The notes below the pieces were generated by a model. The model worked only from the letters and a program-made list of their open reading frames with translations. It searched no databases and was not told where the DNA came from. Positions 1 to 64,000 of a DNA stretch of 64,000 bases are shown here, piece by piece; within the stretch, counting starts at the first letter, position 1; each line of letters starts with the position of its first letter. The DNA lies in the NCBI GenBank assembly GCA_027046625.1, contig JALTXX010000016.1, positions 5,512-69,511 on the forward strand, written 5' to 3'. The DNA comes from Candidatus Micrarchaeota archaeon. Its GTDB lineage: Archaea > Iainarchaeota > Iainarchaeia > JAADDC01. The translations under genes and the position numbers were made by a program.

Positions 1-128
1 AAGGCCTCATCTTGGCTATCTAATTTTGGAGTTGGACGGAATGGAGGATTTGCTTCCAATAATAAAGGAGAAAGGTATAGATGGAACAAGCGTAGATGTA
101 CCGGATATCGTAGATAGCCAACTTGATA

Positions 129-392
129 TCATTGTATGATGAAGGAGGTATCTCCCTTTTCATATCCCAAGATCAACTTTTTAACCTCCTTTTTGGTTCG
201 AAACGTATATATGATAATGGAATCCCCATCTTTTATAAGTTGTTTTAAGGTTTCCTTAACCAGCAACAATTGTGATGGGGTTAAATCCCCCTCAAAAACA
301 GAATTCTGCACCCAATGAAGATGTCTACGAAGAAAATTTCTTACTTTATCTATACGAGATACATCTACATCATAAACGATGATTACATACAT
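129..392 (-). CDS. cas2: CRISPR-associated endoribonuclease Cas2
   Basis: 87 aa, N-terminal MYVIIVYDV ... VQNSVFE pattern typical of Cas2; immediately downstream of cas1 on same strand. Confidence 0.85.
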   Translation of the reverse strand: MYVIIVYDVDVSRIDKVRNFLRRHLHWVQNSVFEGDLTPSQLLLVKETLKQLIKDGDSIIIYTFRTKKEVKKLILGYEKGDTSFIIQ

Positions 393-393
393 A

Positions 394-1353
394 CTACCAC
401 CATATTACGAGGGGTTGGTACTTCTCCATACCTAATAAATGTTTCACGAGCTTTAAAACCTCCAAGTGAATGAGTTTTCTGTAGCTTACGTTCTTCCTTA
501 GCTTTCTATGCCTAATTGTGCTTCTTAGTTTTTCCTCCCAATATCTCAAGAAGATAGCCTTCCCTTCATTGTTAAGTAGCACATTTCCTATATCCCCCTC
601 AAAGTGATGCTCTTTTAGTATCTTTTTATTTACCAAGTACAAAATTAGCCTATCCACTATAAACGGTTTAAATATCTCAGCAATGTCCAACGCCAAGCTA
701 AACCGCCTTTCATAAGGTTCGTGAAGGTACGAAATGCCGGGGTGAAGGGGAGTTCTTCTGATTTGGTTTAGAACCTCTGAATAGAGAAGGGAATACCCGA
801 AGCTTAATAATGCATTCCCCATATTAGACGGGGGTCTTCTGCTTCTTTCTCTTATGCGAAACTGTTCAGGTAATATGGAGTCCAAGAGAGAATAATATTT
901 TCTCTTGTATTCCCCCTCGAACCCCATAAGCTCCCTTACATTATCTATACCTTCTATTCTACCAAGATCAGGTTCAAACTCTATATTGTATTGTGAGAGT
1001 ACCCTTTTCACGTTTAGTAAGGCGCCTTCAACGAATCTTTTAGCGAGATACAATCTTTTTTCTCTGTTAATAAAATGCTCCGATTGTCTTATTACGAGAT
1101 CTCCGGACACTCTCTTCTCTCTTGGTAGAAAAGATCCTTCGTAGTTTCCATACATATCAAAGAAGTGTACTTCGATCCCTTTATTTCCCAATAGCAGCAG
1201 TATCTGGGACGATATGGATACTGGGGCTAGTAGGTAAATGCTTTCAATCCTCTCTATAGGAAGAGCACGTTTGTTTCCATCTTTGTCTATAAAGTAAAGG
1301 GTGTGGTGTTTGCGTACAATCTTTCCGGGCTTGGCTATGTAGAGGTTTGGCAT
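394..1353 (-). CDS. cas1: CRISPR-associated integrase Cas1
   Basis: 319 aa; Cas1-like sequence and size; 1-nt gap to cas2, 4-nt gap to cas4. Confidence 0.88.
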   Translation of the reverse strand: MPNLYIAKPGKIVRKHHTLYFIDKDGNKRALPIERIESIYLLAPVSISSQILLLLGNKGIEVHFFDMYGNYEGSFLPREKRVSGDLVIRQSEHFINREKRLYLAKRFVEGALLNVKRVLSQYNIEFEPDLGRIEGIDNVRELMGFEGEYKRKYYSLLDSILPEQFRIRERSRRPPSNMGNALLSFGYSLLYSEVLNQIRRTPLHPGISYLHEPYERRFSLALDIAEIFKPFIVDRLILYLVNKKILKEHHFEGDIGNVLLNNEGKAIFLRYWEEKLRSTIRHRKLRKNVSYRKLIHLEVLKLVKHLLGMEKYQPLVIWW

Positions 1354-1357
1354 ATTG

Positions 1358-1849
1358 TCACCCGAAGCACAGTTCTCTGTAAGCGCACTTTCTGCAATAA
1401 GGCTTCTTAATGGGTTTTGGAGGCTTGTCCTGTGAAAGTATTTTTCTTATATCCTGTAAGATCTGCTGAATGTGTTCAGTATCAGATACCTTTACAACTT
1501 TCTTTGTTGAGGGATAGTGTATGTAACCAATAGTGTCAATGCCCTTGGAGCGTAGCACATAAAGGTAGTACTTTACCTGTGCTATATCCGCCTCCTCTAA
1601 TGCATCCGATTTCTTGGTTTCATGTACTTCTAGTATACCACCTTTTCTTACAAAATCCACCTTTATCCTATCTATTAACAGTTCCTTCTCCTCACCCTTA
1701 TATCTAATCTCATGAAGTATTCTTCCCATCCTTACAAGCTCTGACTCCTCTTCCATGGTTATGCCGCGCGAGAACAACCATAGTTTTGTGGGGCACACAA
1801 CATAATAGTGTACCATCATCCCTGTTATGAGATCTTTATCAGTTAGCAT
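1358..1849 (-). CDS. cas4: CRISPR-associated exonuclease Cas4 (RecB-like nuclease with Fe-S cysteines)
   Basis: 163 aa; N-terminal CPTKLW and C-terminal CRKCAYRELC cysteine cluster typical of Cas4. Confidence 0.8.
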   Translation of the reverse strand: MLTDKDLITGMMVHYYVVCPTKLWLFSRGITMEEESELVRMGRILHEIRYKGEEKELLIDRIKVDFVRKGGILEVHETKKSDALEEADIAQVKYYLYVLRSKGIDTIGYIHYPSTKKVVKVSDTEHIQQILQDIRKILSQDKPPKPIKKPYCRKCAYRELCFG

Positions 1850-1886
1850 ATATGATGTATCGTTATCTACAATCTAAAAACACTAT

Positions 1887-3113
1887 TTAGACTAGATCCT
1901 TCCAGGTGAGAACGCCACCGTCCTTTGCTAGTTTAAAGTTTGTTGCCCTTAGAAAGCTAACAAGGGACGGATGCACGAAGCAACTCGGAGGTTCCAGCCT
2001 AAACACTCCTTTTTCTACAGGAATAAGTGCATGGTATGTGTTAGAGTATGGGAAAGGTTTTCCGTCGGAGATGACAATGTACGGGCCCTCCATAGCATGC
2101 TTAAACTGGTCAAAGGATCCCATAAGCTTGTAGAGTAAGAAGGCGTACTCCACGATATGATTGGGCACATAAAAACCATCTCCTCTTAAACCGATAATAC
2201 TTTTTGCCCATTCATATCCTACAAGCTTGGTATTCCAGAAATTGTGCAGTATTGATGTATTACCAGTTTTTTGAATGTATAATGCTAATGGAATTAGGCA
2301 AAGATTACAGTAACCCCCAAAAATCTCTCTAAGTTTCTTCAAAAGGCCGTTATCTGTTGTTATGTTCCCTACAACTCTTCTAAGATGCATGTCTCTAATC
2401 TTTTCAGGAAGGAAAGGATCCTCTGGATGGGAAAGTGCATATTTCAGAAACGTGTTTTCTTCATTTTCTATTACAAAGTAGAATGTATCTTTGTCTCTTA
2501 GAAGATTTAGTAGAGCTATAGCATGGGGGTGTGGAAGGAACTTTCTGATTACACTTTCGGGATGCTCAGAGTGCCATCTTATTGCCCCTATAGCTTCCCA
2601 AATATGTTTGATCCTGCCCTTAGGATACCAATGGGTATATATATCGACAGCTCTATCTACATCCTTCTCAAAATATTTCCATAGCCACTCCATAACATTG
2701 TCTGGCACGTATTCCGGTCCTAGATCAAGTGCTATCTCCAGCAATGTATTGGGATCTCCAGAGTACTCCACTCCTTTGTTCAGTATTGTCATAATTCTCT
2801 CCTTTTCTATTATATACATACCATCCTCTGCTGCGGACAACGCTGCAGAGTATATCCTTAGCAGATTCCAGAACTCTTTGTGTTTGTATGCACCTTTTTC
2901 AAATAGCTCCTCAATAACCCAATATAGCCTGTTGTAAGTAAATAGAAGCTCAGCTAACTCCCTAAATACCCTATCTCTATCAACCTCCCAAACTTCTACT
3001 AAGATTCTTGCTTGTTTGCCCGGAGGCAGACATCTTTCCCACTTATAGTATTCTCCTAGGTCTTTGTTTTCTCTTATCCTCTGTACGATATCTCTTACAG
3101 ATGGCACTTCCAT
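1887..3113 (-). CDS. uncharacterised protein, first gene of the cas4-cas1-cas2 transcription unit
   Basis: 408 aa complete ORF, 37 nt upstream of cas4, same strand; no recognisable motif. Confidence 0.5.
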   Translation of the reverse strand: MEVPSVRDIVQRIRENKDLGEYYKWERCLPPGKQARILVEVWEVDRDRVFRELAELLFTYNRLYWVIEELFEKGAYKHKEFWNLLRIYSAALSAAEDGMYIIEKERIMTILNKGVEYSGDPNTLLEIALDLGPEYVPDNVMEWLWKYFEKDVDRAVDIYTHWYPKGRIKHIWEAIGAIRWHSEHPESVIRKFLPHPHAIALLNLLRDKDTFYFVIENEENTFLKYALSHPEDPFLPEKIRDMHLRRVVGNITTDNGLLKKLREIFGGYCNLCLIPLALYIQKTGNTSILHNFWNTKLVGYEWAKSIIGLRGDGFYVPNHIVEYAFLLYKLMGSFDQFKHAMEGPYIVISDGKPFPYSNTYHALIPVEKGVFRLEPPSCFVHPSLVSFLRATNFKLAKDGGVLTWKDLV

Positions 3114-3144
3114 AGTACTTTTGATGTTTTAAAGGATAAAAACA

Positions 3145-3217
3145 TGCGCCGGCCGGGATTCGAACCCGGGTCGTCGGCGTGGAAGGCCGACGTCCTACCA
3201 GGCTAGACTACCGGCGC
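3145..3217 (-). tRNA. tRNA-Gly(TCC)
   Basis: hand-folded cloverleaf: acceptor GCGCCGG/CCGGCGC, T-loop GGTTCGAATCC, anticodon loop CTTCCAC. Confidence 0.8.
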
Positions 3218-3279
3218 ATGTGGCCCCGGCCAGAGACACCGGTTCATGGGTCTCCGGGCGTCGCAACCGGGGCCTCCCA

Positions 3280-3354
3280 CGGCCCCGAGGGGATTTGAAC
3301 CCCTGACCTTCGGCTCCGCAAGCCGACGCCCTATCCAGGCTGGGCCACGGGGCC
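3280..3354 (-). tRNA. tRNA-Arg(GCG)
   Basis: acceptor GGCCCCG/CGGGGCC, T-loop GGTTCAAATCC, anticodon loop TTGCGGA. Confidence 0.8.
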
Positions 3355-3357
3355 CTA

Positions 3358-3431
3358 AGCCCCGGGCGGGATTCGAACCCGCGACCTCCCGCTTACAAGG
3401 CGGGCGCTCCGCCGGGCTGAGCTACCGGGGC
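3358..3431 (-). tRNA. tRNA-Thr(TGT)
   Basis: acceptor GCCCCGG/CCGGGGC, T-loop GGTTCGAATCC, anticodon loop CTTGTAA; only 3 nt from tRNA-Arg. Confidence 0.8.
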
Positions 3432-3440
3432 ATGTTAGGA

Positions 3441-3515
3441 TGCTCCGGCCGGGATTTGAACCCGGGTCACGGGCTCGAAAGGCCCGCATGCTTGACCGGA
3501 CTACACCACCGGAGC
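3441..3515 (-). tRNA. tRNA-Glu(TTC)
   Basis: acceptor GCTCCGG/CCGGAGC, T-loop GGTTCAAATCC, anticodon loop CTTTCGA. Confidence 0.8.
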
Positions 3516-3540
3516 CTGCTAAATTAATGAAATGGTTAAC

Positions 3541-3547
3541 TTTTATA
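3541..3547 (+). promoter_or_regulatory. TATA box (TTTTATA) about 29 nt upstream of the proS ATG; leaderless-type archaeal promoter
   Basis: A/T box in otherwise GC-rich tRNA region; spacing typical for crenarchaeal leaderless genes. Confidence 0.4.
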
Positions 3548-3572
3548 GTGTTGCTGCACCACTAAATACACC

Positions 3573-5009
3573 ATGTCAGAGGAGTTGGGGGTTTCCCATC
3601 CTAAGAGTTCTTTCTCCCAATGGTACCTTGATGTGGTGAGAAAAGGGGGTTTTATAGACCAGAGAACTCCTGTAAAGGGATGTGATGTGTTTACACCGTG
3701 GGGGTATGGCATATGGGAAAGGATTATGCAGGAAGCTGATAAATTATTCAAGGAAAGAGGCGTCAAAAATGCTTACTTCCCTATGTTTATACCAAAATCC
3801 CTCTTAGAAAAAGAGTCTGAACATTTTGAAGGGTTTGTACCAGAAGTGGCGTGGGTAACCAGGGGAGGGAATGAGGAGTTGGATGAGTGGCTTGCCATAA
3901 GACCTACGTCTGAGACCATTATGTATTACATGTTTTCTCAATGGATTTCATCGTATAGGGATCTTCCTCTCCGGATAAACCAGTGGGTAAATATTGTTCG
4001 ATGGGAAACCAAGGCTACAAAGCCCTTCCTCCGCTCGAGGGAGTTTCTTTGGCAGGAGGGGCACACGGTTCATACCTCCTTGTCTGAGGCAGATGAAGAG
4101 GTAAGGGAGATGATAAAGGTTTATGACAGGGTTGTAAGAGGACTGTGCGCATTGCCCTATCTACTCCTTAGAAGGACAGAATCAGACAAATTTGCAGGTG
4201 CATATTACACAATAGCCTTTGATACATTTATCCCAGAGGCTGGAAGGATGTTGCAAGTTGCTACTGTACACAATCTGGGTCAAAATTTTTCCAAAGCGTT
4301 TAATATAACCTTCAAAGACAAGGACCAGAGAGTAAAACACCCATATCAAACTTCCTGGGGCTTCTCCACAAGACTTATCGGGGCGGCAATTGCTGTGCAC
4401 GGAGATGATAGGGGTGCCATCCTGCCGCCGGCGATAGCACCTATCCAGGTGGTTATCATCCCCATTATATTTAAGGGGAAGGAGGAGGTGGTAATGAACC
4501 ATGCAAAAAAGATTTACAACGAGCTAAAGAAAAGAGGAATCAGGGTTCATGTGGATGACAGAGAGTGGTACACACCCGGGTGGAAGTATAACGAGTGGGA
4601 ACTAAGGGGGGTTCCTCTTAGGATAGAGGTGGGCCCGAAGGATGTAGAGAGGGAAGGATTTACACTTGTAAGGCGAGATACGGGGGAGAAGATATTTGAG
4701 AAAAATATAGATACTATACCTTCTCTTCTTGAGGATGTACAGCGCAATTTATATACGCGCGCAGAGCAGAGATTGCGGGAATCTATTGTTGAGGCGAAGG
4801 ATATGGAATCTTTGAAAGAAGCTATTACGTCAAACAGAATAGGTAGAACCTATTGGTGTGGAGAAGAGAGCTGTGAGATAAATATCAAGGAGGAAACGGG
4901 CGGAGAGATAAGGGGATACAATCCAGAAGGGGAAGAAGTAGGGAATAATGTGTGTGTATACTGCGGGAAAAGGGCTAAGTATGTGGTTTATGTGGCTAAA
5001 TCTTGGTAA
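3573..5009 (+). CDS. proS: prolyl-tRNA synthetase (archaeal/eukaryal type, class II)
   Basis: 478 aa; class II aaRS motifs and ProRS-like sequence (FPMFIPKSLLEKE, C-terminal Zn-binding Cys). Confidence 0.88.
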   Translation: MSEELGVSHPKSSFSQWYLDVVRKGGFIDQRTPVKGCDVFTPWGYGIWERIMQEADKLFKERGVKNAYFPMFIPKSLLEKESEHFEGFVPEVAWVTRGGNEELDEWLAIRPTSETIMYYMFSQWISSYRDLPLRINQWVNIVRWETKATKPFLRSREFLWQEGHTVHTSLSEADEEVREMIKVYDRVVRGLCALPYLLLRRTESDKFAGAYYTIAFDTFIPEAGRMLQVATVHNLGQNFSKAFNITFKDKDQRVKHPYQTSWGFSTRLIGAAIAVHGDDRGAILPPAIAPIQVVIIPIIFKGKEEVVMNHAKKIYNELKKRGIRVHVDDREWYTPGWKYNEWELRGVPLRIEVGPKDVEREGFTLVRRDTGEKIFEKNIDTIPSLLEDVQRNLYTRAEQRLRESIVEAKDMESLKEAITSNRIGRTYWCGEESCEINIKEETGGEIRGYNPEGEEVGNNVCVYCGKRAKYVVYVAKSW

Positions 5010-5014
5010 ACGGT

Positions 5015-5713
5015 TCAAAGGGATGGGTAATGAAGGAAGAAGTTTAGTATTCTTAGAAATTTTAGCTGATTTTCTACCAATTCTGGATAAAGATATCCGT
5101 GTGGCGGAAGAGGATGTTTGAATACCTTGAGCTTTTTATCTTTGCTCAATGTGTTGTATAAAGGGTCTGAGATCACGTTATCGACCATCAGTATGTACCC
5201 ATCGTGTTTGGTGTTGTTTACAATCTTCCTTATGGTGTGAGGGAGCTCCTGTGAGGCGATGTTATAGAACTCCTCTGTTATGAGTTTTGTATGATCTATG
5301 TTGGCCACCTTGCTGGAGGTGGAGCCTCTACTGATAACGATAGACCCTATGGTGGGTGCCTTTGCATAGTAAACTTTTACATTCTTGTTTTTTGGAACGT
5401 TTACCTTTCTCAGAATCAACTCTATTCTTGAGAGATTGTTATCTGGTTCAAAGGGCATGCCCTCCTCTCCATAGGAGTGCACAATGATGGCAGGCCTCTT
5501 ATACTTCTTGAGGAGCTTGTTGATGGTGAAATCCTGGGGGTACATATCTCTTATGGCGCTCAGTAGCAACCTGAGGTCTTCAGAGTTTTTAATGTGGGGG
5601 CGAAGCATCTCAATGATGCGTGCAGGCGGTACTTCCTCCACAATGTGGATGTGCTTGGAGGATCCTCTAACCTTCTCAAAGAGAGATCTTAACACCATGT
5701 ATGTATAATACAA
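5015..5713 (-). CDS. hypothetical protein
   Basis: 232 aa ORF, coding-like composition, no motif recognised. Confidence 0.4.
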   Translation of the reverse strand: MYYTYMVLRSLFEKVRGSSKHIHIVEEVPPARIIEMLRPHIKNSEDLRLLLSAIRDMYPQDFTINKLLKKYKRPAIIVHSYGEEGMPFEPDNNLSRIELILRKVNVPKNKNVKVYYAKAPTIGSIVISRGSTSSKVANIDHTKLITEEFYNIASQELPHTIRKIVNNTKHDGYILMVDNVISDPLYNTLSKDKKLKVFKHPLPPHGYLYPELVENQLKFLRILNFFLHYPSL

Positions 5714-5728
5714 AAGGAGTATTTATTA

Positions 5729-6520
5729 CTACTCCTCATAGAATACAATGGCGGCATAGTCCACCACATTGCTATAATCCCCAGTTTTTAACCCGGAATG
5801 GGAAAAATGAAGCAACTCTGGTGTTAAACCAAGCCTTTTAGCCCAGAGAATGAGAGTAGTAACGGGTCCGTACCCGCAGGGAGAAGCTCCCAATTCTTTC
5901 ATCCTCTTTAGAAAGAGCCTTTCATCAAGCTTAAGTATTGCATCTATAAGCTTCATATCCATCTCTCTACCCTTATCTGCAGGTACGTAGTGGGAAAAGT
6001 CAGAGGAAGCAAGCAGTATAACATCCTCTGGGATGACAGCTGAAAGATCCTTTGAGTATTCCAAATCTTGGGCTAACATTACAATGGGCAAAAAGGAGAA
6101 GTTATCCCCAAACTTAAACTGAAGGAACGGCAATTGGACCTCGATTGAGTGTTCCTTTATGTGGGCCTCTACATCAAAGGATGCAAATGTACTATTTTCC
6201 ACCACGTATGATGCAAGCTCCTCATCCACCTTTGCATAACCTAGAGGTGTTACCCACTCTCCCCCAGGAAATACAGAAACAAGGGTTCCTAGACCGGTGT
6301 GGTTAGGACCTATGATAACAAATCTATCACCTTCAAGATGTTTATACACATAGGAAGCTGTGAGGCCGGAGTAAACATAACCTGCATGGGGAACAATAGC
6401 CCCTCTGATCCTTTTTCCATTGTAGGAGGGAACCTCTCGAAAGAAACTATCTATCATTGTAATGAGCTCCTCTTTTTTCAGAGGATAAAAGTAGCCTGCT
6501 ACCGCAGGATAACGTATCAT
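5729..6520 (-). CDS. Memo-like protein (AmmeMemoRadiSam system protein B / UPF0103 family)
   Basis: 263 aa; MIRYPAVAGYFYP ... VPHAGYVYSG signature of the Memo1 family. Confidence 0.75.
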   Translation of the reverse strand: MIRYPAVAGYFYPLKKEELITMIDSFFREVPSYNGKRIRGAIVPHAGYVYSGLTASYVYKHLEGDRFVIIGPNHTGLGTLVSVFPGGEWVTPLGYAKVDEELASYVVENSTFASFDVEAHIKEHSIEVQLPFLQFKFGDNFSFLPIVMLAQDLEYSKDLSAVIPEDVILLASSDFSHYVPADKGREMDMKLIDAILKLDERLFLKRMKELGASPCGYGPVTTLILWAKRLGLTPELLHFSHSGLKTGDYSNVVDYAAIVFYEE

Positions 6521-7122
6521 GCCTCAAATTCCTCCAACTTTACGGGGAATTTATCTCTATTTTCTATCATCCCTCTGTTTGCCATATATTCTCTTGCAAG
6601 GATGTAGTATATAAGGGCAAGAGATTTTTTGCCCCTGTTGTTACCTGGTATTGCAAGATCCACATTGGATAGTGTATTTCCACTATTTAGAATGGCAACA
6701 ACAGGAATGTTCACCTTTGCTGCCTCTAATACAGCTTCTCTGTCAGCAATAACGTCGGTAACAATCACAAGGGATGGTTCCATATACTCTTTACCTCCTG
6801 GATTGGTGAATGTGCCTGGCACAAACCTGCCGGCAACGTAATTGGCCCCTATAACCTCTGCAAACTTCTTTACTATACCCTGAGCATACTTCTTTCTGGC
6901 AACGGCCACAATTTCAGAGGCGTCGTATTGAGCTATAAACTTGCCCGCTATTCTTAGCCTTTCATCTATCTTTGCAATATCAAAAATGTTCAACCTATCG
7001 GGCCTTGTTTTGAATATAAACTGCTGCATATCCTTCGTTCGAGAGGTAGTACCGATGTGCACCCCAGCTGAGAGGTATAGCTCTACAGGCACCAGGAGCT
7101 GTCCTCCCTTGCGTTTGGCCAT
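6517..7122 (-). CDS. rps2: 30S ribosomal protein S2 (uS2)
   Basis: start trimmed to MAKRKGG; VPVELYLSAGVHIG uS2 signature; ORF-track N-extension (to 7215) judged spurious. Confidence 0.85.
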   Translation of the reverse strand: MAKRKGGQLLVPVELYLSAGVHIGTTSRTKDMQQFIFKTRPDRLNIFDIAKIDERLRIAGKFIAQYDASEIVAVARKKYAQGIVKKFAEVIGANYVAGRFVPGTFTNPGGKEYMEPSLVIVTDVIADREAVLEAAKVNIPVVAILNSGNTLSNVDLAIPGNNRGKKSLALIYYILAREYMANRGMIENRDKFPVKLEEFEA

Positions 7123-7178
7123 GGTAGATGATTTGGAGGGATAGCCTATTAAAAAGATCACCTGTCTTTCATGTTTCC

Positions 7179-8684
7179 ATGTTTGTAAGGAAGGAACACA
7201 TAGAGGCACTCGCATCCCTCAAGGATGGAAGGGTTGTAAGAGGAAACGTTGTAACAGAGTTATACGCTCAGGGCTTGATAGATAGGGACAAACACATAAC
7301 AGAAGCAGGAGAGAAGCTTCTTTCGCTTAGGTTGGGTGATGTGTTTATAGCTAGTGATGTAATAAAGATAGGGGAGTTGTATGAAAAAAGCAAGTATATT
7401 CCAGCCCTGTGGGAGGAGGAACTGGAAAGAAGAGGACTGCAAAAGGAAGTGCTGCCAAAAATACTAGATATATATAGAATATCCAAGCCAAATCTCATTC
7501 TCACACCTCAAATAACCTCCTTCATAGACGAGATTCCTCCGGCGGGAGAATACGACATATTGATCAAGGCAAAAGACGTGTATGGAGAAGGGATCATAAA
7601 CCTTATGCAGGCCATGAGATTGTTGTATATTTCCCCTCCTTATGAGAACGGAAGAACCTATGCACTCAGGGTGGGTGCCAGAAAACTCCAAGGGCTCCTA
7701 TCTCTGACGGGTACCATAGTATTGGAAGAGCGGGATATGAACGCTTTGAAGAGGGAGGAGCCCACGGAAAAGCTTATAGATTATGGATTGCAGGATAAGG
7801 AAGGAAAAACTACAGAGATGGGTCAGGTAGTAAGGGAGATATACACAGAGGAGGAGTATGTGAGACCGGTATATCTCTTAGAGGATGAAATAGAGGCTTT
7901 GAAGCGTTTGGAAGAGGGAAAAGAGATTGATAGAGGGACATATCTTATGCTCCAATTTAGGGGTATGTTGGATGAGAATGGAAATCCTACTCCCGAAGGG
8001 AAAAGACTTGCATCCATGGGGGAGATTACCCCAGAAGGGGCTAGAGCCGTGGTGTATAGCTATGTAGGTGAGTTCCCTCACAAAGAGTGGCTGGAAGCGG
8101 CAAGAAGAGAACGTTTAATAGACTGGTGGATAACCTCAAAGGGTGAACTTATGTTGGAATTCTCAAGGAAAGCTATTTCATTTCCCTACCTTACCAAGTA
8201 TGATGTTGCAATTTTGTTGTTCCTTCCGAGGAATGAAGGTAGGACGGTAGAGGAACTGGAGAAAGAGGTAGCTGATAAAGTGGGGAGGTTTGAGCGCGCA
8301 GTGGGGGAGGCTGAAAGCAAAGGATTCGTGAGAGTTTTGCAGAATGAAAGCGTAATCCTTACACCCTTTGGGGAGAGGATGAAGGAGGTTGTAGAGTATG
8401 CAAACACCACAGAGCTATTATCTAAAACATTTATAGTAACGCCGCACTCATGGAAGGTTATAAGGGCTATAGGAGAGCACCCAGAGGACATAAACAAGCT
8501 GTGGAAGAAGGCAGAAGAAAATAAAAGAGATTACTACGAGGAGCTAACTAAATATGTATCCAAGGAAACGAGAATAGAGGAAAAAGAGGTAGAGAAGATA
8601 TTAAAACTGCTTAGAATAACCGGATTCCTTGGAAGTAAATCCCTTACTGACGCTGGTAGAAAGCTCTTTAATATCCTTTCTTAA
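7179..8684 (+). CDS. hypothetical protein (about 500 aa)
   Basis: long ORF, divergent from rps2; start placed at MFVRKEH so that a shared A/T box (7143-7153) sits about 26-30 nt upstream; ORF track starts at 7128. Confidence 0.45.
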   Translation: MFVRKEHIEALASLKDGRVVRGNVVTELYAQGLIDRDKHITEAGEKLLSLRLGDVFIASDVIKIGELYEKSKYIPALWEEELERRGLQKEVLPKILDIYRISKPNLILTPQITSFIDEIPPAGEYDILIKAKDVYGEGIINLMQAMRLLYISPPYENGRTYALRVGARKLQGLLSLTGTIVLEERDMNALKREEPTEKLIDYGLQDKEGKTTEMGQVVREIYTEEEYVRPVYLLEDEIEALKRLEEGKEIDRGTYLMLQFRGMLDENGNPTPEGKRLASMGEITPEGARAVVYSYVGEFPHKEWLEAARRERLIDWWITSKGELMLEFSRKAISFPYLTKYDVAILLFLPRNEGRTVEELEKEVADKVGRFERAVGEAESKGFVRVLQNESVILTPFGERMKEVVEYANTTELLSKTFIVTPHSWKVIRAIGEHPEDINKLWKKAEENKRDYYEELTKYVSKETRIEEKEVEKILKLLRITGFLGSKSLTDAGRKLFNILS

Positions 8685-9671
8685 ACTGGGGTGCACCGCC
8701 ACAAACCAGTGAATACGGGATTCCTCTGCCCTCTTGAGAGATCTGATGAGGGGTGAAGCTTCTAATAAGCTCCTACCATCCTCTAGGAATACATCTGGCC
8801 TTGAATAAAAGGCTGGCCTGTGTCCAAGGATAACATTATCCTCTCCGTATCTTTCAGAGAGGGTCTCATAAACCTCTCTTGCCTCCTCCTCGCTTCCCTT
8901 AAATACAAGTTTATATAGTCTTCTGTTTTCTATGTAATCCCACCACTTACTATTTATAGATCTGAGAGCTGAAACAATAGAATACTCATCCATAGATTGT
9001 ATCTCCTTTGCGCTATAGTGGTTCAACAGTTCTCCTACGGCTCTGGCAAACATCATATCTACTATTAGGGTGGTTCTATGAAAGTATACGGCATCTCCTA
9101 GAATGAATCTTGCAACATAGAGGTGCTCCACATTGGAAAGAATGTCCTCCTTTATGATGATTTTGCCTTTTTCAGCCTCAATATGTCTTATGATGCGTTC
9201 CCAAGGTATAATACCTACCCTAACACCTGTAAAGTACGAGTCTCTAACTAGATAGTCCAATCTATCTGTTCCCACTCCTCCATCGACTAGTATATTATCC
9301 TTATTACGAAGAATTTCTCGCCAAGAGAATGTACTGTTCTCTAACATCTCCTTTACGAGATGTTCCGTATACTTTTCATGATCAAAGGGATACCCGTTCA
9401 ATGAGAGGGCTATCTCTGTAAGGTGGGAGAAGGGTCCATGCCCTACATCGTGTAGCAACCCATAGACCGATAGTCTTTCGTCTATGTGAGAGGAGATGTA
9501 ATACACACCAATTGAATGCTCGAATCTGGTATGATGGGCTGAAGGGTACACCATCCATGCAAGGGAGAGTTGAGATATTCTTCTAAGCCTCTGAAAGAGA
9601 GGATGATCAACAATCTCCTGCACGGGGCTGATGTTAATGTCTCCATGTATAGGATCTCTTATGTGTGCCAT
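8601..9671 (-). CDS. HD-domain metal-dependent phosphohydrolase (dNTPase-like)
   Basis: 356 aa; H...HD...D motifs (RFEHSIGVYY, LLHDVGHGPFSH). Confidence 0.75.
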   Translation of the reverse strand: MAHIRDPIHGDINISPVQEIVDHPLFQRLRRISQLSLAWMVYPSAHHTRFEHSIGVYYISSHIDERLSVYGLLHDVGHGPFSHLTEIALSLNGYPFDHEKYTEHLVKEMLENSTFSWREILRNKDNILVDGGVGTDRLDYLVRDSYFTGVRVGIIPWERIIRHIEAEKGKIIIKEDILSNVEHLYVARFILGDAVYFHRTTLIVDMMFARAVGELLNHYSAKEIQSMDEYSIVSALRSINSKWWDYIENRRLYKLVFKGSEEEAREVYETLSERYGEDNVILGHRPAFYSRPDVFLEDGRSLLEASPLIRSLKRAEESRIHWFVAVHPSLRKDIKELSTSVSKGFTSKESGYSKQF

Positions 9672-9696
9672 AAAACAATAGGAAAGAAAACTTATA

Positions 9697-9769
9697 TAGC
9701 CCCGCGGGGATTCGAACCCCGGTCACGGGAGCCAAAGTCCCGCATGCTTGACCACTACACCACGGGGCT
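9697..9769 (-). tRNA. tRNA-Gln(TTG)
   Basis: acceptor AGCCCCG/CGGGGCT, T-loop GGTTCGAATCC, anticodon loop CTTTGGC. Confidence 0.8.
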
Positions 9770-9790
9770 TCCCAAAATATAAAGGGGAAG

Positions 9791-10000
9791 TTAAGGTATT
9801 TCAAACCTGTTGTAAAATGCAATGTCATCTATGAGGATGGTAGAGGATAGCATTACTGTTCTGCAGCAGTACCTTTTTATGTTAAGGTCCTCAAACACTT
9901 TCTTTGGATCCTCTCCTCTTTGGGTTCTCCTCTGAAATTCAAGGAATATTTTCCCTCCTATGGGCTTTCCACATGTGAAGCATCTAACGGGGGGTAACAT
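9791..10000 (-). CDS. rpoN: DNA-directed RNA polymerase subunit N (Rpb10)
   Basis: start trimmed to MLPPVRCFTCGK; zinc-binding CFTCGK ... CCR motif of RpoN. Confidence 0.85.
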   Translation of the reverse strand: MLPPVRCFTCGKPIGGKIFLEFQRRTQRGEDPKKVFEDLNIKRYCCRTVMLSSTILIDDIAFYNRFEIP

Positions 10001-10004
10001 GTTC

Positions 10005-10412
10005 TCACCTGTAGGATGTTTGCTTCTTTGCCCTCGCCTTTCTTCCAAGCGGCTTCTTGGGTTCTACCTGTCTTACATCATCTACTAAGAGAGTCCTGTC
10101 GTACTCCATGAATGTCTTTCTCAGTTTGTCTCCAAACACCTCTACGAGGGCCTTTGCTATGGCTCCTCGGGCTGCAACAGCCTGTCCCATAAATCCTCCA
10201 CCCTTTACGTTAACATAAATGTCCACCTTCTTCCCTAAGTCACCCGCAAGTATGAGCGGTTCTTCTATGAGCATGCGAACGTATTTGTTGTTTGTGTATG
10301 CATCTAGGAGGAATCCGTTTATTCTTATGATACCCTTCCCTGGATAGTACAATACCGCCCTTGCAACGGCGGATTTCTTCTTAGCTTTGGTGTTTATAAC
10401 TTTTCCCTTCAT
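10005..10412 (-). CDS. rps9: 30S ribosomal protein S9 (uS9)
   Basis: 135 aa; C-terminal KKQTSYR and GGGFMGQAVA motifs. Confidence 0.9.
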   Translation of the reverse strand: MKGKVINTKAKKKSAVARAVLYYPGKGIIRINGFLLDAYTNNKYVRMLIEEPLILAGDLGKKVDIYVNVKGGGFMGQAVAARGAIAKALVEVFGDKLRKTFMEYDRTLLVDDVRQVEPKKPLGRKARAKKQTSYR

Positions 10413-10813
10413 ATCTTGTCACCTAATTCTTTTGCTATATCTTTTAGGTATACGTAACGGGAAGGCACCCTCACGGTTATGCCTATCTTCTTCCCCTCAA
10501 CCTTAACATTTCCTCGAAACACCTTTAACCGTTTCAGGAGCTTGCTCCTATCCTTTCTGTTTATCATGCCTGCAACAGCTTTTCTAAATATGCCCTCTAC
10601 AGTTCTAGGCCAGCGGGGTGTTTGTTTTATGGGGTTACCAAGAGTTCTGAGTTCATATCTGCGCTTGAATTTGGGAAGTACACCCCTCAATGTACCGGAA
10701 ATGATGACATTTTCCACGTTTATAACAGTTACAGGATACCCCCTTCTCAGAAGGGTTGCCACCTCCGATGCCAACCTCCCTAACGGTTTGTTTGAACCGT
10801 CTATTACTATCAT
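10409..10813 (-). CDS. rpl13: 50S ribosomal protein L13 (uL13)
   Basis: 134 aa; MIVIDGSNKPLGRLAS N-terminus typical of L13. Confidence 0.9.
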   Translation of the reverse strand: MIVIDGSNKPLGRLASEVATLLRRGYPVTVINVENVIISGTLRGVLPKFKRRYELRTLGNPIKQTPRWPRTVEGIFRKAVAGMINRKDRSKLLKRLKVFRGNVKVEGKKIGITVRVPSRYVYLKDIAKELGDKI

Positions 10814-11154
10814 GCTACAATCACCACCCCTTTACCCTCCGGAAAGGATTCCAGCATCTCTTCTATGCTTAAAATCCTTCCTCCAGCTTCCTCTATCCTT
10901 TTTCTTGCCTTTGGGGTAACCTTCCATGCAGCTACAGTAATGGCTCTCTCTACTTTTCCATCGCCCAGTAGAACTCCAGGTACTACAAATGTGTTTCCTT
11001 TTAGCTTGTTCAGCTTGTGCACATTTACAACAATCCTCTTCCTTGTAGGTCTACTGAGCAGCTCTGCCACCCTCTTCCATATGGGTTTCTTGGTCTTTTC
11101 CAAAGATACTATGAGGTTCCTGAGGTGTACATTTGTGGGTCCGGTTCGTTTCAT
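10810..11154 (-). CDS. rpl18e: 50S ribosomal protein L18e
   Basis: 114 aa; position between rpoD and rpl13 as in crenarchaeal operons; L18e-like sequence. Confidence 0.85.
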   Translation of the reverse strand: MKRTGPTNVHLRNLIVSLEKTKKPIWKRVAELLSRPTRKRIVVNVHKLNKLKGNTFVVPGVLLGDGKVERAITVAAWKVTPKARKRIEEAGGRILSIEEMLESFPEGKGVVIVA

Positions 11155-11867
11155 GAGAGATCACGCTCCACCTCTTCTAACATCTTTATCAATTCATCTG
11201 ATGCTGCCTCAATAAGGGATTTAAGATCCATATTGCCGTAGGTTTCCACGTACAGAATGAACTGATCGTCGTTTCTCTTTAGTGAAACGGTATCAGGATC
11301 CTCCTCTTGAATATCCTTTAAAAGGTTTAGCATTTCATCTGAAAGGCCAGCACTCGATGTGTTTTCTTCCTCTAAACGCTTCAAATCTATATCTACCTTC
11401 TTTTTTACCTCTGCTCTGTAGACATATCTGTAGGATGCCAGCCCAGCCTGCCACTTTGCATGCTCTGTGGCCTTCCCCATCTTTACCTTGGCTTCAAGTC
11501 TAATGCGCTGCCCATCCACCAACTTTACAATAATAATCTTTCCATCTACAGGTTTTACGGACGGATCTGTAGATTTTAGTTGTTCTGCATACACAACAGA
11601 GGGTCCTTCTGCTTCTAGAGAGAAGGTTACTTCGGTGTTTTCATCATACGTTCCGTATTCTGCCTTCAAAGGTATGAGTCCAAGTCTATGAGCTATAAAT
11701 TCATCCCAGAGAGGGGAGGTGTTCTCATATATGTATACATCCTCTATTGCAAGGGTAGGAACTTCTGAGATGACTGCTCTCCTAAATGCATTCATCAGTC
11801 CCACGTTTGCTCCCTTTACAAGGAATGTAGCACTCTCCTCATCCCTTGAGAGAAGCTCAGCCTTCAT
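11151..11867 (-). CDS. rpoD: DNA-directed RNA polymerase subunit D (Rpb3)
   Basis: 238 aa; RpoD-like N-terminus and conserved operon position. Confidence 0.88.
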
Positions 11868-12244
11868 ACTCTTCTACCCCTTCTTCCACCTCTTCTCCTT
11901 GTTCCATCGTGAGGAATGGGTGTAACATCATGTATCCTCACGATCTTTAATCCCTGCCTTACAAGTTCCTTTATTGCGGCCTGAGCTCCTGGGCCTGGGG
12001 TTCTTGACTTATTACCTCCAGGAGCCCTCACCTTTACAATGACATACTGGAAACCTAACTCCTTTAGCCTTTGGGCTACCTTCTCTGTAGCCTTCATGGC
12101 TGCATAGGGTGTCCTCTTCTTCCTATCTGCATCTACCACCTGCCCACCGGATGATATGGCAATGGTTTCTGCACCTGTTAGATCTGTAGCATGAACGATG
12201 GTGTTATTCTTAGAGGAGAGTATGTGTACAACCGCAACTTTCAA
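11864..12244 (-). CDS. rps11: 30S ribosomal protein S11 (uS11)
   Basis: 126 aa; [16 protein letters not shown] motif. Confidence 0.9.
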
Positions 12245-12762
12245 GCTTCAGCCACCTCCTGCTGAGACTGTTGAGAAGTAAACTTTACATAATCCTCCAT
12301 GTGGGGATCTACGCGTATGTACTCTTCTTCTCCCCTCTTAACCCAATAAGAGGGGATAGTAACCCTTCTATCACCCACAAACACATGCCCATGTACTATA
12401 AACTGACGTGCTTGCTTTACGGTTCTGGCATAACCCTTCCTCCACACTATGGTTTGGAGCCTCCTTTCAAGGAGGTCTTGAACAGTGAGGGAAAGCACAT
12501 CATCTAAAGTTGCATTTTCTGGTAGCAAACCCAGCCTATATAACCTCTTTAGGAGCTCTTTTTCTCTTCTTTCCTTCTCCTCTCCTGAAAGTGGTAGAAG
12601 AGATCGGGCAATTGCTCTTATTCTTCTAAGTTCTGCCTGCACTCTCCACAGCTCTTTTTTGTTTTTTAGCCCGTATAACTTCATAAGTCTCCTTTCCTCT
12701 ATAATCCTCTTTTTATCCCATCTTTTGAAGGGTCTTACCCATTTCTTCCTCAATCTCCTCAC
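12241..12762 (-). CDS. rps4: 30S ribosomal protein S4 (uS4)
   Basis: 173 aa; uS4-like sequence, operon position. Confidence 0.9.
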
Positions 12763-12766
12763 GTTA

Positions 12767-13225
12767 TCATCTCCTCTTTCTTCCTACCACGGATATCTTA
12801 TTCCTCCTCGGATGGGAGCGGGTTCTTTGTCCTCTGACCTTTAGACCTCTTGCTAGTCTTATACCTCTCCTTGTTCCTATTTCAAGGAGGTGTTTCTTAA
12901 CTGTAATGATGTGAGTCTCGAGGTCTGTTCCGATATAGTGGGTATCCTTACCACTTTCTATATCTCTTGGGCTGTTAACAGCCCATCCTGGAATGCCATA
13001 CTTTGTAGGATTCCTCACTATATCCTCCAGTGTTTTGTCCGCCTCCGGTGGCAGAAGCCCGAGAGGTTCTGAGGGGCTAATATTGAACTTTTCCTTTATA
13101 ATATAGGATAGCATACGGGCTAGATTGTGACCAACTCCTTTAATACCTCTCAGTGCTTGATAAACTGGTTTTGTTCCATCCAGATCGAAGCCTGCTATGC
13201 GGATGATGGTCCTTACCTCCGCCAT
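12767..13225 (-). CDS. rps13: 30S ribosomal protein S13 (uS13)
   Basis: start trimmed to MAEVRTIIRIAGFDLDG; IKGVGHNLA motif. Confidence 0.88.
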   Translation of the reverse strand: MAEVRTIIRIAGFDLDGTKPVYQALRGIKGVGHNLARMLSYIIKEKFNISPSEPLGLLPPEADKTLEDIVRNPTKYGIPGWAVNSPRDIESGKDTHYIGTDLETHIITVKKHLLEIGTRRGIRLARGLKVRGQRTRSHPRRNKISVVGRKRR

Positions 13226-13269
13226 AGAACCCCCTGTTGGTATATTGCCGTGGTTAGGGATTAAAAGGG

Positions 13270-14268
13270 TTATGAGGTTTGCTCCCCCCGACGCTTCCAC
13301 ATGGGAGGATACACACCTTTCTCCATGATTACTCTAAATGTATCGGCGATTACCCCTCTGTCCATTTCTAGCATTTCCTCTGTAGAGTAAAGGGAGTGTG
13401 CAAGCGCCACAAGTTCCCCCTTCTTTGTCATGAGAGCGATAAGAGCGTTAGGCTCTATACCTTCTTCTACTGATACAACTCCTTTTATGGTAAGATTAGC
13501 CCCATTTACGATAGATCCCACAGCGGAATCCCTGATTACAATCTTTGGAAGATGTTTGACGGCAACTTCCACGGGAAGAAGATATCTTCTTAGGAGCGAA
13601 TCATCCCCATCCTCTTTCCAAAAGTGATAGGCATCTGTTAGATCTTGTAGTGTAACAGCACCCCACTCATCCAACCCTCCTACCCTTGTTCTTCTTAGCT
13701 CTACCATGTGAGCTCCGGTTCCCAATACAAGGCCCATGTCATGGCAGAGTTTCCTTATGTATGTACCCGCCTCTACTCCACTTCTAAAAAGGACATAGGT
13801 ATCCATCTTTTCAAGGATGTTCAACCAGTATATTTCTCTTATTCTTAACCTTCTTTTGACGGAGGATTTCACGGGCGGGCGCTGGTATATCTTGCCCTTA
13901 AAAAGGGAAGCTACCCGCTTTACCTCCTCAAGGGAGGCATCTCTATGAAGCTTCATCACCCCGACGTACTCTTTCCCTGCATTTAAGAGTGCATATAATA
14001 CTTTAGTACCCCTGTTGATGCCTACTGGTAGAACACCCGTAACCCCTGGATCCAGCGTTCCGCTGTGGCCAGTTTTCTTAACGTTCAGGATCTTTTTTAC
14101 CCAGCTTGACACCTCATGAGAGGTGGGGCCTGGTGGTTTGTCCACATTTACAATAGAAGCTTGTAGAAGCTCTTCTACACTTCTCTCCTCAGGTGGTTTC
14201 CCCCAAGGACCCTCTGGCTCCTCAGATAATATATATACCTTTCTTTCCCGCTCCCAGGGAAATTTCAT
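13270..14268 (-). CDS. cbf5: H/ACA RNP pseudouridine synthase Cbf5 (TruB family with PUA domain)
   Basis: 332 aa; VNVDKPPGPTSHEVSSWVKKIL ... GHSGTLDPGVTGVLPV catalytic motif. Confidence 0.9.
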   Translation of the reverse strand: MKFPWERERKVYILSEEPEGPWGKPPEERSVEELLQASIVNVDKPPGPTSHEVSSWVKKILNVKKTGHSGTLDPGVTGVLPVGINRGTKVLYALLNAGKEYVGVMKLHRDASLEEVKRVASLFKGKIYQRPPVKSSVKRRLRIREIYWLNILEKMDTYVLFRSGVEAGTYIRKLCHDMGLVLGTGAHMVELRRTRVGGLDEWGAVTLQDLTDAYHFWKEDGDDSLLRRYLLPVEVAVKHLPKIVIRDSAVGSIVNGANLTIKGVVSVEEGIEPNALIALMTKKGELVALAHSLYSTEEMLEMDRGVIADTFRVIMEKGVYPPMWKRRGEQTS

Positions 14269-14430
14269 TTACTCACCTATGGGAAGGAGGTGTCTCTTGT
14301 TGAACCGCCTCTCCTTTATACCGTCACCCTTTGCCATTACGTAGAGGTCATCAATTACCTTGGTAACTTTTACTCTTTTGCCAGCATGTCTACCTCTCAG
14401 TACAATGCACTCCATCCCTTCCTTTATCAT
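14269..14430 (-). CDS. rpl14e: 50S ribosomal protein L14e (KOW domain)
   Basis: 53-aa ORF missed by the over-60-aa ORF track; translated by hand as MIKEGMECIVLRGRHAGKRVKVTKVIDDLYVMAKGDGIKERRFNKRHLLPIGE; abuts cbf5 start. Confidence 0.7.
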   Translation of the reverse strand: MIKEGMECIVLRGRHAGKRVKVTKVIDDLYVMAKGDGIKERRFNKRHLLPIGE

Positions 14431-14777
14431 GCTAACCACCCAATTGCACTCTCTACATAGGGTTTATACCTAATATCTAACTCCTCTATTTTCTTTGCAC
14501 CGCTCTTTACATATACTGCAAGCTCTATAACCTTTCTAGCGCAATTTGAGCAAAGGACGCCTCCAAATACTCTTTCCGGCCTTCTTTCACTTTTTGATAG
14601 CTTCCTTACCTGGGAAGGCGTTTTTCCATGTGGCACGCCAAATAGCTCATTACCACATATAGCACATTTGTGTTTTGAGGGCTTCTCCCTTCTAAACCTT
14701 ATTACTACTCTACCTCCTGGTGTTCTTACCTTAATCTTCTTTAGTCGCCTTTCCCTTGGTGCCGCCAAGGAGCACAC
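14427..14777 (-). CDS. rpl34e: 50S ribosomal protein L34e
   Basis: 116 aa; KVRTPGGRVV ... CAICGNELFGV ... CSNC zinc motif of L34e; exact start uncertain. Confidence 0.8.
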   Translation of the reverse strand: MCSLAAPRERRLKKIKVRTPGGRVVIRFRREKPSKHKCAICGNELFGVPHGKTPSQVRKLSKSERRPERVFGGVLCSNCARKVIELAVYVKSGAKKIEELDIRYKPYVESAIGWLA

Positions 14778-14997
14778 CTCCTATATTTCCTATGAATATC
14801 CAGACTGCCATCCACAGGATTGCGTTCACCTCCCCTAGCGGAGTGGATACCCTTCCTAGTTGAAGGGCCCACCATGCCACCCCTAGGAGGGGGATCGTTA
14901 TGAGTAAACGCTTGAGAACTATTTTATTTATTTCAGTGGTTGCTTTCTCCAACTCTTCATACCGTTCCTCCTTTAGCATGTTTATCATCTCTCTCAT
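14731..14997 (-). CDS. small predicted membrane protein
   Basis: 88-aa ORF with one hydrophobic stretch, between adk and rpl34e; overlaps rpl34e 5-prime end by 47 nt, so doubtful. Confidence 0.3.
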   Translation of the reverse strand: MREMINMLKEERYEELEKATTEINKIVLKRLLITIPLLGVAWWALQLGRVSTPLGEVNAILWMAVWIFIGNIGGVLLGGTKGKATKED

Positions 14998-15065
14998 CTT
15001 CTCCTCTGATCTACTCTTTATGGTGTAAATGCGAAGGAGGAAAGACGTTAGAAAGGAAATGATAG

Positions 15066-15629
15066 CTATAGTTGCTGCTTCCAGCGTAGTAGCACCTCCC
15101 TTAGTTCAGCTTTGGCATCTTCTAATTTACCTTCCCTGTTTTTTATTATGTAAACGGGGCATCCCTTCTTAACCGAGTAGACCATGCTTACTATTCTATT
15201 GAGGGATTGGTGAAGCTCTACGTCGGATTCTACACCTATTCCTCTCCTTCTGGGATCCCTATCCCTTCGGGATCTAATTTCTTCGGGATCTGCCTCCACT
15301 ATTACTATGAGAGAGATGGGTAATTCCTCCAGCACAAACTCTGGGAACCCTGGCATGAATCCTATTGGAGTTGCAATGGTTGCATGTGTATCTAGCAGCA
15401 TCGGCTTATCCATTTGGAGTACCTCCTTTGAGGCTATTCTATGGAGCTCCAAATAAGATTCTTCATCCAGAATCTCCCTTATCTTGTCTCTATCTTCTAT
15501 GTTGTGTAGTTTCTTTGCAAGCTCAAAGAATACATCCCCGTAGTTAACCACATTTATACCTATATCCTTTGCAGCCTCTGCCAAAGAGCTCTTACCAACG
15601 CCAGGAACCCCTAGGAGTAGTGCTATCAT
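15066..15629 (-). CDS. adkA: adenylate kinase, archaeal type
   Basis: 187 aa; P-loop GVPGVGKSS, DTHATIATPIGFMPGFP; follows secY as in archaeal spc operons. Confidence 0.8.
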   Translation of the reverse strand: MIALLLGVPGVGKSSLAEAAKDIGINVVNYGDVFFELAKKLHNIEDRDKIREILDEESYLELHRIASKEVLQMDKPMLLDTHATIATPIGFMPGFPEFVLEELPISLIVIVEADPEEIRSRRDRDPRRRGIGVESDVELHQSLNRIVSMVYSVKKGCPVYIIKNREGKLEDAKAELREVLLRWKQQL

Positions 15630-17011
15630 TGTAGCACCTTCTTTAGGGCAGGGTACATCTCCAATACACGCTCTCTCATGATAATCTCATAGTAGCGGTA
15701 GATGATGTCCACAGCAAGCAATATACCCATCCCACTTTCTAAACCTCTAAATACATCTGTAAACCCTGCAACCAGGCCCACAAAGGCAGAGCCAAGCACC
15801 GCTACCTTTGGAATATACTTTTCTAGGATCTTCTCCAGTACCCTTGGATCTCTTCTAAATCCGGGAATGGACATACCGGAGGAGGCCAGTTGTTGGGCTA
15901 TTTGTTGTGGCCCGTGTCCTGATAGTTCTATCCATAGCTTTCCAAAGGCAATGGCAGTAATGGTAAGGAGAAATATGTACACTATAGCATGGAACACGTA
16001 AAATGGTAGATTCTCTGTGATCACCCCGGTGGAGATAAACTTTACAATCTCATCCATGAGTTGGGTGGGTGGTTGCACAAAGTATGCTAACCCTCCCACC
16101 AACCTATACGACACACCACCCTCCGTGGTAACTTTCTCATATACACCAAGGATGGGTGAGAGAGGAGTATCCTTTGCAAGGAACGCCCAGAGCTGGATGT
16201 TGGCAAAAAGGGCTACCGCAAAGATTACAGGAATGTTTGAGAGGTAAAGCAGCCTTATGGGATACCTTCCTCCTATCCCTCTACCTATTGACATGGCAAT
16301 GGGGATGTCTATCCTTATCCCTTCTGCGTATATGATTATGAGAAATACGAGGAATGTTACGATGTATGGAATTAGGGCTGTCCACCACACGGGAGATCCT
16401 ACACTTATGGAGTTAAGGAGCGTCATAAGCTGGCTTTCGGGATGTATGCCAAATCCTCTCCAGAACAGGGATTTGGTAACATTTGCAGCTATGAAGAGGG
16501 AGATACCACTTCCTATACCCCACTTTGTAACAACTTCATCCAGGTAGATGAGTATAATAGAACCAAGTGCTATCTGAAGGATAAGAATCAGTTCCATGCC
16601 AGGATATGCGGTGAGGAACCCCGTCGAGGTGAAGATCCACGCCTCAAAGAAGGAGAAGAATACGGCAAGCAGCTTTTGTAGTCCCATAAAGGTTCTCCTG
16701 CCTTCCTCTGTGCGTATGTTTATATTTAGCATGCCGGACCCCACAAGAAGCTGGAGTATAATGGAAGCCACAACGATGGGCCCTATACCTATCGCAAGGA
16801 TGGATCCAAGATTGGAGGCGAGTATTACCTGAAAGGCCTCGGGAGCTTGACCACGTATTGATTGTAAACCATAAGGAGGTATATGAGAGAGGATGTAGAA
16901 GAGGATGAGCACACCCAAGGTCCAAAGAAGACGGGTTTTAAAGGGAGGCGGTATCTTTGGGGTCTCTACCTCTGGAAGAGATCTCCAAATGGGTTCAAGC
17001 CTTTCTATCAT
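15626..17011 (-). CDS. secY: preprotein translocase subunit SecY
   Basis: 461 aa polytopic membrane protein with SecY-like sequence, conserved operon position. Confidence 0.9.
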   Translation of the reverse strand: MIERLEPIWRSLPEVETPKIPPPFKTRLLWTLGVLILFYILSHIPPYGLQSIRGQAPEAFQVILASNLGSILAIGIGPIVVASIILQLLVGSGMLNINIRTEEGRRTFMGLQKLLAVFFSFFEAWIFTSTGFLTAYPGMELILILQIALGSIILIYLDEVVTKWGIGSGISLFIAANVTKSLFWRGFGIHPESQLMTLLNSISVGSPVWWTALIPYIVTFLVFLIIIYAEGIRIDIPIAMSIGRGIGGRYPIRLLYLSNIPVIFAVALFANIQLWAFLAKDTPLSPILGVYEKVTTEGGVSYRLVGGLAYFVQPPTQLMDEIVKFISTGVITENLPFYVFHAIVYIFLLTITAIAFGKLWIELSGHGPQQIAQQLASSGMSIPGFRRDPRVLEKILEKYIPKVAVLGSAFVGLVAGFTDVFRGLESGMGILLAVDIIYRYYEIIMRERVLEMYPALKKVLQ

Positions 17012-17388
17012 GCCTTTATCACCGCTTTACCTCCAGCCTTCTCAATCTTTTCCTTTGCCTTCTCTGAGAATTGAGGAGCTATAACCGTGAGGGGTGTGGA
17101 GATGGTGCCTCTGCCCAATACCTTATCATACCCTAATTTGGTTAAGTCTATTTCGTTGCCCTCTGCTATCCTTTCCAACTCCCCTACATTTATGGTTCTG
17201 AGGCTCTTCTTCTTTGGAGGTCTGAAACCCTTTCTTTCAATGGATAGTGAAAGGTGCTTCTTATGATCCCATGCACCTGCCCTTCCTCTGCCTCCCTTTA
17301 TACCCTTTCCTCTTCTATTCTTTGTATCTCCATGATAACTCCTATTTCCAAGCTTTTTCCTATACTTTGAACGTCTCCTTACTACCAT
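17008..17388 (-). CDS. rpl15: 50S ribosomal protein L15 (uL15)
   Basis: 126 aa; GKGIKGGRGRAGAWDH motif. Confidence 0.9.
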   Translation of the reverse strand: MVVRRRSKYRKKLGNRSYHGDTKNRRGKGIKGGRGRAGAWDHKKHLSLSIERKGFRPPKKKSLRTINVGELERIAEGNEIDLTKLGYDKVLGRGTISTPLTVIAPQFSEKAKEKIEKAGGKAVIKA

Positions 17389-17843
17389 TACATCATCCTC
17401 CTGAGTAGGGCATTGATCTCTTTTCCTCTATATCCAAGGTCTCCACCCACCCTGAAGGGTAGTTTTATGGATTTGTAGCCCTTTCTAGGTGGGTGGAGCC
17501 TGAAGGGATCAATATAGTCATGCAGTTTTAGCTTATTCTGGATAGCATTCTCTACAATATCATCAAATTTCATTTGGAAAAGAGATTCTAACTCTTCTTT
17601 TGAGAGCTTTCTGTTCCCTTTTTCTGCTCTTTTGAGCAGCAGGTCGGAAAGAGTATCCCTTTCTACTTCACCCCATGTAATGTAATCCTTTGATTTTTGG
17701 AGCATTCCTTTGTATACATCGGTTTCTGGTATTACAACAGCGTGGTTTATCCTAGTAAGTTTTAATCTTCTTAGAGTCTCCTTTATATCCCTCCTTACGC
17801 CGGTTCTACCCCTTATTCTAACCACTGCATATGCCATTACCAA
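17388..17843 (-). CDS. rpl30: 50S ribosomal protein L30 (uL30)
   Basis: 151 aa; YAVVRIRGRTGVRRDIKETLRRLKL N-terminus. Confidence 0.9.
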   Translation of the reverse strand: MVMAYAVVRIRGRTGVRRDIKETLRRLKLTRINHAVVIPETDVYKGMLQKSKDYITWGEVERDTLSDLLLKRAEKGNRKLSKEELESLFQMKFDDIVENAIQNKLKLHDYIDPFRLHPPRKGYKSIKLPFRVGGDLGYRGKEINALLRRMM

Positions 17844-18466
17844 TCCACCCCTACCTTGAGGAGATCTTCCTTCCTTAGTCGTGTGGAATAGGTCTTTTTG
17901 AGAGCATCTATGGTTGCAAGAGCAAAGTTAATGGTGGTGCGCGTGTTTCCGAACCCTTTACCCCACACATCCTTTATACCTGCGAGCTGTAGTACGGGTT
18001 TGATGGCATCTGCAACAGCCAGTCCTATACCTCTAGGAGCGGGCTTCAGCACCACTCTAACAGAGCCAGACTTGCCTTCTACCTGGAAGGGAATAGAGTG
18101 TGAGAGATTACATCCACACTCCCAGGATCCACACCCTCTTCTAACCCTTATGATATTTAGCTTTGCATCGTTTATGGCCTTCTCAAGTGCTATCCTCCTT
18201 TCTGACGCCTTCCCTATGCCTACACCTACATATCCATTCTCATTACCCACCACTACTGCTACCTGAAATGCCCTTCTCCTTCCGGAGTCTGTCACTCTTA
18301 CGGTTACCTTTGTATCGAGTATTACCCTCTTAAGGTTGGGAAGAAGAGTATCCACAATTTGCGGCTCTAGGAGCGGGAGATTTGTGGCTAGAGCTTCTTC
18401 CATGGAGTTTATCTGTCCGGATGCAACCATCTTACCTAGTTTAGTTTTTGGAACCCAGTCGCTCAT
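17837..18466 (-). CDS. rps5: 30S ribosomal protein S5 (uS5)
   Basis: 209 aa; VVVGNENGYVGVGIGKASE motif. Confidence 0.9.
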   Translation of the reverse strand: MSDWVPKTKLGKMVASGQINSMEEALATNLPLLEPQIVDTLLPNLKRVILDTKVTVRVTDSGRRRAFQVAVVVGNENGYVGVGIGKASERRIALEKAINDAKLNIIRVRRGCGSWECGCNLSHSIPFQVEGKSGSVRVVLKPAPRGIGLAVADAIKPVLQLAGIKDVWGKGFGNTRTTINFALATIDALKKTYSTRLRKEDLLKVGVDW

Positions 18467-19038
18467 CCTATCACCTTCTTCATCTCCTCTACATGTTTGG
18501 GTAGATCCTCGGGTTTCAGTCCCCTCTTAAGGTAGGAAGAGAACTGCTTTTCATACCTTTCGCTTCCTTGGAGGGAGGCAGCATACTCTGCAATATGCTT
18601 TCCTAATATCCTTTCCTCTGAGGGCAGCGCTTCCTCAGAGTGAGGGACATCCAAACCACCATCCAGAGCTCCCTTTAGCACAGCAAACACAGTGGACCCG
18701 TGAACGGGGGTGTGGCTGCCAATGTCTAGCACTGCCTTCTTCACACCCTTTTCTTTTGCCTTCTTTGCTATGAGAAGACCGAGTAAATAGCCAGCGGGTG
18801 TGTTTGCAGGGTGTCCCTTCCATCCCATCTTTATGAGCTCCCTGCTGTTAGTTTGGGCAATTATCCTGTCCCCTGTGGGAGAAAATTCTACGAGCTGGAC
18901 GATGATAGAATTGTTAAATACCCTTACAACTAGTCGAGGCTTACCACTCTTTATAAGGGCAATTCTTTTCCAATATCGAGTCTTCCCCTCTCTAATTCTT
19001 CTTAGCCCCACTCTATAGTGTGCTCCGCTTCCCATCAT
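18463..19038 (-). CDS. rpl18: 50S ribosomal protein L18 (uL18)
   Basis: 191 aa, L18/L5e family sequence. Confidence 0.9.
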   Translation of the reverse strand: MMGSGAHYRVGLRRIREGKTRYWKRIALIKSGKPRLVVRVFNNSIIVQLVEFSPTGDRIIAQTNSRELIKMGWKGHPANTPAGYLLGLLIAKKAKEKGVKKAVLDIGSHTPVHGSTVFAVLKGALDGGLDVPHSEEALPSEERILGKHIAEYAASLQGSERYEKQFSSYLKRGLKPEDLPKHVEEMKKVIG

Positions 19039-19469
19039 CTCTCCTCCAACAGTTCTGCAAGGTGGGCTTTGCTCCTAATGAATCCACCCTTTGCCTGTCT
19101 GTAGAGTCTTCTATAGAGGGAGCGTGATATTATACCCTTTGCTCTTAGAGTTTTAAGAGCCCTCCTTATGGCTCTTATCCTCCTCATCCAGTACTCTTTT
19201 CTGTCCATTCTAGCTGACGGCTTCCCTTTTCTAGACCCTGGACCCCTCCTTCTACCTTTTCTCTTCTTTTCTCTCCTCTCCCTTCTCCTGTGGCCCGCTT
19301 GACCCTCCTTTTGGAGTATCTTGATCACTCCCCTCTCTACCAATTTTCTCAGATCATCCTTTGTAAGGGCAGATTCTACCTCTTCTATCTTTGTAGGATC
19401 TATCCAAACTCTCTTCTTGCCTACTTCATATATTTGGGCCACTAACTCCCTTGCTCTCTCCACCTTCAT
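19035..19469 (-). CDS. rpl19e: 50S ribosomal protein L19e
   Basis: 144 aa; basic C-terminus, L19e-like sequence. Confidence 0.9.
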   Translation of the reverse strand: MKVERARELVAQIYEVGKKRVWIDPTKIEEVESALTKDDLRKLVERGVIKILQKEGQAGHRRRERREKKRKGRRRGPGSRKGKPSARMDRKEYWMRRIRAIRRALKTLRAKGIISRSLYRRLYRQAKGGFIRSKAHLAELLEER

Positions 19470-19801
19470 GGATTGATCACCCTTAAACCAAGTTCCTCAG
19501 CCCTCTTTAATATGAGTTCCCTTTTTCTTTTTCCTACTGTGCTACCAATCCTTACAACAACATTCTTTAACCCCTCAAGTTCCGAGGGGTTATATACTAT
19601 CACTTCGGGCATGCCAGAGGGATGCAAATATCTTAGATCTTTCCTGTTCCTGTAACCGATCTTTACTATTCTTCCTTTCTCCTTTCTTTCTACTCTCTTA
19701 GGAGAGTCTATACCCCTTGGTTTGCGCCAGCTCATCTTGAGCCTTCTCTTTCCAGGTGTTCTCTGCCTTATGAATCGAAACCTTCTTCTCTTCATCCCCA
19801 A
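19466..19801 (-). CDS. rpl32e: 50S ribosomal protein L32e
   Basis: 111 aa; SWRKPRGIDSPKR motif. Confidence 0.9.
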   Translation of the reverse strand: MGMKRRRFRFIRQRTPGKRRLKMSWRKPRGIDSPKRVERKEKGRIVKIGYRNRKDLRYLHPSGMPEVIVYNPSELEGLKNVVVRIGSTVGKRKRELILKRAEELGLRVINP

Positions 19802-20334
19802 ACCCCCTTCTCGTAGATATATATACCATCCTGGAACTTTCTTGGATCGAAGGACGGAGGAAGCTTGGTAGCTATTTCCAATCTGCCAGCCATCATGCCA
19901 GCAGCTTCCTTATCTATAGACTCTACAACAATGTCCTTACCTTTTATCTCTACCTTCACATTGGGGGGAACTTCTACCTCTATAGGTGTTTTTGCTCCTC
20001 TAAGGTTGGTTATTATTACTTTATTGCCTTTCACTTCAACTTTCATGGGGAAGTGAGCGTACACAACTTTCAGTATATATTTCCACGGCTTCTGTACACC
20101 CATTATCATATTCTTTATATGTGATGCCACAGCTCCTGCAGTAGCTCTCACCTTTCTCCTATTGGATACCGCTCTTATCTTTATGATATTGTTCTCTACT
20201 GTGATGTCAACACCCTTCATCTTGGAGAAATCCCTCTTTAGAGTTCCGAGAGGTCCGCTAACCTCTACTTCTGGATAATTAACCCTTACGGATATCCCCT
20301 CGGGCACCTCTATGCTCCATTCCCTCCTGAACAT
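19792..20334 (-). CDS. rpl6: 50S ribosomal protein L6 (uL6)
   Basis: 180 aa, L6 family sequence and operon position. Confidence 0.9.
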   Translation of the reverse strand: MFRREWSIEVPEGISVRVNYPEVEVSGPLGTLKRDFSKMKGVDITVENNIIKIRAVSNRRKVRATAGAVASHIKNMIMGVQKPWKYILKVVYAHFPMKVEVKGNKVIITNLRGAKTPIEVEVPPNVKVEIKGKDIVVESIDKEAAGMMAGRLEIATKLPPSFDPRKFQDGIYIYEKGVWG

Positions 20335-20342
20335 CTTATCAC

Positions 20343-20735
20343 CTAATACACATAGGCTATGAGCCTGCCCCCTATGCCTTCCCTCTTCGCATCCTCATTT
20401 GTCATAAGTCCCTTAGGGGTGGACACTATAAGCATGCCGATGCCCCTTGCAGGGAGGAACCTCTGCTCCCATTTGGTCCACTCATCCTTTTTTACGGGGA
20501 ACCTTGGCTTTATGGCTCCTGTGTCTACAATCTTTCCCGCAAGGGATACCTTAACGAGTCCCTCTCTACCATCATCTATAAACTCATAGGAGTTTATGTA
20601 TCCGTGATTCCTTAGGATTTCAAGTACATTTAGAAGTAGTTTTGAGGCTGGATACACTACAATCTCTCTCTTCCCTACTCTTTCCGCATTCTTTATCGCG
20701 TTTAGGGCATCTGCTAGGGGATCGAGCCGGCTCAT
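20343..20735 (-). CDS. rps8: 30S ribosomal protein S8 (uS8)
   Basis: 130 aa; MSRLDPLADALNAIKNAE N-terminus. Confidence 0.9.
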   Translation of the reverse strand: MSRLDPLADALNAIKNAERVGKREIVVYPASKLLLNVLEILRNHGYINSYEFIDDGREGLVKVSLAGKIVDTGAIKPRFPVKKDEWTKWEQRFLPARGIGMLIVSTPKGLMTNEDAKREGIGGRLIAYVY

Positions 20736-20744
20736 TCCATCACC

Positions 20745-20900
20745 TCAGTAGTAGTTCTTGAAGCCAAGCTCCTCTGCTACCAGTTTGAAGCATTGTCTAC
20801 ACAGCATAAGATTATATTTTCTAATTACTGCCTGAGCCCTTCCGCATCTCCTGCATTTGACGTTTTTTCCATGTCTTGCACGGGGTCTTCTCTTACCCAT
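20745..20900 (-). CDS. rps14: 30S ribosomal protein S14 type Z (uS14, zinc-binding)
   Basis: 51-aa ORF missed by ORF track; hand translation MGKRRPRARHGKNVKCRRCGRAQAVIRKYNLMLCRQCFKLVAEELGFKNYY with the C-x2-C ... C-x2-C motif; fills gap between rpl5 and rps8. Confidence 0.75.
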   Translation of the reverse strand: MGKRRPRARHGKNVKCRRCGRAQAVIRKYNLMLCRQCFKLVAEELGFKNYY

Positions 20901-20901
20901 A

Positions 20902-21423
20902 CTACACTACCTCCACACCGTAGGTTTCTTTAACGAATTGGATAGCTTCATCCCGGGTGATGAGATGATGCTTACCTATCCTAGAGGGAAGCCTCTTCCT
21001 TCTTTTAACTCTGTATCCAGGTCTTTCCAGAGTTACAGATACATCCATTCCAAAGATACCGATCTTAGGGTCATACTTCATGCCAGGAATCTGAATGTAC
21101 TCCTCTATGCCAAAGGAGAAATTGCCTGTATTGTCAAAATTCCTTTCGCGGAGTTTGTTGTTAACTGCTGAGAGAAGGAGCTTGAGCAATTCTTCTGCCT
21201 TTTCCCCTCTTACTGTTACCTTTACTCCTATAGGGAGGCCGGGTCTTATACCCCAGCGTTGTACCCTTTTCTTGGCCTTTGTTCTAACAGGCTTCTTATC
21301 ATAGTTAACAAGGGAGAGTATCCTCTTCAATACCTCCTCTGCTTTCTCTAATCGCTCTCCAGGTTCTCCCACACCTATGTTGAGGGTAACCTTTTCCACC
21401 CTTATGGTCCTCATGGGGTTCAT
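20902..21423 (-). CDS. rpl5: 50S ribosomal protein L5 (uL5)
   Basis: 173 aa, L5 family sequence. Confidence 0.9.
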   Translation of the reverse strand: MNPMRTIRVEKVTLNIGVGEPGERLEKAEEVLKRILSLVNYDKKPVRTKAKKRVQRWGIRPGLPIGVKVTVRGEKAEELLKLLLSAVNNKLRERNFDNTGNFSFGIEEYIQIPGMKYDPKIGIFGMDVSVTLERPGYRVKRRKRLPSRIGKHHLITRDEAIQFVKETYGVEVV

Positions 21424-21432
21424 TTTAACACC

Positions 21433-22158
21433 TCACAGTGTTATTGCGGGGGCCTTCTCCCCTACCACGAACACGTTCTTCTGCGCAGTTTCTATAGTTG
21501 TGCCTTCAACTTCCACCTTTACAAGCTTTGGCCTGAGCATGTCACCCTCTTCTACCTCTTTTATGGTACCTACTGTGCCTGCATGCCTGCCGGAGAGTAT
21601 GTATACCAGATTCCCTGGAGAAAGTCTGTATATCTCCTCAATATCCTGAGAGGGTATCCTTATCTTTAGTACATCACCTGGTTTGGCGTCACTCTCTTTT
21701 ACCCTGAAGGTTCTGCCATCGTTTGTGGTTAATTGAATGAGTCCGCCTCTTATCATCATCTTCTTTTCCACCCTAACAAGCTTATAATCCTTCTCCTCCT
21801 CGGATATCTCCTTCAAATCCAACCTTCCCTTTGGATCAAGCACTACTCTGTAAGATTTTCCTATCTTTGGTATAAAGACTGTATCAAACAATCCTACGGG
21901 GAATTTAGGGTCTTTAACAACTCTTCCATCTATGAGAATCTCGCCTCTTTTTATAATCTTATCTGCCTCTCTTCCTGTGGTTGCGAAACCGAGATAGTCC
22001 CTTACTAACACCCTGAGAGGAATAGCCTCCTCTATGGAATGGGGGCCGGGAGAAGGTTTTGTAATCCATACCCCGTATCTTCTCTTTCTTCTAATAAACC
22101 AAGATGCTGGAGCTGCAATGCGCTTCAGATGCCTTCTGCCTCCGCCTACTAGCGCCAT
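21433..22158 (-). CDS. rps4e: 30S ribosomal protein S4e
   Basis: start trimmed to MALVGGGRRHLKR, which abuts the rpl24 stop; S4e-like sequence. Confidence 0.88.
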   Translation of the reverse strand: MALVGGGRRHLKRIAAPASWFIRRKRRYGVWITKPSPGPHSIEEAIPLRVLVRDYLGFATTGREADKIIKRGEILIDGRVVKDPKFPVGLFDTVFIPKIGKSYRVVLDPKGRLDLKEISEEEKDYKLVRVEKKMMIRGGLIQLTTNDGRTFRVKESDAKPGDVLKIRIPSQDIEEIYRLSPGNLVYILSGRHAGTVGTIKEVEEGDMLRPKLVKVEVEGTTIETAQKNVFVVGEKAPAITL

Positions 22159-22159
22159 G

Positions 22160-22492
22160 CTATAACCTCCTGCTATCTCCTCTCTCAATATCTATGATCA
22201 TTACCTTGGATGGATGGATAGGCACCATTACCTCTCTTCCATCGCTTCTTTTTTGAGTAACACCCTCTACATATACCCTAAATCTTTTGAGGGATACCCT
22301 TGCAACCGTTCCCTCTCTTCCTCTGAACTTCCCCCTGAGTATTATTACTCTGTCCCCCTTTCTTACAGGGAGAGATCTTACGCCAAGCTCCTTTCTCAAC
22401 TCTTTGGATAGAGGAGCAGATACCATCTTCTGCCTTCTGTGTAGAGGAGCGTTAAAGTGCCTTTTCCTTTGTTTTCTTGGCTGAGAGCTCAT
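22160..22492 (-). CDS. rpl24: 50S ribosomal protein L24 (uL24, KOW)
   Basis: 110 aa; [22 protein letters not shown] motif. Confidence 0.9.
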
Positions 22493-22887
22493 ACTATCAC
22501 CGCCGCAATACGAGCCACCTTAGGATACCTCTCTCCAACCTCCCTTGCTATAGGACCCTTTATCTCTGTACCTCTAGGCTCTCCCTTTTCGTTAACTATA
22601 ACAGCTGCGTTGTCCTCAAATCTTACTCTTGTGCCGTCAGGTCTTCTAAACTCCTTTCTCTGACGTACCACAACAGCTCTGAATACCTTTCCCTTCATAT
22701 CAGGCTTCCCCTTTGTAACAGACACGATGATCATGTCTGCGATACCAGCCGAAGGCCTTTGCCTTTTCCTTCCCTTATACCCTATTACGCCAATCATCTT
22801 CAGCTCCTTCGCTCCAGTGTTGTCCGCGCACACTAAGAAGGTACCCACTTGTATACCCTTTGTAACGGAGGTACCTATGGCCTTCAC
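22489..22887 (-). CDS. rpl14: 50S ribosomal protein L14 (uL14)
   Basis: 132 aa; L14 family sequence. Confidence 0.9.
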
Positions 22888-23228
22888 TGGGCATCACCCC
22901 TCTTTGTTACCTGAAGCACTACAAAGGCTACTGTTTTTGCAAGCTTTCTGGTTTCTCCTATGATGACCTCATCTCCCTCTTTTGCGTTTATACAGGGGGG
23001 ATTGTGGGCGTGAATCTTGTATCTAACCCTCTTGTAACGTTCATATTTTGGAACGTAAACTACACCTTCAATCATGACGGTTACTGTGCGCTGCATTCTG
23101 TCAGAAACCACTCTACCTTTTAATACTTGCCCCCTTACTCTCACAGATCCGTGATAGGGGCATTTTTTGTCGTTGCAGTCGGTTGACGGTGGTTCAAATG
23201 CCCTTCCAGCAATGGTAAATCCACTCAT
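22884..23228 (-). CDS. rps17: 30S ribosomal protein S17 (uS17)
   Basis: 114 aa; S17-like sequence and position. Confidence 0.9.
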
Positions 23229-23279
23229 ATTTTCCTCCCGGGGAGTCTGACCCCCACCATATGGAGCAAAGATACCTTT

Positions 23280-23627
23280 TTATTGCTTCTGTAAATAGCG
23301 TTTCATACAATCTTCCCAATCCTTGAATGTTAGAGGGCGCCTTCTAAGGTACCTTTTGTAGCCCCTTTTAGTTCTTTCGTGGGGTCTGAGGAATATTTCA
23401 TCACCCCTTACGATGGTCCATCTCCTTCCCTCTATGTGGAAGCAAAAAGTTCCATTTTTCTTGGAAACAACTTTTACACCATCTTTAGTTAGGACGTGGA
23501 TCGTCTTAAGGGTTTCGTTTACAACGATACCCCTTATTCCTATTAGAGTGGGGTCTGTGTGGTTTATAACCACCACTTCTCTTCCAATAAGCTCGTGTAT
23601 GATGATGTTCTTTGGATTCGGAGGCAT
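23280..23627 (-). CDS. rnp1: ribonuclease P protein component 1 (Rpp29/Pop4)
   Basis: 115 aa; Rpp29-like Sm-fold sequence, conserved position after rps17 in archaea. Confidence 0.78.
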   Translation of the reverse strand: MPPNPKNIIIHELIGREVVVINHTDPTLIGIRGIVVNETLKTIHVLTKDGVKVVSKKNGTFCFHIEGRRWTIVRGDEIFLRPHERTKRGYKRYLRRRPLTFKDWEDCMKRYLQKQ

Positions 23628-23629
23628 GA

Positions 23630-23938
23630 TTATAATACCTCGATGTTTTCTTCCTTGAAACCTTCTTCCAGAAGAAATTCCTTTACCTTCCTCCTGTGAT
23701 CCCCTTGTAGCTCTATGGTATTGTCGTATGCAGTTCCTCCACAGCCTAGCTTTTTCTTTAGCCTTTTTGCCAATCCTTTTATGTCTATGGAGTCATCAAA
23801 ACCTGTTATTATGGTTACAAGTCTGCCAAACTTCCGCTTATCAACCCTTATCTTTAATTTTAATTGCTCTCGAGAAAATGCTTCCGCATCTACCAAATCT
23901 TCAGGAAGCCCGATAACGTCCTTCAGATCCTTTGCCAC
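23630..23938 (-). CDS. translation initiation factor SUI1 (aIF1)
   Basis: 102 aa; KIRVDKRKFGRLVTIITGF ... GCGGTAYDNTIELQGDHR SUI1 signature. Confidence 0.85.
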   Translation of the reverse strand: MAKDLKDVIGLPEDLVDAEAFSREQLKLKIRVDKRKFGRLVTIITGFDDSIDIKGLAKRLKKKLGCGGTAYDNTIELQGDHRRKVKEFLLEEGFKEENIEVL

Positions 23939-23979
23939 CGCCGATGACCACCCCTTAACTAATTAGCCATCCGGCATTT

Positions 23980-24174
23980 TTATTGGTTGCCCTCCCTTAG
24001 GATGGTAAGTATACGGGCAATATCCCTCCTTAACTGTCTTATCTTCCCTGGATTCTCCGGTCTGGTACCAGCCTCTACTTGGGCCCTCAGCTTCGAGAGC
24101 TCAGCTCTAAGACTGTTTAGCAGATTCCTCAGTTCCTCCTTGGACTTCTGCCTTAGTTCTTTCGTCTTCAACAT
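23980..24174 (-). CDS. rpl29: 50S ribosomal protein L29 (uL29)
   Basis: 64 aa; MLKTKELRQKSKEEL ... ENPGKIRQLRRDIAR. Confidence 0.85.
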   Translation of the reverse strand: MLKTKELRQKSKEELRNLLNSLRAELSKLRAQVEAGTRPENPGKIRQLRRDIARILTILREGNQ

Positions 24175-24772
24175 TACCCACCTCCGGTATAACTACCTGA
24201 TCAGGGAATTTTACATCAGGTTTCACAATCGCAACCTTAACACCCACGATGCCCCACTTTGTATACGCTTCTGCAAACCCCTCGTCCACCAGCTTTGCTG
24301 GATCGCCAACCTTCTTCATATAACCCTCGTATACCCTTCCCTTCTGGGCTCTTGCGTTTCTAGCACCTAGCTTACCCTTCACTATGATTTCCGCTCCTCT
24401 TGCTCCCGCATCCATAATCCTTCTGAGAGTGGTGTTAAGAAGAGGTCTCCAAGCGGTACCCCTTTCTATGGCGAGAGCAATGCGCTCTGCCTGAACCTGG
24501 GCATCAAGAACAGGATTTTCTACGGGAATTACCTCTATCTGGGGGTTGTTTACCTGAAACATCTCCTTTATCTTCTCCGTTACCTCCCTTATCTTTGTAC
24601 CCTTCTTCCCTATGATGAGTCCGGGTTTAGCGGCATATATAACGATACGCGTTAATATAGGAGTTTTAACAACATCTATTTTTGATATGAGAGCTTCCCT
24701 AAGCTCTTTTCTCAAATACTCTTTTATGAAAAGGATGGTTTTTGCATCTGAAATAATCTCTCTCTCTATCAT
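24107..24772 (-). CDS. rps3: 30S ribosomal protein S3 (uS3, KH domain)
   Basis: 221 aa; KH motif IGKKGTKIREVTEKI; C-terminal 68 nt overlaps rpl29. Confidence 0.88.
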   Translation of the reverse strand: MIEREIISDAKTILFIKEYLRKELREALISKIDVVKTPILTRIVIYAAKPGLIIGKKGTKIREVTEKIKEMFQVNNPQIEVIPVENPVLDAQVQAERIALAIERGTAWRPLLNTTLRRIMDAGARGAEIIVKGKLGARNARAQKGRVYEGYMKKVGDPAKLVDEGFAEAYTKWGIVGVKVAIVKPDVKFPDQVVIPEVGNVEDERTKAEVQGGTEESAKQS

Positions 24773-25212
24773 TGTACTATCACCTCTATGTGCGTTGATT
24801 TGCTTCTCCTAAGCCTCCACCTTCCTTTAGGCTGCCTTCTTATGCGTCTAAATCCCTTTCCAATCCATATATGGACGATGCGCACCTTGTCTATATCTAA
24901 GCCTTGTTGTTCTGCGTTTGCCTCCACGTTTCTGAGAAGTTTTAAGAAATATTTAACTGTTTTATCCAGATATCTTCCCTGTTTTATACCCTCTCGCGTA
25001 CCTCTTCTGTGCCCTACTTTTTTATTATACCTTTTCAGGGGAATCCATTCCTTGTGTTCCAACACTCTCTGGAGGAGTGCAATAGCATCCCTCAATCTTC
25101 TACCCTTTATGTATCTTCCCACCTCTCTGGCCCACTTTGTGGAGACGGGAGCCTCCTTTATCATGGCCTTTGCGTGGGGCCCGTTAACGGTTGTGGCGTA
25201 GCTTTTCTTCAT
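24769..25212 (-). CDS. rpl22: 50S ribosomal protein L22 (uL22)
   Basis: 147 aa; L22-like sequence. Confidence 0.9.
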   Translation of the reverse strand: MKKSYATTVNGPHAKAMIKEAPVSTKWAREVGRYIKGRRLRDAIALLQRVLEHKEWIPLKRYNKKVGHRRGTREGIKQGRYLDKTVKYFLKLLRNVEANAEQQGLDIDKVRIVHIWIGKGFRRIRRQPKGRWRLRRSKSTHIEVIVQ

Positions 25213-25222
25213 ACTTTCACCC

Positions 25223-25636
25223 TTACTTCTTAGGCGCTGCCTTGGATCTAGATGCTCCTACACCGGGAGCACCGTGCTGTACCATCTTCCTTGTAAGCAC
25301 GAACTCTCCCAGATAATACCCTACCATCTCAGGCTTTATCCTTACAGGAACATACTCTTTTCCGTTATAAACCTCGATGGTAAGTCCTATCATCTCGGGA
25401 ATAACGGGAAAATCTCTACAGTGAGTCCTTATCCTTGGTTGTTTCTTGCCCTCCTTTATAAGTTTTTTAGCCTCTCTAATCTTTTCTAGGAGTCTGATCT
25501 CCTCCCTTTCCTGCCTCTTACCCTCCAATAACCTTTTTAGGCTTCTCCTTATTCTGGCTGGTGCAATGTCTATAAACTCCTTTATTGATAGATTTCCCAA
25601 CTCTGAGAGAGGGATACCTCTGTAACTCTTCATCAT
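25223..25636 (-). CDS. rps19: 30S ribosomal protein S19 (uS19)
   Basis: 137 aa; [21 protein letters not shown] motif. Confidence 0.9.
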
Positions 25637-26346
25637 CTCTTCCTCCTGCCAGTTCTTCTGGCAGCAATATGACCTACCTTCCTGCCGGGGGGTGTGTTTC
25701 TAGCCACCGTGGTGGGGCCAGGTGGGTGGTGTTCCTTACCTCCGTGGGGGTGGTCCACCACGTTCATGGCCACACCCCTTACCTTGGGCCACATCCTGTT
25801 CATGGCTCTCATCCAATGGTACTTCTTTCCAGCCTTTACGAAGGGTTTTTCTTTCCTTCCCCCACCCGCAACATTTCCAATAGTAGCTCTACACTTTGCA
25901 TCGAACACCTTTACCTTCCCGGAGGGCAGCTTTACCAATACCTTATCCCCTACCTTGGTTTGTACTATGGCATAGGATCCGGAGCTCCTGACATACTTTC
26001 CTCCATCTCCCGGGCTGCCCTCGATGTTGAAAACAGGGGTACCCTCATCTAGTTCTCCTAAGGGAAGGATGTTGCCCACCGCAAGGGCGGCCCCTTCCCC
26101 TACTTCTATCCAATCATTTAGCATGACCCCTTCTGCAGCGGGGATGTAGTACTTCTCCCCACTTAGAGAAGTAAGTTCTACAACAGGGTACGTTCTCCCC
26201 ACATCATGGAAAATATCCGTAATCTGATACTTTTCTTTTTTGTTTAGAGGAGGATAGGAAAGCTTCTCTACCTTTCTTCTATGGTCCGGTCTTCTAAAGG
26301 AGGGGCTTCCCCTTCCCAGTCTTTGTACCCTTATTCTCTTCCCCAT
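25633..26346 (-). CDS. rpl2: 50S ribosomal protein L2 (uL2)
   Basis: 237 aa; L2-like, C-terminal [12 protein letters not shown] motif. Confidence 0.9.
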
Positions 26347-26597
26347 TATATCACACCCAACTTGGTTGCTAGCTCTGTGGCATCATATCCTTCTTCTAAT
26401 CTTACATATGCCTTCTTTCTACCATCAGGAGTGACGAGGGTGTTCACTTTTTTAACCTTGACATTGTATAGCTCTTCCACCTCTCTCTTTATTTGGCTTT
26501 TGGTGGCACCAGGCTGGACAATAAACACTATGGTATTCTGGGTATTGATGAGGTGAACAGCCTTTTCTGATATGAGAGGGTATAGTATAACCGTCAT
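26346..26597 (-). CDS. rpl23: 50S ribosomal protein L23 (uL23)
   Basis: 83 aa; L23-like sequence. Confidence 0.9.
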
Positions 26598-27397
26598 GCC
26601 ATATCACCCATCTTTTCTATGGCTGATTTGCTCCATATTACCAGCCTTCCAGGGTGAGCGCCAGGCGCGAGATCCTCCGCATTGAGGTTTCTTATCTCCT
26701 TTACATCCACTCCCGGAAGATTCCTTGCAGCTCTGTAAACAGGAGAAGGTTCCGCTACCACGATAAGGACACTCTTTGGAACCTTCTTGGCTCTTCCTCT
26801 TCGCTTTCCCTTTCCTGCCCTTCTTCTTGTCCCCTCCATGGCTCTTTCCACATCTTTCCATACCCCAAGCTTTTGAAATACTTCCTTTAACTCCTTGGTG
26901 GTTTTAACATCCTCTATTCCATCTACGATGAGCGGAATGTGTTTAACATCTTCTATTCTATGGCCTCTTAGTTCTACGTATTCCTTTATTGCGGTAGCAG
27001 CTATTGCACTAAGAAGTGCTTTTTTCTTCTCCTTTTTGTTTATCTTCTGCCTCCATACCTTTTCTACCTTTGGCGGATGAGCCCTAGGACCTCCAACAGC
27101 CTGGGGTACATTAGCAACCCTTCCAAACAGAATCTCTCCCCTTTCCTTGGTTCTTGGAAGTCTAGCCCTCCCCACATTTATGGTTCTTCTAAACTCCGGC
27201 AGCCTTCGCATACCTATATACTCTGCTGTAAACAACCTTCCAGCCATCTCCATACTTCCGTATGGTTGTCTTCTGGCTGATTGTATGGCAAATACAGCCC
27301 TTTTAATGAGATCCTCCCTGACCTTTTCCGTGAAGGGTGATGGGAGCTCTATCTCCCCTACTATAATACCATCCGTGGAGTAGACAGGTGCCTTCAT
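26594..27397 (-). CDS. rpl4: 50S ribosomal protein L4 (uL4)
   Basis: 267 aa; L4/L1e family sequence. Confidence 0.9.
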
Positions 27398-28359
27398 GCC
27401 AGCTCACCCACCTTTACGCCACCAACCGATAGTGTAGTTCTGGGTGGTCTAATGGCCTTTCTAAGGGCTATGATCCTCTTTGAAGGGCCAGGAATGGAAC
27501 CTTTCACTACAATATAATCAGAGGTTACAATGCCATAGTGTTTAAAGCCTGACTTGGGGGTAATAGGCTGCTCTTTTCCATTACCTATGAGAAAGATATA
27601 CTTGTTATACTCAGTTCTTGTGTGGAAGCCCATCTGCCCTGGTCTTGGAACGGTCCACATTACCTTTGCAGGGTGCCATGGACCTATAGAGCCCACACCT
27701 CTCTTTGTTTTCTCTTTTTTATGCCCAAACTCAAACACGCCAAACCTTTTTACAACACCTTGGAACCCCTTACCCTTTGTAACCGCCTTTACGTCTATGT
27801 ACTCTCCTGCAGAGAATACTGAAGAGATGGGAATCTCTTTGCCCAGCACCTCTTTCCCGTACTCTATAGCCCTTTCTACAGGGCCACCTATTGCTATTTC
27901 TCCTATATCAGGGGTCTTCTTAAGCCCTATTAGCCAAGGCTGTGTGGATATGAGCAATCTAACCGCCTTTATACCATTCAGGCTTTCCGGCCATGTGTGA
28001 TCTACTTTTTCTGGTGGTGTGATCCTTCTTTCCATATATTTTGGAAGCTTCTCCGCCCAGATCTCTGTGATAGTGTATAACCTCCCTCCATTGTCTCCAT
28101 AGAATCTTACACCATAAACAAAGAGGGGCGGCGTTTCTATTACTGTGGCGGCAGAGAAGACCTCTTTTCCAGAGGTTGGGGTCCTCTTCCTAGCATCTGT
28201 ATAGAAAAGGTGTATCATGCCAGCTTTATAACCATAAAAGCCTAACGGCCTTGTTTCATTGGAAGAAGGCCAGCTTCTAAACCTTGGAACGATTCTCTTT
28301 GCTCTCTTTCTTGGATAAAATGCAAGGGACCCCCTTCTGGGAGCTGTCCTTCTAGGCAT
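27394..28359 (-). CDS. rpl3: 50S ribosomal protein L3 (uL3); first gene of the superoperon
   Basis: 321 aa; L3 family sequence. Confidence 0.9.
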   Translation of the reverse strand: MPRRTAPRRGSLAFYPRKRAKRIVPRFRSWPSSNETRPLGFYGYKAGMIHLFYTDARKRTPTSGKEVFSAATVIETPPLFVYGVRFYGDNGGRLYTITEIWAEKLPKYMERRITPPEKVDHTWPESLNGIKAVRLLISTQPWLIGLKKTPDIGEIAIGGPVERAIEYGKEVLGKEIPISSVFSAGEYIDVKAVTKGKGFQGVVKRFGVFEFGHKKEKTKRGVGSIGPWHPAKVMWTVPRPGQMGFHTRTEYNKYIFLIGNGKEQPITPKSGFKHYGIVTSDYIVVKGSIPGPSKRIIALRKAIRPPRTTLSVGGVKVGELA

Positions 28360-28399
28360 AGAGTATCACCTGCCGGGTGATATGAGAGAACAGGAGGGG

Positions 28400-28407
28400 T
28401 TATAAAC
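28400..28407. promoter_or_regulatory. palindromic TATA-like box (TTATAAAC) in divergent intergenic region between rpl3 and the 28430 gene
   Basis: only A/T box in the 70-nt intergenic region; 26 nt upstream of the plus-strand ATG at 28430. Confidence 0.35.
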
Positions 28408-28429
28408 CTTAAAGACCCTTCCATATAGC

Positions 28430-29074
28430 ATGCTGGAGGATGTGTTGATATGGCTTCAGCAGGCTCTCATGCTGGGAGGGTTAGCACTTATCATTACAGC
28501 CATAGGTTATGCAGTAGCTATTTTTGTGGAAGGTCTGGTGGGAAGGGCTTACAGATATTTGGGAATAAAGGAGTACATGGAGGCATCCGGATTTGAGAGA
28601 GCTATTGCCGGGATAGAATTTGAGCTTGTCATTAAGGAGTTAATAAAGTGGTGGGTATTCCTAGTATTCATCATACAGGCGGCTTCCACTCTTGGTTTGA
28701 TGGAAATAGTAAGATTCTTTTCTATTATAATGGGAGGCTATACATCTCTAACCCTGGCCATTATATACCTCTCGGGTGGTGCAATTCTAGCCCATTACCT
28801 TTACAGAAGGCTTGAGGAGGCCGGTGTGGTTGGAGGTAGACTTACCGCAAGGGTGGTAAAGTGGGTGGTCATATACATCTCCCTTGTTACAGCATTCAGA
28901 CTTGTGGGATTCAGCGGTATAGAATTCCTTAACAGGATAGTGGAACTCCTCATTACAGCCTTTGTGATAGCCTTTGGACTGGGGATGGGTATTGCCTTTG
29001 GATTGGGAGGTCAGGATACCGCTAAAAAGCTTATTGAAAAGTATAAATCCTCCCTTGAGAAGGTATTAGAATGA
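28430..29074 (+). CDS. hypothetical polytopic membrane protein
   Basis: 214 aa with several hydrophobic helices; ATGA overlap with the next gene. Confidence 0.5.
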   Translation: MLEDVLIWLQQALMLGGLALIITAIGYAVAIFVEGLVGRAYRYLGIKEYMEASGFERAIAGIEFELVIKELIKWWVFLVFIIQAASTLGLMEIVRFFSIIMGGYTSLTLAIIYLSGGAILAHYLYRRLEEAGVVGGRLTARVVKWVVIYISLVTAFRLVGFSGIEFLNRIVELLITAFVIAFGLGMGIAFGLGGQDTAKKLIEKYKSSLEKVLE

Positions 29075-29526
29075 TCCTAGACGCCTCTTTCTTCATAAAT
29101 GGAAGATACTCCCTTGTAAAAGGGGTTACCACTTCTAAAGTGGTGGAGGAGTTGAAAACTTCATCCTATGAGATATTCCTGTCCTCTGATGTGAGAATAG
29201 AGGAACCATCACCCTGTTATGTATCCCTTGTCAGGAAAAAACTGAGAGAAATAGGGGAAAGGAAGCTTTCGGAGGCCGATATATCGGTACTTGCGCTTTC
29301 TCTCCAGAGGAAAGAGCCCCTTGTAACGGATGACTATAATCTGCAGAATGTAGCCTTATTATTGGGCATAGAGGTTTACGACACTGGTATGGGGAGAGTG
29401 AGGAGTATCAGGGTATATGAAAGGAAATGCCCAGTTTGTGGAAAGAGAACAGAGAAAGAAATATGTACATCCTGTGGAACAAAAACAAAAGTTAATGCTA
29501 TTCCAGCTGGGAAAGGTGGGAAATAA
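29071..29526 (+). CDS. PIN-domain endonuclease with C-terminal zinc ribbon (Nob1-like)
   Basis: 151 aa; N-terminal ILDASFFI PIN start, acidic TDDYNL, C-terminal CPVCGK ... CTSCG ribbon; architecture matches archaeal Nob1. Confidence 0.55.
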   Translation: MILDASFFINGRYSLVKGVTTSKVVEELKTSSYEIFLSSDVRIEEPSPCYVSLVRKKLREIGERKLSEADISVLALSLQRKEPLVTDDYNLQNVALLLGIEVYDTGMGRVRSIRVYERKCPVCGKRTEKEICTSCGTKTKVNAIPAGKGGK

Positions 29527-30175
29527 TCTTTACAATAAGGTTTTTTATCCTCTCTCTGAAGAAGTACAGTGCCAGCAATACAAGGAATAAGGCAATCCAT
29601 TCCATCTGGAAGGATAGCATGTACTTTGAGATGGAAGGAACTGTATAAAGTTGGGGGTAGCGATATACCAACCTAAAAGGCTCCCCTGATTGTAGGGGAC
29701 CCCTCCATACAATATAATTCTCTCCCATCTCTTGAGGCTCGGGGGAAACACTCTCTATGTAACCTTTGGGAACTTCTATCTTGATGGACATCTTTCCGGG
29801 AAGTACTATTAGACCTCCTGATAGTGGAAGCTTAAAGCTATCAAAAAGGAAGGTTTTCCACAATATCTCATTCCTTATTTCTCTTGCATTGCAGGTATAG
29901 TTTACAACGATGGATGGGGCGATCTCCCTCACGATGGACAGGGAAACCCTTTTTGCTTCGCATAGGAAGGTATCGAGCATTTCTATTTCATACTTCCACA
30001 GGGAATACCTAAAGCCTATCTCAGAGGCTATTCTTCCAAGATTCTGCTCTAAATCCGAGGAAAAGTAGTAGGTTTGTTGCACCTTTAGGATAGGACCCTC
30101 TGCAACTGCATAAACATCTATCTGAAGTGGTTGTATGGCTCCGTATGCAAGGGGGATGAGGAGGAGCCAAAGCAT
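29498..30175 (-). CDS. hypothetical secreted, C-terminally membrane-anchored protein
   Basis: 225 aa; N-terminal signal-like MLWLLLIPLAYGA and C-terminal hydrophobic segment. Confidence 0.45.
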   Translation of the reverse strand: MLWLLLIPLAYGAIQPLQIDVYAVAEGPILKVQQTYYFSSDLEQNLGRIASEIGFRYSLWKYEIEMLDTFLCEAKRVSLSIVREIAPSIVVNYTCNAREIRNEILWKTFLFDSFKLPLSGGLIVLPGKMSIKIEVPKGYIESVSPEPQEMGENYIVWRGPLQSGEPFRLVYRYPQLYTVPSISKYMLSFQMEWIALFLVLLALYFFRERIKNLIVKIISHLSQLE

Positions 30176-30197
30176 GTATAACTATAGATCTGGTAAC

Positions 30198-31082
30198 TTA
30201 TAACTCTACGGTCATAAGATCTTCCGCCACCTCTACATAAGGGAAAACTTCTTTCGCCTCCTCTAGGAGAGGAGTGGGATCTCTGTAACGAGGAGAGATA
30301 TGATAAAGGAATAGTTTCTTTGCACCTATCTTTTTTGCCACCTCGGCAGCCTGTCTTGCGGTGGAATGTTTTACCTCCTCTGCTTTTTCCCTTTCTCCTT
30401 CCCCAAAGGCACTATCATGGATGAGATAGTCTACAGGAGGTATATAGGTGGGTGCGGTATCCACGAAATAGCCTATAGATCTACCCTTTACAAGGGTAGT
30501 ATACTCCTCGGGAGAGAGCTCTATACCATTCCAGGTGACTGTCTCTCCAGCCTTTAACCTTCTGTATATTCTCCAATCATTTACACCTACCTTTTCTAGC
30601 TTATCTTTTAGCAGCTTCCTCCTGTCTTTCTCCCTGAATATATATCCAAAGGTCTCTGTTGTATGGTCAAGCCTCACGGCTTCTATGTGGAACTCCCTCC
30701 CCTCAAATATGGTGCCTTCCCTTACAGGGATCCACGCAATGGGGAAAAGGGGAAAGAGGGGGATTGCATGTACTAACCATCTCACCCTTCTAAGGGCTGT
30801 TGGGGGGAGAAAAATGTAGAGAGGTTTCCTTCGGTTGTTTAACAACATGGTGTTTATAATGCCAGGCAGCCCAAATACATGATCTCCATGGAGATGGGTA
30901 ATGAATATGGCGTCTATGGAGGTGGGAGATATGCCTGCAAGTGTTAGCTGCCTCTGTGTGCCCTCTCCACAATCAAACAAAATACTATACCCGTTGTAGG
31001 ATATGTGGACGGCTGGGAGACCCCTTTCCTTGGTAGGTACAGATGCAGATGTCCCAAGGAAGGTTAGCCTTATGGGCTGCAT
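30198..31082 (-). CDS. rnz: ribonuclease Z (tRNA 3-prime processing endonuclease, metallo-beta-lactamase fold)
   Basis: HLHGDH motif; short-form RNase Z size; start taken at the second Met (ORF track starts 31094). Confidence 0.8.
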   Translation of the reverse strand: MQPIRLTFLGTSASVPTKERGLPAVHISYNGYSILFDCGEGTQRQLTLAGISPTSIDAIFITHLHGDHVFGLPGIINTMLLNNRRKPLYIFLPPTALRRVRWLVHAIPLFPLFPIAWIPVREGTIFEGREFHIEAVRLDHTTETFGYIFREKDRRKLLKDKLEKVGVNDWRIYRRLKAGETVTWNGIELSPEEYTTLVKGRSIGYFVDTAPTYIPPVDYLIHDSAFGEGEREKAEEVKHSTARQAAEVAKKIGAKKLFLYHISPRYRDPTPLLEEAKEVFPYVEVAEDLMTVEL

Positions 31083-31936
31083 AGAAATACCCACCTCGTA
31101 AGGGAAGAGTGTACCCTTCTCCTTAACTGTTTAACGATGGTAAATCCACTCTTCTCAATGAGGGCAGATCCATCAAAGGGAAGCACAATAACAAGGGATT
31201 TTCTCACTATGTTGTGGGCCCTCTTCAGGAATCTATAGTAAAGATCCCTCCCCCTTAGGGTGGAGGATCTGCCGTAGGGAGGGTCTGTAACTATGATGTC
31301 AACCTCTTCCTCCACCTTTAGGGCATCCCCTCTATAAACATCGCCCCTTATCCTGTAGTATTCCAAATTTCTCTTACACCCCTCCACCATATCCTCCCTT
31401 ATGTCAACTCCTATAACCTTTGCCCTTATCAGTCCAGCCTCTATCAGTATGCCACCAGCTCCACAGAAGGGGTCTAATACCGTATCTCCTCTCATTACCC
31501 CTGCTGCATTTACTAACAGTCTAGCATCTCTCGCATTCATAGATGAGGGATGGAAGAATGGCCTGTTTCTTGCATCTCGAGAGGAGAAATCTTTACCCTT
31601 TATTATCTTTGCATGAGAGAGTACGTGGTATTTATCCCCCTTGTGTACGTATATGACGTTTTTAGGATGTTCTAGGTCAACCTTTCCATCTAACCACCAG
31701 CCTACCTTCTCAGTAATGACCCCTCTAACTGCAAACGGACTCTTTAACACCCATCTCCTGAGACTCACTATCTTCTCTGGTATTTCTCCTTCTCTTCTAA
31801 AGGAGAACTCATATCTTCCCACAACCTTTGCAAAGGCAAGCTGATAGAACCTATCGTGGTAACGGGAGACGTAGAGATTTTTATCCAATCTTTTGAACTT
31901 AGCTCCCAGTGCTCTTGAAATGCCCGTTATCTCCAT
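31070..31936 (-). CDS. THUMP-domain tRNA (guanine-N2)-methyltransferase (Trm11/TrmG10-like)
   Basis: VLDPFCGAGGILIEAG SAM-binding motif and DPPYG catalytic motif; start trimmed to MEITG (ORF track starts 32128, which would overlap lonB). Confidence 0.62.
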   Translation of the reverse strand: MEITGISRALGAKFKRLDKNLYVSRYHDRFYQLAFAKVVGRYEFSFRREGEIPEKIVSLRRWVLKSPFAVRGVITEKVGWWLDGKVDLEHPKNVIYVHKGDKYHVLSHAKIIKGKDFSSRDARNRPFFHPSSMNARDARLLVNAAGVMRGDTVLDPFCGAGGILIEAGLIRAKVIGVDIREDMVEGCKRNLEYYRIRGDVYRGDALKVEEEVDIIVTDPPYGRSSTLRGRDLYYRFLKRAHNIVRKSLVIVLPFDGSALIEKSGFTIVKQLRRRVHSSLTRWVFLCSP

Positions 31937-32014
31937 AAGAAGCTCCCCTTTTAGTCCCCCGTCTACAATGCCTACCTTCACGTTTTTAACAGCATTGTAA
32001 CAACTTAAACACGT

Positions 32015-33889
32015 ATGGATTTCCGTACCACAGAAGAGATACCTGTACCTGAAAGGCTTATAGACCAGGTTATAGGACAGGAAAGGGCTGTATCTACTGT
32101 AAAACGTGCGGTTAAGCAGAGAAGGCATGTTATGTTGGTTGGTCCCCCCGGCACAGGTAAGTCTATGCTTGCCAGAGCGGTGGCAGAACTCCTGCCGGCT
32201 AAGGATCTGGAAGATATTCTTGTGTACCCCAACTTCAAGGATGAAAATACTCCACTCATAAGAACCGTTCCTGCAGGGCAGGGAAAGCTCATTGTGGAAA
32301 GGGAACGTATGGAGGCAATAAGAAGAGCTCAGCGAACTGCTTTGTTGTTTCTAATTCTTCCGCTACTGTTTGGTACATTTTTAACCTATTTGTGGTACAC
32401 AAAGGCCATCTCAGATATTGTGTATGTAGGATTTCTGGTTACTATTACTATACTTACTGGTATTTCCATGTTTGCCATGAATACAAGGTTTAATCCAGAG
32501 AATGAGGTACCAAAGCTCCTGGTAGACAATAGTGAGAGAAAAACAGCACCTTTCATAGATGCCACAGGCGCGAGGGCTGGTGCCATGTTGGGAGACGTAA
32601 GACATGACCCTTTCCAGAGTGGTGGTTTAGGAACCCCTGCGCATTTGAGGGTGGAGCCAGGAGCTATTCACAGAGCTCATAAGGGTGTTTTGTTCATAGA
32701 TGAGATAGGAACGTTACCATATTACATCCAGCAAGAACTACTTACAGCCATACAGGAGAAAAAATATCCTATAAAAGGGCAAAGTGAACGCTCTGCAGGC
32801 GCTATGGTAAAAACAGAGCCTGTACCATGTGATTTTGTGCTTATAGTGGCGGGAAACGTAGAAGATATAAGGAGGATGCACCCCGCTCTTAGATCAAGAA
32901 TAAAGGGGTATGGATATGAAGTTTACCTCAACGAATATATGGATGACAATGAGGAAAATAGATACAAACTAGCTCAGTTTGTGGCCCAAGAGGTAAAAAA
33001 GGATGGCAAAATCCCCCACTTTACCAGGGAGGCCGTTGAAATAATCATTAGAGAGGCAAGACGCATGTCCGGTAAGAAGGGAAAGCTAACCCTTAGATTG
33101 AGGGAATTGGGAGGCATTGTGAGAGCTGCAGGGGATATAGCCAAGGAGAAAGGTCATAAGTATGTACTACCCGAGGATGTGGAGGAAGCCATATCCATTG
33201 CAAAACCTTTGGAGGATCAGATTGCAGAGCGTATAGCGGAGAATCAGAGGGAATATTCCGTAATACTAACGGAAGGCTATGTGGTGGGGAGAGTAAACGG
33301 ACTTGCAGTTTTGGGTAACTCTAACAAGGGAGTAGTTATACCCATAGAGGCGGAGGTGGCACCGGCCCAATCCAGAGAGGGCGGTAGAATTATTGCAACA
33401 GGGGGCCTTATGAGAATAGCAAAGGAAGCTGTTTCCAACGTATCAGCCATTGTAAAGAAGGTAACCAGCAAGGATCTGAAGGATTATGACATACATGTGC
33501 AATTTTTACAGACATACCACGGAGTGGAGGGAGACTCTGCGTCCGTTTCCGTGGCAACCGCTATCATATCAGCCCTCGAAGGAATTCCCGTAGATCAGTC
33601 AGTAGCAATGACAGGATCCCTCTCTGTGAGGGGCGAAGTGCTACCTGTAGGAGGTGTATCTGCAAAAATAATGGCCGCATACGAGGCAGGCATAAGGAAA
33701 GTAATAGTGCCCTATGCAAATAGGGGAGATATAAACCTCCCGGAAGAGGTGAGAGACAGAGTGGAGATTATATACGTCAAGAGAATAGACGAGGTACTCA
33801 GGTATGCATTGAAGAGGGATAATAGGCTGGAAAAGATACTTGATGCTCTATCCTCACTCTTTACCTCTGTTGCACCTTCTCCGGGCTGA
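32015..33889 (+). CDS. lonB: archaeal membrane-bound Lon protease LonB
   Basis: 624 aa; AAA+ Walker A GPPGTGKS, two TM helices inserted in the ATPase domain, C-terminal Lon protease domain with GDSASV Ser and Lys dyad. Confidence 0.85.
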   Translation: MDFRTTEEIPVPERLIDQVIGQERAVSTVKRAVKQRRHVMLVGPPGTGKSMLARAVAELLPAKDLEDILVYPNFKDENTPLIRTVPAGQGKLIVERERMEAIRRAQRTALLFLILPLLFGTFLTYLWYTKAISDIVYVGFLVTITILTGISMFAMNTRFNPENEVPKLLVDNSERKTAPFIDATGARAGAMLGDVRHDPFQSGGLGTPAHLRVEPGAIHRAHKGVLFIDEIGTLPYYIQQELLTAIQEKKYPIKGQSERSAGAMVKTEPVPCDFVLIVAGNVEDIRRMHPALRSRIKGYGYEVYLNEYMDDNEENRYKLAQFVAQEVKKDGKIPHFTREAVEIIIREARRMSGKKGKLTLRLRELGGIVRAAGDIAKEKGHKYVLPEDVEEAISIAKPLEDQIAERIAENQREYSVILTEGYVVGRVNGLAVLGNSNKGVVIPIEAEVAPAQSREGGRIIATGGLMRIAKEAVSNVSAIVKKVTSKDLKDYDIHVQFLQTYHGVEGDSASVSVATAIISALEGIPVDQSVAMTGSLSVRGEVLPVGGVSAKIMAAYEAGIRKVIVPYANRGDINLPEEVRDRVEIIYVKRIDEVLRYALKRDNRLEKILDALSSLFTSVAPSPG

Positions 33890-34994
33890 TGATGAAACCA
33901 ATGGGGGACTGGGGTTTTAGGAGCTCCCTAAGGTATGAGGTGGCATACGTGCCGGCCGGCAAGAAAAAAGAAACGGTGTTGCCCTCTACCCTTAGGTGTT
34001 TGGGGTACTCTATAGTGTTTCTCTCTTCCCCATAGGTGGAAAATCGTTTCCATCGTTTGAAGTGCTCCTTTGTGATGCCATCCTCATCCAGTAGCTCCTT
34101 TTCCACCCCAGAAGGAAACACCTTGTAGCCAGGGACGATAAGGGTATCCTCGTTTGAGATGGAAAGAGCCTTGTTGAATATATAGGATTGGTATGCGTGA
34201 ATAAAGAGGGAAATAAGATTAGGAGGGAGGGATAGAAGAGCAGACTTGAAATCCTTGCCCTTTGAAAGTTCAGACAGTATGCTTCTCTCCTTTCTCAGAT
34301 TATGAGGAAAGTACCGGAGAGCCTCCTTAATATTCCACTCTTTCTCCAACCTCCTTCTGGCTTCCTGGGTTTCTGGTGGCTCCCATGGGGATGTGGCTGT
34401 TAGATACACCCTTACCGCCTCCTCAAAGTCCTCAAGGAGGATATACTTTCCAACTCTGTGGGACACAAACCTATAAGAGCCAAACCTCTGATGGCCAAAG
34501 TAGTTTAGAAACTTTTCGGGTACCCACTCAAGATTGCATCCGTATATTCTTACCCTAAACCAGTTTCCCTTTAGCTGACCTCTTCTAAGCTTTCTTCTCA
34601 TATAAATGGGTGTGTGGAAAGCCACATCCTTAATATTCAAAGATCTGATATCCCCCCATTTTACCTTCCAGAGGCTTATCCATTGAGCGGTGAGTGCAAA
34701 TTTATCCTTTGTTCCCGCAAAGGATATTCTGCTCCGAGAAATATGAAGTTCTCTTGCGATCTTCCTTATAATATCGTTGGTGTCCCAGTCCCTTTTTTCC
34801 ATTACCACATAAAGATACTCCCCTTCTCCCTCTGGCTTCATGGGAGCTTTCTGATTGTTTAAGATGCGTATGGAAGCCTTTCCCAAAGGACCTTCTTCTT
34901 CTACCACAAAATCCTCAGGCTCTCTTCTTGTATAGCCCCTACATTCTTCCCTGTAGAGATACCGTTCTATACCTATCTCTCTTTCCCACTCCAT
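33861..34994 (-). CDS. truD: tRNA pseudouridine(13) synthase TruD/Pus7 family
   Basis: FAGTKDKFA catalytic-Asp motif of TruD; start trimmed to MEWEREIG. Confidence 0.72.
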   Translation of the reverse strand: MEWEREIGIERYLYREECRGYTRREPEDFVVEEEGPLGKASIRILNNQKAPMKPEGEGEYLYVVMEKRDWDTNDIIRKIARELHISRSRISFAGTKDKFALTAQWISLWKVKWGDIRSLNIKDVAFHTPIYMRRKLRRGQLKGNWFRVRIYGCNLEWVPEKFLNYFGHQRFGSYRFVSHRVGKYILLEDFEEAVRVYLTATSPWEPPETQEARRRLEKEWNIKEALRYFPHNLRKERSILSELSKGKDFKSALLSLPPNLISLFIHAYQSYIFNKALSISNEDTLIVPGYKVFPSGVEKELLDEDGITKEHFKRWKRFSTYGEERNTIEYPKHLRVEGNTVSFFLPAGTYATSYLRELLKPQSPIGFIISPEKVQQR

Positions 34995-36532
34995 ACTCTC
35001 ACCAGATACACACCCACACCCATTGCAAGTAGTATGAGGAAGATGGAGAGTGGTTGTAGAAGGATGGTGGTGCCTATACTTGCCCATAGGGAGAGAATAA
35101 GGACTAAAATGAGAAGGGATAGAAGAGCAGACTTGTAGGAAGTGTCTTTGTATTTCATGTATCGCATTCTGAACTCAAGAAATCTTGAGATGCGCTCTCT
35201 TATTTCGAGTAGTAGTTTTGATATAGGGTAAAGAAGTAGCACAAGCATTATGAGGGAAAGTACCTTGTTATCCTTCTCTATTGACCAGAAGAATAGGTAG
35301 ATGATGGCTATAAGAGCCAATATATATGGTATTGTGCTCTTTCCCTCCCTTGGGATATATAAGGGCACATAGGGAGTGTCTGGAAGAGGAAGATACTTTC
35401 TGAACACCTTTACAACGGTGACTTCTTTCTTCCACAAGATGTTTGAAAGGATGTTTGTAATTACAATAGCCACAAACACAGCTCCCATGATCTCCTCAGA
35501 ACGAGGAATGCCTACACTTGCTGCAACTGCTGCAAAGAACAGCGAAAACTCACCTAGGGGAAGATCTAACATAAAGAAGCGAGCAGCAGACCTAATGGAA
35601 TTACCCAGAAGCGGCATTACCGAAGAGGCAGAAAGTACAGCAACTAGCTGAGCTATAGACAGTAATAAACCCAGTAGGATACTTTCAAAGGTGAAAAGTG
35701 GGGAATATAGAAAGCCTATAGATGTGAAGAACACTATTACAAAGAGTCGTTTGAGGGGTTCTAAGTCTCTCTCTATACGGGGAACAGCTGTAAGCTCTGA
35801 TATGGACATGCCTGCAAAAAACGCACCAAGGGTTGGTGGTATCCCAAGGAGAGAGAATCCATAGGAAAACACTACCAATGCCCCCACGGAGAATACTACT
35901 AATGTCTCTGGCTTAATATACCTGCCAGCAAGATGAAATAACAGGCGGGATATGTATATACCCACTGTAAGGAGGAGAATTAACACCATTGATGTATGGA
36001 GTACCGCTGTAAGGATATCCTCACCTCTGCTGAGTAACAGGGTAATAAAGATAACGGAGAAAATGTCCTCCAATATAAGCATTGATAGCGCAGTTCTAGC
36101 CTCCACAGAGTGCTGCATACGCCTCTCTAGGATGGTGTTCGAGATGATTCCTGTGGAACTCACGGCTGTGGCCGCCCCTGCAACTATGGATGTTTCCATA
36201 GGAAACCCAAGAAGGGTAGCTCCTATAAACCCAAGAAGAAAACCCACACCACTTTTTATAGGTGATAATACAATAGCTTGTACACCAAATTGAAGGAATT
36301 TTCTGACATTAAACTCCATACCTATGTAAAATAGCAACATTGCGATGCCAAGTTCTGCAAACAGGGATATAAGTTCCCTCCCCTCCGGATACATCATGCC
36401 CAGGAAGTACCCTGCGGATGCGTATCCCAATACACCTGGCAGCCCCACTCTCTCAAAAAGAGATCCTAAGATTACCGCAACAAATACCACTATACCCAGC
36501 TGGAGTAGTAACGTATTTTCTGGAGTAGCCAC
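34973..36532 (-). CDS. monovalent cation:proton antiporter (CPA family, Kef/NapA-like) with extended C-terminal membrane domain
   Basis: 519 aa, about 13 TM helices; N-terminal Na_H exchanger-like region. Confidence 0.68.
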   Translation of the reverse strand: MATPENTLLLQLGIVVFVAVILGSLFERVGLPGVLGYASAGYFLGMMYPEGRELISLFAELGIAMLLFYIGMEFNVRKFLQFGVQAIVLSPIKSGVGFLLGFIGATLLGFPMETSIVAGAATAVSSTGIISNTILERRMQHSVEARTALSMLILEDIFSVIFITLLLSRGEDILTAVLHTSMVLILLLTVGIYISRLLFHLAGRYIKPETLVVFSVGALVVFSYGFSLLGIPPTLGAFFAGMSISELTAVPRIERDLEPLKRLFVIVFFTSIGFLYSPLFTFESILLGLLLSIAQLVAVLSASSVMPLLGNSIRSAARFFMLDLPLGEFSLFFAAVAASVGIPRSEEIMGAVFVAIVITNILSNILWKKEVTVVKVFRKYLPLPDTPYVPLYIPREGKSTIPYILALIAIIYLFFWSIEKDNKVLSLIMLVLLLYPISKLLLEIRERISRFLEFRMRYMKYKDTSYKSALLSLLILVLILSLWASIGTTILLQPLSIFLILLAMGVGVYLVRVWSGKER

Positions 36533-37173
36533 TATATGATGGGATTTAGAGACTTTAAGAGGTTTTCATAGAAGCGTTGAAGCCTTTGCTGATTTTTTAC
36601 CATTTTCCAATTAGCGATGTTTACCATCTTTGAAAGAGTGGCATCCTCCAGAACTCTTTCCCCCTCCCAAACTACAGGAACCGCCATGTATTCTATGTTT
36701 CTAAGCTCTATGTGGTAAATGCCCTCTCTGAAACTCTGAACACCAGCCACCTTAATTCCCGACTCTCGTGCAATGGAGAGAATGCGCTTGGCAGATTCGA
36801 GATCCTTTGAAGCTAGATGAAGGATGAAGGGTTCGACCTTAAACCACAAAAACATACCCTCGAAGGAGGATACCTTATCCAAGACCTCCTCTACCATTAC
36901 GGGTCTGTGCCACTTCCCCACAAATGAGGACGGCTCTTTTCTCTCATACAAGTCGGTAGCTAGTAATACTACCCTTCCTGAGCAAGAAGAGGTGGTAACA
37001 AACTCTTCTTTGTTGTTTATAACATTTAAAACAGGTATAATAGGTACGTCTACAGCCTCTTCCTTCAAAGCCTCTTCCAGTTTTCTCAAATGCTTTCTCC
37101 GATAGGTTTTCCAAATATCCATGAAAGAAGAGGCTCCATGCATTTTAAATCTTCGTGTATCATTTTTTCCCAT
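36532..37173 (-). CDS. taw3: tRNA wybutosine-synthesizing protein 3 homolog (Taw3/TYW3)
   Basis: SSCSGR motif characteristic of TYW3; start may be the internal Met at 37143. Confidence 0.6.
   Translation of the reverse strand: MGKNDTRRFKMHGASSFMDIWKTYRRKHLRKLEEALKEEAVDVPIIPVLNVINNKEEFVTTSSCSGRVVLLATDLYERKEPSSFVGKWHRPVMVEEVLDKVSSFEGMFLWFKVEPFILHLASKDLESAKRILSIARESGIKVAGVQSFREGIYHIELRNIEYMAVPVVWEGERVLEDATLSKMVNIANWKMVKNQQRLQRFYENLLKSLNPII
37144..37151 (+). promoter_or_regulatory. TATA-like box (TTTTAAAT) about 24 nt upstream of the rps26e ATG
   Basis: A/T box position relative to start codon. Confidence 0.35.
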
Positions 37174-37471
37174 GGGAAAGGTTACCTATGTAACGTGCAT
37201 ATACTGTGGAAGGAGGGTTCCCCGAGATTCTGCTGTACCTGTTTACAAAACCCCATCCTGGTTGTCAGCTCTTGACAACACCCAAGAGATCACCTTTGTG
37301 GGTTGGGGAGCGGAGAAGGTCTATGTTTGTATTTCCTGTGCCAAACATAGAGGAATATCATTTGAGGGATGGAGGGTAAAGATAGTAAGGGAGGACAGAA
37401 AGGTTAGAGAGCAGAAAAGAAAGAAGGCTTTGGGAAAGAAAAAGAAATCAGCTAACTCTGTAAAGAATTAG
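37172..37471 (+). CDS. rps26e: 30S ribosomal protein S26e
   Basis: start trimmed to MGKVTYVTCIYCGRRVPRDSAV; paired zinc motifs C-x2-C ... C-x2-C as in S26e. Confidence 0.75.
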   Translation: MGKVTYVTCIYCGRRVPRDSAVPVYKTPSWLSALDNTQEITFVGWGAEKVYVCISCAKHRGISFEGWRVKIVREDRKVREQKRKKALGKKKKSANSVKN

Positions 37472-39808
37472 ATAACCAGTAGGAGACACATACACAGGTT
37501 TCACTCTTTCGTTCCCTCCCTTCCATAGAAGGAACATAAAGCTCCGATTCATCTTTTCTGTGACCAATACTAGCCTGTCCTCTATTTTGTATACGCCGTA
37601 TCCCTTGAATTTGGGCAGCTCCTCAAAGGGTAGGGGTGCAAGAAATACAGAGGGAGCCCTTTCTATAATGTTTTTCTCCACAAAAATGGGGTTGATAGGA
37701 TCGCCGCAGTTGTAGTAGTTATCATACAAGCCTGTGACGGGTTTGCAGGGCTGTGTTATGTAGAAGAGATAGTCGGGCGCAAGCTGGGAAGCAGCCCTAA
37801 ATCCATAGGCATAGAGAAGGAATGCGTTGTATCCATAGATGTAATCTCTACTCCAAAGTATATAGTCATAGTTCTTTTCCTGTACCCTCCTTATCCCCTC
37901 CTCCCATGGGGACAAGAAAGTTTCTGCAACATACTGGTTAGCCTTGAACACGACATTTGTGTTATCTGTTGCAAGGTATCTCTCTGTGAAGAAGGCCAGC
38001 CAGTGCCCTAAACCCCACCAGTTAAATATGGCAGCATTCTTTTCTGTGTTCTTCTCTATAAACTCAAAGGTAGCCAAATAGTCAGGCCCCCTCATCCAGA
38101 ACGTGTCTGAAGTGATAGGTGCAATAGTGAGGGCCTCTGCAGCCTCCTCCGGATAAAGGAGGGTAGGAACTCTACCAACTGTGTGGAATATGCCTGTTGC
38201 AAGGAGTGCAAACACTATTATAATATAAATAGTAAGGATCCATTCCTTCTTTCCTCTGTTCCAGAGATCTGCCAGCACAAGACCGGCTACCAATCCCAGA
38301 GGAGCGCCAAAATAGTAGTTTGTCTTTAGTTTTATCCATGCAAGGTAGAGAGTGAGTCCGAATACGGCCAGAATAATAAGATATTCTGGTCTCCTTTTGT
38401 ATATAAGGAAGGGAACAGCAAAGAGGGTAAATACTGCCAGAATAGAAAACTTAGGGGACCAGAAGAAGTACCCATATCTTTCCTCCACTACTGTTGCACC
38501 AATAACGCCATACCTTTGCTCTAATAGGGGTACATTTCCTCCAAGGAAGTCTTCTATCCAGTTGTAACCGTTGTAGAAGACGGACAGTAACCCCACCAAA
38601 AGCACAAGAACCGTTCCCCCGAGGAGATAGATCCACTCTCTTCTATCGTACCTTTTTGGAACCACAGTTGTTGCGGCGAATGATCCAATCACCTGTGCAA
38701 CAAATACCACAATTATACTGCCGAATATCATCTGATAAAGATCTACACCTGGGATGTTTCCTCCTACCTCTTTATACGCCTCTCCATATCCAATTATCCT
38801 TTCCCTTCCATCCTCCAGTGTTACTGTCATTTTGAACCCAGCGGTTGCACTTACCATGTAAAAGGGTATGGCAAGGAGGAGAGATGCCAAAGAGAAGTAA
38901 AACCACTTCTTTTCCTTTGTTATAAGGTGTAGTGTCAAAAAGTATGCCATGAGACCCATCAGTACAGGAATGAGGGGATGGGTTCCCAGTACAAGGAGGG
39001 TGGCAGCTCCCACGCTATTTATATCTGTTGATAAGGTACCCACACTCTCAAGAGTGTTCACCGCTGTTCCTATGGCTAGTGAACGGAATAGTAGCCACAC
39101 AACAATGGCTCCTATCGCTGTAAGGATAGCCCCTATGGTGGGTGTGATGGGAAATCTACTACCTATCTGAAGCGCTATCTCTCTTGCAATGAATAGACCT
39201 ATTGAGAGTAGAAGGGTATAGACTACTAGTTCGTAGGCCTTCCAGGCCACTGCAACCCCTAACCACGATATGGAAGACAGTAGAAGGAACTTCCAATCTC
39301 TTCTCCTGACACCTTCCACAAATAGGAACACTCCAAGTAAAAATAGAGCCAATCCTACTGCATCATCCTCATAAAAGCCCGCCATACTTCTATACACATA
39401 CCCCGGGTTTGTGGCAGCCAACGTCCCGGAGAGTATACCTGCAAGGGGTCCACCAACGTAGAATGCAAGCAAAGCCATGGACAAGCTTCCGATTACACCA
39501 AAGAAGGTGGATAAATCCTTCAGCGCGATAAACCACTGTTCCCTATTGTACTCTTCACCAAATCGTATCTTGTAATACCATGCTGGTAGGTAGAAGGATA
39601 ACTCCTTTGGAATAGGAGGGTGTTCAAAATTGTAAGAGTATAAAGGATCCCTTTCTGGTAATTCTCCATTGAGTAGCACATACTTTCCATGGCGTGCAAA
39701 CCAATAGGAATCTATACCAAAGATATTTTCCCAGTGATACAGAAAGGCTCTTGCACCTATTGCCATAAGGGATACCACTAGGACGAGGATAACAAGGTCC
39801 CTCTTCAC
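37448..39808 (-). CDS. aglB: AglB/STT3-family oligosaccharyltransferase-like membrane protein
   Basis: 786 aa; about 13 N-terminal TM helices then soluble C-domain; first-loop IDSYWFARH resembles STT3 DPYFNYR; WWGLGHW follows the last TM where AglB has WWDYGYW. Confidence 0.55.
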   Translation of the reverse strand: MKRDLVILVLVVSLMAIGARAFLYHWENIFGIDSYWFARHGKYVLLNGELPERDPLYSYNFEHPPIPKELSFYLPAWYYKIRFGEEYNREQWFIALKDLSTFFGVIGSLSMALLAFYVGGPLAGILSGTLAATNPGYVYRSMAGFYEDDAVGLALFLLGVFLFVEGVRRRDWKFLLLSSISWLGVAVAWKAYELVVYTLLLSIGLFIAREIALQIGSRFPITPTIGAILTAIGAIVVWLLFRSLAIGTAVNTLESVGTLSTDINSVGAATLLVLGTHPLIPVLMGLMAYFLTLHLITKEKKWFYFSLASLLLAIPFYMVSATAGFKMTVTLEDGRERIIGYGEAYKEVGGNIPGVDLYQMIFGSIIVVFVAQVIGSFAATTVVPKRYDRREWIYLLGGTVLVLLVGLLSVFYNGYNWIEDFLGGNVPLLEQRYGVIGATVVEERYGYFFWSPKFSILAVFTLFAVPFLIYKRRPEYLIILAVFGLTLYLAWIKLKTNYYFGAPLGLVAGLVLADLWNRGKKEWILTIYIIIVFALLATGIFHTVGRVPTLLYPEEAAEALTIAPITSDTFWMRGPDYLATFEFIEKNTEKNAAIFNWWGLGHWLAFFTERYLATDNTNVVFKANQYVAETFLSPWEEGIRRVQEKNYDYILWSRDYIYGYNAFLLYAYGFRAASQLAPDYLFYITQPCKPVTGLYDNYYNCGDPINPIFVEKNIIERAPSVFLAPLPFEELPKFKGYGVYKIEDRLVLVTEKMNRSFMFLLWKGGNERVKPVYVSPTGYLILYRVS

Positions 39809-39853
39809 CTCAATATTAGGCTTGGGATGATGTTAAAAGGGTTGTGTAGTGAA

Positions 39854-39928
<75 letters not shown>

Positions 39929-40035
39929 TCCATATGGGGGTTTAGACTCTATCACCCCATGCTGGTGGGACCTTTTGATCCCTATCTACCATATGCTGAA
40001 GGTAAGGTTAAAAAGTAGGCCTCCCAATTTATGAG

Positions 40036-40629
40036 GTGTTTATCGTAATAGAGGGAATAGACGGCTCCGGTAAAACCACACAGGCCCAGCTTCTTTATGC
40101 CTATCTTCTTAAAAAGGGCTATAAGGTTCACCTGACAGCAGAGCCCAGCCCCCACGTTACTGGAAATGCACTAAAACTTCTTTTAAGAAGCAAAGAAAAA
40201 CTGCCAAAAGGAGTTTTGCTCCTTTCCTTCTTGGCAGACAGAATAACTCACACGGAGAATACCATTAAGCCCCTTTTGAAGGAAGGATACATTGTAATAT
40301 CGGATAGATACCATCCATCTACCCTTGCGTACCAACGGGTAGAGGGATTTGAAGAGAGAGATATAAACACAGTACTAAAGGTGCTAGGCGCATCCCTTCC
40401 CATTCCGGATGTGGTGATTTACATAGATGTATCCCCTGAAGTGGCCATGGAGAGGATGCGAAGAAGGAGTAGCAGGGCAATATATGAGGAACTAGAATTC
40501 CTTAGACAGGTTAGGGAGCGATACCTTTCTATGAAGGATATAGTGGTAGTTAATGGAGAAAGAGACCCTATAACTATCCATAAGGAAGTGGTAAGCATCG
40601 TAGAGAAGTTGTTATCCTCCGATAGGTGA
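40036..40629 (+). CDS. tmk: thymidylate kinase
   Basis: 197 aa; MFIVIEGIDGSGKTTQ P-loop, DRY motif. Confidence 0.85.
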   Translation: MFIVIEGIDGSGKTTQAQLLYAYLLKKGYKVHLTAEPSPHVTGNALKLLLRSKEKLPKGVLLLSFLADRITHTENTIKPLLKEGYIVISDRYHPSTLAYQRVEGFEERDINTVLKVLGASLPIPDVVIYIDVSPEVAMERMRRRSSRAIYEELEFLRQVRERYLSMKDIVVVNGERDPITIHKEVVSIVEKLLSSDR

Positions 40630-41136
40630 AACCCTTACCTTGTAGTGACCCGGCATCTTCATGGCGGCCCTTCGCATAGCCTCTCTCACAACATTCTCAT
40701 ACCTTTTATAACTTACTACCTCAAACATGATCTTCCCTGGGTAAACCTGTGCTGCCCTCCCTATAGGTTTTCCAAAGGCCATTCTCATACCTTTCTGTAA
40801 TCTATCAGCTCCAGCACCCGTTATTTGCTTGTTCTCTCTTAGAACATGGTGAGGATATGCCCTCACCCTTATGAAGAAGTTTTTGGGTATCTTTTTCTCC
40901 AAATATTTAATTATGGATAACCTTGCAGCCTCTATGGCATTATCCCTTACCTGAACAGCATCCTGGGCTATGAGAGTATAGACAGTGTCAAAATCCTCCT
41001 TCATCTCCCCTTGCACGAACTTTCTTATCTTTGGAACAGGATTTGCACCAATGTAATTCTTCTCTGGCACTTTTACTGCTACTCTTGTATAGGGTCTCTC
41101 TATCTCTCTGTAGCATCGCGCAGGTCTCAGTCCCAT
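40612..41136 (-). CDS. rpl10e: 50S ribosomal protein L10e (uL16)
   Basis: 174 aa; MGLRPARCYR N-terminus. Confidence 0.9.
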   Translation of the reverse strand: MGLRPARCYREIERPYTRVAVKVPEKNYIGANPVPKIRKFVQGEMKEDFDTVYTLIAQDAVQVRDNAIEAARLSIIKYLEKKIPKNFFIRVRAYPHHVLRENKQITGAGADRLQKGMRMAFGKPIGRAAQVYPGKIMFEVVSYKRYENVVREAMRRAAMKMPGHYKVRVSPIGG

Positions 41137-41216
41137 GCCACTATGATGGAATGTGAGATTTAAAAAGTGCTCGGCCTTAGCAACGCTTAAATATGCAGAG
41201 TACCTAACTCAACATA

Positions 41217-42509
41217 ATGAGAGCCATCCTTCTGCTCCTTCTTTTGCCCTTCGCCTTTTCCAAGGTTGGTATATATGCAAAAGATTTTTCCGTAACTTGT
41301 TATAGATATAGCGACGATGTAAGATCTCTAAATCCAGAAACGCCGAATATTTTGGTGTCCTATCTGAGAGATGGAGGATTTGATGTGGAGCTCTTCTACT
41401 CTACGGAGGATATTGGAAAGTATGACGGAATAATAGTACTTGGATGTACATCTATGGATCCAAAGGATGTAGAGAGATTTCTATCCTTTGAAGGAAGGTT
41501 GGTGGTGGATGCTAGGGATGACAATCCTCTTTCTTCTGCGCTAGGTGTAAAGAGGAAGAGTTATCCCCTTGAGGGGACGGATACAAGCTCCTTCAGAGAC
41601 GTATATGTGAACATTACAAATGGGATCCTTCTAAAGCACGTTATAAAGGGAGGCCCGCTTGTAGGGTATGAAAGGATGTATTATGTTGGCAATCCCATAT
41701 TCCTTCCTTCAAGATTTAAAAGCGGGTTCTTGACCCCAACGGGAGAGGATGTGTTAGGAATAGACGATAACGTGGTGGTGACAGGATGTTTTTACTGTTC
41801 AGACCCGCTTCTGCTATATAACTTGGTGGACTGGGTAGAGGACGGGAAGATAGACTTCCCCAGCTTTTACATTGAGAGGGAGATAACCCCCTCCTTGGTG
41901 AGGGTAGGGGGTACCTTTGTGGACATTGTAAGGGTTAGGTCTCCCAAGGAGATGGAAGTGAGGGGAGAATACATATACGGTGAGGGCGGCGGGCAGTTCT
42001 GCAACTTTACACCCATAAATACAGAGTTTTCCGGTCCGGAAATAACAGGAAGAGAGTACGAAGTAGAAGCAAGGTTTATTTACAGGCCGGAAGAGCCCGT
42101 GTACTGCTATCTTCCTCCTGTAGTACTTGATCTTCTATGGAAAGCTTATAAGAGAACCGTAATACTTGATGCTATACCTGTAACAGTATCTTCTACTACT
42201 GTAGCGTTACCAGAAAGACCCCTAGACTGGATATACGTTTTGATTCCTCTAATTCTACTTATACTACTCTCTCCCTTCCTCTATAAACAGCTAAAAATAA
42301 GGAGGCTAAAGAAGCGATGGATTCAGTTAAAGAGGCTTATAGACAAGACAAACCAGCGTTATATGGCAAGGAAGATATCTAAAGAGGTGTATGAAGAGCT
42401 TATAACGGAGTATACGAAGGAGCTTCAGCTTGTTGAAGGAGCGCTCACCGAGCTTGGCGTAGATATAACCACCCTAGAACGATCACACCGCCCACAAGGA
42501 GAACGATAA
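41217..42509 (+). CDS. hypothetical secreted protein with C-terminal TM anchor and basic coiled tail
   Basis: 430 aa; N-terminal signal MRAILLLLLLPFAFS; TM near residue 345. Confidence 0.45.
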   Translation: MRAILLLLLLPFAFSKVGIYAKDFSVTCYRYSDDVRSLNPETPNILVSYLRDGGFDVELFYSTEDIGKYDGIIVLGCTSMDPKDVERFLSFEGRLVVDARDDNPLSSALGVKRKSYPLEGTDTSSFRDVYVNITNGILLKHVIKGGPLVGYERMYYVGNPIFLPSRFKSGFLTPTGEDVLGIDDNVVVTGCFYCSDPLLLYNLVDWVEDGKIDFPSFYIEREITPSLVRVGGTFVDIVRVRSPKEMEVRGEYIYGEGGGQFCNFTPINTEFSGPEITGREYEVEARFIYRPEEPVYCYLPPVVLDLLWKAYKRTVILDAIPVTVSSTTVALPERPLDWIYVLIPLILLILLSPFLYKQLKIRRLKKRWIQLKRLIDKTNQRYMARKISKEVYEELITEYTKELQLVEGALTELGVDITTLERSHRPQGER

Positions 42510-43335
42510 AGTATAGCGGGATACCCTCTTCACTTCCATATACTGTGGTGCTTGATTTTGTAGAACACTCCCCAGATCTTACCTCTACTGTGATCTCCAC
42601 AGGGAAGGATTCCACCCTTGATATTATTTCAAACAGTTTGGAATCCTTGGTGTATCGCACCTCCACGTTGTTACCATTTAGTGTAGCCACAACGTTGGAG
42701 GGGACGACCCTTTTACCATCTAGGAGCACCTCAAAGGTGTGTATTATGTATGTATCTCCTCCTTCCCTTAGCTGCTTGGTGGAAAGGTGGTTGATCTCCA
42801 GATTGCAGGATGAGAGTTTTACTATGGGAGAAGAGAGGGATGGGGAGCCCCTTCTTACCCTATAGCTGAGATAACCTCTCCCGTCCTTTACAGTAACAAA
42901 CCATGCAACGGTAGGATCAAACTCCAATACCATTTTATCCTCCGAGAGTATCTCGTCCGCATCCTCTACCATCTCCTTGGGAAACTCCTCTATCACAAGG
43001 TAATTTCCATCCTCCCCCTCTATAGTAATGGATACGCTTTTTCCATTGATTGTCTTTGACCAGTTATTCCCCTTGATGACATCGTAATCTACTGTTACAA
43101 GCTTGTTATCCAGGGAAGTAAACACAACCCTAAGCTTATCTCCTGCATCAATATCTGCACAACACACATACTTCCCATTTTTGTATTCACAGGTTGCCAG
43201 TGCGGTGCTATCATCTGACATGAAAGTGGCGTAATTCTTTACATTTGGGAGTCTATCTACGCAGATTGTGTTTGCGAATGATGTGGTAGACAGTACGAGC
43301 AGGAACACCAGTGGATAAAGCAATGGACGCCACAT
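42445..43335 (-). CDS. hypothetical secreted protein with C-terminal TM anchor
   Basis: start trimmed to MWRPLLYPLVFLLVLSTTSFA signal peptide (ORF track starts 43440); C-terminal hydrophobic segment. Confidence 0.4.
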   Translation of the reverse strand: MWRPLLYPLVFLLVLSTTSFANTICVDRLPNVKNYATFMSDDSTALATCEYKNGKYVCCADIDAGDKLRVVFTSLDNKLVTVDYDVIKGNNWSKTINGKSVSITIEGEDGNYLVIEEFPKEMVEDADEILSEDKMVLEFDPTVAWFVTVKDGRGYLSYRVRRGSPSLSSPIVKLSSCNLEINHLSTKQLREGGDTYIIHTFEVLLDGKRVVPSNVVATLNGNNVEVRYTKDSKLFEIISRVESFPVEITVEVRSGECSTKSSTTVYGSEEGIPLYFIVLLVGGVIVLGWLYLRQAR

Positions 43336-43627
43336 CTTCTCCAGAAACATATTTGTGCAGGATGATTTTAATGGTTTCCTCAGAATGCTTTGGAGGTCTT
43401 CCCCTCCCCCTCCCGCTCTCCACCACCCTGATGCCCACACTTTCCAAAGCCCTTATTACGGAGGGATCGGATATATGTTTAATACTCTTTGGAACTACTA
43501 TGCGCTTTAAGGAGGGCATGCGAAGCAGTATGTTTGTTACAAGCTTTTTGGAAAGCCGAATGGATATGTAAACACTATCATCGTCCTTTAATTTTTCCAC
43601 ATCACTTATTCTTCTCACTTTTTGCAT
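43253..43627 (-). CDS. small HTH-containing protein (AT-hook-like GRGRGRPPK plus Tc1/resolvase-type HTH)
   Basis: 124 aa; C-terminal SIALSTGVPARTVYHIIRKH helix-turn-helix; last gene of the top6B-top6A string. Confidence 0.4.
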   Translation of the reverse strand: MQKVRRISDVEKLKDDDSVYISIRLSKKLVTNILLRMPSLKRIVVPKSIKHISDPSVIRALESVGIRVVESGRGRGRPPKHSEETIKIILHKYVSGEDVASIALSTGVPARTVYHIIRKHNLRR

Positions 43628-44609
43628 TTTTCAATGCCTCCAAGAACCTTTCAGCTTTGCTCCCCCCTTTACACATATCCTTCAAGAGGGAGTGTGCAAG
43701 ATCCCTTGTGTATAGAGAACGTCCCAATCCCTCAATCTTTTTTAACGTGCTTAGGATACGTTCTCTTTTGCATTCATCATCCCTAATATAGGATTCTATC
43801 TGGTCTACTGATGTGACACCTCTCAAGGGCCTTTTTGGATAGTAGGGAGGGAAGTACGTGAAGTATTTAACAAGAAACCGGGATATTTCCCTAGCTACCC
43901 TATCTGATAGAATATGGTACGCCCTGAACCTCTTGCTCCTAACCTCCTTTAGTACGGCGGGATCTATTTCTCCCTCCTTTGTAAGAAATCCTTCCTCCTC
44001 TAACCTTTGTAAAAGCATCCACATGATTTCTTCGTTTCTATATATGTTGTCAATGCCAAAGGAGAGTACAATGTTTACGTATCTCTGGGCCCTCTCCGAT
44101 AACGTGGGTAGCTTAACCTCTTCAAGGGACTTTGCCAGACCTATATATGTAACTATGAGGTGAGTTGATCTAGGTAGCTTCTTTTTGTGCATAAAATCTG
44201 TAAACACCATGAAAGCGGCACCATTCTTTACAACCTTCATATAGGAGCCATCGTAGGGCAGAAATGGGATGTAATCCGTTAATATGTTATCTTCTAGGGA
44301 GTATAGAGCCAGTTTGTTGGCATGATAAGCTACTGTAGCCCTCTCGAGGGTCCACTTCTTGATATTTATAGAGTATATATATCTTTTCAACGCATTTATA
44401 GCCTCGAAGAGTTCCTCATCTTCCAGTTCTTCCATACCAGGAAGGAGCTTCCTAAGAGAAAGAGCAGGTGTGCGAAAGCCTTGCCTATGCATCTCTGATA
44501 TGAACTCTTTGAGCCTTTTTACCCTTTTTCTTAGCGTGTTTACATCCCTTGTCTCATCATAGGCATCAAGCTCTTCATTTACCTGTGCTACAAGTTCTCC
44601 CACGTCCAC
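43602..44609 (-). CDS. hypothetical protein encoded directly downstream of top6A
   Basis: 335 aa; no recognised motif; 43-nt gap to top6A and 26-nt overlap with the next gene suggest co-transcription. Confidence 0.45.
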   Translation of the reverse strand: MDVGELVAQVNEELDAYDETRDVNTLRKRVKRLKEFISEMHRQGFRTPALSLRKLLPGMEELEDEELFEAINALKRYIYSINIKKWTLERATVAYHANKLALYSLEDNILTDYIPFLPYDGSYMKVVKNGAAFMVFTDFMHKKKLPRSTHLIVTYIGLAKSLEEVKLPTLSERAQRYVNIVLSFGIDNIYRNEEIMWMLLQRLEEEGFLTKEGEIDPAVLKEVRSKRFRAYHILSDRVAREISRFLVKYFTYFPPYYPKRPLRGVTSVDQIESYIRDDECKRERILSTLKKIEGLGRSLYTRDLAHSLLKDMCKGGSKAERFLEALKNAKSEKNK

Positions 44610-44652
44610 ATTACTATGGTACTACGCTGCTAATATAAGCATATCTGAAAAA

Positions 44653-45801
44653 TTATGGCAAAAAGGCCTTGGCCTCCAGCTTGGCAGGCACATAATCCTT
44701 TGATATGAATCTCCAGTGTTTTGAGGCAGCAGCCTCAATTTCCATCTTGAACTGCTCTTTCTCTAGTAGTTCAAACTCTCTTTGCCATTCCTTCTTCTTA
44801 AACCATGGATAATTTTTCAGCTCGTTAACCCTCTTTATATCCCACTCCTTTAGTTTTATCTTCACTGTGGGCGGAAACTTGAACTCGTGGTAATCTGAGA
44901 TGGTTAGACCCAGGAACCTGGCTGCAGGGGTTGCGAGTTGGGGAGAAAGGTAAGATAGGTTTATGGAGCCCTGTTTGTATACGGAATATATGTACCACCC
45001 AGCAGGATCTGCATCTGTGAGTACATACACAGGCAACTTAAATTCGTAGTGCAGTCTGTGAACTAACCTTCTTGTGGCCCTGTCTGCCTGGCCTCCGCCT
45101 GTTATAATGATGGCATTGTACTCATCCCAGAACCTATCCTCATGGAATCTTACCCAAGACGCAAACTTCTCAATAACTAGCACAAACTCTGCCTCTACCT
45201 TTTTTATGTGGACCCTTTCTGGCTCTACAATGGGAGGTATGGCCCAGCCCCCCATACCTAACATGGTTCCATCCACCTCTGTGACCCTATGTTTTCCATC
45301 GGGGGACGGGACCCTCTCTTCTATCTCTATGGGGCCTGCTAGATGCCCCTTCCCTCCCTGGGACATGATGTGAAACTCCTCTCTTATGACGTTTAGCATG
45401 GTTTCAAGGTCTTCTATAGCCTTGTCACTTTCCCTCTGCTCATCTACGAGGTTCTCCCTTGTGCCTGGAATAGTAAACTTTACTGTGTAGTAGAGATCTC
45501 TCAAGCTTGATGTAATACCCTCCTCTACAAGTTCCTTTATTCTGCTTGCCACCCATACAGTTTGGAGGAAGCGCTTTGCATGTGCTATATTCAAGAAGTA
45601 TCTTCTAGAAAGCTTTTCTCCCATAAGGATTACACCCTTTTCCTCGTCCCATATAACATTTGAGAGTGTTCTTGTTGGTAGCTCTATGTAAAGATCCTTC
45701 TCTTTCTCTGCTTTTTCTAGTATAGACTCTGCCCACTCCTTTAATCGCTTCAAAACCTCCTTATCCTTCCTTCTAATCTCCTCAATAATCTTCTCGTTCA
45801 T
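44653..45801 (-). CDS. top6A: DNA topoisomerase VI subunit A (Spo11-like)
   Basis: 382 aa; winged-helix/5Y-CAP then Toprim YVLTDADPAGWYI. Confidence 0.9.
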   Translation of the reverse strand: MNEKIIEEIRRKDKEVLKRLKEWAESILEKAEKEKDLYIELPTRTLSNVIWDEEKGVILMGEKLSRRYFLNIAHAKRFLQTVWVASRIKELVEEGITSSLRDLYYTVKFTIPGTRENLVDEQRESDKAIEDLETMLNVIREEFHIMSQGGKGHLAGPIEIEERVPSPDGKHRVTEVDGTMLGMGGWAIPPIVEPERVHIKKVEAEFVLVIEKFASWVRFHEDRFWDEYNAIIITGGGQADRATRRLVHRLHYEFKLPVYVLTDADPAGWYIYSVYKQGSINLSYLSPQLATPAARFLGLTISDYHEFKFPPTVKIKLKEWDIKRVNELKNYPWFKKKEWQREFELLEKEQFKMEIEAAASKHWRFISKDYVPAKLEAKAFLP

Positions 45802-47477
45802 GCACTCTCAACCTCCAGTTTCTTCATAAGCTCCTCTAGTCTCTTGTATCTCTCTTCTAGGAGGGATTTTAGAGTACTTTCTACCACTTTTTCATCCTTT
45901 CCTGTTAGGGTAGCCAGACCTTTGGATAAAAATGGTAGATAATGTTCTAAGATCTTCTTCTTTTGCATAAGCTCATTGATGCTGTGTACTTTTGATGTAT
46001 ACTCCTTTAGCTTTCTTCCAGCCTCCATAAGGGCCTGCCTTATCTCGTTGTACACCTCCGGTACATCTGCTATGGCCTGTTTTCCTGCTGTGGTATAAGG
46101 TATGTGGGTTGATGAGATGTTTACCATGATAACTACAGGGGCATTGAAGACATCCACGCCGTATCTGTTCCAATCAATACTTTTTACCGCTTCTGTAATG
46201 GCACACCCCCCGCTATCAAATAGGAGCGGCACCCTGTTGGCAAACCTCATAAGTTCAAAGTTTTCAATCTTTCCTCCAACTGCTATTCCAACCTCTACCT
46301 GGAAGGGGATACCTCCGTAGTATACTTTTGGCTTTCTCTCTACCACAGACACAAACGATGGTTTTAGGTTTGCCTTTAGGGAAGTTTTGATGCGTTCCTT
46401 CCCAATGGGTATGAGTACATCTGTGCTAGGACCTCTTATTTTTACCTCTTTTAGAATATTAAGTAGATTCTTAGCCTTCTCTTCATCTATCTCCTTACCT
46501 AAAACCTTTTTGAGCATTTCAATACCTTCTTTTTCATCAAAATCTCTCTTCTTTTCTGCCATTGTTCTTAGCAGCCTAAAGAGCATTACGATCCTTTCTG
46601 CCTCCTCCCATGTTAGTTCTTGAGGAGGTTTGTTTAGCTCTCTAGGGAGAATATGCAACATAGATATGATAGCTTTGCTACCTATGCCGTGAAGATGAGA
46701 GGTGATCATGCGAGCTACTGTTTTGCTCTTTGCTATCCTGCTAAGGGAGAAAATGTCATCTGTTGTGATACCAAATGGATGAGGCTTTGCCTCTATACCT
46801 ATCTTTACAGGTTCGAAGGTACTTCTCTCAAAGGTGGTAATCTTTCCGTCGGGCTCTGTAAATCTTATAGTGACATGGGGGTTGGCCAAAGCTGTCCTTC
46901 TGAGATACTCATATACGGAGTATTTTCCTCTGTTGTATTCCACCTCCTTTAGCTCTACGATTACCTCTGTACCTCTGAAATCCCCTGGATAGTGCCTTTT
47001 AGACTTTACATCAGGCTCGTTCTTTGTTACATCTACCATTACCTCCATTTCCCATACCGTTCCATCCCCTGTAGAGGTGATAATCTTCACTGGCTTACCT
47101 GTGGTAATCTGGGAAAATAGTGTTACACCTGCAGCCCCGATACCTTGTTGACCCCTAGTCTGTATCATTCTATGGAACTTTGTGCCGGCGAGAAGTTTTC
47201 CAAACACCCTTGGAGCTATGTGGGGAGGAATACCAGGGCCATTATCCTTTACCGTTAGCCTATAATGCTCATCTCCCAACCTTTCCAGCGAAACAGATAT
47301 ATCCGGCAGTATACCAACCTCTTCACATGCATCCAATGAGTTGGTTACAAGTTCATGAACTGCGGTAGTAAGTGATCGTACCTTTCCTGAGTAGCCTAGC
47401 ATGTGTTTGTTTTTCTTGAAAAACTCTGCCACAGAGTGCTCCTTAAACTCTTTGAATATGTCTGTGCCCTCAGGCAT
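45798..47477 (-). CDS. top6B: DNA topoisomerase VI subunit B (GHKL ATPase)
   Basis: 559 aa; Bergerat fold motifs ELVTNSLDACEE, DNGPGIP, GxxGxG; 4-nt overlap with top6A. Confidence 0.9.
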   Translation of the reverse strand: MPEGTDIFKEFKEHSVAEFFKKNKHMLGYSGKVRSLTTAVHELVTNSLDACEEVGILPDISVSLERLGDEHYRLTVKDNGPGIPPHIAPRVFGKLLAGTKFHRMIQTRGQQGIGAAGVTLFSQITTGKPVKIITSTGDGTVWEMEVMVDVTKNEPDVKSKRHYPGDFRGTEVIVELKEVEYNRGKYSVYEYLRRTALANPHVTIRFTEPDGKITTFERSTFEPVKIGIEAKPHPFGITTDDIFSLSRIAKSKTVARMITSHLHGIGSKAIISMLHILPRELNKPPQELTWEEAERIVMLFRLLRTMAEKKRDFDEKEGIEMLKKVLGKEIDEEKAKNLLNILKEVKIRGPSTDVLIPIGKERIKTSLKANLKPSFVSVVERKPKVYYGGIPFQVEVGIAVGGKIENFELMRFANRVPLLFDSGGCAITEAVKSIDWNRYGVDVFNAPVVIMVNISSTHIPYTTAGKQAIADVPEVYNEIRQALMEAGRKLKEYTSKVHSINELMQKKKILEHYLPFLSKGLATLTGKDEKVVESTLKSLLEERYKRLEELMKKLEVESA

Positions 47478-47507
47478 GGATCATCTCTCTTATTTGAAGA
47501 GAAATTA

Positions 47508-48119
47508 TTAAATATCCCCTCTCTCTTCCTTTTCCCATATGCCAAACTTGCTATATATTTTTTCCATGGTTTCTCTCCTCTTTTCATTCTCCAACTCCCT
47601 GAATACCACCGTATGAGGACTCCCATCAACTATCAGCCTATTTATAGCTCTCTTTGCAAGCTCTATAGCTTCAAAGGTGCCTATGATAGATACTGTGTTA
47701 CCATATATCCTTATGTTTGTATCTGTAAGCTCCTCTAACCTCTTTCTTGCCGAGCCCTTGCTACCTATGAGACGGGCTCTCTGCCGGGGGATGGCATGCC
47801 TCCCCAGCACCTCCTTCAGGTTGATAATCTCAAGGTATACATCGTCCCTGAAGAGGTTGAGGGCCGTGTCTGGGTCAAAGCCTCTGCCTATTGCCTTCAC
47901 AACCCTAACAGCGTTCAGAAAATTTATAGGATCGGTTCCTTTCCCGCCCTTTACTGTTACTTCCCCACTCTTGGAATCTATCCGTATTCTTACATCTGCA
48001 AGATTCTCTATTCTTTTCTTAACCTTCCCTTTTTTACCTATTAATACTCCTATTCTTTCCCTTGGAATTCTCACAGATTCTTCCATTCCCTCTTCTCCAT
48101 ACATGAAGTCTTCCTCCAC
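47508..48119 (-). CDS. double KH-domain RNA-binding protein (Dim2/Pno1-like)
   Basis: 203 aa; two KH GxxG motifs (IGKKGKV, IGSKGSA). Confidence 0.7.
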   Translation of the reverse strand: MEEDFMYGEEGMEESVRIPRERIGVLIGKKGKVKKRIENLADVRIRIDSKSGEVTVKGGKGTDPINFLNAVRVVKAIGRGFDPDTALNLFRDDVYLEIINLKEVLGRHAIPRQRARLIGSKGSARKRLEELTDTNIRIYGNTVSIIGTFEAIELAKRAINRLIVDGSPHTVVFRELENEKRRETMEKIYSKFGIWEKEERGDI

Positions 48120-48133
48120 AAACTATCCAATGT

Positions 48134-50473
48134 ATGCATCACTTTTTTAACCCACCCATCCCTATTACATTCATGTCCTATTCCATTATTTCACCCCTCC
48201 TCATTATCCTCATCGTAGTAGCCTCCTCCCTCTTCCTCTACAACACCGTCATCTCCTCTCTCCAACCCATCCAGTCCACTCCTTCCTTCGTTCCACTAAT
48301 CATCGAAGAATACAAACAGGAGGGCAACCTTCTCACCCTCTACATCAGAAACCCCTCAAACACCTCAGCCTCCCTCCCCTACATCCTCGTCAAAACAGAA
48401 GAAGGGATAACAAAGATTGACCTCAACGCCACCATCCCCCCAAACTCCTCCCAGCCCATCACGGTAGAGCTCCCCTCCACTACATCCCAAGAGATAGAGG
48501 TATCCCTTGGAGGAAGCACCTCCTACCAGGTCCAGATAGAGCCTACAACTTCACTGTCAGCTCTATTCTGCCCTATCCTACCTCCAGACTGCACAGACCC
48601 CAACTCTCCCTGTGCAGGCACCGGCTGTTTAGCCTCGTATCCAAAGATCTTAGGAACTTATACATTTCCTACTAATGTTGCGCACGATATGGCTCTTCAT
48701 CCAGAAAGAAACCTGGCCTTCGTAGTCAACGGATATTCAGGCCTCCTCACCATCAACTACACAAATCCTTCCTCCCCAACATTAGAAGGAAACTATGACA
48801 CCCCAGGCTATGCCCAGAGTGTAGCCCTTGATACCCAGAAGAACTTGGCCTTTGTAGCAGATAGATCATCAGGCCTCCTCATAATAAATTACGCTATTCC
48901 ATCTTCTCTTACCTTAGAAGGTAATTACAATACTTCTGGCGACGCTCTAGGAGTAGCCCTCCTCCCAGAAAAGAACCTCGCCTTCGTAGCCGACGGACTT
49001 TCAGGCCTCCTCATCATAAATTATACCAACCCCGCTAACCCTGTATTAGAAGGCAACTACAACACTCCAGGAACAGCTATCTCTGTGGCTCTCGATCCCG
49101 AAAAAAACCTTGCCTTTGTAATCGATGGCAATTTACAAATTGTTGACTACACCAACCCATCATCTCCAACCCTGGTAGGAAGCTATGCCACCCCAGATAA
49201 TGCATTTTCGGCTGCCTTACTTCCCGGGATGAATATAGCTTTTGTGGTGGTTGGTTACTCCGGTATTCTTATTATCGATTACACAGACCCCACAAACCCC
49301 ACTTTAATTTCTGAGCATAACACTTTAAGCCCAGCGATTGATGTGGTTCTATCTCCAGAGAGTAACACCGCGTTTGTAGGCACCTACGACTCTGTCATTG
49401 TTATAGATTATACAGATCCGGCAAATCCTGTAGTAGAGAAGAATTTCTTTATTAGTATAAATTACTCCATAGCCTTTTCTTCAGACAGGAACCTTTTATT
49501 TACGGGCTCATTCCATCAGATTAACATCATTGATTACTCGCAGCCTGACACTGCCCCATCGCTCCTTACTAACTACCCTATAAGCATAATAACAAGGGGT
49601 ACGGCAGTAGGAGTCATCCTCCTATCAGAGAAAAACCTTGCCTTTGTAGCCGACAGGGACTCAAACTATGTCCTCATCATAAACTACACCGATCCTACAA
49701 CCCCTATTTTAGAAGGCAACTACAACACTCCAGGAACAGCTATCTCTGTGGCTCTCGATCCCGAAAAAAACCTCGCCTTTGTAATCGATGGCAATTTACA
49801 AATTGTTGACTACACCAACCCATCATCTCCAACCCTGGTAGGAAGCTATGCCACCCCAGGATATGCCCAGAGTGTAGCCCTTGATACCCAGAAGAACTTG
49901 GCCTTCGTGGCGGATAGTACCGCAGGTCTTCTAATAATCAGCTATACAGATCCTACCAGCCCTACTCTGGTAGGAAGCTATAGCGTACCATACTATGCTG
50001 CTGGTGTTGCTCTCCTCCCAGAAAAGAACTTGGCCTTCGTAGCCGACGGACCTTCAGGCCTCCTCATCATAAATTATACCAACCCCGCTAACCCTGTATT
50101 AGAAGGCAACTACAACACTCCAGGATATGCTGAAGACGTAGCCATAGATATAGAAAGAAATCTGGCCTTTGTAGCAGACAATGAAGCAGGTGTTCAAATA
50201 ATAGACTATACTATCTCCTCCTCCCCAGTAATAGCAGGATCCTACGACACCCCGGGCTACGTATTCAATGTAGCCCTCCTCCCAGAAAAGAACTTGGCCT
50301 TCGTAGCCGACGGACCTTCAGGCCTCCTCATCATCAACTACACTAACCCATCATCTCCAACCCTAGTAGCAAGATCGTATCCAGCGTCAACAGATGTAGC
50401 ATTGGATGGAAACCTGTTGTTTGTTGCTGGAGGAAACCTTTACGTTCTAAACATCTGCAACTGTTTGACTTAA
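48134..50473 (+). CDS. LVIVD-repeat beta-propeller surface protein with N-terminal signal anchor
   Basis: 779 aa; about 14 repeats of NLAFVAD-GxSGLLIINYTNPSSPTLxGxYxTPGxAxxVAL (LVIVD-type); start may be the internal Met at 48173. Confidence 0.7.
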   Translation: MHHFFNPPIPITFMSYSIISPLLIILIVVASSLFLYNTVISSLQPIQSTPSFVPLIIEEYKQEGNLLTLYIRNPSNTSASLPYILVKTEEGITKIDLNATIPPNSSQPITVELPSTTSQEIEVSLGGSTSYQVQIEPTTSLSALFCPILPPDCTDPNSPCAGTGCLASYPKILGTYTFPTNVAHDMALHPERNLAFVVNGYSGLLTINYTNPSSPTLEGNYDTPGYAQSVALDTQKNLAFVADRSSGLLIINYAIPSSLTLEGNYNTSGDALGVALLPEKNLAFVADGLSGLLIINYTNPANPVLEGNYNTPGTAISVALDPEKNLAFVIDGNLQIVDYTNPSSPTLVGSYATPDNAFSAALLPGMNIAFVVVGYSGILIIDYTDPTNPTLISEHNTLSPAIDVVLSPESNTAFVGTYDSVIVIDYTDPANPVVEKNFFISINYSIAFSSDRNLLFTGSFHQINIIDYSQPDTAPSLLTNYPISIITRGTAVGVILLSEKNLAFVADRDSNYVLIINYTDPTTPILEGNYNTPGTAISVALDPEKNLAFVIDGNLQIVDYTNPSSPTLVGSYATPGYAQSVALDTQKNLAFVADSTAGLLIISYTDPTSPTLVGSYSVPYYAAGVALLPEKNLAFVADGPSGLLIINYTNPANPVLEGNYNTPGYAEDVAIDIERNLAFVADNEAGVQIIDYTISSSPVIAGSYDTPGYVFNVALLPEKNLAFVADGPSGLLIINYTNPSSPTLVARSYPASTDVALDGNLLFVAGGNLYVLNICNCLT

Positions 50474-51420
50474 TGCTTTTTTAGCTTTAGGATGAGGGAG
50501 TGGTATTTGTATGTTTTGTCCAGCATTTCAAGGTATCTTTGAAGAATCGCTGCCATGGCCCTTCTCTTCGTGTTTTTGTCCCTTATCTTTTCAAGAGTGG
50601 ATTCCATAAACTCTGAGAGAGCTGGGGTGGAGAAAAGATGCCATAAAATCTCAACCTTATCCTCAATGTTTTTATCAGGCCTGAATCTGCCCTCAATAGT
50701 GTCTTTAACAGCCTTCTTCAGCTCCTCCTCTATGGATTCCCTGTATTTGTGTGGAGTGTAGGGAGCTTCCTCGCAGCGACCTTCCTCTCTGCACTCCTTT
50801 ATCATGCGTTCAAATTCCTCTCTCCCCTCAAAGAAGGCTAGAGGTTTGTTCTTTGGTGCTACCTGGGGCAGCATGTAGCCCTCCTCCTTAGTGAGGGGCA
50901 TGTAATTCCACACCACCTCTATGGGGGTGTTGTACTTCTCTTCTATTTCTCTGACGATGCGGGCCACCTTTTCAGAATCCTTTAGGTTGTCCACCACAAT
51001 GAGCAGATCAAGATCATCTACCATGCCTATATCAGGAACGTCTCTCATTTTCACGGGAACCCCATACATATTCATGGTAAGGGTACCCCCTCTAACTGCA
51101 AATACCTTTAGATTCTTTCCCAACGCCTTTTTTACTTTGTTGTAAACCTCTATGGCAGTTTTTAGATGTTTCTTGTAAAGATCTGCGTACACGGTAGCCC
51201 CTTCCTTTACAATATCCCCTTTCAGATTCTTCATGACGGCGTCTTTCTTTGCAGCCGTTCTAATGGGGTATCCCTTCCTGAGCTCCTGCTCTCCTTTCTT
51301 ATTTATGTAGTAATATCCATGACCTATATTTTCTAGTTCTTTCCAGAATTCCTCAAATATGAAGGGTTTACCTCTTTCTCTCAATCTTTTGGCAGCCTTC
51401 TCCCACGGATGTATCTCCAT
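50470..51420 (-). CDS. hypothetical protein, possibly a divergent Pol-beta-superfamily nucleotidyltransferase
   Basis: 316 aa; weak GG ... DDLDLLIVVD pattern resembling NTase G[GS] ... DhD; otherwise unrecognised. Confidence 0.35.
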   Translation of the reverse strand: MEIHPWEKAAKRLRERGKPFIFEEFWKELENIGHGYYYINKKGEQELRKGYPIRTAAKKDAVMKNLKGDIVKEGATVYADLYKKHLKTAIEVYNKVKKALGKNLKVFAVRGGTLTMNMYGVPVKMRDVPDIGMVDDLDLLIVVDNLKDSEKVARIVREIEEKYNTPIEVVWNYMPLTKEEGYMLPQVAPKNKPLAFFEGREEFERMIKECREEGRCEEAPYTPHKYRESIEEELKKAVKDTIEGRFRPDKNIEDKVEILWHLFSTPALSEFMESTLEKIRDKNTKRRAMAAILQRYLEMLDKTYKYHSLILKLKKH

Positions 51421-51469
51421 GTTTCTACAATGTCATGGATCTTTAAATGCTCTTGCCATAACTTTCTTT

Positions 51470-51553
51470 GCCGGGGTGGCCGAGCGGTCCAAGGCGCCGG
51501 ACTCGAGATCCGGTGGGATCACTCCCGCGCGGGTTCAAATCCCGCCCCCGGCG
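51470..51553 (+). tRNA. tRNA-Ser(CGA)
   Basis: acceptor GCCGGGG/CCCCGGC, long variable arm, T-loop GGTTCAAATCC, anticodon loop CTCGAGA. Confidence 0.8.
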
Positions 51554-51565
51554 CTGTTAAGCTTC

Positions 51566-51640
51566 CACAGTATCACATACTCTTATCCCCTTCCCTATAA
51601 GACAGATCTTCATCTCCAACGCTTCGCTCTTTGATTTTTT
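51566..51640 (-). pseudogene. relic 3-prime fragment of a third C-type-lectin pilin-like paralog (encodes ...LEMKICLIGKGIRVCDT)
   Basis: 36-nt imperfect direct repeat (3 mismatches) of the 3-prime end of the 51891 gene; hand translation matches the conserved C-terminus KICLIGEGVNVCDT of the paralogs; frame broken upstream. Confidence 0.4.
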
Positions 51641-51890
51641 CCCACTTCAGGGTATTTACTCTACCAGATAGGACCTCTCTTAGGCGCTCCTCGAGTTCTT
51701 TCCCACGGGTTTCTTCCTCTTTCTCAAATAGCAGGTCTACAAAAGTGTTGAATATTTCTTCCAAGTTAGTAATTCGTGTCTCCAGTTACTCGATCCTCTT
51801 CTCTAACGTGGTAGCCTTCTCCATGTTAAGAACTTACCCTATTCTACATTTAAACCTCTTCTATCACAGCCGAAATCTTGGTGGAGAATG

Positions 51891-52757
51891 TCAAGTGGCA
51901 GTAGTATCACAAACTCTTAGCCCCTTCCCTACAAGACACACCCTAACATCAATGAACTGAAAACCTGTTTTGGAGGGAATCGCCTGAAGTGTACAACTTG
52001 CACTCCCGCCTGGGGAAACAGGAAGGATAGTATCGCATTTTACAACCGGTATGTAGAGGGACCGTACAGTACCTCCTATGTTTACATCAACCCTGATTGG
52101 TTCTCCAATCCTCTTTGAGGCAACTGTATAACCAGATAATGTCTCTATCCTAAGCGTTAAACTTCCAAGGATCAAATTCCTTGTAGAAGAATGATTAGAC
52201 ACAGTAAACCCAATTCCGATCTTCTCACATATGAAGGGAAGAGGTACGGACCCATTTCTATCATCCCATCCCGTGGATGTTATGACGGCAACATCCTCCC
52301 CGTTAGCATCATCTGGCTTGCCACCCATCCAAAAATCACCCACTATAGGATCTCCCGTAATGTACTTCCACCCACCATCTGGCTCTGAAGATTCAGGGGA
52401 TTGGTACACCCCTATGTATGCTGCACTCCACCCCTTAGAGCTAACAATATTTTTCAGCACATTGTTTTGACCATCCGTTCTGGGAGTGGCAAGAAACATA
52501 CCCCTCTCTTTACAGTAATTAAATGCATCTACCCAGTTCATGGGGGTAGAAACAGGCAGGTAATAGTGCAAATAATAGCTAGCAATTCCTGGTGGACCTA
52601 CCTCTTTATAGGCTTCAAGCGACACCCCTATGGGAGAGGTATCCTCAGCTGTAGTCTGCTCAGAAAGTTTTGCCACACCCATGTATATGATTATCCCAAG
52701 TGCCAGTACTGTAGCTATGAGGAGGAGTGTTGCCACAATGGGTGAGATGCCTCTCAT
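51891..52757 (-). CDS. class III (type IV pilin-like) signal peptide protein with C-type lectin domain, paralog 1
   Basis: start trimmed to MRGISPIVATLLLIATVLALG; CTLD hallmarks NWVDAFNYC ... GWSAAYIGVYQ ... GGWKYITGD ... WMGGKPDD ... EDVAVI ... WDDRNG ... LPFICEK; C-terminal Cys-containing beta domain. Confidence 0.62.
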   Translation of the reverse strand: MRGISPIVATLLLIATVLALGIIIYMGVAKLSEQTTAEDTSPIGVSLEAYKEVGPPGIASYYLHYYLPVSTPMNWVDAFNYCKERGMFLATPRTDGQNNVLKNIVSSKGWSAAYIGVYQSPESSEPDGGWKYITGDPIVGDFWMGGKPDDANGEDVAVITSTGWDDRNGSVPLPFICEKIGIGFTVSNHSSTRNLILGSLTLRIETLSGYTVASKRIGEPIRVDVNIGGTVRSLYIPVVKCDTILPVSPGGSASCTLQAIPSKTGFQFIDVRVCLVGKGLRVCDTTAT

Positions 52758-52840
52758 CCTAACGAAAAAAAAACGATGAATAAATACCTTTCGGCCAGAG
52801 GTCGTTATGTATAATAACCCCTTATATACATCCCCTCCCA
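52758..52840 (-). promoter_or_regulatory. conserved 5-prime/promoter element of the lectin-pilin paralogs (copy 1)
   Basis: about 50 nt nearly identical to 54438-54490, including a T9 run and TATTTATT box, directly upstream of the MRGISP start. Confidence 0.4.
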
Positions 52841-52849
52841 TTTAATAGC

Positions 52850-53173
52850 ATGGAACCCCTTTCCACCATTAAGCGAATAATAGAGGAGGAAGCCTCCCGC
52901 CTCAACATAAAAATAGAGAGGATTATCCTCTTTGGAAGCAGAGCAAAGGGAACAGAGAGAAAGGATAGTGACTATGACATTCTAGTAATTACTCAGCATC
53001 CTGTAAGCAGACACCTTATGTATAAATTCCACTCTAACATTAGAATAAGGTTGTACAAACTTCTGGGGAGAGAGGTGGATATTATCGTTGTAGATAGGGA
53101 CTGGTTTAAGCGGAGGAGTAGATTATGGGGAAGCGTGGAATACGCAGCGGCAAGGGAAGGAATGGTGGTGTGA
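52850..53173 (+). CDS. minimal nucleotidyltransferase (MNT) of a HEPN-MNT toxin-antitoxin pair
   Basis: 107 aa; LFGSRAKGTERKDSDYDILV NTase motif (GSxxxG ... DxD). Confidence 0.75.
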   Translation: MEPLSTIKRIIEEEASRLNIKIERIILFGSRAKGTERKDSDYDILVITQHPVSRHLMYKFHSNIRIRLYKLLGREVDIIVVDRDWFKRRSRLWGSVEYAAAREGMVV

Positions 53174-53553
53174 GTATTGTATGTGAGTGGTTGGAAAGAG
53201 CTAATAGAGACCTGAAAGCGTCTAAGTTACTCCTAGAGGAAGGATTATACGAGGAGTCAACCTTTCATTCCCAACAGGCTGTAGAAAAAGCCCTGAAGGC
53301 ACTCCTTTTGGCTGTAAGGATCTTACCGCCAAGGACCCATAGCATAGAGCGGTTGTTGAGTATGCTAGAGGAGAAGATTGATGTTTCTTGGGCGTATGAG
53401 ATGCACTTGCCAGCACTAACCTACTATGCCATAGAGGTGAGATACCCGTCCCCTCCTGTATCTGAGGAGGAGGCAATAGATATGCTAGATATAGCAAGAA
53501 AAGCGATTGAAAGGGTGAAACTAATCTTGAAAGAGAAGAAAATACAATGCTAG
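53170..53553 (+). CDS. HEPN-domain protein, partner of the MNT
   Basis: start placed at GTG overlapping the MNT stop (GTGA); R-x6-H HEPN-like motif (RILPPRTH); ORF track gives a longer form from 53125. Confidence 0.62.
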   Translation: MSIVCEWLERANRDLKASKLLLEEGLYEESTFHSQQAVEKALKALLLAVRILPPRTHSIERLLSMLEEKIDVSWAYEMHLPALTYYAIEVRYPSPPVSEEEAIDMLDIARKAIERVKLILKEKKIQC

Positions 53554-53555
53554 AT

Positions 53556-54437
53556 CTATACCTTCACCGTATCACACACATTTACCCCTTCTCCAATAAG
53601 GCAAATCTTCAACTTGGATACCTCATAATCTACCTCCTTTAGAGGAAACGCCCAGAGAGAGCACGAGGCACTTACATTGGGTGGCACATCCCATCTATCA
53701 CATTTTAGGCGGGGAACGCTAACCCCTCCTACTCTTGTATTATTTATGTCCACAGAAAACCAGCTGAGGGAGTCTGTCTTCACCGCTGCTAGCAGTCTAT
53801 TGTTTAGTGCGTCATACACATGAACACTTACATTGGTGAGATTCAGAATGCCTTCAGAGGATACATTGGTAACCGTGAATCCAATCATAATCTTTTCACA
53901 CACAAAGGGAAATAACTCCGCTCCGCTATAGTCATGAAGACCATCTGACCTTATAGCCGCCACATCTTCAGCTGTGTTATCATCTGGCTGCCCACTTGCC
54001 CAGAATCCTTCCCCTATCAATCCCATTGCATCCCCCGTAACATAGTACCATCCCTTGTCTGGCTCAGAAGACCCAGGACTCTGGAATACACCCACCCATG
54101 CGGCTGTCCACCCCTTGGCTGCAAGGATATGCTTTATCTTATCGAGCTGCAGAAGGGACTTTGGAGCTGCAAGAAACATCCCCCTCTCCTTACAATAGTT
54201 AAACGCTCCTATCCAGTTCATTCCCGTAGAAACAGGCACATAGTACCTGAAGTAGCCAATGGATGCCCCTCGTGGTGGATAATCTAGGTATGCCTCCATC
54301 ACAACAGAGTATATCTGCCCCTGCTGGCCAGAGGTACCCTCCACCATCTGAGAAACACCCATATAGAGCAATGCTCCAATAGCAACAACGATAGCAATCA
54401 ACAGCACCGTTGCCACGATGGGTGAGATACCTCTCAT
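53556..54437 (-). CDS. class III (type IV pilin-like) signal peptide protein with C-type lectin domain, paralog 2
   Basis: MRGISPIVATVLLIAIVVAIG; CTLD hallmarks NWIGAFNYC ... GWTAAWVGVFQ ... KGWYYVTGD ... WASGQPDD ... EDVAAI ... FPFVCEK with QPD motif. Confidence 0.65.
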   Translation of the reverse strand: MRGISPIVATVLLIAIVVAIGALLYMGVSQMVEGTSGQQGQIYSVVMEAYLDYPPRGASIGYFRYYVPVSTGMNWIGAFNYCKERGMFLAAPKSLLQLDKIKHILAAKGWTAAWVGVFQSPGSSEPDKGWYYVTGDAMGLIGEGFWASGQPDDNTAEDVAAIRSDGLHDYSGAELFPFVCEKIMIGFTVTNVSSEGILNLTNVSVHVYDALNNRLLAAVKTDSLSWFSVDINNTRVGGVSVPRLKCDRWDVPPNVSASCSLWAFPLKEVDYEVSKLKICLIGEGVNVCDTVKV

Positions 54438-54498
54438 CCTAACGAAAAAAAAACGATGAATAAATACCTTTCGGTTGGGAATTGTTATGTATAATTAT
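54438..54498 (-). promoter_or_regulatory. conserved 5-prime/promoter element of the lectin-pilin paralogs (copy 2)
   Basis: near-identical to 52758-52810; sits between the kaiC-like stop and the paralog 2 start. Confidence 0.4.
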
Positions 54499-55251
54499 CT
54501 ATCTTAGGGCTTCCCAGAGGATTTCGTCGTGAGAATACACCTGTATTCCCTTTTCCGTAATAGCTAGAGGATGCACTCTGTTTGAATGTCTTGTACCTCT
54601 CATCTTTCGTATAAAGATTGCCCTGTGGGGCGGTATAAAGTATAGCCTTATCACACCATCTGCTACAAACTCCTCCACTCCAAAGGTGGAGAACTTCATC
54701 CTATCATCCGGAGCTCCTGCTGTAAGAACGGTGGTTACTCCCAACTCCTTTAGCTTATCCAGCAGATAGTACAAGTAAAAATCTACGGAAGAGGGATCAT
54801 ATGCCCATATACCCTTTGTACTATCTCCTGCAAGTGGAACAGCCCCCAAATATTTTACCAACGCAGTCAGAGAGTCTATGGCAACTCTAAAGGCTTCAAT
54901 CTTTGTTACCAGACTTACAATTTCATCCACTTCTTTTCTCCAGTTTTCTCTAAACTGGCGAGGGGAGGATACCCTTACTCTGAAGATCTTCATGGCATTG
55001 GCAACAGAAGTATAATCCCACTTGAAGTTCTGCAGGTTCCACGTGATGTTGGAGGCTGGCTCCTCCAGCGTTATAAACACACCGGGCTCTTGATAGAGGG
55101 ACGCTCCTGCGTAGATATATTGCAGTGCAAAGATAGTTTTACCTGTACCCGGACCGCCAACCACCAGAATATTGGAGTTGCGGGGGAACCCCCCAGATAT
55201 GAGGTCATCCAAACCTGGGATGCCTGTCTGTACTCTCTCCACGCTATCCAT
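54499..55251 (-). CDS. KaiC-like RecA-superfamily ATPase (single domain)
   Basis: 250 aa; GIPGLDDLISGGFPRNSNILVVGGPGTGKTIFALQYIYAG matches the KaiC family N-terminal motif. Confidence 0.75.
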   Translation of the reverse strand: MDSVERVQTGIPGLDDLISGGFPRNSNILVVGGPGTGKTIFALQYIYAGASLYQEPGVFITLEEPASNITWNLQNFKWDYTSVANAMKIFRVRVSSPRQFRENWRKEVDEIVSLVTKIEAFRVAIDSLTALVKYLGAVPLAGDSTKGIWAYDPSSVDFYLYYLLDKLKELGVTTVLTAGAPDDRMKFSTFGVEEFVADGVIRLYFIPPHRAIFIRKMRGTRHSNRVHPLAITEKGIQVYSHDEILWEALR

Positions 55252-55293
55252 TATAGGGAGGAGGTTTATATAGGTTGGTGTAATTAGTCTTGA

Positions 55294-55950
55294 GTGGAAG
55301 AGGGTAAAATTGTGGAACTGGTAAGGGTGCCAGAGTGGAAGAGTATGTTGTATGAATTGGTGGATAAAGGGGAAATTGACCCCTGGAATGTAGACATTGT
55401 AAGGCTAACAAGCATATTCATAGAGGAAATCAGACAAATGAAGTCAAAAGATCTTTATATACCCGCTAATGTGGTACTAGCAGCTTCCATCCTCTTATAC
55501 CTTAAGTCCTCCATACTGAGGGAAGAAAAAGAGGAGAGAGATACGGAGGTAGTGGAAGATATAGTGCTTCCAGAACCAGAAGATGTACCCCCTCCGACAG
55601 AGGAGGTGGTGGCTCCCCTGAGGCTAACGAGGCGAAAGGTATCCCTGGAGGAGCTCATGAATGTTATGGAGAAACTCATGAAGAAAACTCCCAAAAAGGA
55701 GCCCTATAAACCCCCTGAGGTGGAGGAGGTATTTGCCCTACCTGATGAGGGCGAGGAGGTAGATCTTTACATAGAAGAAGTTTATAGGAAGGTAAGGAAC
55801 GCAGAAGTTGTGTATCTGAGAGAGTTATACAATGATACAGAGGAGTTTGTGAGGGTACTATTGGCATTGCTCTACCTTGCGACGGAGGGAAAGGTAGAAC
55901 TCATCCAGGAGGAGATTTTTGGGGAGGTACTGGTAAAGGTGGTATCATGA
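55294..55950 (+). CDS. scpA: segregation and condensation protein A (kleisin ScpA)
   Basis: 218 aa; N-terminal LVDKGEIDPWNVDIV motif of archaeal ScpA; ATGA overlap with scpB. Confidence 0.7.
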   Translation: MEEGKIVELVRVPEWKSMLYELVDKGEIDPWNVDIVRLTSIFIEEIRQMKSKDLYIPANVVLAASILLYLKSSILREEKEERDTEVVEDIVLPEPEDVPPPTEEVVAPLRLTRRKVSLEELMNVMEKLMKKTPKKEPYKPPEVEEVFALPDEGEEVDLYIEEVYRKVRNAEVVYLRELYNDTEEFVRVLLALLYLATEGKVELIQEEIFGEVLVKVVS

Positions 55951-56375
55951 TAAATGAGCTGGAAGCTATCCTATTTATCTCTCCTCGTCCCTTAACCATA
56001 AAGGAGCTATCTCAGATGTTAGACACCACCCCACACGAGATAGAAGAACTCTTAAAGGAGTTGGAAAAGAGGTATGCCCCTACTTCCATAGAGATAAAGA
56101 AATATGGTGATGGTATAAGGATGGAGCTAAAGAAGGAGTACGCACACTTTGTAAACAAATTCAACCTCCTCCCCGAGTTCAGCAAGGGAGAGCTGAAGGC
56201 TATCGCGCTTCTCATGAAGGAAGGAGAAGTATCCATGTCTAAGCTGAGGAAAGTATACAAAAATGCAAAGGAGTTGGTGGAAAAGCTTAGAAATTATGGG
56301 TTTGTGGTGATGAAAAGGGAAGGGAGGTATATAAAGATCCGTAAAACGAAAATCATGGACACCTACTTCAAATGA
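55947..56375 (+). CDS. scpB: segregation and condensation protein B (ScpB)
   Basis: 142 aa; LEAILFISPRPLTIKEL winged-helix N-terminus. Confidence 0.75.
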   Translation: MINELEAILFISPRPLTIKELSQMLDTTPHEIEELLKELEKRYAPTSIEIKKYGDGIRMELKKEYAHFVNKFNLLPEFSKGELKAIALLMKEGEVSMSKLRKVYKNAKELVEKLRNYGFVVMKREGRYIKIRKTKIMDTYFK

Positions 56376-56800
56376 ATGTGCTGCTCTCCCTGCCCTTCAC
56401 CTTTCTTTAGAACGATTTCCAATATTCCATTCCTCTCTTCTACACTCTCCGGTGATGGAAGAACAGTGGATGGTAGCTTGATATATCTCTCCCCCTTTGG
56501 AGTTTCTACAAGAATGTGATCCGTTCTTATGGAAATTTTGCCTTTCTTAATGTTTCTCCTGTCCACCGTTACCACAATCTCATTTCCAGCATCCACAACC
56601 TCGTATGGTACATATATCTTTCTCTTCCTTGGTTTTATGGGGTCAATATGCACATTCCCCTCGGGATCTATGCTGATCTTTACTCCTACAGCTCCAGAAC
56701 TGAAGGCGCTCATCATCCTGTTAAACACGCTGTAGAAGTACTTTTCCAGATCTTCATCCCTGTCCATCGATACTAAATAGAACGAAGCATTTAAAACCAT
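56363..56800 (-). CDS. hsp20: small heat shock protein, Hsp20/alpha-crystallin family
   Basis: 145 aa; alpha-crystallin domain pattern (VVDAGNEIVVTVD ... NGILEIVLKK). Confidence 0.8.
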   Translation of the reverse strand: MVLNASFYLVSMDRDEDLEKYFYSVFNRMMSAFSSGAVGVKISIDPEGNVHIDPIKPRKRKIYVPYEVVDAGNEIVVTVDRRNIKKGKISIRTDHILVETPKGERYIKLPSTVLPSPESVEERNGILEIVLKKGEGQGEQHIHLK

Positions 56801-57460
56801 CTATGGGAGAAAGTCCTCAAGGGAGGACTGGGAAAGCTTTTTATTTATTGTTCTAATTGTTTTCCAGCTTCTTCTCACAAAGGTAGGCACCCTCCCCATA
56901 TCCTTTATCCACCGCTCCACGAAGGAAACTGTTTCACTATCGTGAGGGTAGCCGGATCCCACCCTTCCGTATACAGCCTCGATTCCCCTGATAATCCTGT
57001 CTCTTACCACCTTTGCTACTATAGAAGCAGCTGACACCACCGGATATATCCTATCAGCCCTGTGGGACGCTACAACATTCTTTCCGGTTTTCTCCCTTAG
57101 CATCTTTTCGAACCTGTTCGTATCCACATCGGGTGCGTCTACGTATATAATATCCGCTTTCGAGCGGGAGATAAGCCCAGACATAACCTCCATTTCAAGC
57201 CTATTTAAACCTCTAACACTTACGTATTCATCTATTACAAAGGGTTCTACCCTTTCCACTAACACTCTCTTCGAAATGTCAAGAATTTGGTTGTAAAGCT
57301 CCTCTCTCTCCTTGTGATCTAAAAGCTTAGAGTCTTTTACCCCGATCTCCTTCAAAAGATTTTCATCCTCCACCTCAACTAGCGCCACAACGAGAGGCCC
57401 TACGAGGGGTCCTCTTCCAGCCTCATCTACCCCTGCAATCACATAGGAATAATGGAGCAT
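56801..57460 (-). CDS. rnhB: ribonuclease HII
   Basis: start trimmed to MLHYSYVIAGVDEAGRGPLVGPLVV (ORF-track start 57637 judged spurious). Confidence 0.85.
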   Translation of the reverse strand: MLHYSYVIAGVDEAGRGPLVGPLVVALVEVEDENLLKEIGVKDSKLLDHKEREELYNQILDISKRVLVERVEPFVIDEYVSVRGLNRLEMEVMSGLISRSKADIIYVDAPDVDTNRFEKMLREKTGKNVVASHRADRIYPVVSAASIVAKVVRDRIIRGIEAVYGRVGSGYPHDSETVSFVERWIKDMGRVPTFVRRSWKTIRTINKKLSQSSLEDFLP

Positions 57461-57462
57461 GT

Positions 57463-57470
57463 ATTTTAAA
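57463..57470 (+). promoter_or_regulatory. TATA-like box (TTTTAAAC) 26 nt upstream of bcp
   Basis: A/T box in the 35-nt divergent intergenic region. Confidence 0.35.
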
Positions 57471-57495
57471 CAACAATACATACTCTTTTCTATAC

Positions 57496-57948
57496 ATGGA
57501 AAACATCCCACACTTTTGCCTAAAGGGCATAGACGAAGAGGGAAGAGAAATAGAGCTATGTGACAAGGATCTAAAGGGGTGGAGCGTAATATACTTTTAC
57601 CCCAAGGACAATACACAGGGATGCACCATAGAGGCAAAGGAGTTTTCTTCCCTGAGGGAAGAGTTTGACAGATTAGGAGTTAGAATTATAGGAATAAGCA
57701 AGGATAGTGTGGAAAGCCACAAAAAATTCAGGGAAAAGCATAATCTTAGAATTGTGCTGCTGTCCGATCCCTCTACGGAAGTTATAAGAAAGTTTGGAGC
57801 ATGGGGTAAGAGGTTTGGAAGAGAGACTACCATCCGTTCCACCTTTATTGTGGATCCAGAGGGTAACATTAGGTGGAAGAAGATTGGCGTAAAAGCAAAA
57901 GGACACGCAAAGGAGGTACTGGACATTCTAAGGGAGTTGATAAGATGA
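57496..57948 (+). CDS. bcp: peroxiredoxin, Bcp/PrxQ type
   Basis: 150 aa; FYPKDNTQGCT peroxidatic Cys motif. Confidence 0.85.
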   Translation: MENIPHFCLKGIDEEGREIELCDKDLKGWSVIYFYPKDNTQGCTIEAKEFSSLREEFDRLGVRIIGISKDSVESHKKFREKHNLRIVLLSDPSTEVIRKFGAWGKRFGRETTIRSTFIVDPEGNIRWKKIGVKAKGHAKEVLDILRELIR

Positions 57949-58062
57949 TACTCCACTGCAGGAAGTGTGGACTACATTATAGAAGCATCTTGTGGACCAT
58001 TCTTTGCAACGTGTGGTGCACTTTCCACACTAGCTGCAACCTTAAAATAATACAACACTCAA

Positions 58063-58308
58063 TTGAATACAGTGAAAAAGGTCCCAATCATTGGAGGATT
58101 GGGTAGCACAGCTTTTGGGACGATAACAGCCTTATCTCCATCGTTTTGCTGCAATCCCATAGTTTTATCTCTGTTAGGAGCTAATGCAATCACGCTAGCC
58201 TCTATTCTAAAACCTTTGGTGCCATTTTGGCCAACATTTGTTTTGTTAGGTGTTCTTTTGGTGGGATATGGGATCTGGAAGGGAAGAGAGAAGAAGTGTA
58301 AGTGCTAA
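58063..58308 (+). CDS. small hypothetical membrane protein with CC motif in first helix
   Basis: 81 aa, two hydrophobic helices; ALSPSFCCNP resembles MerT-like CC motif; speculative. Confidence 0.3.
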   Translation: MNTVKKVPIIGGLGSTAFGTITALSPSFCCNPIVLSLLGANAITLASILKPLVPFWPTFVLLGVLLVGYGIWKGREKKCKC

Positions 58309-58343
58309 TACCTTTTAGAACCTTATGGGGAACAACTCTCAAC

Positions 58344-58601
58344 ATGAGAGGTGTGGTGGTATCCTACAGGAGGGGCAGACACACAACGAGAACCAACCAA
58401 GTAATCATTGAGATACCCGGTGTGAAGAATAGAAAGGAAGCCTCCAAATTTATAGGAAAGAAGGTAGAGTGGGTAACACCTGGTGGCAGAAAACTAAAAG
58501 GAGTGATCACCTCTCCACATGGCAACAGGGGCAGAGTAAGAGCCCGATTCACAAAGGGAGTGCCTGGTCAGATATTGGGTGAAAAGGTAGATATACTATG
58601 A
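58344..58601 (+). CDS. rpl35ae: 50S ribosomal protein L35Ae
   Basis: start trimmed to MRGVVVSYRRGRHTTRTNQVIIEI; L35Ae-like. Confidence 0.8.
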   Translation: MRGVVVSYRRGRHTTRTNQVIIEIPGVKNRKEASKFIGKKVEWVTPGGRKLKGVITSPHGNRGRVRARFTKGVPGQILGEKVDIL

Positions 58602-59575
58602 TAAAAGAGGGAAAGGCAACTATCCTTACAGATAACACTTTCTACAACCCACATGCCAGAGTTCCAAGGGATATATCTGTGTTATTCCTTTCCGTTATGG
58701 AAGTGAGGCACGTATTGGATGCTATGGCAGCCACTGGTATTAGAGGGATTAGATACGCTCTAGAAGCTAGAAAGGAGGTTACCTTCAACGATATAGATCC
58801 CCATGCTGTGAACACCATAAGGAAAAACCTTGAGCTGAACGGTGTTTCAGGAGAGGTATTAAATGAGGATGTTAACCTTCTCCTCTATGAGAAGAAGTTT
58901 CAGGCCATAGATCTGGACCCATTTGGTAGTCCAGCCCCATTTCTACATTCTCTTTCCCGCTCCATAACCCATAAAGGTGTTATCATGGTAACAGCAACAG
59001 ACACCGCTCCCCTATCTGGAAGTTCTCCCCTTTCTTCAAGGAAGAAATACCACACTGTTACCAAAAAGGTTGAGTGGTACAGGGAGCTTGCCATACGGGT
59101 GCTTATAGGATATATACAACACTCTCTATCCCTCTATGAGAAAACATTTGAGCCTATGGTTAGCTTCTTCTACAAACACCATGTAAGGGTAATGGGAACG
59201 GTAAGAAGAACACCCTCCCTTGTGACGAGAAACGCAAAACTAATAAGTCTGTACAACGGTATTGGACCGATTTGGATGGGTCCTATAAAGAATAATACTA
59301 TTGTGGAACGAATGTTGAAGAATGCTACAGAGTATATCGTCCCAGAAAGTATAAAGCTCCTTAAAACGCTGTATCAGGAGATAGATACAATAGGCTATTA
59401 CAACCTTCATACCCTCTCGAGCACCCTCTCCATCTCACCACCTCCCTTGGAGGAGGTACTGGAGCTTCTAAGGAAGAAAGGCTTTGAGGCCTCCCGATCC
59501 CACGCTGAACCCCTTGGCATAAAAACAGATGCACCCATAGAAGAAGTGAAGGAGGTGTTACTACGTCTCTCCTGA
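58598..59575 (+). CDS. trm1: tRNA (guanine(26)-N2)-dimethyltransferase Trm1
   Basis: 325 aa; IDLDPFGSPAPFL motif of Trm1. Confidence 0.78.
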   Translation: MIKEGKATILTDNTFYNPHARVPRDISVLFLSVMEVRHVLDAMAATGIRGIRYALEARKEVTFNDIDPHAVNTIRKNLELNGVSGEVLNEDVNLLLYEKKFQAIDLDPFGSPAPFLHSLSRSITHKGVIMVTATDTAPLSGSSPLSSRKKYHTVTKKVEWYRELAIRVLIGYIQHSLSLYEKTFEPMVSFFYKHHVRVMGTVRRTPSLVTRNAKLISLYNGIGPIWMGPIKNNTIVERMLKNATEYIVPESIKLLKTLYQEIDTIGYYNLHTLSSTLSISPPPLEEVLELLRKKGFEASRSHAEPLGIKTDAPIEEVKEVLLRLS

Positions 59576-59598
59576 AGCATGAGACGAAGAGATACGCA

Positions 59599-60126
59599 TT
59601 GAAACGCTTTCTTATGGTATTCTTCATTGTACTGCTCTACTTTCTTTATGTATCGTTCCACTTTGGGTGGAAATATGGTATTGTTATAACCCTTCTTACT
59701 TGGAGCTTCTTTGTTTTATGCACCCCTATAGCGGATGCCGGCCTACTTCTTGATTTTCCCCTGAGAGTGTTGTTAGGCATAAGAATGATAAAAAGCGAGA
59801 TGGCCGTGTGGGCCTTCGCTATCACACTGAACATCTTCTTTCTAACCTTTAACCCTGAGGTGTACAATACCACGGTTCTCCTTCAACTCTTCTACCACAT
59901 TCTCACAACCCCCTCCTACTGGATTATTATCGTTCTTTCAGCCATAGGGACTTTCCTTTCCATACACTTTGGTGACGAGCTGCTTGACGTTATCTTCCAC
60001 AGGGATAGGATAAAGTACTTCACACACAAGGAGCTCTATGAGCTCATTGTATTCCTAACAATTATTCTTCTTGTGATTGCACTTTACGAGATGGTTCTTG
60101 ATCAGCTTGGTATAAGGATTCTATAA
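59599..60126 (+). CDS. hypothetical polytopic membrane protein
   Basis: 175 aa; 4-5 hydrophobic helices. Confidence 0.4.
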   Translation: MKRFLMVFFIVLLYFLYVSFHFGWKYGIVITLLTWSFFVLCTPIADAGLLLDFPLRVLLGIRMIKSEMAVWAFAITLNIFFLTFNPEVYNTTVLLQLFYHILTTPSYWIIIVLSAIGTFLSIHFGDELLDVIFHRDRIKYFTHKELYELIVFLTIILLVIALYEMVLDQLGIRIL

Positions 60127-60523
60127 CCTTTACCCATTCCCTAATCTTGTTCACATCCCTGCTCCTCTTCGAGAACCTGCTCCTATCAAAGTCTATAAAC
60201 ACGATCTTCCCCCTCCAGATCCCGATGTGTCTCTCTGGATGTCTAAGCTCTCTATGTTCTATTCCAATGCTTGATAGTTGTTTCACAGCCCTTATAATAT
60301 CGGGTACAAGCCTTAGCTTACACTCAGGGGGGAGTTCATGAAGAAGTGTTACTCTTGGCCTAATAAGGAAAAAAGGAATCCATAGATGAGGTACAGAGAG
60401 ACCATGAAGAAAGGCCCTCCATCCTATTAAAAATTCCTTGAATCCCCTCTTCACATTCCAGGAAAACTTTATCACTACTGGGCCAACAAAGGTAACGTTC
60501 CTCGCATTTCTCTTTATGAGCAA
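60062..60523 (-). CDS. small protein-kinase-like protein (Bud32/RIO/Kdo-kinase-like minimal fold)
   Basis: 153 aa, TTG start; catalytic-loop-like HRELRHPERHIGIW and IVFIDFDRS (DFG-like); weak. Confidence 0.33.
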   Translation of the reverse strand: MLIKRNARNVTFVGPVVIKFSWNVKRGFKEFLIGWRAFLHGLSVPHLWIPFFLIRPRVTLLHELPPECKLRLVPDIIRAVKQLSSIGIEHRELRHPERHIGIWRGKIVFIDFDRSRFSKRSRDVNKIREWVKVIESLYQADQEPSRKVQSQEE

Positions 60524-60525
60524 AG

Positions 60526-60600
60526 GGTCGGGGCCGGGATTTGAACCCGGGTCTCGGGATCCACAGTCCCACGTGCTAGCCAGGCTACACCACCCCGACC
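60526..60600 (-). tRNA. tRNA-His(GTG) with genomically encoded G(-1)
   Basis: acceptor GTCGGGG/CCCCGAC plus extra 5-prime G pairing with discriminator C; anticodon loop CTGTGGA. Confidence 0.8.
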
Positions 60601-60628
60601 GCCCATGCTTAGATGGTAGGATAAAGTA

Positions 60629-61561
60629 TTAAACCTCTATCCTCTTCACGGGTACCATCTTACCTACATTAAACCCGTGTATGGTTACCTTTCCGAGCTT
60701 TTTCACCTTTCCCCTTATCTCCTTTATAGCATGCCTTATCTCCTTGTCATCGGTGCCTGTAACCACAAGATGATAAGTGTAAGGTATGCTAGTCCTTTCT
60801 AGCAATTCTAGCACCCTTTTATGGCTTTTTATCTTTTCGTCCATCCGCTTGTGAAACTTCTCGTAACTTTCTCCCAGAGACTTTATCTCATAGATATTAA
60901 GTCTATCTCCCACAAATATGGTATCAAACTCAGAGTTTACCATCTTTCCATCCTCTGTTTGAGGCCTATGGATTAGCACATTTCTGAGCGGATACCCGCC
61001 CCCGTACATGCTATTGTGCATGAGCGCGTATATACTACCTAGTGTTTCGTGGACAGAGTTAGATGCGAGATGGGGGTGCTGGAGGATTACTTCCCTGTGT
61101 TTCTCTATGAGTTTTACATCTTGATCATTAAAAATAAAGAAAGAGAGGGGTATCGGCTTCCTCTTAATAGTATAGACGTTTTTGTTACCCTCCATTTTAT
61201 AGTTTAGGTGCGGTATGTGTACGCAAAAGGTGGGAGCACCCCTCCTCACTATGGAGGCCAGGTAACACATCTTAATCCTTTCCGGTGGTTTCTCTGACAC
61301 TTCGTGTGTCTTTTGGTTAAAATATGACATAAATCTAAGGGGGTGAAGTATGCCCCATCCTGTAGCATCTTCTTTCAACGCTCTTTTGGCTTCATCCTTG
61401 TATAGTTGAACATATACTATGTATGTGTTGTTTTTTCTGTTTGCATGGGCAGCAGCAACATCTAAGTATTGTGTTAACTGTCTAGCATCTTTCTTAACAG
61501 CACGAAAAATATTCTTTGCATAGGCTGACACCTTATACAATCGGAAGGATACACCCACCAT
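60629..61561 (-). CDS. hypothetical protein
   Basis: 310 aa ORF, no motif recognised. Confidence 0.4.
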   Translation of the reverse strand: MVGVSFRLYKVSAYAKNIFRAVKKDARQLTQYLDVAAAHANRKNNTYIVYVQLYKDEAKRALKEDATGWGILHPLRFMSYFNQKTHEVSEKPPERIKMCYLASIVRRGAPTFCVHIPHLNYKMEGNKNVYTIKRKPIPLSFFIFNDQDVKLIEKHREVILQHPHLASNSVHETLGSIYALMHNSMYGGGYPLRNVLIHRPQTEDGKMVNSEFDTIFVGDRLNIYEIKSLGESYEKFHKRMDEKIKSHKRVLELLERTSIPYTYHLVVTGTDDKEIRHAIKEIRGKVKKLGKVTIHGFNVGKMVPVKRIEV

Positions 61562-61595
61562 ATACTAATAAAGGGTTGGTTTCTAAAACCCTCCT

Positions 61596-62252
61596 ATGAG
61601 GGTAGACCTCCACACGCATACGTGGTACTCTCCCGACGGCGTGATGAGTCCACGCACCCTAACCCTTCTTTCTAAGAAGAAAGGAATAGATGTGATAGCT
61701 ATTACAGACCATAACAGACTTACAAGGGTGAAAGATTTGCCTATCCCTGTAATATGGGGAGAGGAGGTATACACAGAGAAAGGAGAAATATTGGCCCTCT
61801 TTATAGAGGAGGAAATACCCCCCTCTCTGTCTCCAGAAGAAACCATAGATAGGATTAGGGAGCAGGGTGGTATATACATCATACCGCATCCATTTGATAG
61901 GTTTAGGAAGAAATCCGCCCTGCTTTTACATGATTTTATACCACCAAAGGATGCAATCATAGAGGTTTTGAATGCGAGGTATGTGGAAACCTCCTTCTAC
62001 GAGGAAGCCCTCTCCTATGCAAGAGGAAAGTTTCCCATTACTGCCTCTTCTGATGCCCACACTCCTATCGAGGTAGGGAGGGCGTGGACAGAGGTGCCAC
62101 CTTTCGATGATCTTGAGGAGCTGAAGAGGCTTTTAATAAAGGGAAAGGGCATACCAAAGGGATCCTTTTCTCCACGATGGGTGCATGTCACCGTACCTTT
62201 CATAAGGTTCCTTCACTCTGTGGGGGTGCTTCCCCTTGAAAGAGATGTTTGA
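61596..62252 (+). CDS. PHP-domain metal-dependent phosphoesterase
   Basis: 218 aa; MRVDLHTHTWYSPDG PHP N-terminal histidine motif. Confidence 0.75.
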   Translation: MRVDLHTHTWYSPDGVMSPRTLTLLSKKKGIDVIAITDHNRLTRVKDLPIPVIWGEEVYTEKGEILALFIEEEIPPSLSPEETIDRIREQGGIYIIPHPFDRFRKKSALLLHDFIPPKDAIIEVLNARYVETSFYEEALSYARGKFPITASSDAHTPIEVGRAWTEVPPFDDLEELKRLLIKGKGIPKGSFSPRWVHVTVPFIRFLHSVGVLPLERDV

Positions 62253-63048
62253 AGAAAAGATAAGGATGTTTATGCGAAGCCAGCACATGTACAAACCAGG
62301 AGATAAAATACTAGCAGGAATCTCCGGAGGGAAGGATAGTCTAATGCTGGGATTAGTGATGAAGTACATAGTTGAAAGGGATGATGTAGAAGCGGAGTTT
62401 CTGCACATAAACTTTGGCCAGCCAGGCTCTGAGCTGGTGGAAGCGTATGTAAAGAGATTCTCAAAGGATTTGGGTATTAAACTACATGTATATAGGTTTA
62501 AGGAGGATTGGGGCGTTGGGTTCCCTGAGATAGCAACCGTATTGAGGAAAAATGCATGCTCCCTTTGTTCTCAGATGCTTAGGTACTATCTACTCTACTT
62601 TGGAAGGGATTACGATGTTGTTGCTACTGCACACAACCTTGACGACATCGTTTCCTTTCTTTTGTACAACGCAGCCACAGGAAATACATCCTATTCTTCT
62701 TCCCTGAAACCTGTGTTGGATACCATAATTGGTGTAAAAAAGGTGAAGCCTTTCTACTACGTTCCAGAGGAGCGGTTAGCAGATGAAGCAAAGAAAAGGG
62801 GTATCACTCCTGTTCCCACGGGCTGTCCCTCAGAGGATGAAGCCCCTACAGTAAGGATAAGAAGATTTCTAAAGGAAATGGAAAGAGAGGTTCCGGGGTT
62901 CAGAAAGAATCTGCTTAGAACTCTTATAAGAATAGGAACACCAACAGATTCAGCACCTAATAAATGTGAAAGATGTGGCATGCCTTCCTATGGAAGGATA
63001 TGCTCCGTGTGCAGGATGAGGGATCGCATTAAAAAGATTGTTTCTTAA
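62236..63048 (+). CDS. PP-loop ATPase of the TtcA/TtuA/Ncs6 tRNA-thiolation family
   Basis: 270 aa; SGGKDS PP-loop, internal CSLCS and C-terminal C-x2-C ... C-x2-C zinc ribbon. Confidence 0.7.
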   Translation: MKEMFEEKIRMFMRSQHMYKPGDKILAGISGGKDSLMLGLVMKYIVERDDVEAEFLHINFGQPGSELVEAYVKRFSKDLGIKLHVYRFKEDWGVGFPEIATVLRKNACSLCSQMLRYYLLYFGRDYDVVATAHNLDDIVSFLLYNAATGNTSYSSSLKPVLDTIIGVKKVKPFYYVPEERLADEAKKRGITPVPTGCPSEDEAPTVRIRRFLKEMEREVPGFRKNLLRTLIRIGTPTDSAPNKCERCGMPSYGRICSVCRMRDRIKKIVS

Positions 63049-63058
63049 CATTGTTAAC

Positions 63059-63625
63059 ATGAAGCGCGTCGAACTGCCCCCACTTCCATATGACTACAAT
63101 GCGCTAGAGCCTGTTATCTCCGAGGAGATTATGCGTTTGCATCATGACAAGCACCATGCCTCTTATGTGAAGGGTGCCAACGAAGCTATGGAGAAACTAA
63201 AAAACGGCGAAGGAGACCTGCGAGCAGTTTTAAGGGACTTAACCTTCCACATGAACGGACACGTGCTACACACCATTTTCTGGCACAACATGAGACCCCC
63301 AGAAGAGGACAATGAACCAAATGGGGAGCTAATGGATGTGATAGAAAGGAACTTTGGTAGCTTTCAGCGCTTCAAAGAATTATTTACCAGGGCTGCAGTC
63401 GGAGTGGAAGGATCTGGCTGGGCGGTACTTGCAGCCAATAAAGACGATTTGTACGTATACCAAGTGGAAAAGCACAACTTAATGCACATAGCAGGCTTCA
63501 AACCACTATTAGTGATAGATGTGTGGGAGCACGCCTACTACCTAGACTACAGAAATGATAGAAAGAGCTACGTTGAACGCTGGTGGCAAGTGGTCAACTG
63601 GGATGATGTAGAGCGCAGACTCTGA
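63059..63625 (+). CDS. sod: Fe/Mn superoxide dismutase
   Basis: LPPLPYDYNALEP ... HHDKHH ... DVWEHAYYLDY motifs; start taken at MKRV (ORF track 63038). Confidence 0.85.
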   Translation: MKRVELPPLPYDYNALEPVISEEIMRLHHDKHHASYVKGANEAMEKLKNGEGDLRAVLRDLTFHMNGHVLHTIFWHNMRPPEEDNEPNGELMDVIERNFGSFQRFKELFTRAAVGVEGSGWAVLAANKDDLYVYQVEKHNLMHIAGFKPLLVIDVWEHAYYLDYRNDRKSYVERWWQVVNWDDVERRL

Positions 63626-63671
63626 TTGCCTTTCTCTTCTTTTATATTCATATATTTTTACCTAACAAGAG

Positions 63672-63746
63672 CGGACCCGGGGGGATTTGAACCCCCGACC
63701 TTCGGCTTAGGAGGCCGACGCCCTATCCAGGCTGGGCTACGGGTCC
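63672..63746 (-). tRNA. tRNA-Arg(CCT)
   Basis: acceptor GGACCCG/CGGGTCC, T-loop GGTTCAAATCC, anticodon loop CTCCTAA; body about 85 percent identical to tRNA-Arg(GCG) at 3280. Confidence 0.8.
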
Positions 63747-63779
63747 ACTAATCCATTCTATGAGATAGATTTGTTTAAA

Positions 63780-64000
63780 TCACTTCTTAGGGAGGGATCC
63801 GCTTACTATTGCGTAGGCTTCTGCATAGTCTACTTTCAACCCTAGCCTTCTAAGGGCTCTTCTCATAGTATACGCCTTTAATAGGGCTTTAAGTGCCTCC
63901 TTTTCCTTTTTTGTGACATCCAATCCCTCCACCATTTTGCCTATAATCCTTGAAGCCTTTGTGTTGACAGTTTTTATAGCATTGGCAATGTTTTCGGGTG
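63780..64000 (-). CDS. 3-prime end of a gene running off the window (C-terminus ...GKMVEGLDVTKKEKEALKALLKAYTMRRALRRLGLKVDYAEAYAIVSGSLPKK)
   Basis: hand translation of minus strand gives open frame to window end with stop at 63780-63782; function not recognised. Confidence 0.3.
   Translation of the reverse strand, partial: PENIANAIKTVNTKASRIIGKMVEGLDVTKKEKEALKALLKAYTMRRALRRLGLKVDYAEAYAIVSGSLPKK

Follow-up and report, generated by a model that had tools for sequence, protein, structure and literature searches.

Type I-B CRISPR-Cas systems, known from methanogens, haloarchaea and Thermococcales, appear to share the gene complement of the locus described here. The best-scoring profiles for its proteins are those of Cas1b, Cas2b, Cas4b, Cas3b, Cas7b, Cas5b and Cas11b, and the Cas8b profile matches the ortholog in its closest relative found (locus L005). 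In the canonical order, seen in locus L007, the adaptation cassette follows cas3 on the same strand. Here it is inverted and converges on cas3, with the 3' ends overlapping. The array in the relatives of this locus stands beside cas6, far from cas1-cas2, and an orphan gene precedes cas4; both depart from the canonical plan. The second system worth comparing is crenarchaeal type I-A, which has a separately transcribed adaptation cassette, csa1-cas1-cas2-cas4, with a Csa3 regulator. Csa1 is a Cas4-like nuclease and Csa3 a CARF and wHTH protein, and both belong to recognisable, conserved families. The likeness is that both have a self-contained adaptation unit, set off from the effector operon and headed by an extra gene. 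However, the extra 408-aa protein here matches no Cas, Csa or Csx profile, unlike Csa1 and Csa3, and the Cas proteins score as I-B rather than I-A.

The window, by which we mean the whole 64-kb stretch of DNA that was analysed, comes from an uncultured archaeon in sample S141 of a Brothers volcano hydrothermal deposit (SAMN12239309/SRR10312489). An initial annotation of its left end described an adaptation module headed by a 408-aa gene, with neither array nor effectors in view, and offered two readings: either the window edge cuts through a normal type I/III locus, or the module is in trans from its effectors. It is very probable that this is a type I-B island interrupted twice, by the end of the window and by a gap in the assembly, and that the 408-aa gene is a passenger orphan rather than a conserved accessory. 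Positions 1-3113 would then be the right-hand end of a single island. The importance of this is mainly that a false lead is removed: what seemed an orphan adaptation module is one end of a type I-B locus of the standard kind.

The identity of the adaptation genes is secure, and their coordinates, minus-strand orientation and spacing (1 nt between cas2 and cas1, 4 nt between cas1 and cas4, 37 nt between cas4 and the 408-aa gene) were exactly as first annotated (Table 1). All three products exceed the curated family thresholds: Cas1 scores 409.6 bits against a cutoff of 304.1 for TIGR03641 (Cas1b), Cas2 scores 56.2 against 24.5 for TIGR01573, and Cas4 scores 87.8 against 65 for TIGR00372. The Cas4 translation has four cysteines (C19, C152, C155, C161), a D...ExK motif and QxxxY, that is, the Fe-S cysteines and RecB-type motifs. 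Cas1 is 61% identical to the Cas1 of L005, which is syntenic. Cas4-cas1-cas2 is the part that acquires spacers in an otherwise ordinary type I-B locus, which appears to be complete and to have its effector genes just left of the window.

Table 1. Features at the left end of the window (positions in the window)
Feature	Position	Strand	Basis or remarks
3' end of cas3 (last 46 codons, stop at 137-139)	1-139	+	extended contig L001
cas2 (87 aa)	129-392	-	PF09827 8.8e-22, TIGR01573, PADLOC Cas2b 3.3e-29
cas1 (319 aa), type I-B flavour	394-1353	-	TIGR03641 cas1_HMARI, PADLOC Cas1b 3.7e-121
cas4 (163 aa)	1358-1849	-	PF01930 6.4e-54, PADLOC Cas4b 5.3e-56
37-nt spacer between orphan gene and cas4	1850-1886	-	T5 run right after TAA stop; TATA-like TTTTTAGA; no SD-like motif
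orphan gene (408 aa)	1887-3113	-	N-terminal helical repeat; rest helical with short beta-containing C-terminus, low-confidence model
promoter-like region of orphan gene	3114-3143	-	putative, from upstream-sequence comparison
four tRNA genes (Gly-TCC, Arg-GCG, Thr-TGT, Glu-TTC)	3144-3515	-	ARAGORN, Rfam

The idea of a module in trans begins with what the window lacks. The 64 kb are free of tandem and CRISPR repeats throughout. Among the PADLOC matches listed (25 of 27 families) for the 73 ORFs that lie between 3.5 and 64 kb, no Cas family appears. Both results agree with the initial annotation on the array and on the interference genes to the right. The annotation was also right that the first 128 nt left of cas2 contain no repeats, but this sequence is not empty: it is made of the last codons of cas3, which is convergent with cas2 and overlaps its 3' end by 11 nt. 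The extended contig L001 carries a 758-aa Cas3 fragment that matches the Pfam families Cas3_HD, DEAD, Helicase_C and Cas3-like_C_2, as well as PADLOC Cas3b (6.6e-107). There the leftward extension ends, since the retrieved NCBI and Logan contigs stop at the same base inside cas3. The apparent orphan status of the module arose from the window boundary together with this coverage gap.

The effector genes are found on other contigs, 2-5 kb long, which were reached by a Cas7 homolog search seeded from a relative. The longest contig listed for the Cas7 protein (106201) disagrees with these lengths and was left aside. WANZ01000015.1 (GCA_015521515.1, same assembly) carries a partial cas8b, cas11b, cas7b, cas5b and the first 34 codons of cas3, and an ENA scaffold from the same sample carries the same set. 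On these contigs (L009 and L010) PADLOC recognises Cas11b (2.8e-6), Cas7b (1e-58) and Cas5 of type I-B (2.3e-30). The recovered sequence of L009 ends inside cas8b, and the 360-aa partial Cas8b has no PADLOC match of its own. The proteins at the same position in L005 (447 aa) and in another relative, L011 (456 aa), share 33-34% identity with it (E 3e-48); the L005 protein matches the Cas8b profile at 5.2e-11. The effector contig and the cas3 contig overlap in frame by 9 nt, with the L010 end ...GAACATAGTACTGATGTGGTT meeting the L001 end AATGAGGTAG... at the junction. The join is based on these 9 nt, the reading frame and homology, with no single assembled molecule across the junction. The joined Cas3 is 789 aa long; its alignment with the nearest homolog (P0002) runs without a break over residues 12-757 and shows all motifs of a fused HD nuclease and SF2 helicase intact (HD, Walker A, DExQ, SAT and QRxGR).

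We believe these results dispose of most of the case for a stand-alone or in-trans cassette that is functionally apart from the adjacent effector. Such a cassette would be expected to look as the window does, without effector genes or an array, and the module is indeed inverted relative to the canonical order of L007. Against this, cas3 overlaps cas2, the convergent overlap (8 nt) is kept in a relative although its Cas3 has no more than 38% identity, and an apparently full I-B effector set in the same assembly abuts cas3. We regard the in-trans idea as extremely improbable. The split locus is borne out instead, the 3' end of cas3 lying in the window and cas8b-cas11b-cas7b-cas5b of the same assembly joining to it.

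The rest of the locus can be drawn from the relatives. L005 has an array of 20 repeats followed by cas6-cas8b-cas11-cas7-cas5-cas3, convergent with cas2-cas1-cas4, after which come an unrelated 196-aa gene and proS. L011 has an array of at least 4 repeats followed by cas6-cas8-cas11-cas7-cas5-cas3. In both, the array and cas6 are directly upstream of cas8b, and the CRISPR repeat in the relatives is 30 nt long with a spacing of 65-73 nt. The sequence recovered for the source genome ends in cas8b and includes neither cas6 nor an array. What was recovered left of the window is cas3 and a partial effector operon, while the array is seen only in relatives. By analogy with them, cas6 and the array should lie further left of the effector operon, and an array left of L009 would have a repeat resembling GTTTCAATCCCAGCTTAGTCTGATTTGAAC.

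The working order of such a locus can be inferred from the established general scheme of type I systems. The effector operon cas8b-cas11b-cas7b-cas5b-cas3 would run rightward and end at window base 139, where it would meet head-on the cas4-cas1-cas2 cassette running leftward. Cas6 would produce the crRNAs, and targets flanked by a PAM would be located by the complex of Cas8b, Cas11b, Cas7 and Cas5 and then degraded by the HD-helicase Cas3. New spacers would be trimmed by Cas4-Cas1-Cas2 and integrated into an array several kb away, beside cas6 and not next to cas2. What this archaeal I-B clade keeps, then, is an inverted adaptation cassette converging on cas3. The array is at the opposite end of the locus, and the leader on which Cas1-Cas2 would act is therefore several kb distant from cas1 and cas2.

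The remaining question is the 408-aa gene. It is a real protein-coding gene: a 413-codon open frame at this base composition has P about 4e-10, and its codon adaptation is 0.771 in frame (window mean 0.762 +/- 0.024) against 0.65-0.73 in the other five frames. Its product belongs to no Pfam, NCBIfam, PADLOC or PHROGs family, the sole Pfam line being a subthreshold GNAT domain (E 0.026). The Pfam, NCBIfam and PADLOC profiles give no nuclease, NTPase or DNA-binding signature. This agrees with the earlier statement that the gene has no recognisable Cas, nuclease or NTPase motif, and the suggestion that it might be a known Csa or Csx family member found no match among curated Cas, Csa and Csx profiles. 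Homologs were absent from 5.8 billion word-indexed proteins. A full phmmer search of 1.84 billion cluster representatives returned the protein itself only, and so did phmmer --max when run on every ORF of the window and of each locus retrieved. Sequences in the PDB matched at no E value under 0.37, and neither tblastn against phage and plasmid records nor a scan of IMG/VR gave a match. As a separate candidate, a Cas8 paralog was rejected (hhalign against the clade's Cas8b alignment, probability 0.3).

A structural search had been proposed as a way to characterise the protein, and it gave a generic helical-repeat similarity but no significant match. The model is confident only for residues 1-163, which form a generic ARM/HEAT-like helical repeat, and two thirds of it are unreliable; residues 164-408 modelled on their own with AF2 gave nothing usable (pLDDT 43). 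Foldseek found no match at E < 0.1 in the PDB or < 0.02 in BFVD. The ARM/HEAT alpha-solenoids that resemble the model (importins and the helical-repeat parts of RAP-domain and RESC proteins) are 5-13% identical to the protein, and they are eukaryotic scaffold proteins, functionally unrelated to it. The N-terminal alpha-solenoid, the one feature of the protein that lends itself to interpretation, would be a protein-binding type of fold.

The initial annotation raised the idea of a conserved accessory protein and asked whether its homologs always occur together with cas4-cas1-cas2. The absence of homologs from every library searched means there is no conserved association with cas genes, and the slot upstream of cas4 in L005 holds an unrelated 196-aa membrane protein. 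On these comparisons the gene is most likely a lineage-specific orphan and not a conserved CRISPR accessory. It is important to realize that few members of this lineage have been sampled: the closest ProRS shares 65% identity and the closest Cas1 only 61%. Searches of species-representative genome contigs with Cas1, both as a single sequence and as a two-sequence alignment, gave no match, so the lineage appears to be missing from that set, and a metagenome scan with Cas1 found only loci at 40% and 25% identity. Some of the apparent orphan status may therefore reflect missing relatives rather than true uniqueness. A strict orphan before cas4 is of interest only if deeper sampling of the lineage shows conserved relatives beside cas genes.

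The base composition of the gene matches that of the island. Its GC content is 0.406, compared with 0.403 for cas8-cas5, 0.400 for cas3, 0.399 for cas1 and 0.404 for cas4, while housekeeping genes average 0.447 +/- 0.020. The GC profile makes the tRNA cluster the right-hand boundary between a cas island of about 40% GC and housekeeping DNA of about 45% GC. The slot before cas4 sits at the island edge, beside the tRNA cluster, and it would seem to be a variable one, judging from two cases (the source genome and one syntenic relative). One could go further and propose that the 408-aa and 196-aa genes occupy an accessory slot which evolves fast and heads the inverted I-B cassette, and whose occupants modulate acquisition or act as independent defence or anti-defence, with the 408-aa protein the first member of a new adaptation-linked family whose relatives are unsampled. 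We consider this proposal quite unlikely.

The position beside tRNA genes also invites the argument that the gene is a mobile-element or virus remnant, or cargo such as an anti-defence or other foreign gene, integrated beside tRNA-Gly. It lies 30 nt from the 3' end of that tRNA gene, is an orphan and has a GC content below that of core genes. But the same GC content is that of the whole cas island, no integrase is present, and other tRNA genes aside no direct repeat of a tRNA fragment occurs across the window and the 5.5 kb that precede it. PHROGs, BFVD, IMG/VR, phage and plasmid records gave no match either. A mobile origin is very unlikely in our opinion. The most likely status of this gene is still that of a passenger of the island, one that adaptation does not require.

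A functional role can also be argued. The 408-aa protein could be a lineage-specific adaptation accessory, an alpha-solenoid adaptor for Cas4-Cas1-Cas2 or for prespacer DNA, encoded by the first gene of a co-transcribed unit. The gene is on the cas4 strand, 37 nt away; its GC is identical to that of the cas island and about 2 SD under that of the neighbouring housekeeping genes; and its codon usage is native. L005 too has an extra, though unrelated, gene coupled to cas4, the 4-nt overlap there amounting to translational coupling. Strand, gap and matching GC are all compatible with co-transcription and a functional link. Yet the reading has to contend with the lack of any homolog, a generic fold and no nuclease, NTPase or DNA-binding signature, and in the nearest relative the slot is taken by a membrane protein that is unrelated. 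We judge it unlikely.

The spacer between the two genes bears on this as well. The four genes had been taken as one transcription unit, but cas4 has no SD-like motif, while cas2 (GGTGGT, 4-9 nt upstream) and cas1 (GGGTGA) each have one. Because cas4 also lies behind a T5 run and a TATA-like box (TTTTTAGA at -31 to -24 from its ATG), it would seem to start from a promoter of its own. Upstream of the 408-aa gene are TTTTTATCC at -29 to -21 and TTTAAAA at -19 to -13 from the ATG, again with no SD, which fits a leaderless start like that predicted for neighbouring proS. The two genes probably have separate promoters. Across the window, an SD-like motif precedes 26 of 35 operon-internal genes but is mostly absent from first genes, and an A/T box stands at -35 to -24 in 14 of the 37 first genes.

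The reading we find best supported is that the cas genes at the left edge of the window form the adaptation half of a type I-B CRISPR-Cas locus, ordinary in kind and apparently intact, which is interrupted by the window edge and, in the public assemblies, by a gap within cas3. The four minus-strand ORFs have the positions and spacing that the initial annotation gave them (gaps of 1, 4 and 37 nt), and profiles bear out its cas1, cas2 and cas4. The Cas4 translation reads C19, C152, C155 and C161, together with the D...ExK and QxxxY motifs. The absence of an array and of effectors to the right also stands: we found no CRISPR-like repeat in the window, and no Cas family is among the 25 listed of 27 PADLOC families matched (73 ORFs, 3.5-64 kb). 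The remaining window is archaeal housekeeping DNA, with a ribosomal protein cluster, Cbf5, LonB, TruD, Topo VI-B, AglB and Trm1. The 128 nt left of cas2 are repeat-free as claimed but they are not empty of genes; they are the C-terminus of Cas3.

Features of the cas island, its tRNA boundary and the effector contigs of the same genome (L001, source contig reaching left of the window; L010, a contig with effector genes; L005 and L011, loci of two relatives)
Feature	Location	Strand	Evidence or remark
cas2	129-392	minus	PF09827 8.8e-22; PADLOC Cas2b 3.3e-29
cas1	394-1353	minus	TIGR03641 (type I-B Cas1b) 409.6 bits, curated cutoff 304.1
cas4	1358-1849	minus	PF01930 6.4e-54; PADLOC Cas4b 5.3e-56
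orphan ORF, 408 codons	1887-3113	minus	ORF coordinates; codon adaptation
tRNA cluster (Gly-TCC, Arg-GCG, Thr-TGT, Glu-TTC)	3144-3515	minus	packed in 372 nt, 3-61 nt apart
partial Cas8b-like protein	effector contigs		33-34% identical (E 3e-48) to L005 and L011 proteins
Cas11b, 92 aa	effector contigs		PADLOC 2.8e-6
Cas7b	effector contigs		PADLOC 1e-58
Cas5, I-B kind	effector contigs		PADLOC 2.3e-30
gene ending at contig edge, first 34 codons	effector contigs		joins cas3 contig
9-nt in-frame overlap GATGTGGTT	L001:15243-15251 and L010:2498-2506, left of window		cas3 codons 32-34

An exact-protein look-up matches the window to contig WANZ01000061.1 (GCA_015521515.1) and to Logan contigs of SRR10312489, from a Brothers volcano hydrothermal deposit (sample S141). 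These extend 2,138 nt past window position 1. The extension and window 1-139 together make up cas3, which is convergent with cas2, and the two 3' ends overlap by 11 nt (window 129-139). The recovered Cas3 fragment of 758 aa carries Cas3_HD, DEAD, Helicase_C and Cas3-like_C_2 domains (PADLOC Cas3b 6.6e-107). The NCBI and Logan contigs returned terminate at the identical base of cas3, within its first HD motif.

The other side of this break was reached through a relative. The closest Cas3 homolog, P0002 (38% identical across 96% of the query), leads to locus L005 of GCA_054474525.1, and a search with the L005 Cas7 returns P0129, a 53% identical protein. Both WANZ01000015.1, which belongs to the same assembly as the window, and an ENA scaffold from that sample encode it. 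This effector contig ends in the same 9 nt with which the cas3 contig begins, in frame. Over residues 12-757 the joined Cas3 of 789 aa gives an unbroken alignment with P0002, and all HD motifs (H30, HD66-67, H89, HH123-124, D213) and helicase motifs line up with those of eight other Cas3 proteins. A local gap in coverage would leave independent assemblies of one read set with a shared break point and a 9-nt overlap, so the break looks more like a gap of this kind than one induced by a repeat. Of the two options first proposed, a locus split by the window edge is confirmed by cas3 in the window and effectors on the abutting contig. The other, an adaptation module acting in trans from its effectors, is essentially excluded since cas3 overlaps cas2 and effector genes of the same genome adjoin cas3.

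By profile the locus is assignable to subtype I-B, with the Cas8b signature of this genome apparent only indirectly, through the relatives' proteins. In L005 a 20-repeat CRISPR array comes first; one strand then carries cas6, a 447-aa protein (matching PADLOC Cas8b at 5.2e-11), a 100-aa protein, cas7, cas5 and cas3; the convergent side carries cas2, cas1, cas4, a 196-aa gene and proS. The layout of L011, a second relative, is array-cas6-cas8-cas11-cas7-cas5-cas3. Neither cas6 nor an array was recovered for this genome, which presumably has both, to judge from L005 and L011. Because the effector contig joins cas3 and the relatives have these layouts, we argue for a type I-B locus with an inverted adaptation cassette. 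The 3' overlap of cas3 and cas2 recurs in L005 (8 nt, L005:12342-12349), where Cas3 is only 38% identical, so this I-B clade seems to keep the inverted cassette stably. The nearest relatives are 61% identical in Cas1 and 65% in ProRS.

The locus departs from textbook I-B, for which L007 shows the canonical order (cas8-cas7-cas5-cas3-cas4-cas1-cas2-array), in that the adaptation cassette is convergent with cas3 and overlaps its 3' end, cas11b is a separate gene, and the array in relatives lies beside cas6 and not cas2. The relatives' arrays (L005:3952-5259 and L011:17-240, with 30-nt repeats GTTTCAATCCCAGCTTAGTCTGATTTGAAC and ATTTCAACCCCAGATTAGTCTGATTTAGAC) are upstream of cas6, with cas1-cas2 at the opposite end of the locus; L005 has a degenerate repeat at the outer end of its array (3952-3980). 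The locus bears a superficial likeness to crenarchaeal I-A loci, whose adaptation cassettes are transcribed separately, but the I-A accessory families are all absent here. Following what is established for I-B systems, Cas6 would process crRNA, a Cas8b/Cas11b/Cas7/Cas5 complex would carry out surveillance, Cas3 would degrade the target, and Cas4-Cas1-Cas2 would acquire PAM-selected spacers.

The 408-codon ORF upstream of cas4 is a genuine gene, because at this base composition a 413-codon open frame would arise by chance with a probability of about 4e-10, and its codon adaptation is native (0.771, against 0.762 +/- 0.024 for 48 other window genes and 0.65-0.73 in the other five frames). Its GC of 0.406 matches that of the cas8b-cas5b contig (0.403), cas3 (0.400), cas1 (0.399) and cas4 (0.404) and is about two standard deviations under that of the housekeeping genes on its right (0.447 +/- 0.020). 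GC steps up at the four tRNA genes, and therefore the orphan is part of the cas island by composition. The segment 3001-4000, which holds these tRNAs, has 52% GC against 44.5% for the window; high tRNA GC is expected in a thermophile. In L005 proS abuts the cassette directly, in the opposite orientation and without these tRNAs.

Whether the orphan shares a transcript with cas4 is a separate matter. In the window a Shine-Dalgarno-like motif (GGTG/GGAG-type) precedes 26 of 35 genes whose predecessor ends no more than 15 nt upstream but only 8 of 37 first genes; in 14 of those 37 an A/T box begins at -35 to -24 instead, the arrangement expected of leaderless archaeal mRNAs. Both cas1 (GGGTGA) and cas2 (GGTGGT) have the motif, and none was found in the 37-nt spacer upstream of cas4. 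That spacer has a T5 run right after the orphan stop codon, a putative terminator, and a TATA-like TTTTTAGA at -31 to -24. The orphan has its own candidate promoter, TTTTTATCC at -29 to -21, resembling that of proS (CTTTTATAG). Co-transcription of the orphan and cas4 is thus not established.

Pfam, NCBIfam, PADLOC and PHROGs assign the 408-aa protein to no family. A word-indexed search of 5.8 billion proteins finds nothing but the protein itself, and so does an exhaustive phmmer search of 1.84 billion sequences representing about 15 billion proteins, a collection that covers the closest relative's proteome, whose Cas proteins are indexed there. PDB sequences, phage and plasmid records, IMG/VR, and the ORFs of the window and of every fetched locus gave no match either. 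A diverged Cas8b of this clade was considered and rejected (hhalign probability 0.3). Trp, His, Tyr and Phe are over-represented in the protein. With single-sequence AlphaFold2 only residues 1-163 are modelled confidently, as helical hairpins throughout (pLDDT ~80); beyond residue 163 pLDDT is below 50, also when that part is modelled alone. The Foldseek check that had been suggested returned generic ARM/HEAT/TPR-type solenoids and nothing below E 0.1 against PDB or 0.02 against BFVD. The sole readable feature would be a predicted helical repeat of the protein-interaction type.

A conserved accessory to the adaptation genes, as first proposed, does not hold up: the protein has no homologs, and the L005 slot upstream of cas4 encodes an unrelated protein of 196 aa that has a hydrophobic segment at its N-terminus (BLASTP E 0.47 against the 408-aa protein). 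Without homologs there is no conserved cas association, and so we do not regard the gene as a CRISPR-associated accessory. An accessory private to this lineage, which its place beside cas4 would suit, is improbable. Cargo of a mobile element is more improbable still; the gene lies next to tRNAs, and no tRNA-derived direct repeat marking site-specific integration is found in the window or 5.5 kb leftwards. Very probably the gene is a passenger of the island, and it is best read as a lineage-specific orphan at the island's variable edge. On present evidence such an orphan is unremarkable in a hydrothermal archaeon whose lineage is sparsely sampled.

The L005 196-aa gene (L005:14037-14627) is a second, unrelated orphan upstream of cas4; it has no Pfam family, forms a cluster of size 1 and shares 4 nt with the start of cas4. 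Downstream of proS, L005:16106-21166 encodes three large proteins (436, 654 and 548 aa), each with a hydrophobic segment at the N-terminus and none assigned to a Pfam family; the last two, alike in Cys-containing motifs, are possibly secreted or surface proteins.

Two further window ORFs lack a Pfam match at E <= 1e-5: one of 232 aa at 5015-5713 (minus; TTG start as listed, 227 aa in the public record) and one of 430 aa at 41217-42509 (plus). The PADLOC dGTPase match (1.6e-6, one of the 73 ORFs) is probably the HD plus HD_assoc_2 protein at 8601-9671, which is also kept near the L005 locus. The BrxL/CARF_LON-type AAA-Lon, mad2 and MTase_II models seem to have picked up generic domains of LonB, Topo VI-B and tRNA methyltransferases. 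Amid the housekeeping genes, 48134-50473 encodes a 779-aa protein with LVIVD repeats (PF08309, 1.3e-51), a repeat protein of the beta-propeller type.

Follow-up and report, generated by a model that had tools for sequence, protein, structure and literature searches.

The two genes that follow the subunit genes of DNA topoisomerase VI (Topo VI), top6B and top6A, in a 64,000-nucleotide stretch of DNA from a Candidatus Micrarchaeota archaeon (the window) were assigned to the families DUF530 and DUF1699, and across archaea a DUF530 gene with a DUF1699 gene after it forms a near-obligate pair. The pair was located next to top6 in about half of the lineages sampled, and is therefore a candidate partner of Topo VI, testable and as yet unproven. 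Archaeal Topo VI is regarded as an A2B2 enzyme sufficient by itself, and the words "accessory" and "partner" are both absent from a 2024 review of archaeal DNA topology.

As given in the preliminary description, two co-oriented genes follow the overlapping top6B/top6A pair on the minus strand, and their coordinates, the 43-nt gap after top6A, and the 26-nt overlap between the two genes all hold (Table 1). The top6B and top6A genes overlap by 4 nt, and the co-oriented run is opened by a gene for a KH-domain protein (Pfam KH_1 and KH_KRR1_2nd; NCBIfam TIGR03665, 188 bits), which also precedes top6B in loci L007, L012, L113, L123, and L163. Identical 335-aa and 124-aa genes are present in the public gene call of the same contig (WANZ01000061.1, GCA_015521515.1). 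Furthermore, homologs of both open reading frames (ORFs) were found in many lineages, therefore neither is a chance ORF; that both are genuine genes with correctly identified families is close to certain.

The third co-oriented gene encodes a 287-aa protein, to which no Pfam family was matched. Its GTG start at 43308 is backed by the public gene call and by homologs in L005 and L007, and gives an overlap of 56 nt with the DUF1699 gene. The overlap of more than 80 nt reported earlier is correct for the maximal 331-aa form (188 nt) and for a start at ATG 43335 (83 nt), but not for the supported start. The gene is present in the window, L005, and L007 (the window clade) and is not located 3' of the pair in L113, L123, or L163. 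In Thermococcus L113 a folE2-type GTP cyclohydrolase gene stands downstream of the pair instead, while in L123 and L163 the ORFs after the pair begin differently from the 287-aa protein, a comparison of the starts only and not of aligned sequences. From this distribution, the gene lies outside the conserved module.

Table 1. Coordinates of features at the top6 locus of the window, in order of transcription
Feature	Position	Strand	Remarks
KH-domain protein (arCOG04150 type)	47508..48119	-	Opens co-oriented run; context only
top6B, DNA topoisomerase VI subunit B	45798..47477	-	TIGR01052, 644 bits; Pfam HATPase_c and Topo-VIb_trans
top6A, DNA topoisomerase VI subunit A	44653..45801	-	NF003333, 477 bits; Pfam TP6A_N and TOP6A-Spo11_Toprim
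Spacer between top6A and the DUF530 gene, 43 nt	44610..44652	-	
DUF530-family protein, 335 aa	43602..44609	-	GTG start; PF04409
DUF1699-family protein, 124 aa	43253..43627	-	ATG start; PF28505
DUF1699_N domain, residues 7-71	43415..43609	-	Pfam match region
GRGRGRPPK basic arm, AT-hook-like, residues 72-80	43388..43414	-	AT_hook match
Three-helix HTH, resolvase/Tc3/Myb/Cbp2 type, residues 83-119	43271..43381	-	
287-aa protein, signal peptide and C-terminal membrane helix	42445..43308	-	GTG start; third co-oriented gene

The 335-aa protein had been described as having no recognizable motif, but it matches the Pfam DUF530 profile (PF04409) at 30.7 bits, above the gathering cut-off of 27 (E = 1.6e-7). 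The match is N-terminal, covering residues 13-107 of the protein and only profile positions 26-122 of 521. An exhaustive phmmer search yielded 22 matches, and in an alignment of the query with 20 of its 21 non-self phmmer relatives, 17 of the 21 sequences belonged to Pfam DUF530. The N-terminal half is kept in this alignment, as is a C-terminal RF-x-E-x-L-K motif common to the family (RFLEALK in the window protein, residues 321-327, positions 43629-43649), and the central insert is missing. A word-indexed protein search with the same query returned nothing beyond itself, and direct comparison by BLASTP with the Thermococcus ortholog, named "DUF530 family protein" by NCBI, revealed almost no similarity. 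The window protein shares with Pfam DUF530 the N-terminal helical region, the C-terminal motif, and the downstream partner gene, but has 335 aa where the usual members have 415-525 aa, and is missing both the strand-rich insert in the center and the greater part of the C-terminal region. Judged by its sequence, it is a short, divergent DUF530-family member. The AF2 model of the protein is all-helical (pLDDT 80, pTM 0.72), with confident prediction of residues 1-256 and low confidence for residues 257-323. Comparison of this model with solved structures gave no significant match and a resemblance only to generic helical bundles, thus the structure offers no functional clue for DUF530.

In the 124-aa protein an alpha/beta DUF1699_N domain is followed by a GRGRP basic arm and then by a homeodomain-like helix-turn-helix (HTH). 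PF28505 (DUF1699_N) is recorded in precomputed tables for exactly this protein, although it scores only 21.8 bits against the older full-length DUF1699 model (PF08004), under that model's cut-off of 33.4. An AF2 model built from a two-sequence alignment predicts a beta-alpha-beta-alpha-beta fold for DUF1699_N with low confidence (pLDDT about 55 over the domain); at an overall pLDDT of 61 the model is usable for the HTH only. The AT-hook-like GRGRGRPPK and the resolvase-type HTH after it, both noted in the preliminary description, were recovered. The AT_hook profile (PF02178) matches residues 72-83 at 18.0 bits (cut-off 17.4), RGRP at residues 75-78 forming the core, and the arm is presumed to contact the minor groove. 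The 23.8-bit cut-off of the resolvase-type HTH_7 profile (PF02796) is not reached; resolvase- and transposase-type matches in sequence and fold are weak but consistent. The protein also matches Cbp2 (PDB 2LVS) with E = 0.0044 as a single sequence and 2.6e-9 as a profile, the profile match covering the basic linker and HTH, with the GRGRGRPPK arm aligned to the basic linker of Cbp2.

A word-indexed search with the 124-aa protein returned itself and one relative of 87% identity, and the ortholog at L067 bears the NCBI name "DUF1699 family protein". In a family alignment of nine members from eight lineages, the N-terminal domain, GRP arm, and HTH are all conserved, with the motif G-R-P-x-K/R in eight of the nine. 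The window protein has the same N-terminal domain, GRP arm, C-terminal HTH, and place directly after DUF530 as Pfam DUF1699/DUF1699_N, whereas Methanobrevibacter-type members have a duplicated HTH without the GRP arm. It is assigned to the DUF1699 family and probably binds DNA.

A small three-helix HTH after a G-R-P-type arm is also characteristic of the DNA-binding domains of the Hin, gamma-delta, and Tn3 resolvases and of Tc3 and Sleeping Beauty, and in Hin this arm sits in the minor groove. The window protein differs from these systems in having neither a catalytic domain nor terminal repeats, and in its conserved chromosomal housekeeping context. Cbp2/Cbp1, homeodomain-like CRISPR repeat-binding proteins of Crenarchaeota (PMC3597662), possess two or three tandem HTHs, in contrast to the single HTH of the window protein; they bind CRISPR repeats, and have neither a DUF530 partner nor DUF1699_N, the N-terminal half of the window protein being an unrelated alpha/beta domain. 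Defense-system, phage, and transposon readings were rejected: no PADLOC family passes at the default E-value of 0.001, with one weak match (mad1, E = 0.026, 20 HTH residues), and PHROGs gave HTH-level matches only.

Genomes were scanned with a Top6A alignment as query and metagenomes with a narrower DUF1699 alignment. Apart from L067 and L157, all informative loci have DUF530 as the gene directly before DUF1699, and in most lineages the two overlap by up to 59 nt or are separated by at most a few nucleotides (26-nt overlap in the window). Clustering of the DUF1699 proteins at 60% identity or more yielded 21 clusters. The pair is immediately preceded by top6A in nine of these and clearly not in eight, while four had too little flank, giving linkage in 9 of the 17 informative clusters. 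A total of 47 loci contained top6A plus the pair or one of its members, and 42 of them had a Top6A ORF of sufficient length for clustering, which gave five clades of 29-53% mutual identity. The order top6B-top6A-DUF530-DUF1699 recurs across the five clades, which include Thermococcus (clade 1), Micrarchaeia, Iainarchaeota-type MAGs, and the DPANN clade of the window; three DPANN groups are represented, and clade 3 comprises L099, L123, and L127. Synteny with top6 in other archaea, the check put forward in the preliminary description, was found but is not universal, eight clusters being unlinked. At least eight lineages have the pair unlinked from top6, among them Methanobrevibacter-type (L004, L139-L144, L146, L150-L155, L160, and L170) and Micrarchaeia (L010, L009, and L013). 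Furthermore, neither gene was detected within 10 kb of about 70 top6 loci from Aenigmatarchaeota, Nanoarchaeota, Undinarchaeota, and bacteria.

This distribution bears upon the possibility that the pair constitutes a stand-alone system for DNA binding or transcriptional regulation, functionally unconnected with Topo VI, and owes its place after top6A to an inherited ancient order. We regard this as a serious possibility, if not quite a probable one. The pair moves as a unit without top6 in the unlinked lineages, and the gene string in which it otherwise resides contains translation-related genes. Loci L007, L099, and L123 share the string eIF1A-RIO1-KH-top6B-top6A-DUF530-DUF1699, and Thermococcus L113 has it from RIO1 on; this ancient archaeal gene string includes the pair. 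To our knowledge, eIF1A, RIO1, and the KH protein have been taken by nobody for Topo VI subunits; since the string carries these translation and ribosome-biogenesis genes, inherited order alone can hold unrelated genes together. Cbp2/Cbp1, the nearest characterized HTH relative, is moreover a transcription-related DNA-repeat binder (PMC3597662; PMC10883916). On the other hand, adjacency to top6A has outlasted divergence to 29-53% Top6A identity. It has also been kept despite the loss of top6B adjacency in L127, where top6A-(198 aa)-DUF530-DUF1699 remains, and despite the loss of DUF530 from the junction in L067, where DUF1699 directly follows top6A.

Transcription signals in the window clade are likewise consistent with a stand-alone system. 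In the window spacer, read directly from the sequence, the top6A stop is followed at once by a T5 run (44648-44652), and a TATA-like TTATATTA (44631-44638) precedes the GTG at 44609 by 21 nt. Across the clade the top6A/DUF530 spacer measures 43-56 nt and retains a TATA-like box 22-33 nt before the DUF530 start codon, usually accompanied by oligo-T. An A/T run of at least 7 nt at -34 to -19 was present in six of eight clade members, a count matched by 0 of 5000 shuffles, and oligo-T of at least five in the spacer of five of the eight. A scan for sigma-70 promoters and bacterial terminators was not informative, the host being an archaeon. We infer that the T5 run and TATA-like box are a putative terminator and the promoter of a leaderless transcript, i.e. 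the window pair probably has its own promoter in the 43-nt spacer and a leaderless mRNA, with read-through from top6 perhaps contributing. The box, usually found with oligo-T, therefore makes the single four-gene top6 transcript of the preliminary description doubtful in the window.

The junction is arranged differently in Thermococcus, where all 26 loci with a measurable junction show a 4-nt overlap of top6A with DUF530, and DUF1699 begins 4-6 nt after DUF530. Such an overlap of the top6A stop with the DUF530 start is typical of co-translated partners and argues against a stand-alone system. In T. kodakarensis, after top6B (TK0799) and top6A (TK0798) come TK0797 (414 aa), with a 4-nt overlap, and TK0796 (139 aa), after a gap of 4 nt. 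Order, gene lengths, and spacing are as in the DUF530/DUF1699 genes of Thermococcus sp., and from position and length, not sequence, the two are inferred to be their equivalents. TK0797 overlaps top6A, while the window has a promoter-like spacer between top6A and DUF530. In the transcription start site (TSS) map of T. kodakarensis, the interval between TK0802 and TK0795 is free of primary TSSs, and an internal TSS is listed at 697536; the raw read counts, taken per nucleotide, are similar across TK0796-TK0798. A literature search for DUF530, DUF1699, TK0797, TK0796, PF1577, and PF1576 yielded no paper, only unrelated look-alike strings.

For the pair as a partner of Topo VI, the following role is proposed. 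The two-gene unit would encode a module of a helical DUF530-family protein and a small DUF1699-family protein. With Hin, Tc3, and Cbp2 as models, the recognition helix of the small protein would occupy the major groove and its GRP arm the adjacent minor groove. Because the gene pairing is strict, DUF1699_N is proposed to dock on the DUF530 protein, with the C-terminal RF-x-E-x-L helix of the latter as one possible contact surface, so that the pair would constitute one DNA-bound complex; action of the two proteins as a complex is considered somewhat probable. In the preferred reading, the pair would act on chromosomal DNA in a process shared with Topo VI, and might mark or organize the sites of decatenation or relaxation by that enzyme; it would be a helper, dispensable and confined to certain lineages, and not a core subunit. 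Plants may provide a functional analogy: BIN4/MID and RHL1 are small DNA-binding proteins that work with Topo VI, the interaction having been shown, and BIN4 reportedly carries an AT-hook. No sequence relationship with the archaeal pair is expected.

These steps differ in strength. A functional tie of the pair to Topo VI is tentative, and "accessory factor of Topo VI" as used in the preliminary description is an interpretation of gene order only. The more specific proposal that DUF530 and DUF1699 physically recruit or regulate Topo VI in Thermococcales and several DPANN lineages, as a DNA-targeting module, is rather unlikely. As a whole, the chain of gene identity, DNA binding, complex formation, and Topo VI tie falls only slightly short of being evenly balanced.

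In the strong sense of an accessory factor, the two proteins would be stoichiometric subunits of an archaeal Topo VI holoenzyme, which is very unlikely. Operon-like packing with top6BA in Thermococcus and the comparable TK0796-TK0798 read counts would fit such a role, but Topo VI is described as an active A2B2 heterotetramer (PMC11894792), the genes are absent near most of the top6 loci sampled, including all bacterial ones, and the pair is unlinked in Methanobacteriales-type genomes. DUF530 is also far faster-evolving than Top6A: identity within the window clade is 71-75% for Top6A but only 30-35% for DUF530, a gap that, on these sequences, is unlike the behavior expected of a tightly co-evolving subunit. 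Service in ribosome biogenesis or translation, along with the upstream eIF1A, RIO1, and KH genes, is still less credible; the conserved string is compatible with it, but the small protein has a DNA-type HTH and minor-groove arm rather than an RNA-binding fold, and the pair is always on the top6A side of the string, staying with top6A where top6B is no longer beside it (L127). Finally, a reading of the 124-aa ORF as the decayed HTH of a Tc1-type transposase or serine recombinase, and of the 335-aa ORF as a lineage-specific orphan, is refuted by the conservation of all three modules family-wide, from DPANN to Thermococcus and Methanobrevibacter-type genomes (the latter without the GRP arm), and is made negligible in probability by the near-obligate pairing with DUF530, the single copy in the window, the conserved chromosomal context in many lineages, and the lack of any catalytic transposase or recombinase domain match in Pfam, PHROGs, and PADLOC.

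Partnership of the pair with Topo VI thus concerns two uncharacterized families, DUF530 and DUF1699, that are newly recognized as one module and stand beside top6A in lineages as far apart as Thermococcales and DPANN archaea. The question of helpers for archaeal Topo VI becomes a concrete one in TK0797 and TK0796 of the genetically tractable T. kodakarensis. Even if inherited gene order is all that links the pair to Topo VI, two DUF families are still paired, one of them predicted to bind DNA. If recruitment or regulation is true, type IIB topoisomerases of prokaryotes would gain their first accessory factors in the pair, which would functionally correspond to plant BIN4/RHL1.

Genes encoding a KH-domain protein, Top6B, Top6A, a 335-aa protein and a 124-aa protein, followed by a further ORF, lie co-oriented in the window (Table), and the preliminary description of the layout was right. 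Profile matches identify top6B and top6A unambiguously. The window corresponds to contig WANZ01000061.1 of MAG GCA_015521515.1, whose public gene call contains both the 335-aa and the 124-aa genes. Across species-representative genomes, the nearest Top6A proteins (67-71% identity) belong to MAGs that carry the labels Candidatus Iainarchaeum, Micrarchaeota and 'Methanobacteriota SZUA-1452', which makes the window organism a DPANN-type archaeon.

Features of the window and of the top6A/335-aa spacer
Feature	Position	Strand	Remarks
Four tRNA genes (Gly, Arg, Thr, Glu)	3144-3515	minus	clustered in 372 nt
tRNA-Val	39854-39928	minus	overlapped by spurious 63-aa ORF (39827-40018)
430-aa gene	41217-42509	plus	convergent; overlaps 3' end of 287-aa gene by 65 nt
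Further co-oriented ORF (287-aa gene)	42445-43308	minus	GTG start at 43308
124-aa ORF (DUF1699)	43253-43627	minus	26-nt overlap with 335-aa ORF
335-aa ORF (DUF530)	43602-44609	minus	GTG start
top6A/335-aa ORF spacer	44610-44652	minus	43 nt
TATA-like box, TTATATTA	44631-44638	minus	21 nt ahead of GTG
T5	44648-44652	minus	right behind top6A stop; opens the spacer
top6A	44653-45801	minus	NF003333, 477 bits; 4-nt overlap with top6B
top6B	45798-47477	minus	TIGR01052, 644 bits
KH-domain protein	47508-48119	minus	co-oriented run
779-aa LVIVD-repeat protein	48134-50473	plus	PF08309, 172 bits, 6 stretches; divergent from KH-top6 run

For the ORF downstream of the 124-aa gene, the maximal 331-aa reading was rejected, since both the public annotation and the homologous genes of two window-clade loci (L005 and L007) begin at the GTG at 43308. 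The resulting 287-aa product has a short predicted signal peptide and a C-terminal membrane helix. An overlap with the 124-aa gene does exist, as described, but with this start it measures 56 nt and not more than 80 nt. The 287-aa protein was seen only in the window, L005 and L007, and the following ORFs in three other loci (L113, L123, L163) look different by inspection; it was therefore left out of the module. The 287-aa protein, predicted to be secreted or membrane-bound, and the convergent 430-aa protein hold the same positions across the clade, and neither matched a Pfam family.

The 335-aa protein scored 30.7 bits against Pfam DUF530 (cut-off 27), with the match confined to its N-terminal 95 residues. 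A word-indexed protein search returned no match besides the query itself, and phmmer, run exhaustively over 1.8 billion representatives, yielded 22 proteins of 211-472 aa, the query counted among them. Pfam assigned DUF530 to 17 of the 21 sequences in an alignment of the protein and its relatives, several of which, from Micrarchaeota, carry the NCBI name 'DUF530 family protein'. The N-terminal half is conserved, with M40, R90, P118 and G121 invariant, and a conserved C-terminal motif, R-F-x-E-x-L-K (residues 321-327), stops two bases short of the 124-aa gene's ATG, so the overlap of the two genes codes only for a non-conserved basic tail and both frames are credible. No conserved residue pattern of catalytic appearance was found in the DUF530 alignment. 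AlphaFold2, run on the same alignment, gave an all-helical model that can be trusted over residues 1-256 (pLDDT 80, pTM 0.72). The protein is a divergent, unusually short DUF530 member, without the central insert found in members of 415-525 aa.

DUF530 and DUF1699 form a near-obligate gene pair. A co-oriented DUF530 gene lies directly upstream of DUF1699 in all loci with enough flank except L067 and L157, based on gene-context look-ups for six DUF530 relatives, the window-clade loci out of 80 top6A-centred genome loci, and 77 DUF1699-centred metagenome loci. In most lineages the two genes either overlap, by up to 59 nt, or lie a few nt apart. The pairing is found in Micrarchaeia, Thermococcus, the window clade and Methanobrevibacter-type genomes, the last with methionyl-tRNA synthetase as the upstream neighbour. 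In an 87%-identical relative of the window pair (L003:2-965), the DUF530 homologue has a premature stop, its C-terminal part resumes in another frame, and it ends in a 26-nt overlap as in the window; a frameshift is the likely cause, through either assembly error or pseudogene formation.

The 124-aa protein is assigned to PF28505 (DUF1699_N) in precomputed tables, while at 21.8 bits it falls short of the 33.4-bit cut-off of the older PF08004 model. Alignment with the genes that follow DUF530 at eight further loci revealed three family-wide modules: an N-terminal domain of ~65 residues, a G-R-P-x-K/R basic arm and a C-terminal HTH marked by the signature G-I-P-x-R-T-V-Y-Y-I-L. The preliminary description of an AT-hook-like sequence plus a Tc1/resolvase-type HTH was accurate. 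The arm (GRGRGRPPK) exceeds the AT_hook cut-off, and the modelled HTH, the only reliable part of the AlphaFold2 model, superposes on the DNA-binding domains of GcrA, Tc3, IS21, Tn3 resolvase, Myb and Cbp2. The family profile matched PDB 2LVS across basic linker and HTH (E = 2.6e-9; E = 0.0044 for the 124-aa protein as a single sequence). This structure shows Hyperthermus butylicus Cbp2, a homeodomain-like protein that binds CRISPR repeats and whose basic linker gains protection when DNA is bound (PMC3597662). A degenerate transposase remnant, the alternative raised earlier, is excluded by the family conservation, the single copy in the window and the lack of any catalytic or mobile-element signal in Pfam, PADLOC and PHROGs. 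The 124-aa protein is classed as a DUF1699-family protein with a DNA-binding-type domain. Methanobrevibacter-type loci (L004:9584-10048, L139-L143, L150-L155, L170) encode a longer DUF1699 of 153-158 aa, paired away from top6 with long-form DUF530 proteins, mostly of 521-525 aa; in L004, the sole aligned member of this group, the HTH is doubled and W-G-A-S-R replaces the G-R-P arm.

Adjacency of the pair to top6A is recurrent and deep, not universal. Among the 80 top6A loci, the pair or the DUF1699 gene occurred only in L014-L019, the six loci nearest to the window, and in L067; neither was found in ~50 loci from Aenigmatarchaeota, Nanoarchaeota and Undinarchaeota or in ~20 bacterial loci. In the DUF1699-centred metagenome scan, top6A lay directly upstream of DUF530 in 32 loci, with top6B also present where the contig extends far enough upstream, L127 excepted; there (2675-6395) top6B is not adjacent and the order top6A-(198 aa)-DUF530-DUF1699 is retained. 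In L067 (2234-3824), DUF1699 follows top6A after 88 nt without an intervening DUF530, and another 130 nt on the contig stops. Top6A proteins of the linked loci fall into five clades with mutual identity of just 29-53%, including Thermococcus (clade 1; 21 clustered loci, with EF-2 and DUF530 exactly matching WP_297458412.1 and WP_297458516.1), Micrarchaeia (clade 4) and a 'Diapherotrites' MAG (clade 5); the DUF530 genes of all four clades other than the window's pass the Pfam cut-off on their own (74-253 bits). The synteny with top6 raised as a possibility earlier holds across these five clades and in 9 of the 21 DUF1699 clusters at 60% identity, and fails in 8, the remaining 4 being uninformative.

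The scans yielded further observations. An amino-acid kinase family gene adjoins the module in two unrelated lineages, possibly by coincidence (L009:1330-1977, called by Pfam AA_kinase; L127:1400-2257, called from N-terminal sequence alone). The ~20 bacterial MAGs holding top6B-top6A (L050, L061-L065, L068-L091) are labelled Planctomycetes/Pirellulales, Anaeromyxobacter, Acidobacteria and 'delta proteobacterium', and their Top6A is 43-46% identical to the DPANN protein. Two Aenigmatarchaeota Top6B proteins (L057:1354-6189, 1612 aa; L036:6652-10017, 1122 aa) owe their length to inteins and match Pfam Intein_splicing, LAGLIDADG_3 and Hom_end, L057 apparently with two inteins, in the ATPase region and in the transducer.

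Transcription of the pair may differ between lineages. Members of the window clade have 43-56 nt between top6A and DUF530, and in 6/8 of them the -34 to -19 region holds an A/T run of 7 nt or more, with near-misses in the remaining two (0/5000 shuffles reached 6 members); in five of the eight, the box comes after an oligo-T of 5 or longer. With an archaeal TATA box centred ~26 nt before the start codon, the transcript is expected to be leaderless. These signals suggest that the pair has its own promoter in the window organism, and the four-gene transcript proposed in the preliminary description is therefore doubtful there, given the T5 and the conserved TATA-like box. All 26 measurable junctions in Thermococcus have a 4-nt overlap of the DUF530 start with the top6A stop, and DUF1699 lies 4-6 nt on. 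In T. kodakarensis, TK0799 is top6B and TK0798 top6A (PMC8643681 supplement); TK0797 (695417-696661, 414 aa) overlaps TK0798 by 4 nt, and TK0796 (694993-695412, 139 aa) follows after 4 nt (PMC4247193 supplement). These lengths and spacings equal those of Thermococcus sp. loci, and by position and size TK0797 is probably the DUF530 gene and TK0796 the DUF1699 gene. Minus-strand primary TSSs were mapped for TK0802 (701407) and next for TK0795 (694935), with one 'internal' TSS between them, within top6A (697536) (PMC4247193). Corrected for length, TK0796, TK0797 and TK0798 have similar raw read counts, weak evidence given the 5'-enriched libraries. For Thermococcus, the data are consistent with top6 and the pair being transcribed together. 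Plus-strand antisense TSSs at 694940, 694987 and 696621 lie just past the TK0796 3' end and near the TK0797/TK0798 junction (PMC4247193 supplement).

In Hin and Tc3, an HTH binds DNA with a GRP-type arm in the minor groove. By analogy with these and Cbp2, the small protein would bind DNA through its HTH, with its GRP arm in the minor groove; the DUF1699_N domain may bind the DUF530 protein, and the complex may act on chromosomal DNA, in a process that it shares with Topo VI. Such a functional tie is a serious possibility that we put somewhat short of an even chance. The pair could instead be an unrelated regulator kept beside top6A by inherited gene order, a reading to which we give the same weight. 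Against a direct partnership stand the many lineages in which the pair is unlinked from top6, the presence of eIF1A, RIO1 and the KH protein in the same conserved string, the far faster divergence of DUF530 within the window clade (30-35% identity versus 71-75% for Top6A), and the description of Topo VI as an active A2B2 heterotetramer (PMC11894792).

DUF530 and DUF1699 are existing uncharacterised Pfam families, to which the window adds an unusually short member. No paper in the literature searched names DUF530, DUF1699, their accessions, TK0797 or TK0796. The two families as one module, the Cbp2/Hin-like DNA-binding domain of the small partner, and the packing of the module against top6A, in Thermococcales as well as several DPANN lineages, all appear to be unreported in that literature. 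With these genes placed, the question of an archaeal Topo VI helper is now directly testable in T. kodakarensis.

Follow-up and report, generated by a model that had tools for sequence, protein, structure and literature searches.

We consider it probable that the gene described here encodes a protein in three parts, in which a small carrier module is joined by a linker to an adhesive head made of twin beta-propellers, and that the near-identical DNA blocks inside the gene result from several recent conversions between blades. In this architecture the carrier would pair a hydrophobic helix, placed at the extreme N-terminus, with an Ig-like beta-sandwich behind it, a short Cys-rich linker would join the carrier module to the propellers, and the head, with its 14 blades, would be the likely ligand-binding (adhesive) part. 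The product is probably located at the cell surface of an uncultivated DPANN-type archaeon; surface exposure is probable because a beta-propeller protein is combined here with an N-terminal hydrophobic anchor, and adhesion is the role that we infer for the putative head. All coordinates below are those of the window, i.e. the whole stretch of 64,000 nt that was analysed, and all features lie on its + strand.

The open reading frame given in the ORF list (48134..50473) opens at an upstream in-frame ATG at 48134 and would give 779 aa. Met14, at 48173, is the likelier true start, and from it the CDS (48173..50473) counts 766 aa. This start is favoured because the N-termini of the homologues and the gene call in ENA agree on it: homologues of the N-terminal module begin M-x(2-4)-I[IT]SP, i.e. 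3–5 residues ahead of the I[IT]SP motif, and the ENA call is of 766 aa, with the same sequence from Met14 onward. By exact look-up the 766-aa product was matched on the ENA scaffold only, and the 779-aa product has no record in the databases. A T/A-rich box read from the sequence, TTTTTTAA (48143..48150), lies some 23 nt before the Met14 ATG and might be the archaeal TATA element of a transcript with a short leader or none at all; with ATG 48134 as the start, this box would fall within the coding region. A sigma-70 and terminator scan of the locus was set aside, these models being bacterial and the host archaeal.

The carrier begins with a hydrophobic, pilin-like alpha-helix (48188..48259; aa 6–29), supported by AF2 and by alignment with P0246 and P0247, and a seven-stranded beta-sandwich (48299..48535; aa 43–121) completes the pilin-like module; helix and sandwich are recovered in both AF2 models. 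The linker that follows (48536..48643) is Cys-rich (Cys 133, 140, 147 and 152) and modelled with low confidence, pLDDT being below 50 over residues 115–155; a similar Cys-rich tail is found in P0247. The sequence-only reading of this DNA had called the protein signal-anchored. The hydrophobic N-terminal helix is indeed there, but it is probably more than a plain anchor, forming in the AF2 models a pilin-like module together with the beta-sandwich.

In an exhaustive HMMER search, 100 of 108 aa of this N-module (93%, E=5e-58) are identical in P0243, the likeness stopping after ‘IQIEPT’; P0243 bears a different head, DUF2341. The pilin-like proteins P0245–P0247 match the module with HMMER at E 1.7e-4 to 6.4e-4, library-wide. 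A profile of five sequences matches 8FK7, the archaeal type IV pilus subunit of P. calidifontis, along the entire subunit (E=1.1e-8), and also matches Iho670 (E=3e-3); against the PDB, the sequence of the window protein alone and a three-sequence profile deprived of P0246 and P0247 gave no pilin match. The AF2 model of the module (pLDDT 73) has 8FK7_A as its top Foldseek hit, over 134 of 136 residues (E=1.4e-3, TM 0.43/0.48), and FlaF and Aap are also among its matches. Sequence profiles and predicted fold thus suggest that the N-module may be related to archaeal type IV pilins, through a link that is transitive.

Should the helix be taken nevertheless for an ordinary uncleaved Sec-type signal anchor, and the protein for a stand-alone surface or S-layer-associated protein without any link to a filament? 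The chance of this is only a little short of even. The N-terminus (MSYS-IISPLL...) has no Lys or Arg among its first 45 residues, and for that reason lacks the canonical class III cleavage motif with its basic residue and Gly/Ala; this motif is missing from P0243 and P0245 too. Pfam Pilin_N (PF07790) does not match the N-terminus of the LVIVD protein, and solved pilins, as said above, were not reached from the sequence of the window protein by itself. Yet the similarity to small pilin-like proteins with RKA|VSPIVA-type N-termini is significant library-wide, the profile match to 8FK7 spans the helix and the sandwich together, and an independent search by fold returned the same top hit. In the same direction, the module occurs in P0243 with another head, as modular pilins are described to do (PMC8179133). 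As to the filament itself, the ORFs scanned in the window yielded neither a pilus ATPase nor a platform protein nor a prepilin peptidase, and a KaiC-like ATPase at 54499–55251 is all that turned up; this again favours the stand-alone anchor. The reading to which we commit is that the LVIVD protein is held by its pilin-like helix. That it is displayed along a type-IV-pilus-like filament, or at the end of one, is a real possibility, but one clearly on the lower side of even; otherwise the pilin-like helix would be a simple membrane anchor.

A bolder reading, which we regard as rather unlikely, is that of a modular-pilin family with swappable heads, in which blade conversion tunes the surface by which an adhesin at the pilus tip binds its host. 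The leader-less carrier shared with P0243 would have recombined with interchangeable adhesion heads, i.e. the LVIVD twin propeller and DUF2341, and the two C-type lectins next door would be borne on canonical pilin leaders; conversion from blade to blade would vary, or homogenise, the surface that binds the host. The adjoining genes lec1 and lec2 do encode C-type lectin heads behind N-termini that read MRGISPIVAT..., and unlike the LVIVD protein they possess this MRG-ISPIVA pilin leader. No record of the genomic context of P0243 was found.

Other features of the neighbourhood can be mentioned. For a patch of 7 SNPs in lectin gene 1, a DGR was considered and rejected as unsupported: no template repeat was found, and the scanned ORFs include no reverse transcriptase; the only DNA resembling the patch is the paralogue lec2 (81% over 76 nt). 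No CRISPR array was found in positions 1–420, beside Cas1 at the window edge, and the product of the neighbouring KH gene had no exact record at 203 aa. Concerning relatives, an orthologue of the LVIVD protein was not found in the sequence collections searched, and the N-terminal 213 aa, searched against metagenomes, matched at the level of the repeats only, without an orthologue; the nearest homologues are 41–45% identical over the repeats. A scan of GTDB genomes with topo VI B returned only Micrarchaeota loci of 43% identity, which gave no syntenic comparison. A homology search provided relatives at about 70% topo VI B identity, in which the LVIVD gene is absent from the syntenic site; in L015 and L016 the gene at the corresponding position has 635 aa and is unrelated.

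The description of the protein as an LVIVD beta-propeller of about 14 units behind a hydrophobic N-terminal anchor agrees with the Pfam match, the alignment and the AF2 model. PF08309 (LVIVD) is matched at E=1.3e-51, with 172 bits for a cut-off of 20.2 and 8 stretches above threshold. Motif and codon alignment together delimit 14 units with a conserved N-L-A-F-V core, 13 of them of 42–48 aa and the C-terminal one of 26 aa. The whole-protein AF2 model (mean pLDDT 85.9, the repeat region mostly above 95) contains 56 strands, i.e. 14 four-stranded blades, and among PDB structures Foldseek matches it best, over about 650 columns, to twin propellers in tandem with 7 blades each (1nr0, 4nsx and others). 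The head is accordingly predicted to fold as two seven-bladed beta-propellers, with one blade per LVIVD unit. Propeller 1 (48644..49603) would be made of a leading strand and of units R1–R7, which start at 48680, 48812, 48944, 49076, 49202, 49334 and 49460; propeller 2 (49604..50470) would be made of R8–R14, which start at 49604, 49739, 49865, 49997, 50129, 50261 and 50393. Pfam detects no C-terminal sorting domain (FlgD_ig/Por_Secre_tail or PGF-CTERM), and the protein stops after blade 14. The median identity between blades is 50% (52% over the 13 full blades), and by blade sequence identity the only near-identical pairs are R4/R9 (95%) and R3/R11 (93%). R5–R7 are the most divergent units, and no near-identical tract involves them. 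Most units have diverged too far for Tandem Repeats Finder, which reported no array here.

Mapped by self-BLAST and diagonal scans, the gene contains long near-identical nucleotide blocks and not merely repeats that are divergent and recognizable at the protein level. The sequence-only reading had announced such blocks; they far exceed what chance or constraint on the protein would produce, and they lie at corrected offsets: three of its four pairs were 1–3 nt out of register and score, taken literally, 45/149, 38/102 and 20/69, and the fourth (48806–48852 with 49859–49905) was exact, at 46/47. Tract 1 covers the end of R3 and R4 (49046..49196) and is found again at the end of R8 and in R9 (49709..49859), with 150 identical positions of 151; in the ENA assembly the two copies are identical (151/151). 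Tract 2 relates R3 (48959..49072) to R11 (50012..50125) at 111/114. The start of its first copy also resembles R13 (48953–49017 compared with 50270–50334, 62/65), and the initial 59 nt of its second copy (50012–50070) are those of tract 3, which forms the start of R13 (50276..50334; 59/59 with the start of R11). Past tract 3, positions 50337–50373 of R13 match R4/R9 at 34/37; R13 is therefore a mosaic blade, with an R11-type start and an R4/R9-type middle. Tract 4 covers the end of R1 and the start of R2 (48787..48852), and 63 of its 66 nt are found at the end of R9 and the start of R10 (49840..49905); this second copy overlaps the end of the second copy of tract 1 by 20 nt, which locates the point where R4-like sequence gives way to sequence of R1/R2 type.

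The tracts, of about 40–150 nt, have sharp edges and cross the borders of the units; within single units the identity changes abruptly from about 100% to about 45–55%. Between other unit pairs, nucleotide identity is 40–70%, and third-position identity, which reaches 95% for R4/R9 and 86% for R3/R11, lies at a background of 20–57%: outside the tracts synonymous sites are near saturation. Where two units have the same amino acid, the codon is also the same in 49 of 50 cases in the 151-nt tract, versus 39% in tract-free pairs (P~1e-20), and in a longest-run permutation test on 78 pairs, R11/R13 and R2/R10 both gave P<=0.0002.

Recent intragenic recombination or gene conversion, as was proposed from the sequence alone, is needed to explain these blocks. 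The term “fresh duplications” used there oversimplifies: short, sharp-edged tracts that straddle unit borders, together with mosaic blades, fit multiple conversions better than a simple tandem duplication. We propose that several recent and short (~40–150 nt) non-reciprocal recombination events, i.e. gene conversions rather than crossovers, would have occurred between blades of both propellers. They would copy sequence among blades, leaving the number of blades at 14, and may be superimposed on an earlier duplication that took in three blades together (R2-R3-R4). Compatible with such a higher-order duplication is the difference between the offsets 663 and 1053, which at 390 nt equals the length of R2+R3+R4.

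It could be argued further that a single recent unequal crossover duplicated R2–R4 into the present R8–R11, with point divergence afterwards and no conversion at all. We find this unlikely. The similarity is certainly collinear, R8-R9-R10-R11 running parallel to R3-R4 and then R2-R3, and both offsets lie exactly one R2+R3+R4 length apart. However, the identities of R8, R9, R10 and R11 to R3, R4, R2 and R3 are 78, 97, 67 and 91%, and such unevenness along a block supposedly duplicated at once argues for several events. Uniform divergence, besides, would not yield edges so abrupt (P<=0.0002), nor does a single duplication account for R13, which joins sequences of R11 and R4/R9 types. An outgroup would be required for separating fully conversion from duplication followed by divergence.

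All of the sequence derives from metagenomes assembled from short reads, probably those of one sample, and the assembly hazard that had been pointed out is plausible, the longest identical block being about as long as one Illumina read. The ENA scaffold, an independent one without gaps, agrees with the window over 17 kb at 99.95% identity, and its LVIVD protein is the same. Its sole difference from the window in the gene is at 49111, T in the window and C in the ENA scaffold and at 49774 (synonymous CTT/CTC, Leu), and this same position is the only one that separates the 151-nt copies. In the Logan assembly (run SRR10312489) the contig with the topo VI B gene stops at 47564, and no Logan contig carries the full-length LVIVD protein. 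One could suspect from the read-sized block, from the single paralogous variant site and from this interrupted contig that the blocks, or the order or number of the units, are an artefact of short-read assembly (chimeric k-mer path or consensus bleeding). That this is so seems to us very improbable: two assemblies agree base for base on the architecture, the open reading frame is intact with exactly 14 blades and a confident prediction of two propellers, and the tracts differ in length and in partners, unlike the product of a single mis-join. Moreover, assemblers generally collapse repeats and seldom invent extra near-identical copies. As for purifying selection and codon bias acting on equivalent blades in place of recent exchange, they would suit the protein motif common to the blades but are effectively refuted by the codon match, 39% in other pairs against 49/50 in the tract, and by third positions that are elsewhere near saturation.

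The same 14 units are present in both assemblies, which gives no support to the idea that the protein varies in copy number. The number of blades would rather be constrained, because the predicted architecture is that of twin 7-bladed propellers (2x7). If unequal crossing-over took place at these tracts, we infer, it would leave 9/19, 6/22 or 12/16 blades.

The exchange between blades is real, yet fairly ordinary for repeat proteins, and the near-identical internal blocks represent routine concerted evolution in a beta-propeller gene. They carry a practical warning, as short-read assemblies of this LVIVD gene call for confirmation by long reads. The added value lies in the architecture, which joins an archaeal pilin-like carrier to an LVIVD twin propeller; the same DPANN-type genome has, close by, genes for C-type lectins with pilin leaders. 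Host recognition and attachment are poorly understood in DPANN archaea, and swappable heads borne on pilins would supply concrete candidates. If the modular-pilin reading were true, the LVIVD modular pilins known from CPR bacteria would have their counterpart in an archaeon, and the two radiations of ultrasmall episymbionts would have arrived at parallel solutions.

Concerted evolution and gene conversion are familiar among the tandem repeats of surface and recognition proteins, e.g. in the fungal HNWD genes with WD40 repeats. The present gene resembles them by short tracts that homogenise some repeats while others diverge, but has no sign of diversifying selection or functional switching. Highly repetitive propellers, which arose by recent amplification of single blades (Afanasieva et al. 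2019, PMC6805158; Pereira & Lupas 2022, PMC9218822), have in common with it the near-identity of blades at the nucleotide level and ongoing exchange or amplification. However, with a median blade identity of 50% our protein lies below the >60% criterion of PMC9218822, and what is seen here is a patchy conversion between two differentiated propellers, not the wholesale amplification of a single blade.

The LVIVD family (PF08309/IPR013211) was defined by a 42-aa repeat (Adindla et al. 2004, PMC2447325), and the protein resembles LVIVD surface proteins in its units of about 42–44 aa, the motifs NLAFVAD and GL.IID, the predicted propeller and the surface context. Its nearest homologues are mostly bacterial proteins of about 1,070–1,100 aa with FlgD-Ig/T9SS C-terminal sorting domains (PF13860 or PF18962), others being PGF-CTERM proteins of Methanosarcinales; by contrast, the window protein ends after blade 14 and has the pilin-like N-module in place of such a domain. 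With archaeal type IV pilins, like the flagellar-like one of P. calidifontis (8FK7; Kreutzberger et al. 2023, PMC10334743) and Iho670 of Ignicoccus (5KYH), it shares a layout in which a hydrophobic helix opens the protein and a beta-sandwich of equal size comes next. These pilins have about 140–300 aa and canonical class III signal peptides, whereas here the motif is missing and a twin propeller of about 610 aa is added.

A parallel in design is offered by the modular type IV pilins (Raynaud et al. 2021, PMC8179133). They include a pilin of 860 aa from Ca. Falkowbacteria with 12 IPR013211 (LVIVD) repeats, so that the combination of modular pilin and LVIVD head is already on record in bacteria (PMC8179133, PMC10210494). 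In both cases a small module of pilin type is followed by a linker and a bulky adhesion-type head of the LVIVD family, and one carrier module is found with different heads, here the DUF2341 of P0243. The modular pilins are bacterial and defined by the IPR012902 prepilin motif, whereas the protein described here would combine a similar head with a module of archaeal type, devoid of the cleavage motif and related to pilins by transitive homology.

The LVIVD gene (48134 to 50473, plus strand; 779 aa from its first ATG) belongs to the LVIVD repeat family of Pfam (PF08309, E=1.3e-51, 8 stretches), which was first described in surface proteins of Methanosarcina (PMC2447325). Motif search and alignment divide it into 14 plus-strand units: R1 to R7 start at 48680, 48812, 48944, 49076, 49202, 49334 and 49460, and R8 to R14 at 49604, 49739, 49865, 49997, 50129, 50261 and 50393. 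The AlphaFold2 model (58 homologues, mean pLDDT 85.9) displays a helix at residues 6–29, a beta-sandwich at 43–121, a low-confidence Cys-rich linker and 56 strands, that is 14 four-stranded blades; the protein stops directly after the last of them, without a C-terminal sorting domain. The sequence-only reading had proposed about 14 LVIVD beta-propeller units and a likely surface role, and all of this holds up. No solved structure matches the protein at the sequence level; the best structural matches are tandem twin seven-bladed propellers (Aip1 1nr0, Utp21 4nsx, axonemal WD proteins), aligned over about 650 columns at 10–15% identity.

Self-BLAST together with ungapped diagonal scanning confirms the near-identical internal DNA blocks noticed earlier: 49046–49196 matches 49709–49859 at 150/151 positions, 48959–49072 matches 50012–50125 at 111/114, 50012–50070 matches 50276–50334 at 59/59, 48953–49017 matches 50270–50334 at 62/65, and 48787–48852 matches 49840–49905 at 63/66. 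Of the four coordinate pairs first proposed one was exact, but three were 1–3 nt out of register, so that taken literally they are only ~25–37% identical. Ordinary pairs among the 14 codon-aligned units share 40–70% of their DNA and only 20–57% of third codon positions; the pair R4/R9 reaches 97% in DNA and 95% at third positions, the pair R3/R11 91% and 86%. Units carrying the same amino acid share its codon in only 39% of cases, but the two copies of the 151-nt tract share 49 of 50 codons (P~1e-20). For R11/R13 and R2/R10, a permutation test of the longest identical run over 78 pairs, conditioned on the overall similarity of each pair, gives P<=0.0002. Neither chance nor protein-level conservation explains these blocks, and the recent intragenic recombination claimed for the gene is thus upheld.

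On the diagonals the edges of the tracts are sharp, and the tracts ignore unit borders: the whole of R4, with the end of R3 before it, recurs as R9 preceded by the end of R8; the junction of R1 and R2 (end of one, start of the next) matches that of R9 and R10; and R11 matches R3. R13 shares its initial 59 nt with R11, then falls to about 45% identity, and a later stretch matches R4/R9 at 34/37, so that it is a mosaic blade. R5 to R7, the most divergent blades, lie outside all tracts. Besides, R8-R9-R10-R11 runs collinear first with R3-R4 and then with R2-R3, and the offsets of 663 and 1053 differ by 390 nt, exactly the length of R2+R3+R4, which makes an earlier duplication of this three-blade block possible. 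One duplication followed by uniform divergence would account for this order; however, it fits less well with the uneven identity of the successive units R8 to R11 (78, 97, 67 and 91%) and with the abrupt switches inside units. Both features point to several separate, short and non-reciprocal exchanges, i.e. gene conversion, which would pass sequence between blades while leaving their number unchanged. Unequal crossover at the observed tracts would yield 9/19, 6/22 or 12/16 blades and break the predicted 7+7 design. The copy-number variability first attributed to the gene is unsupported and structurally disfavoured, and copy-number-neutral conversion would fit the model better.

A second assembly (ENA scaffold REYS20-1_SAMN12239309 scaffold_611) covers 35798–52888 without gap and with 8 mismatches, and encodes an identical LVIVD protein from Met14. 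Its sole mismatch within the gene, 49111, is the single site separating the two 151-nt copies, so that both are identical there (151/151). The difference is either a conversion polymorphism that segregates or an ambiguous consensus, the repeat being about as long as one read; on either reading it supports the earlier remark on an assembly hazard. A Logan contig (run SRR10312489) is 100% identical to 39909–47564 and ends before the gene, and the full product is found on no Logan contig.

The protein of the ENA gene call, like every N-terminal homologue, starts 3–5 residues ahead of an I[IT]SP motif, which makes Met14 (ATG at 48173) the likelier start. This start leaves a 68-nt divergent intergenic region, common with the KH-domain gene, where a TTTTTTAA box about 23 nt upstream of the ATG might be a promoter element.

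Residues 1–157, run exhaustively by HMMER against 1.8 billion representative proteins, gave five matches (P0243–P0247). P0243 (449 aa, E=5e-58) is identical at 100 of 108 positions over the module and diverges abruptly past “IQIEPT” into a DUF2341 head; P0245 (652 aa) has the module in common at 34% identity; P0246 (E 4.8e-4) and P0247 (E 6.4e-4) are small, with classic archaeal pilin-type N-termini (...SKA-VFTIVA, ...RKA-VSPIVA). For P0244 (E=1.7e-5) the match was confined to a short segment of the query at its linker end, and this protein was left out afterwards. The five-sequence profile of module and homologues finds best 8FK7, the archaeal type IV pilus subunit of P. calidifontis, and also the helix of Iho670, the Ignicoccus adhesion-filament pilin. 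The module-only AlphaFold model (pLDDT 73) independently gives 8FK7 as top Foldseek match (134 columns, TM 0.43/0.48), in a list which also holds archaeal FlaF and the Aap pilus. Neither the window sequence alone nor the profile deprived of the two canonical-looking pilins reached solved pilin structures; Pfam Pilin_N does not match the N-terminus; Lys and Arg are absent from the first 45 residues, and with them the canonical class III cleavage motif; and the scan of window ORFs turned up no filament machinery. We therefore call the module, with moderate confidence, pilin-like and not a proven pilin.

The flanks of the gene are archaeal (topo VI A/B, a KRR1-type KH protein, L10e, AglB/STT3), the nearest named topo VI B proteins, at 70% identity, coming from MAGs that bear the label Candidatus Diapherotrites (one of the DPANN lineages). 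Four relatives of this type keep the KH-topoVIB-topoVIA...L10e-dNK synteny with no LVIVD gene upstream of KH. In a sister lineage of the same sample (67% topo VI B identity) an unrelated 635-aa protein takes its place, divergent from the KH gene (1344–3251, minus strand, of loci L015/L016), with an N-terminal hydrophobic helix and a faint resemblance to the beta-sandwich module (E=0.34). This site may be a variable surface-protein slot; no orthologue of the LVIVD protein appeared in the protein collection, the GTDB genome scan or the JGI metagenome scan.

Convergent on the gene, with 3' ends overlapping by 4 nt, lies a 316-aa ORF (50470–51420, minus), also on the ENA scaffold and without Pfam match, and tRNA-Ser(CGA) (51470–51554) separates it from the first lectin gene. 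GC skew is the strongest of the window at 48001–50000 (−0.345, with a normal GC content of 46%), because the LVIVD coding strand is C-rich (Pro/Thr/Ser/Leu codons) and not through foreign composition. The window edge carries Cas1 (394–1353, minus; PF01867, E=4e-82) and Cas4 (1358–1849, minus; PF01930, E=6e-54), with no CRISPR array beside Cas1 in window 1–420, and an adjoining 408-aa ORF (1887–3113) without Pfam match. Four tRNA genes (Gly-TCC, Arg-GCG, Thr-TGT, Glu-TTC) form a tight cluster at 3144–3515 (minus).

Beyond the 3' end of the LVIVD gene, two C-type lectin genes, lec1 (51891–52757, minus; PF00059, E=2.8e-11) and lec2 (53556–54437, minus; PF00059, E=1.3e-6), both open with MRGISPIVAT..., which looks like a canonical class III / type IV pilin leader of archaea, lec2 having a sub-threshold Pilin_N match (E=0.11). 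They are paralogues (55% nt identity), each with a C-terminal beta-rich region. Together with the LVIVD module, these leaders suggest a genome with several proteins that join a pilin leader or pilin module to an adhesion-type head, and C-type lectins on pilin leaders may, in a DPANN-type archaeon, merit a separate look. A 91-nt patch of lec1 (52404–52494) gathers 7 of the 8 differences between window and ENA scaffold; the window allele is the lec2 base at 5 of these 7 sites. This pattern is statistically not strong and may stem from conversion between the paralogues or from polymorphism among strains; neither a DGR template repeat nor, among the ORFs scanned, a reverse transcriptase turned up. 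A HEPN-domain protein (53125–53553, plus; PF05168, E=1e-30) lies between the lectins, and a stand-alone KaiC-like ATPase (54499–55251, minus; PF06745, E=7e-59) immediately downstream of lec2. KaiC/RecA-like ATPases of ArlH type go with some archaeal filament systems; no other filament gene was seen.

The nearest homologues (41–45% identity, repeats only) are mostly bacterial proteins of ~1,070–1,100 aa with FlgD-Ig/T9SS domains, or Methanosarcinales PGF-CTERM proteins. Across 120 LVIVD homologues, the median length of the longest exact amino-acid repeat within a protein is 13 residues, and only three proteins have one of 40 or more, against 50 residues here: long internal identity is uncommon within the family, not unique. 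Near-identical blades are a documented and widespread state of beta-propellers (PMC9218822), but the median blade identity here, 50%, is under the 60% cut-off of that study.

The gene is thus an LVIVD propeller with conversion-homogenised blades, probably on a pilin-like carrier, both of known kinds; the most interesting reading would be that this DPANN archaeon has a family of modular-pilin adhesins. A preprint of 2026 on the type-4-filament systems of archaea notes pilin-like proteins that lack class III motifs, and likewise adhesin-like proteins, in loci of these systems. In bacterial modular pilins (PMC8179133) a small module of pilin type is joined by a linker to a bulky binding head, an architecture that the LVIVD protein shares. 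Among those listed is an 860-aa pilin of Ca. Falkowbacteria with 12 copies of IPR013211 (PMC8179133), the InterPro entry for the LVIVD repeat (PMC10210494); a counterpart bearing this head family is thus already known from bacteria.
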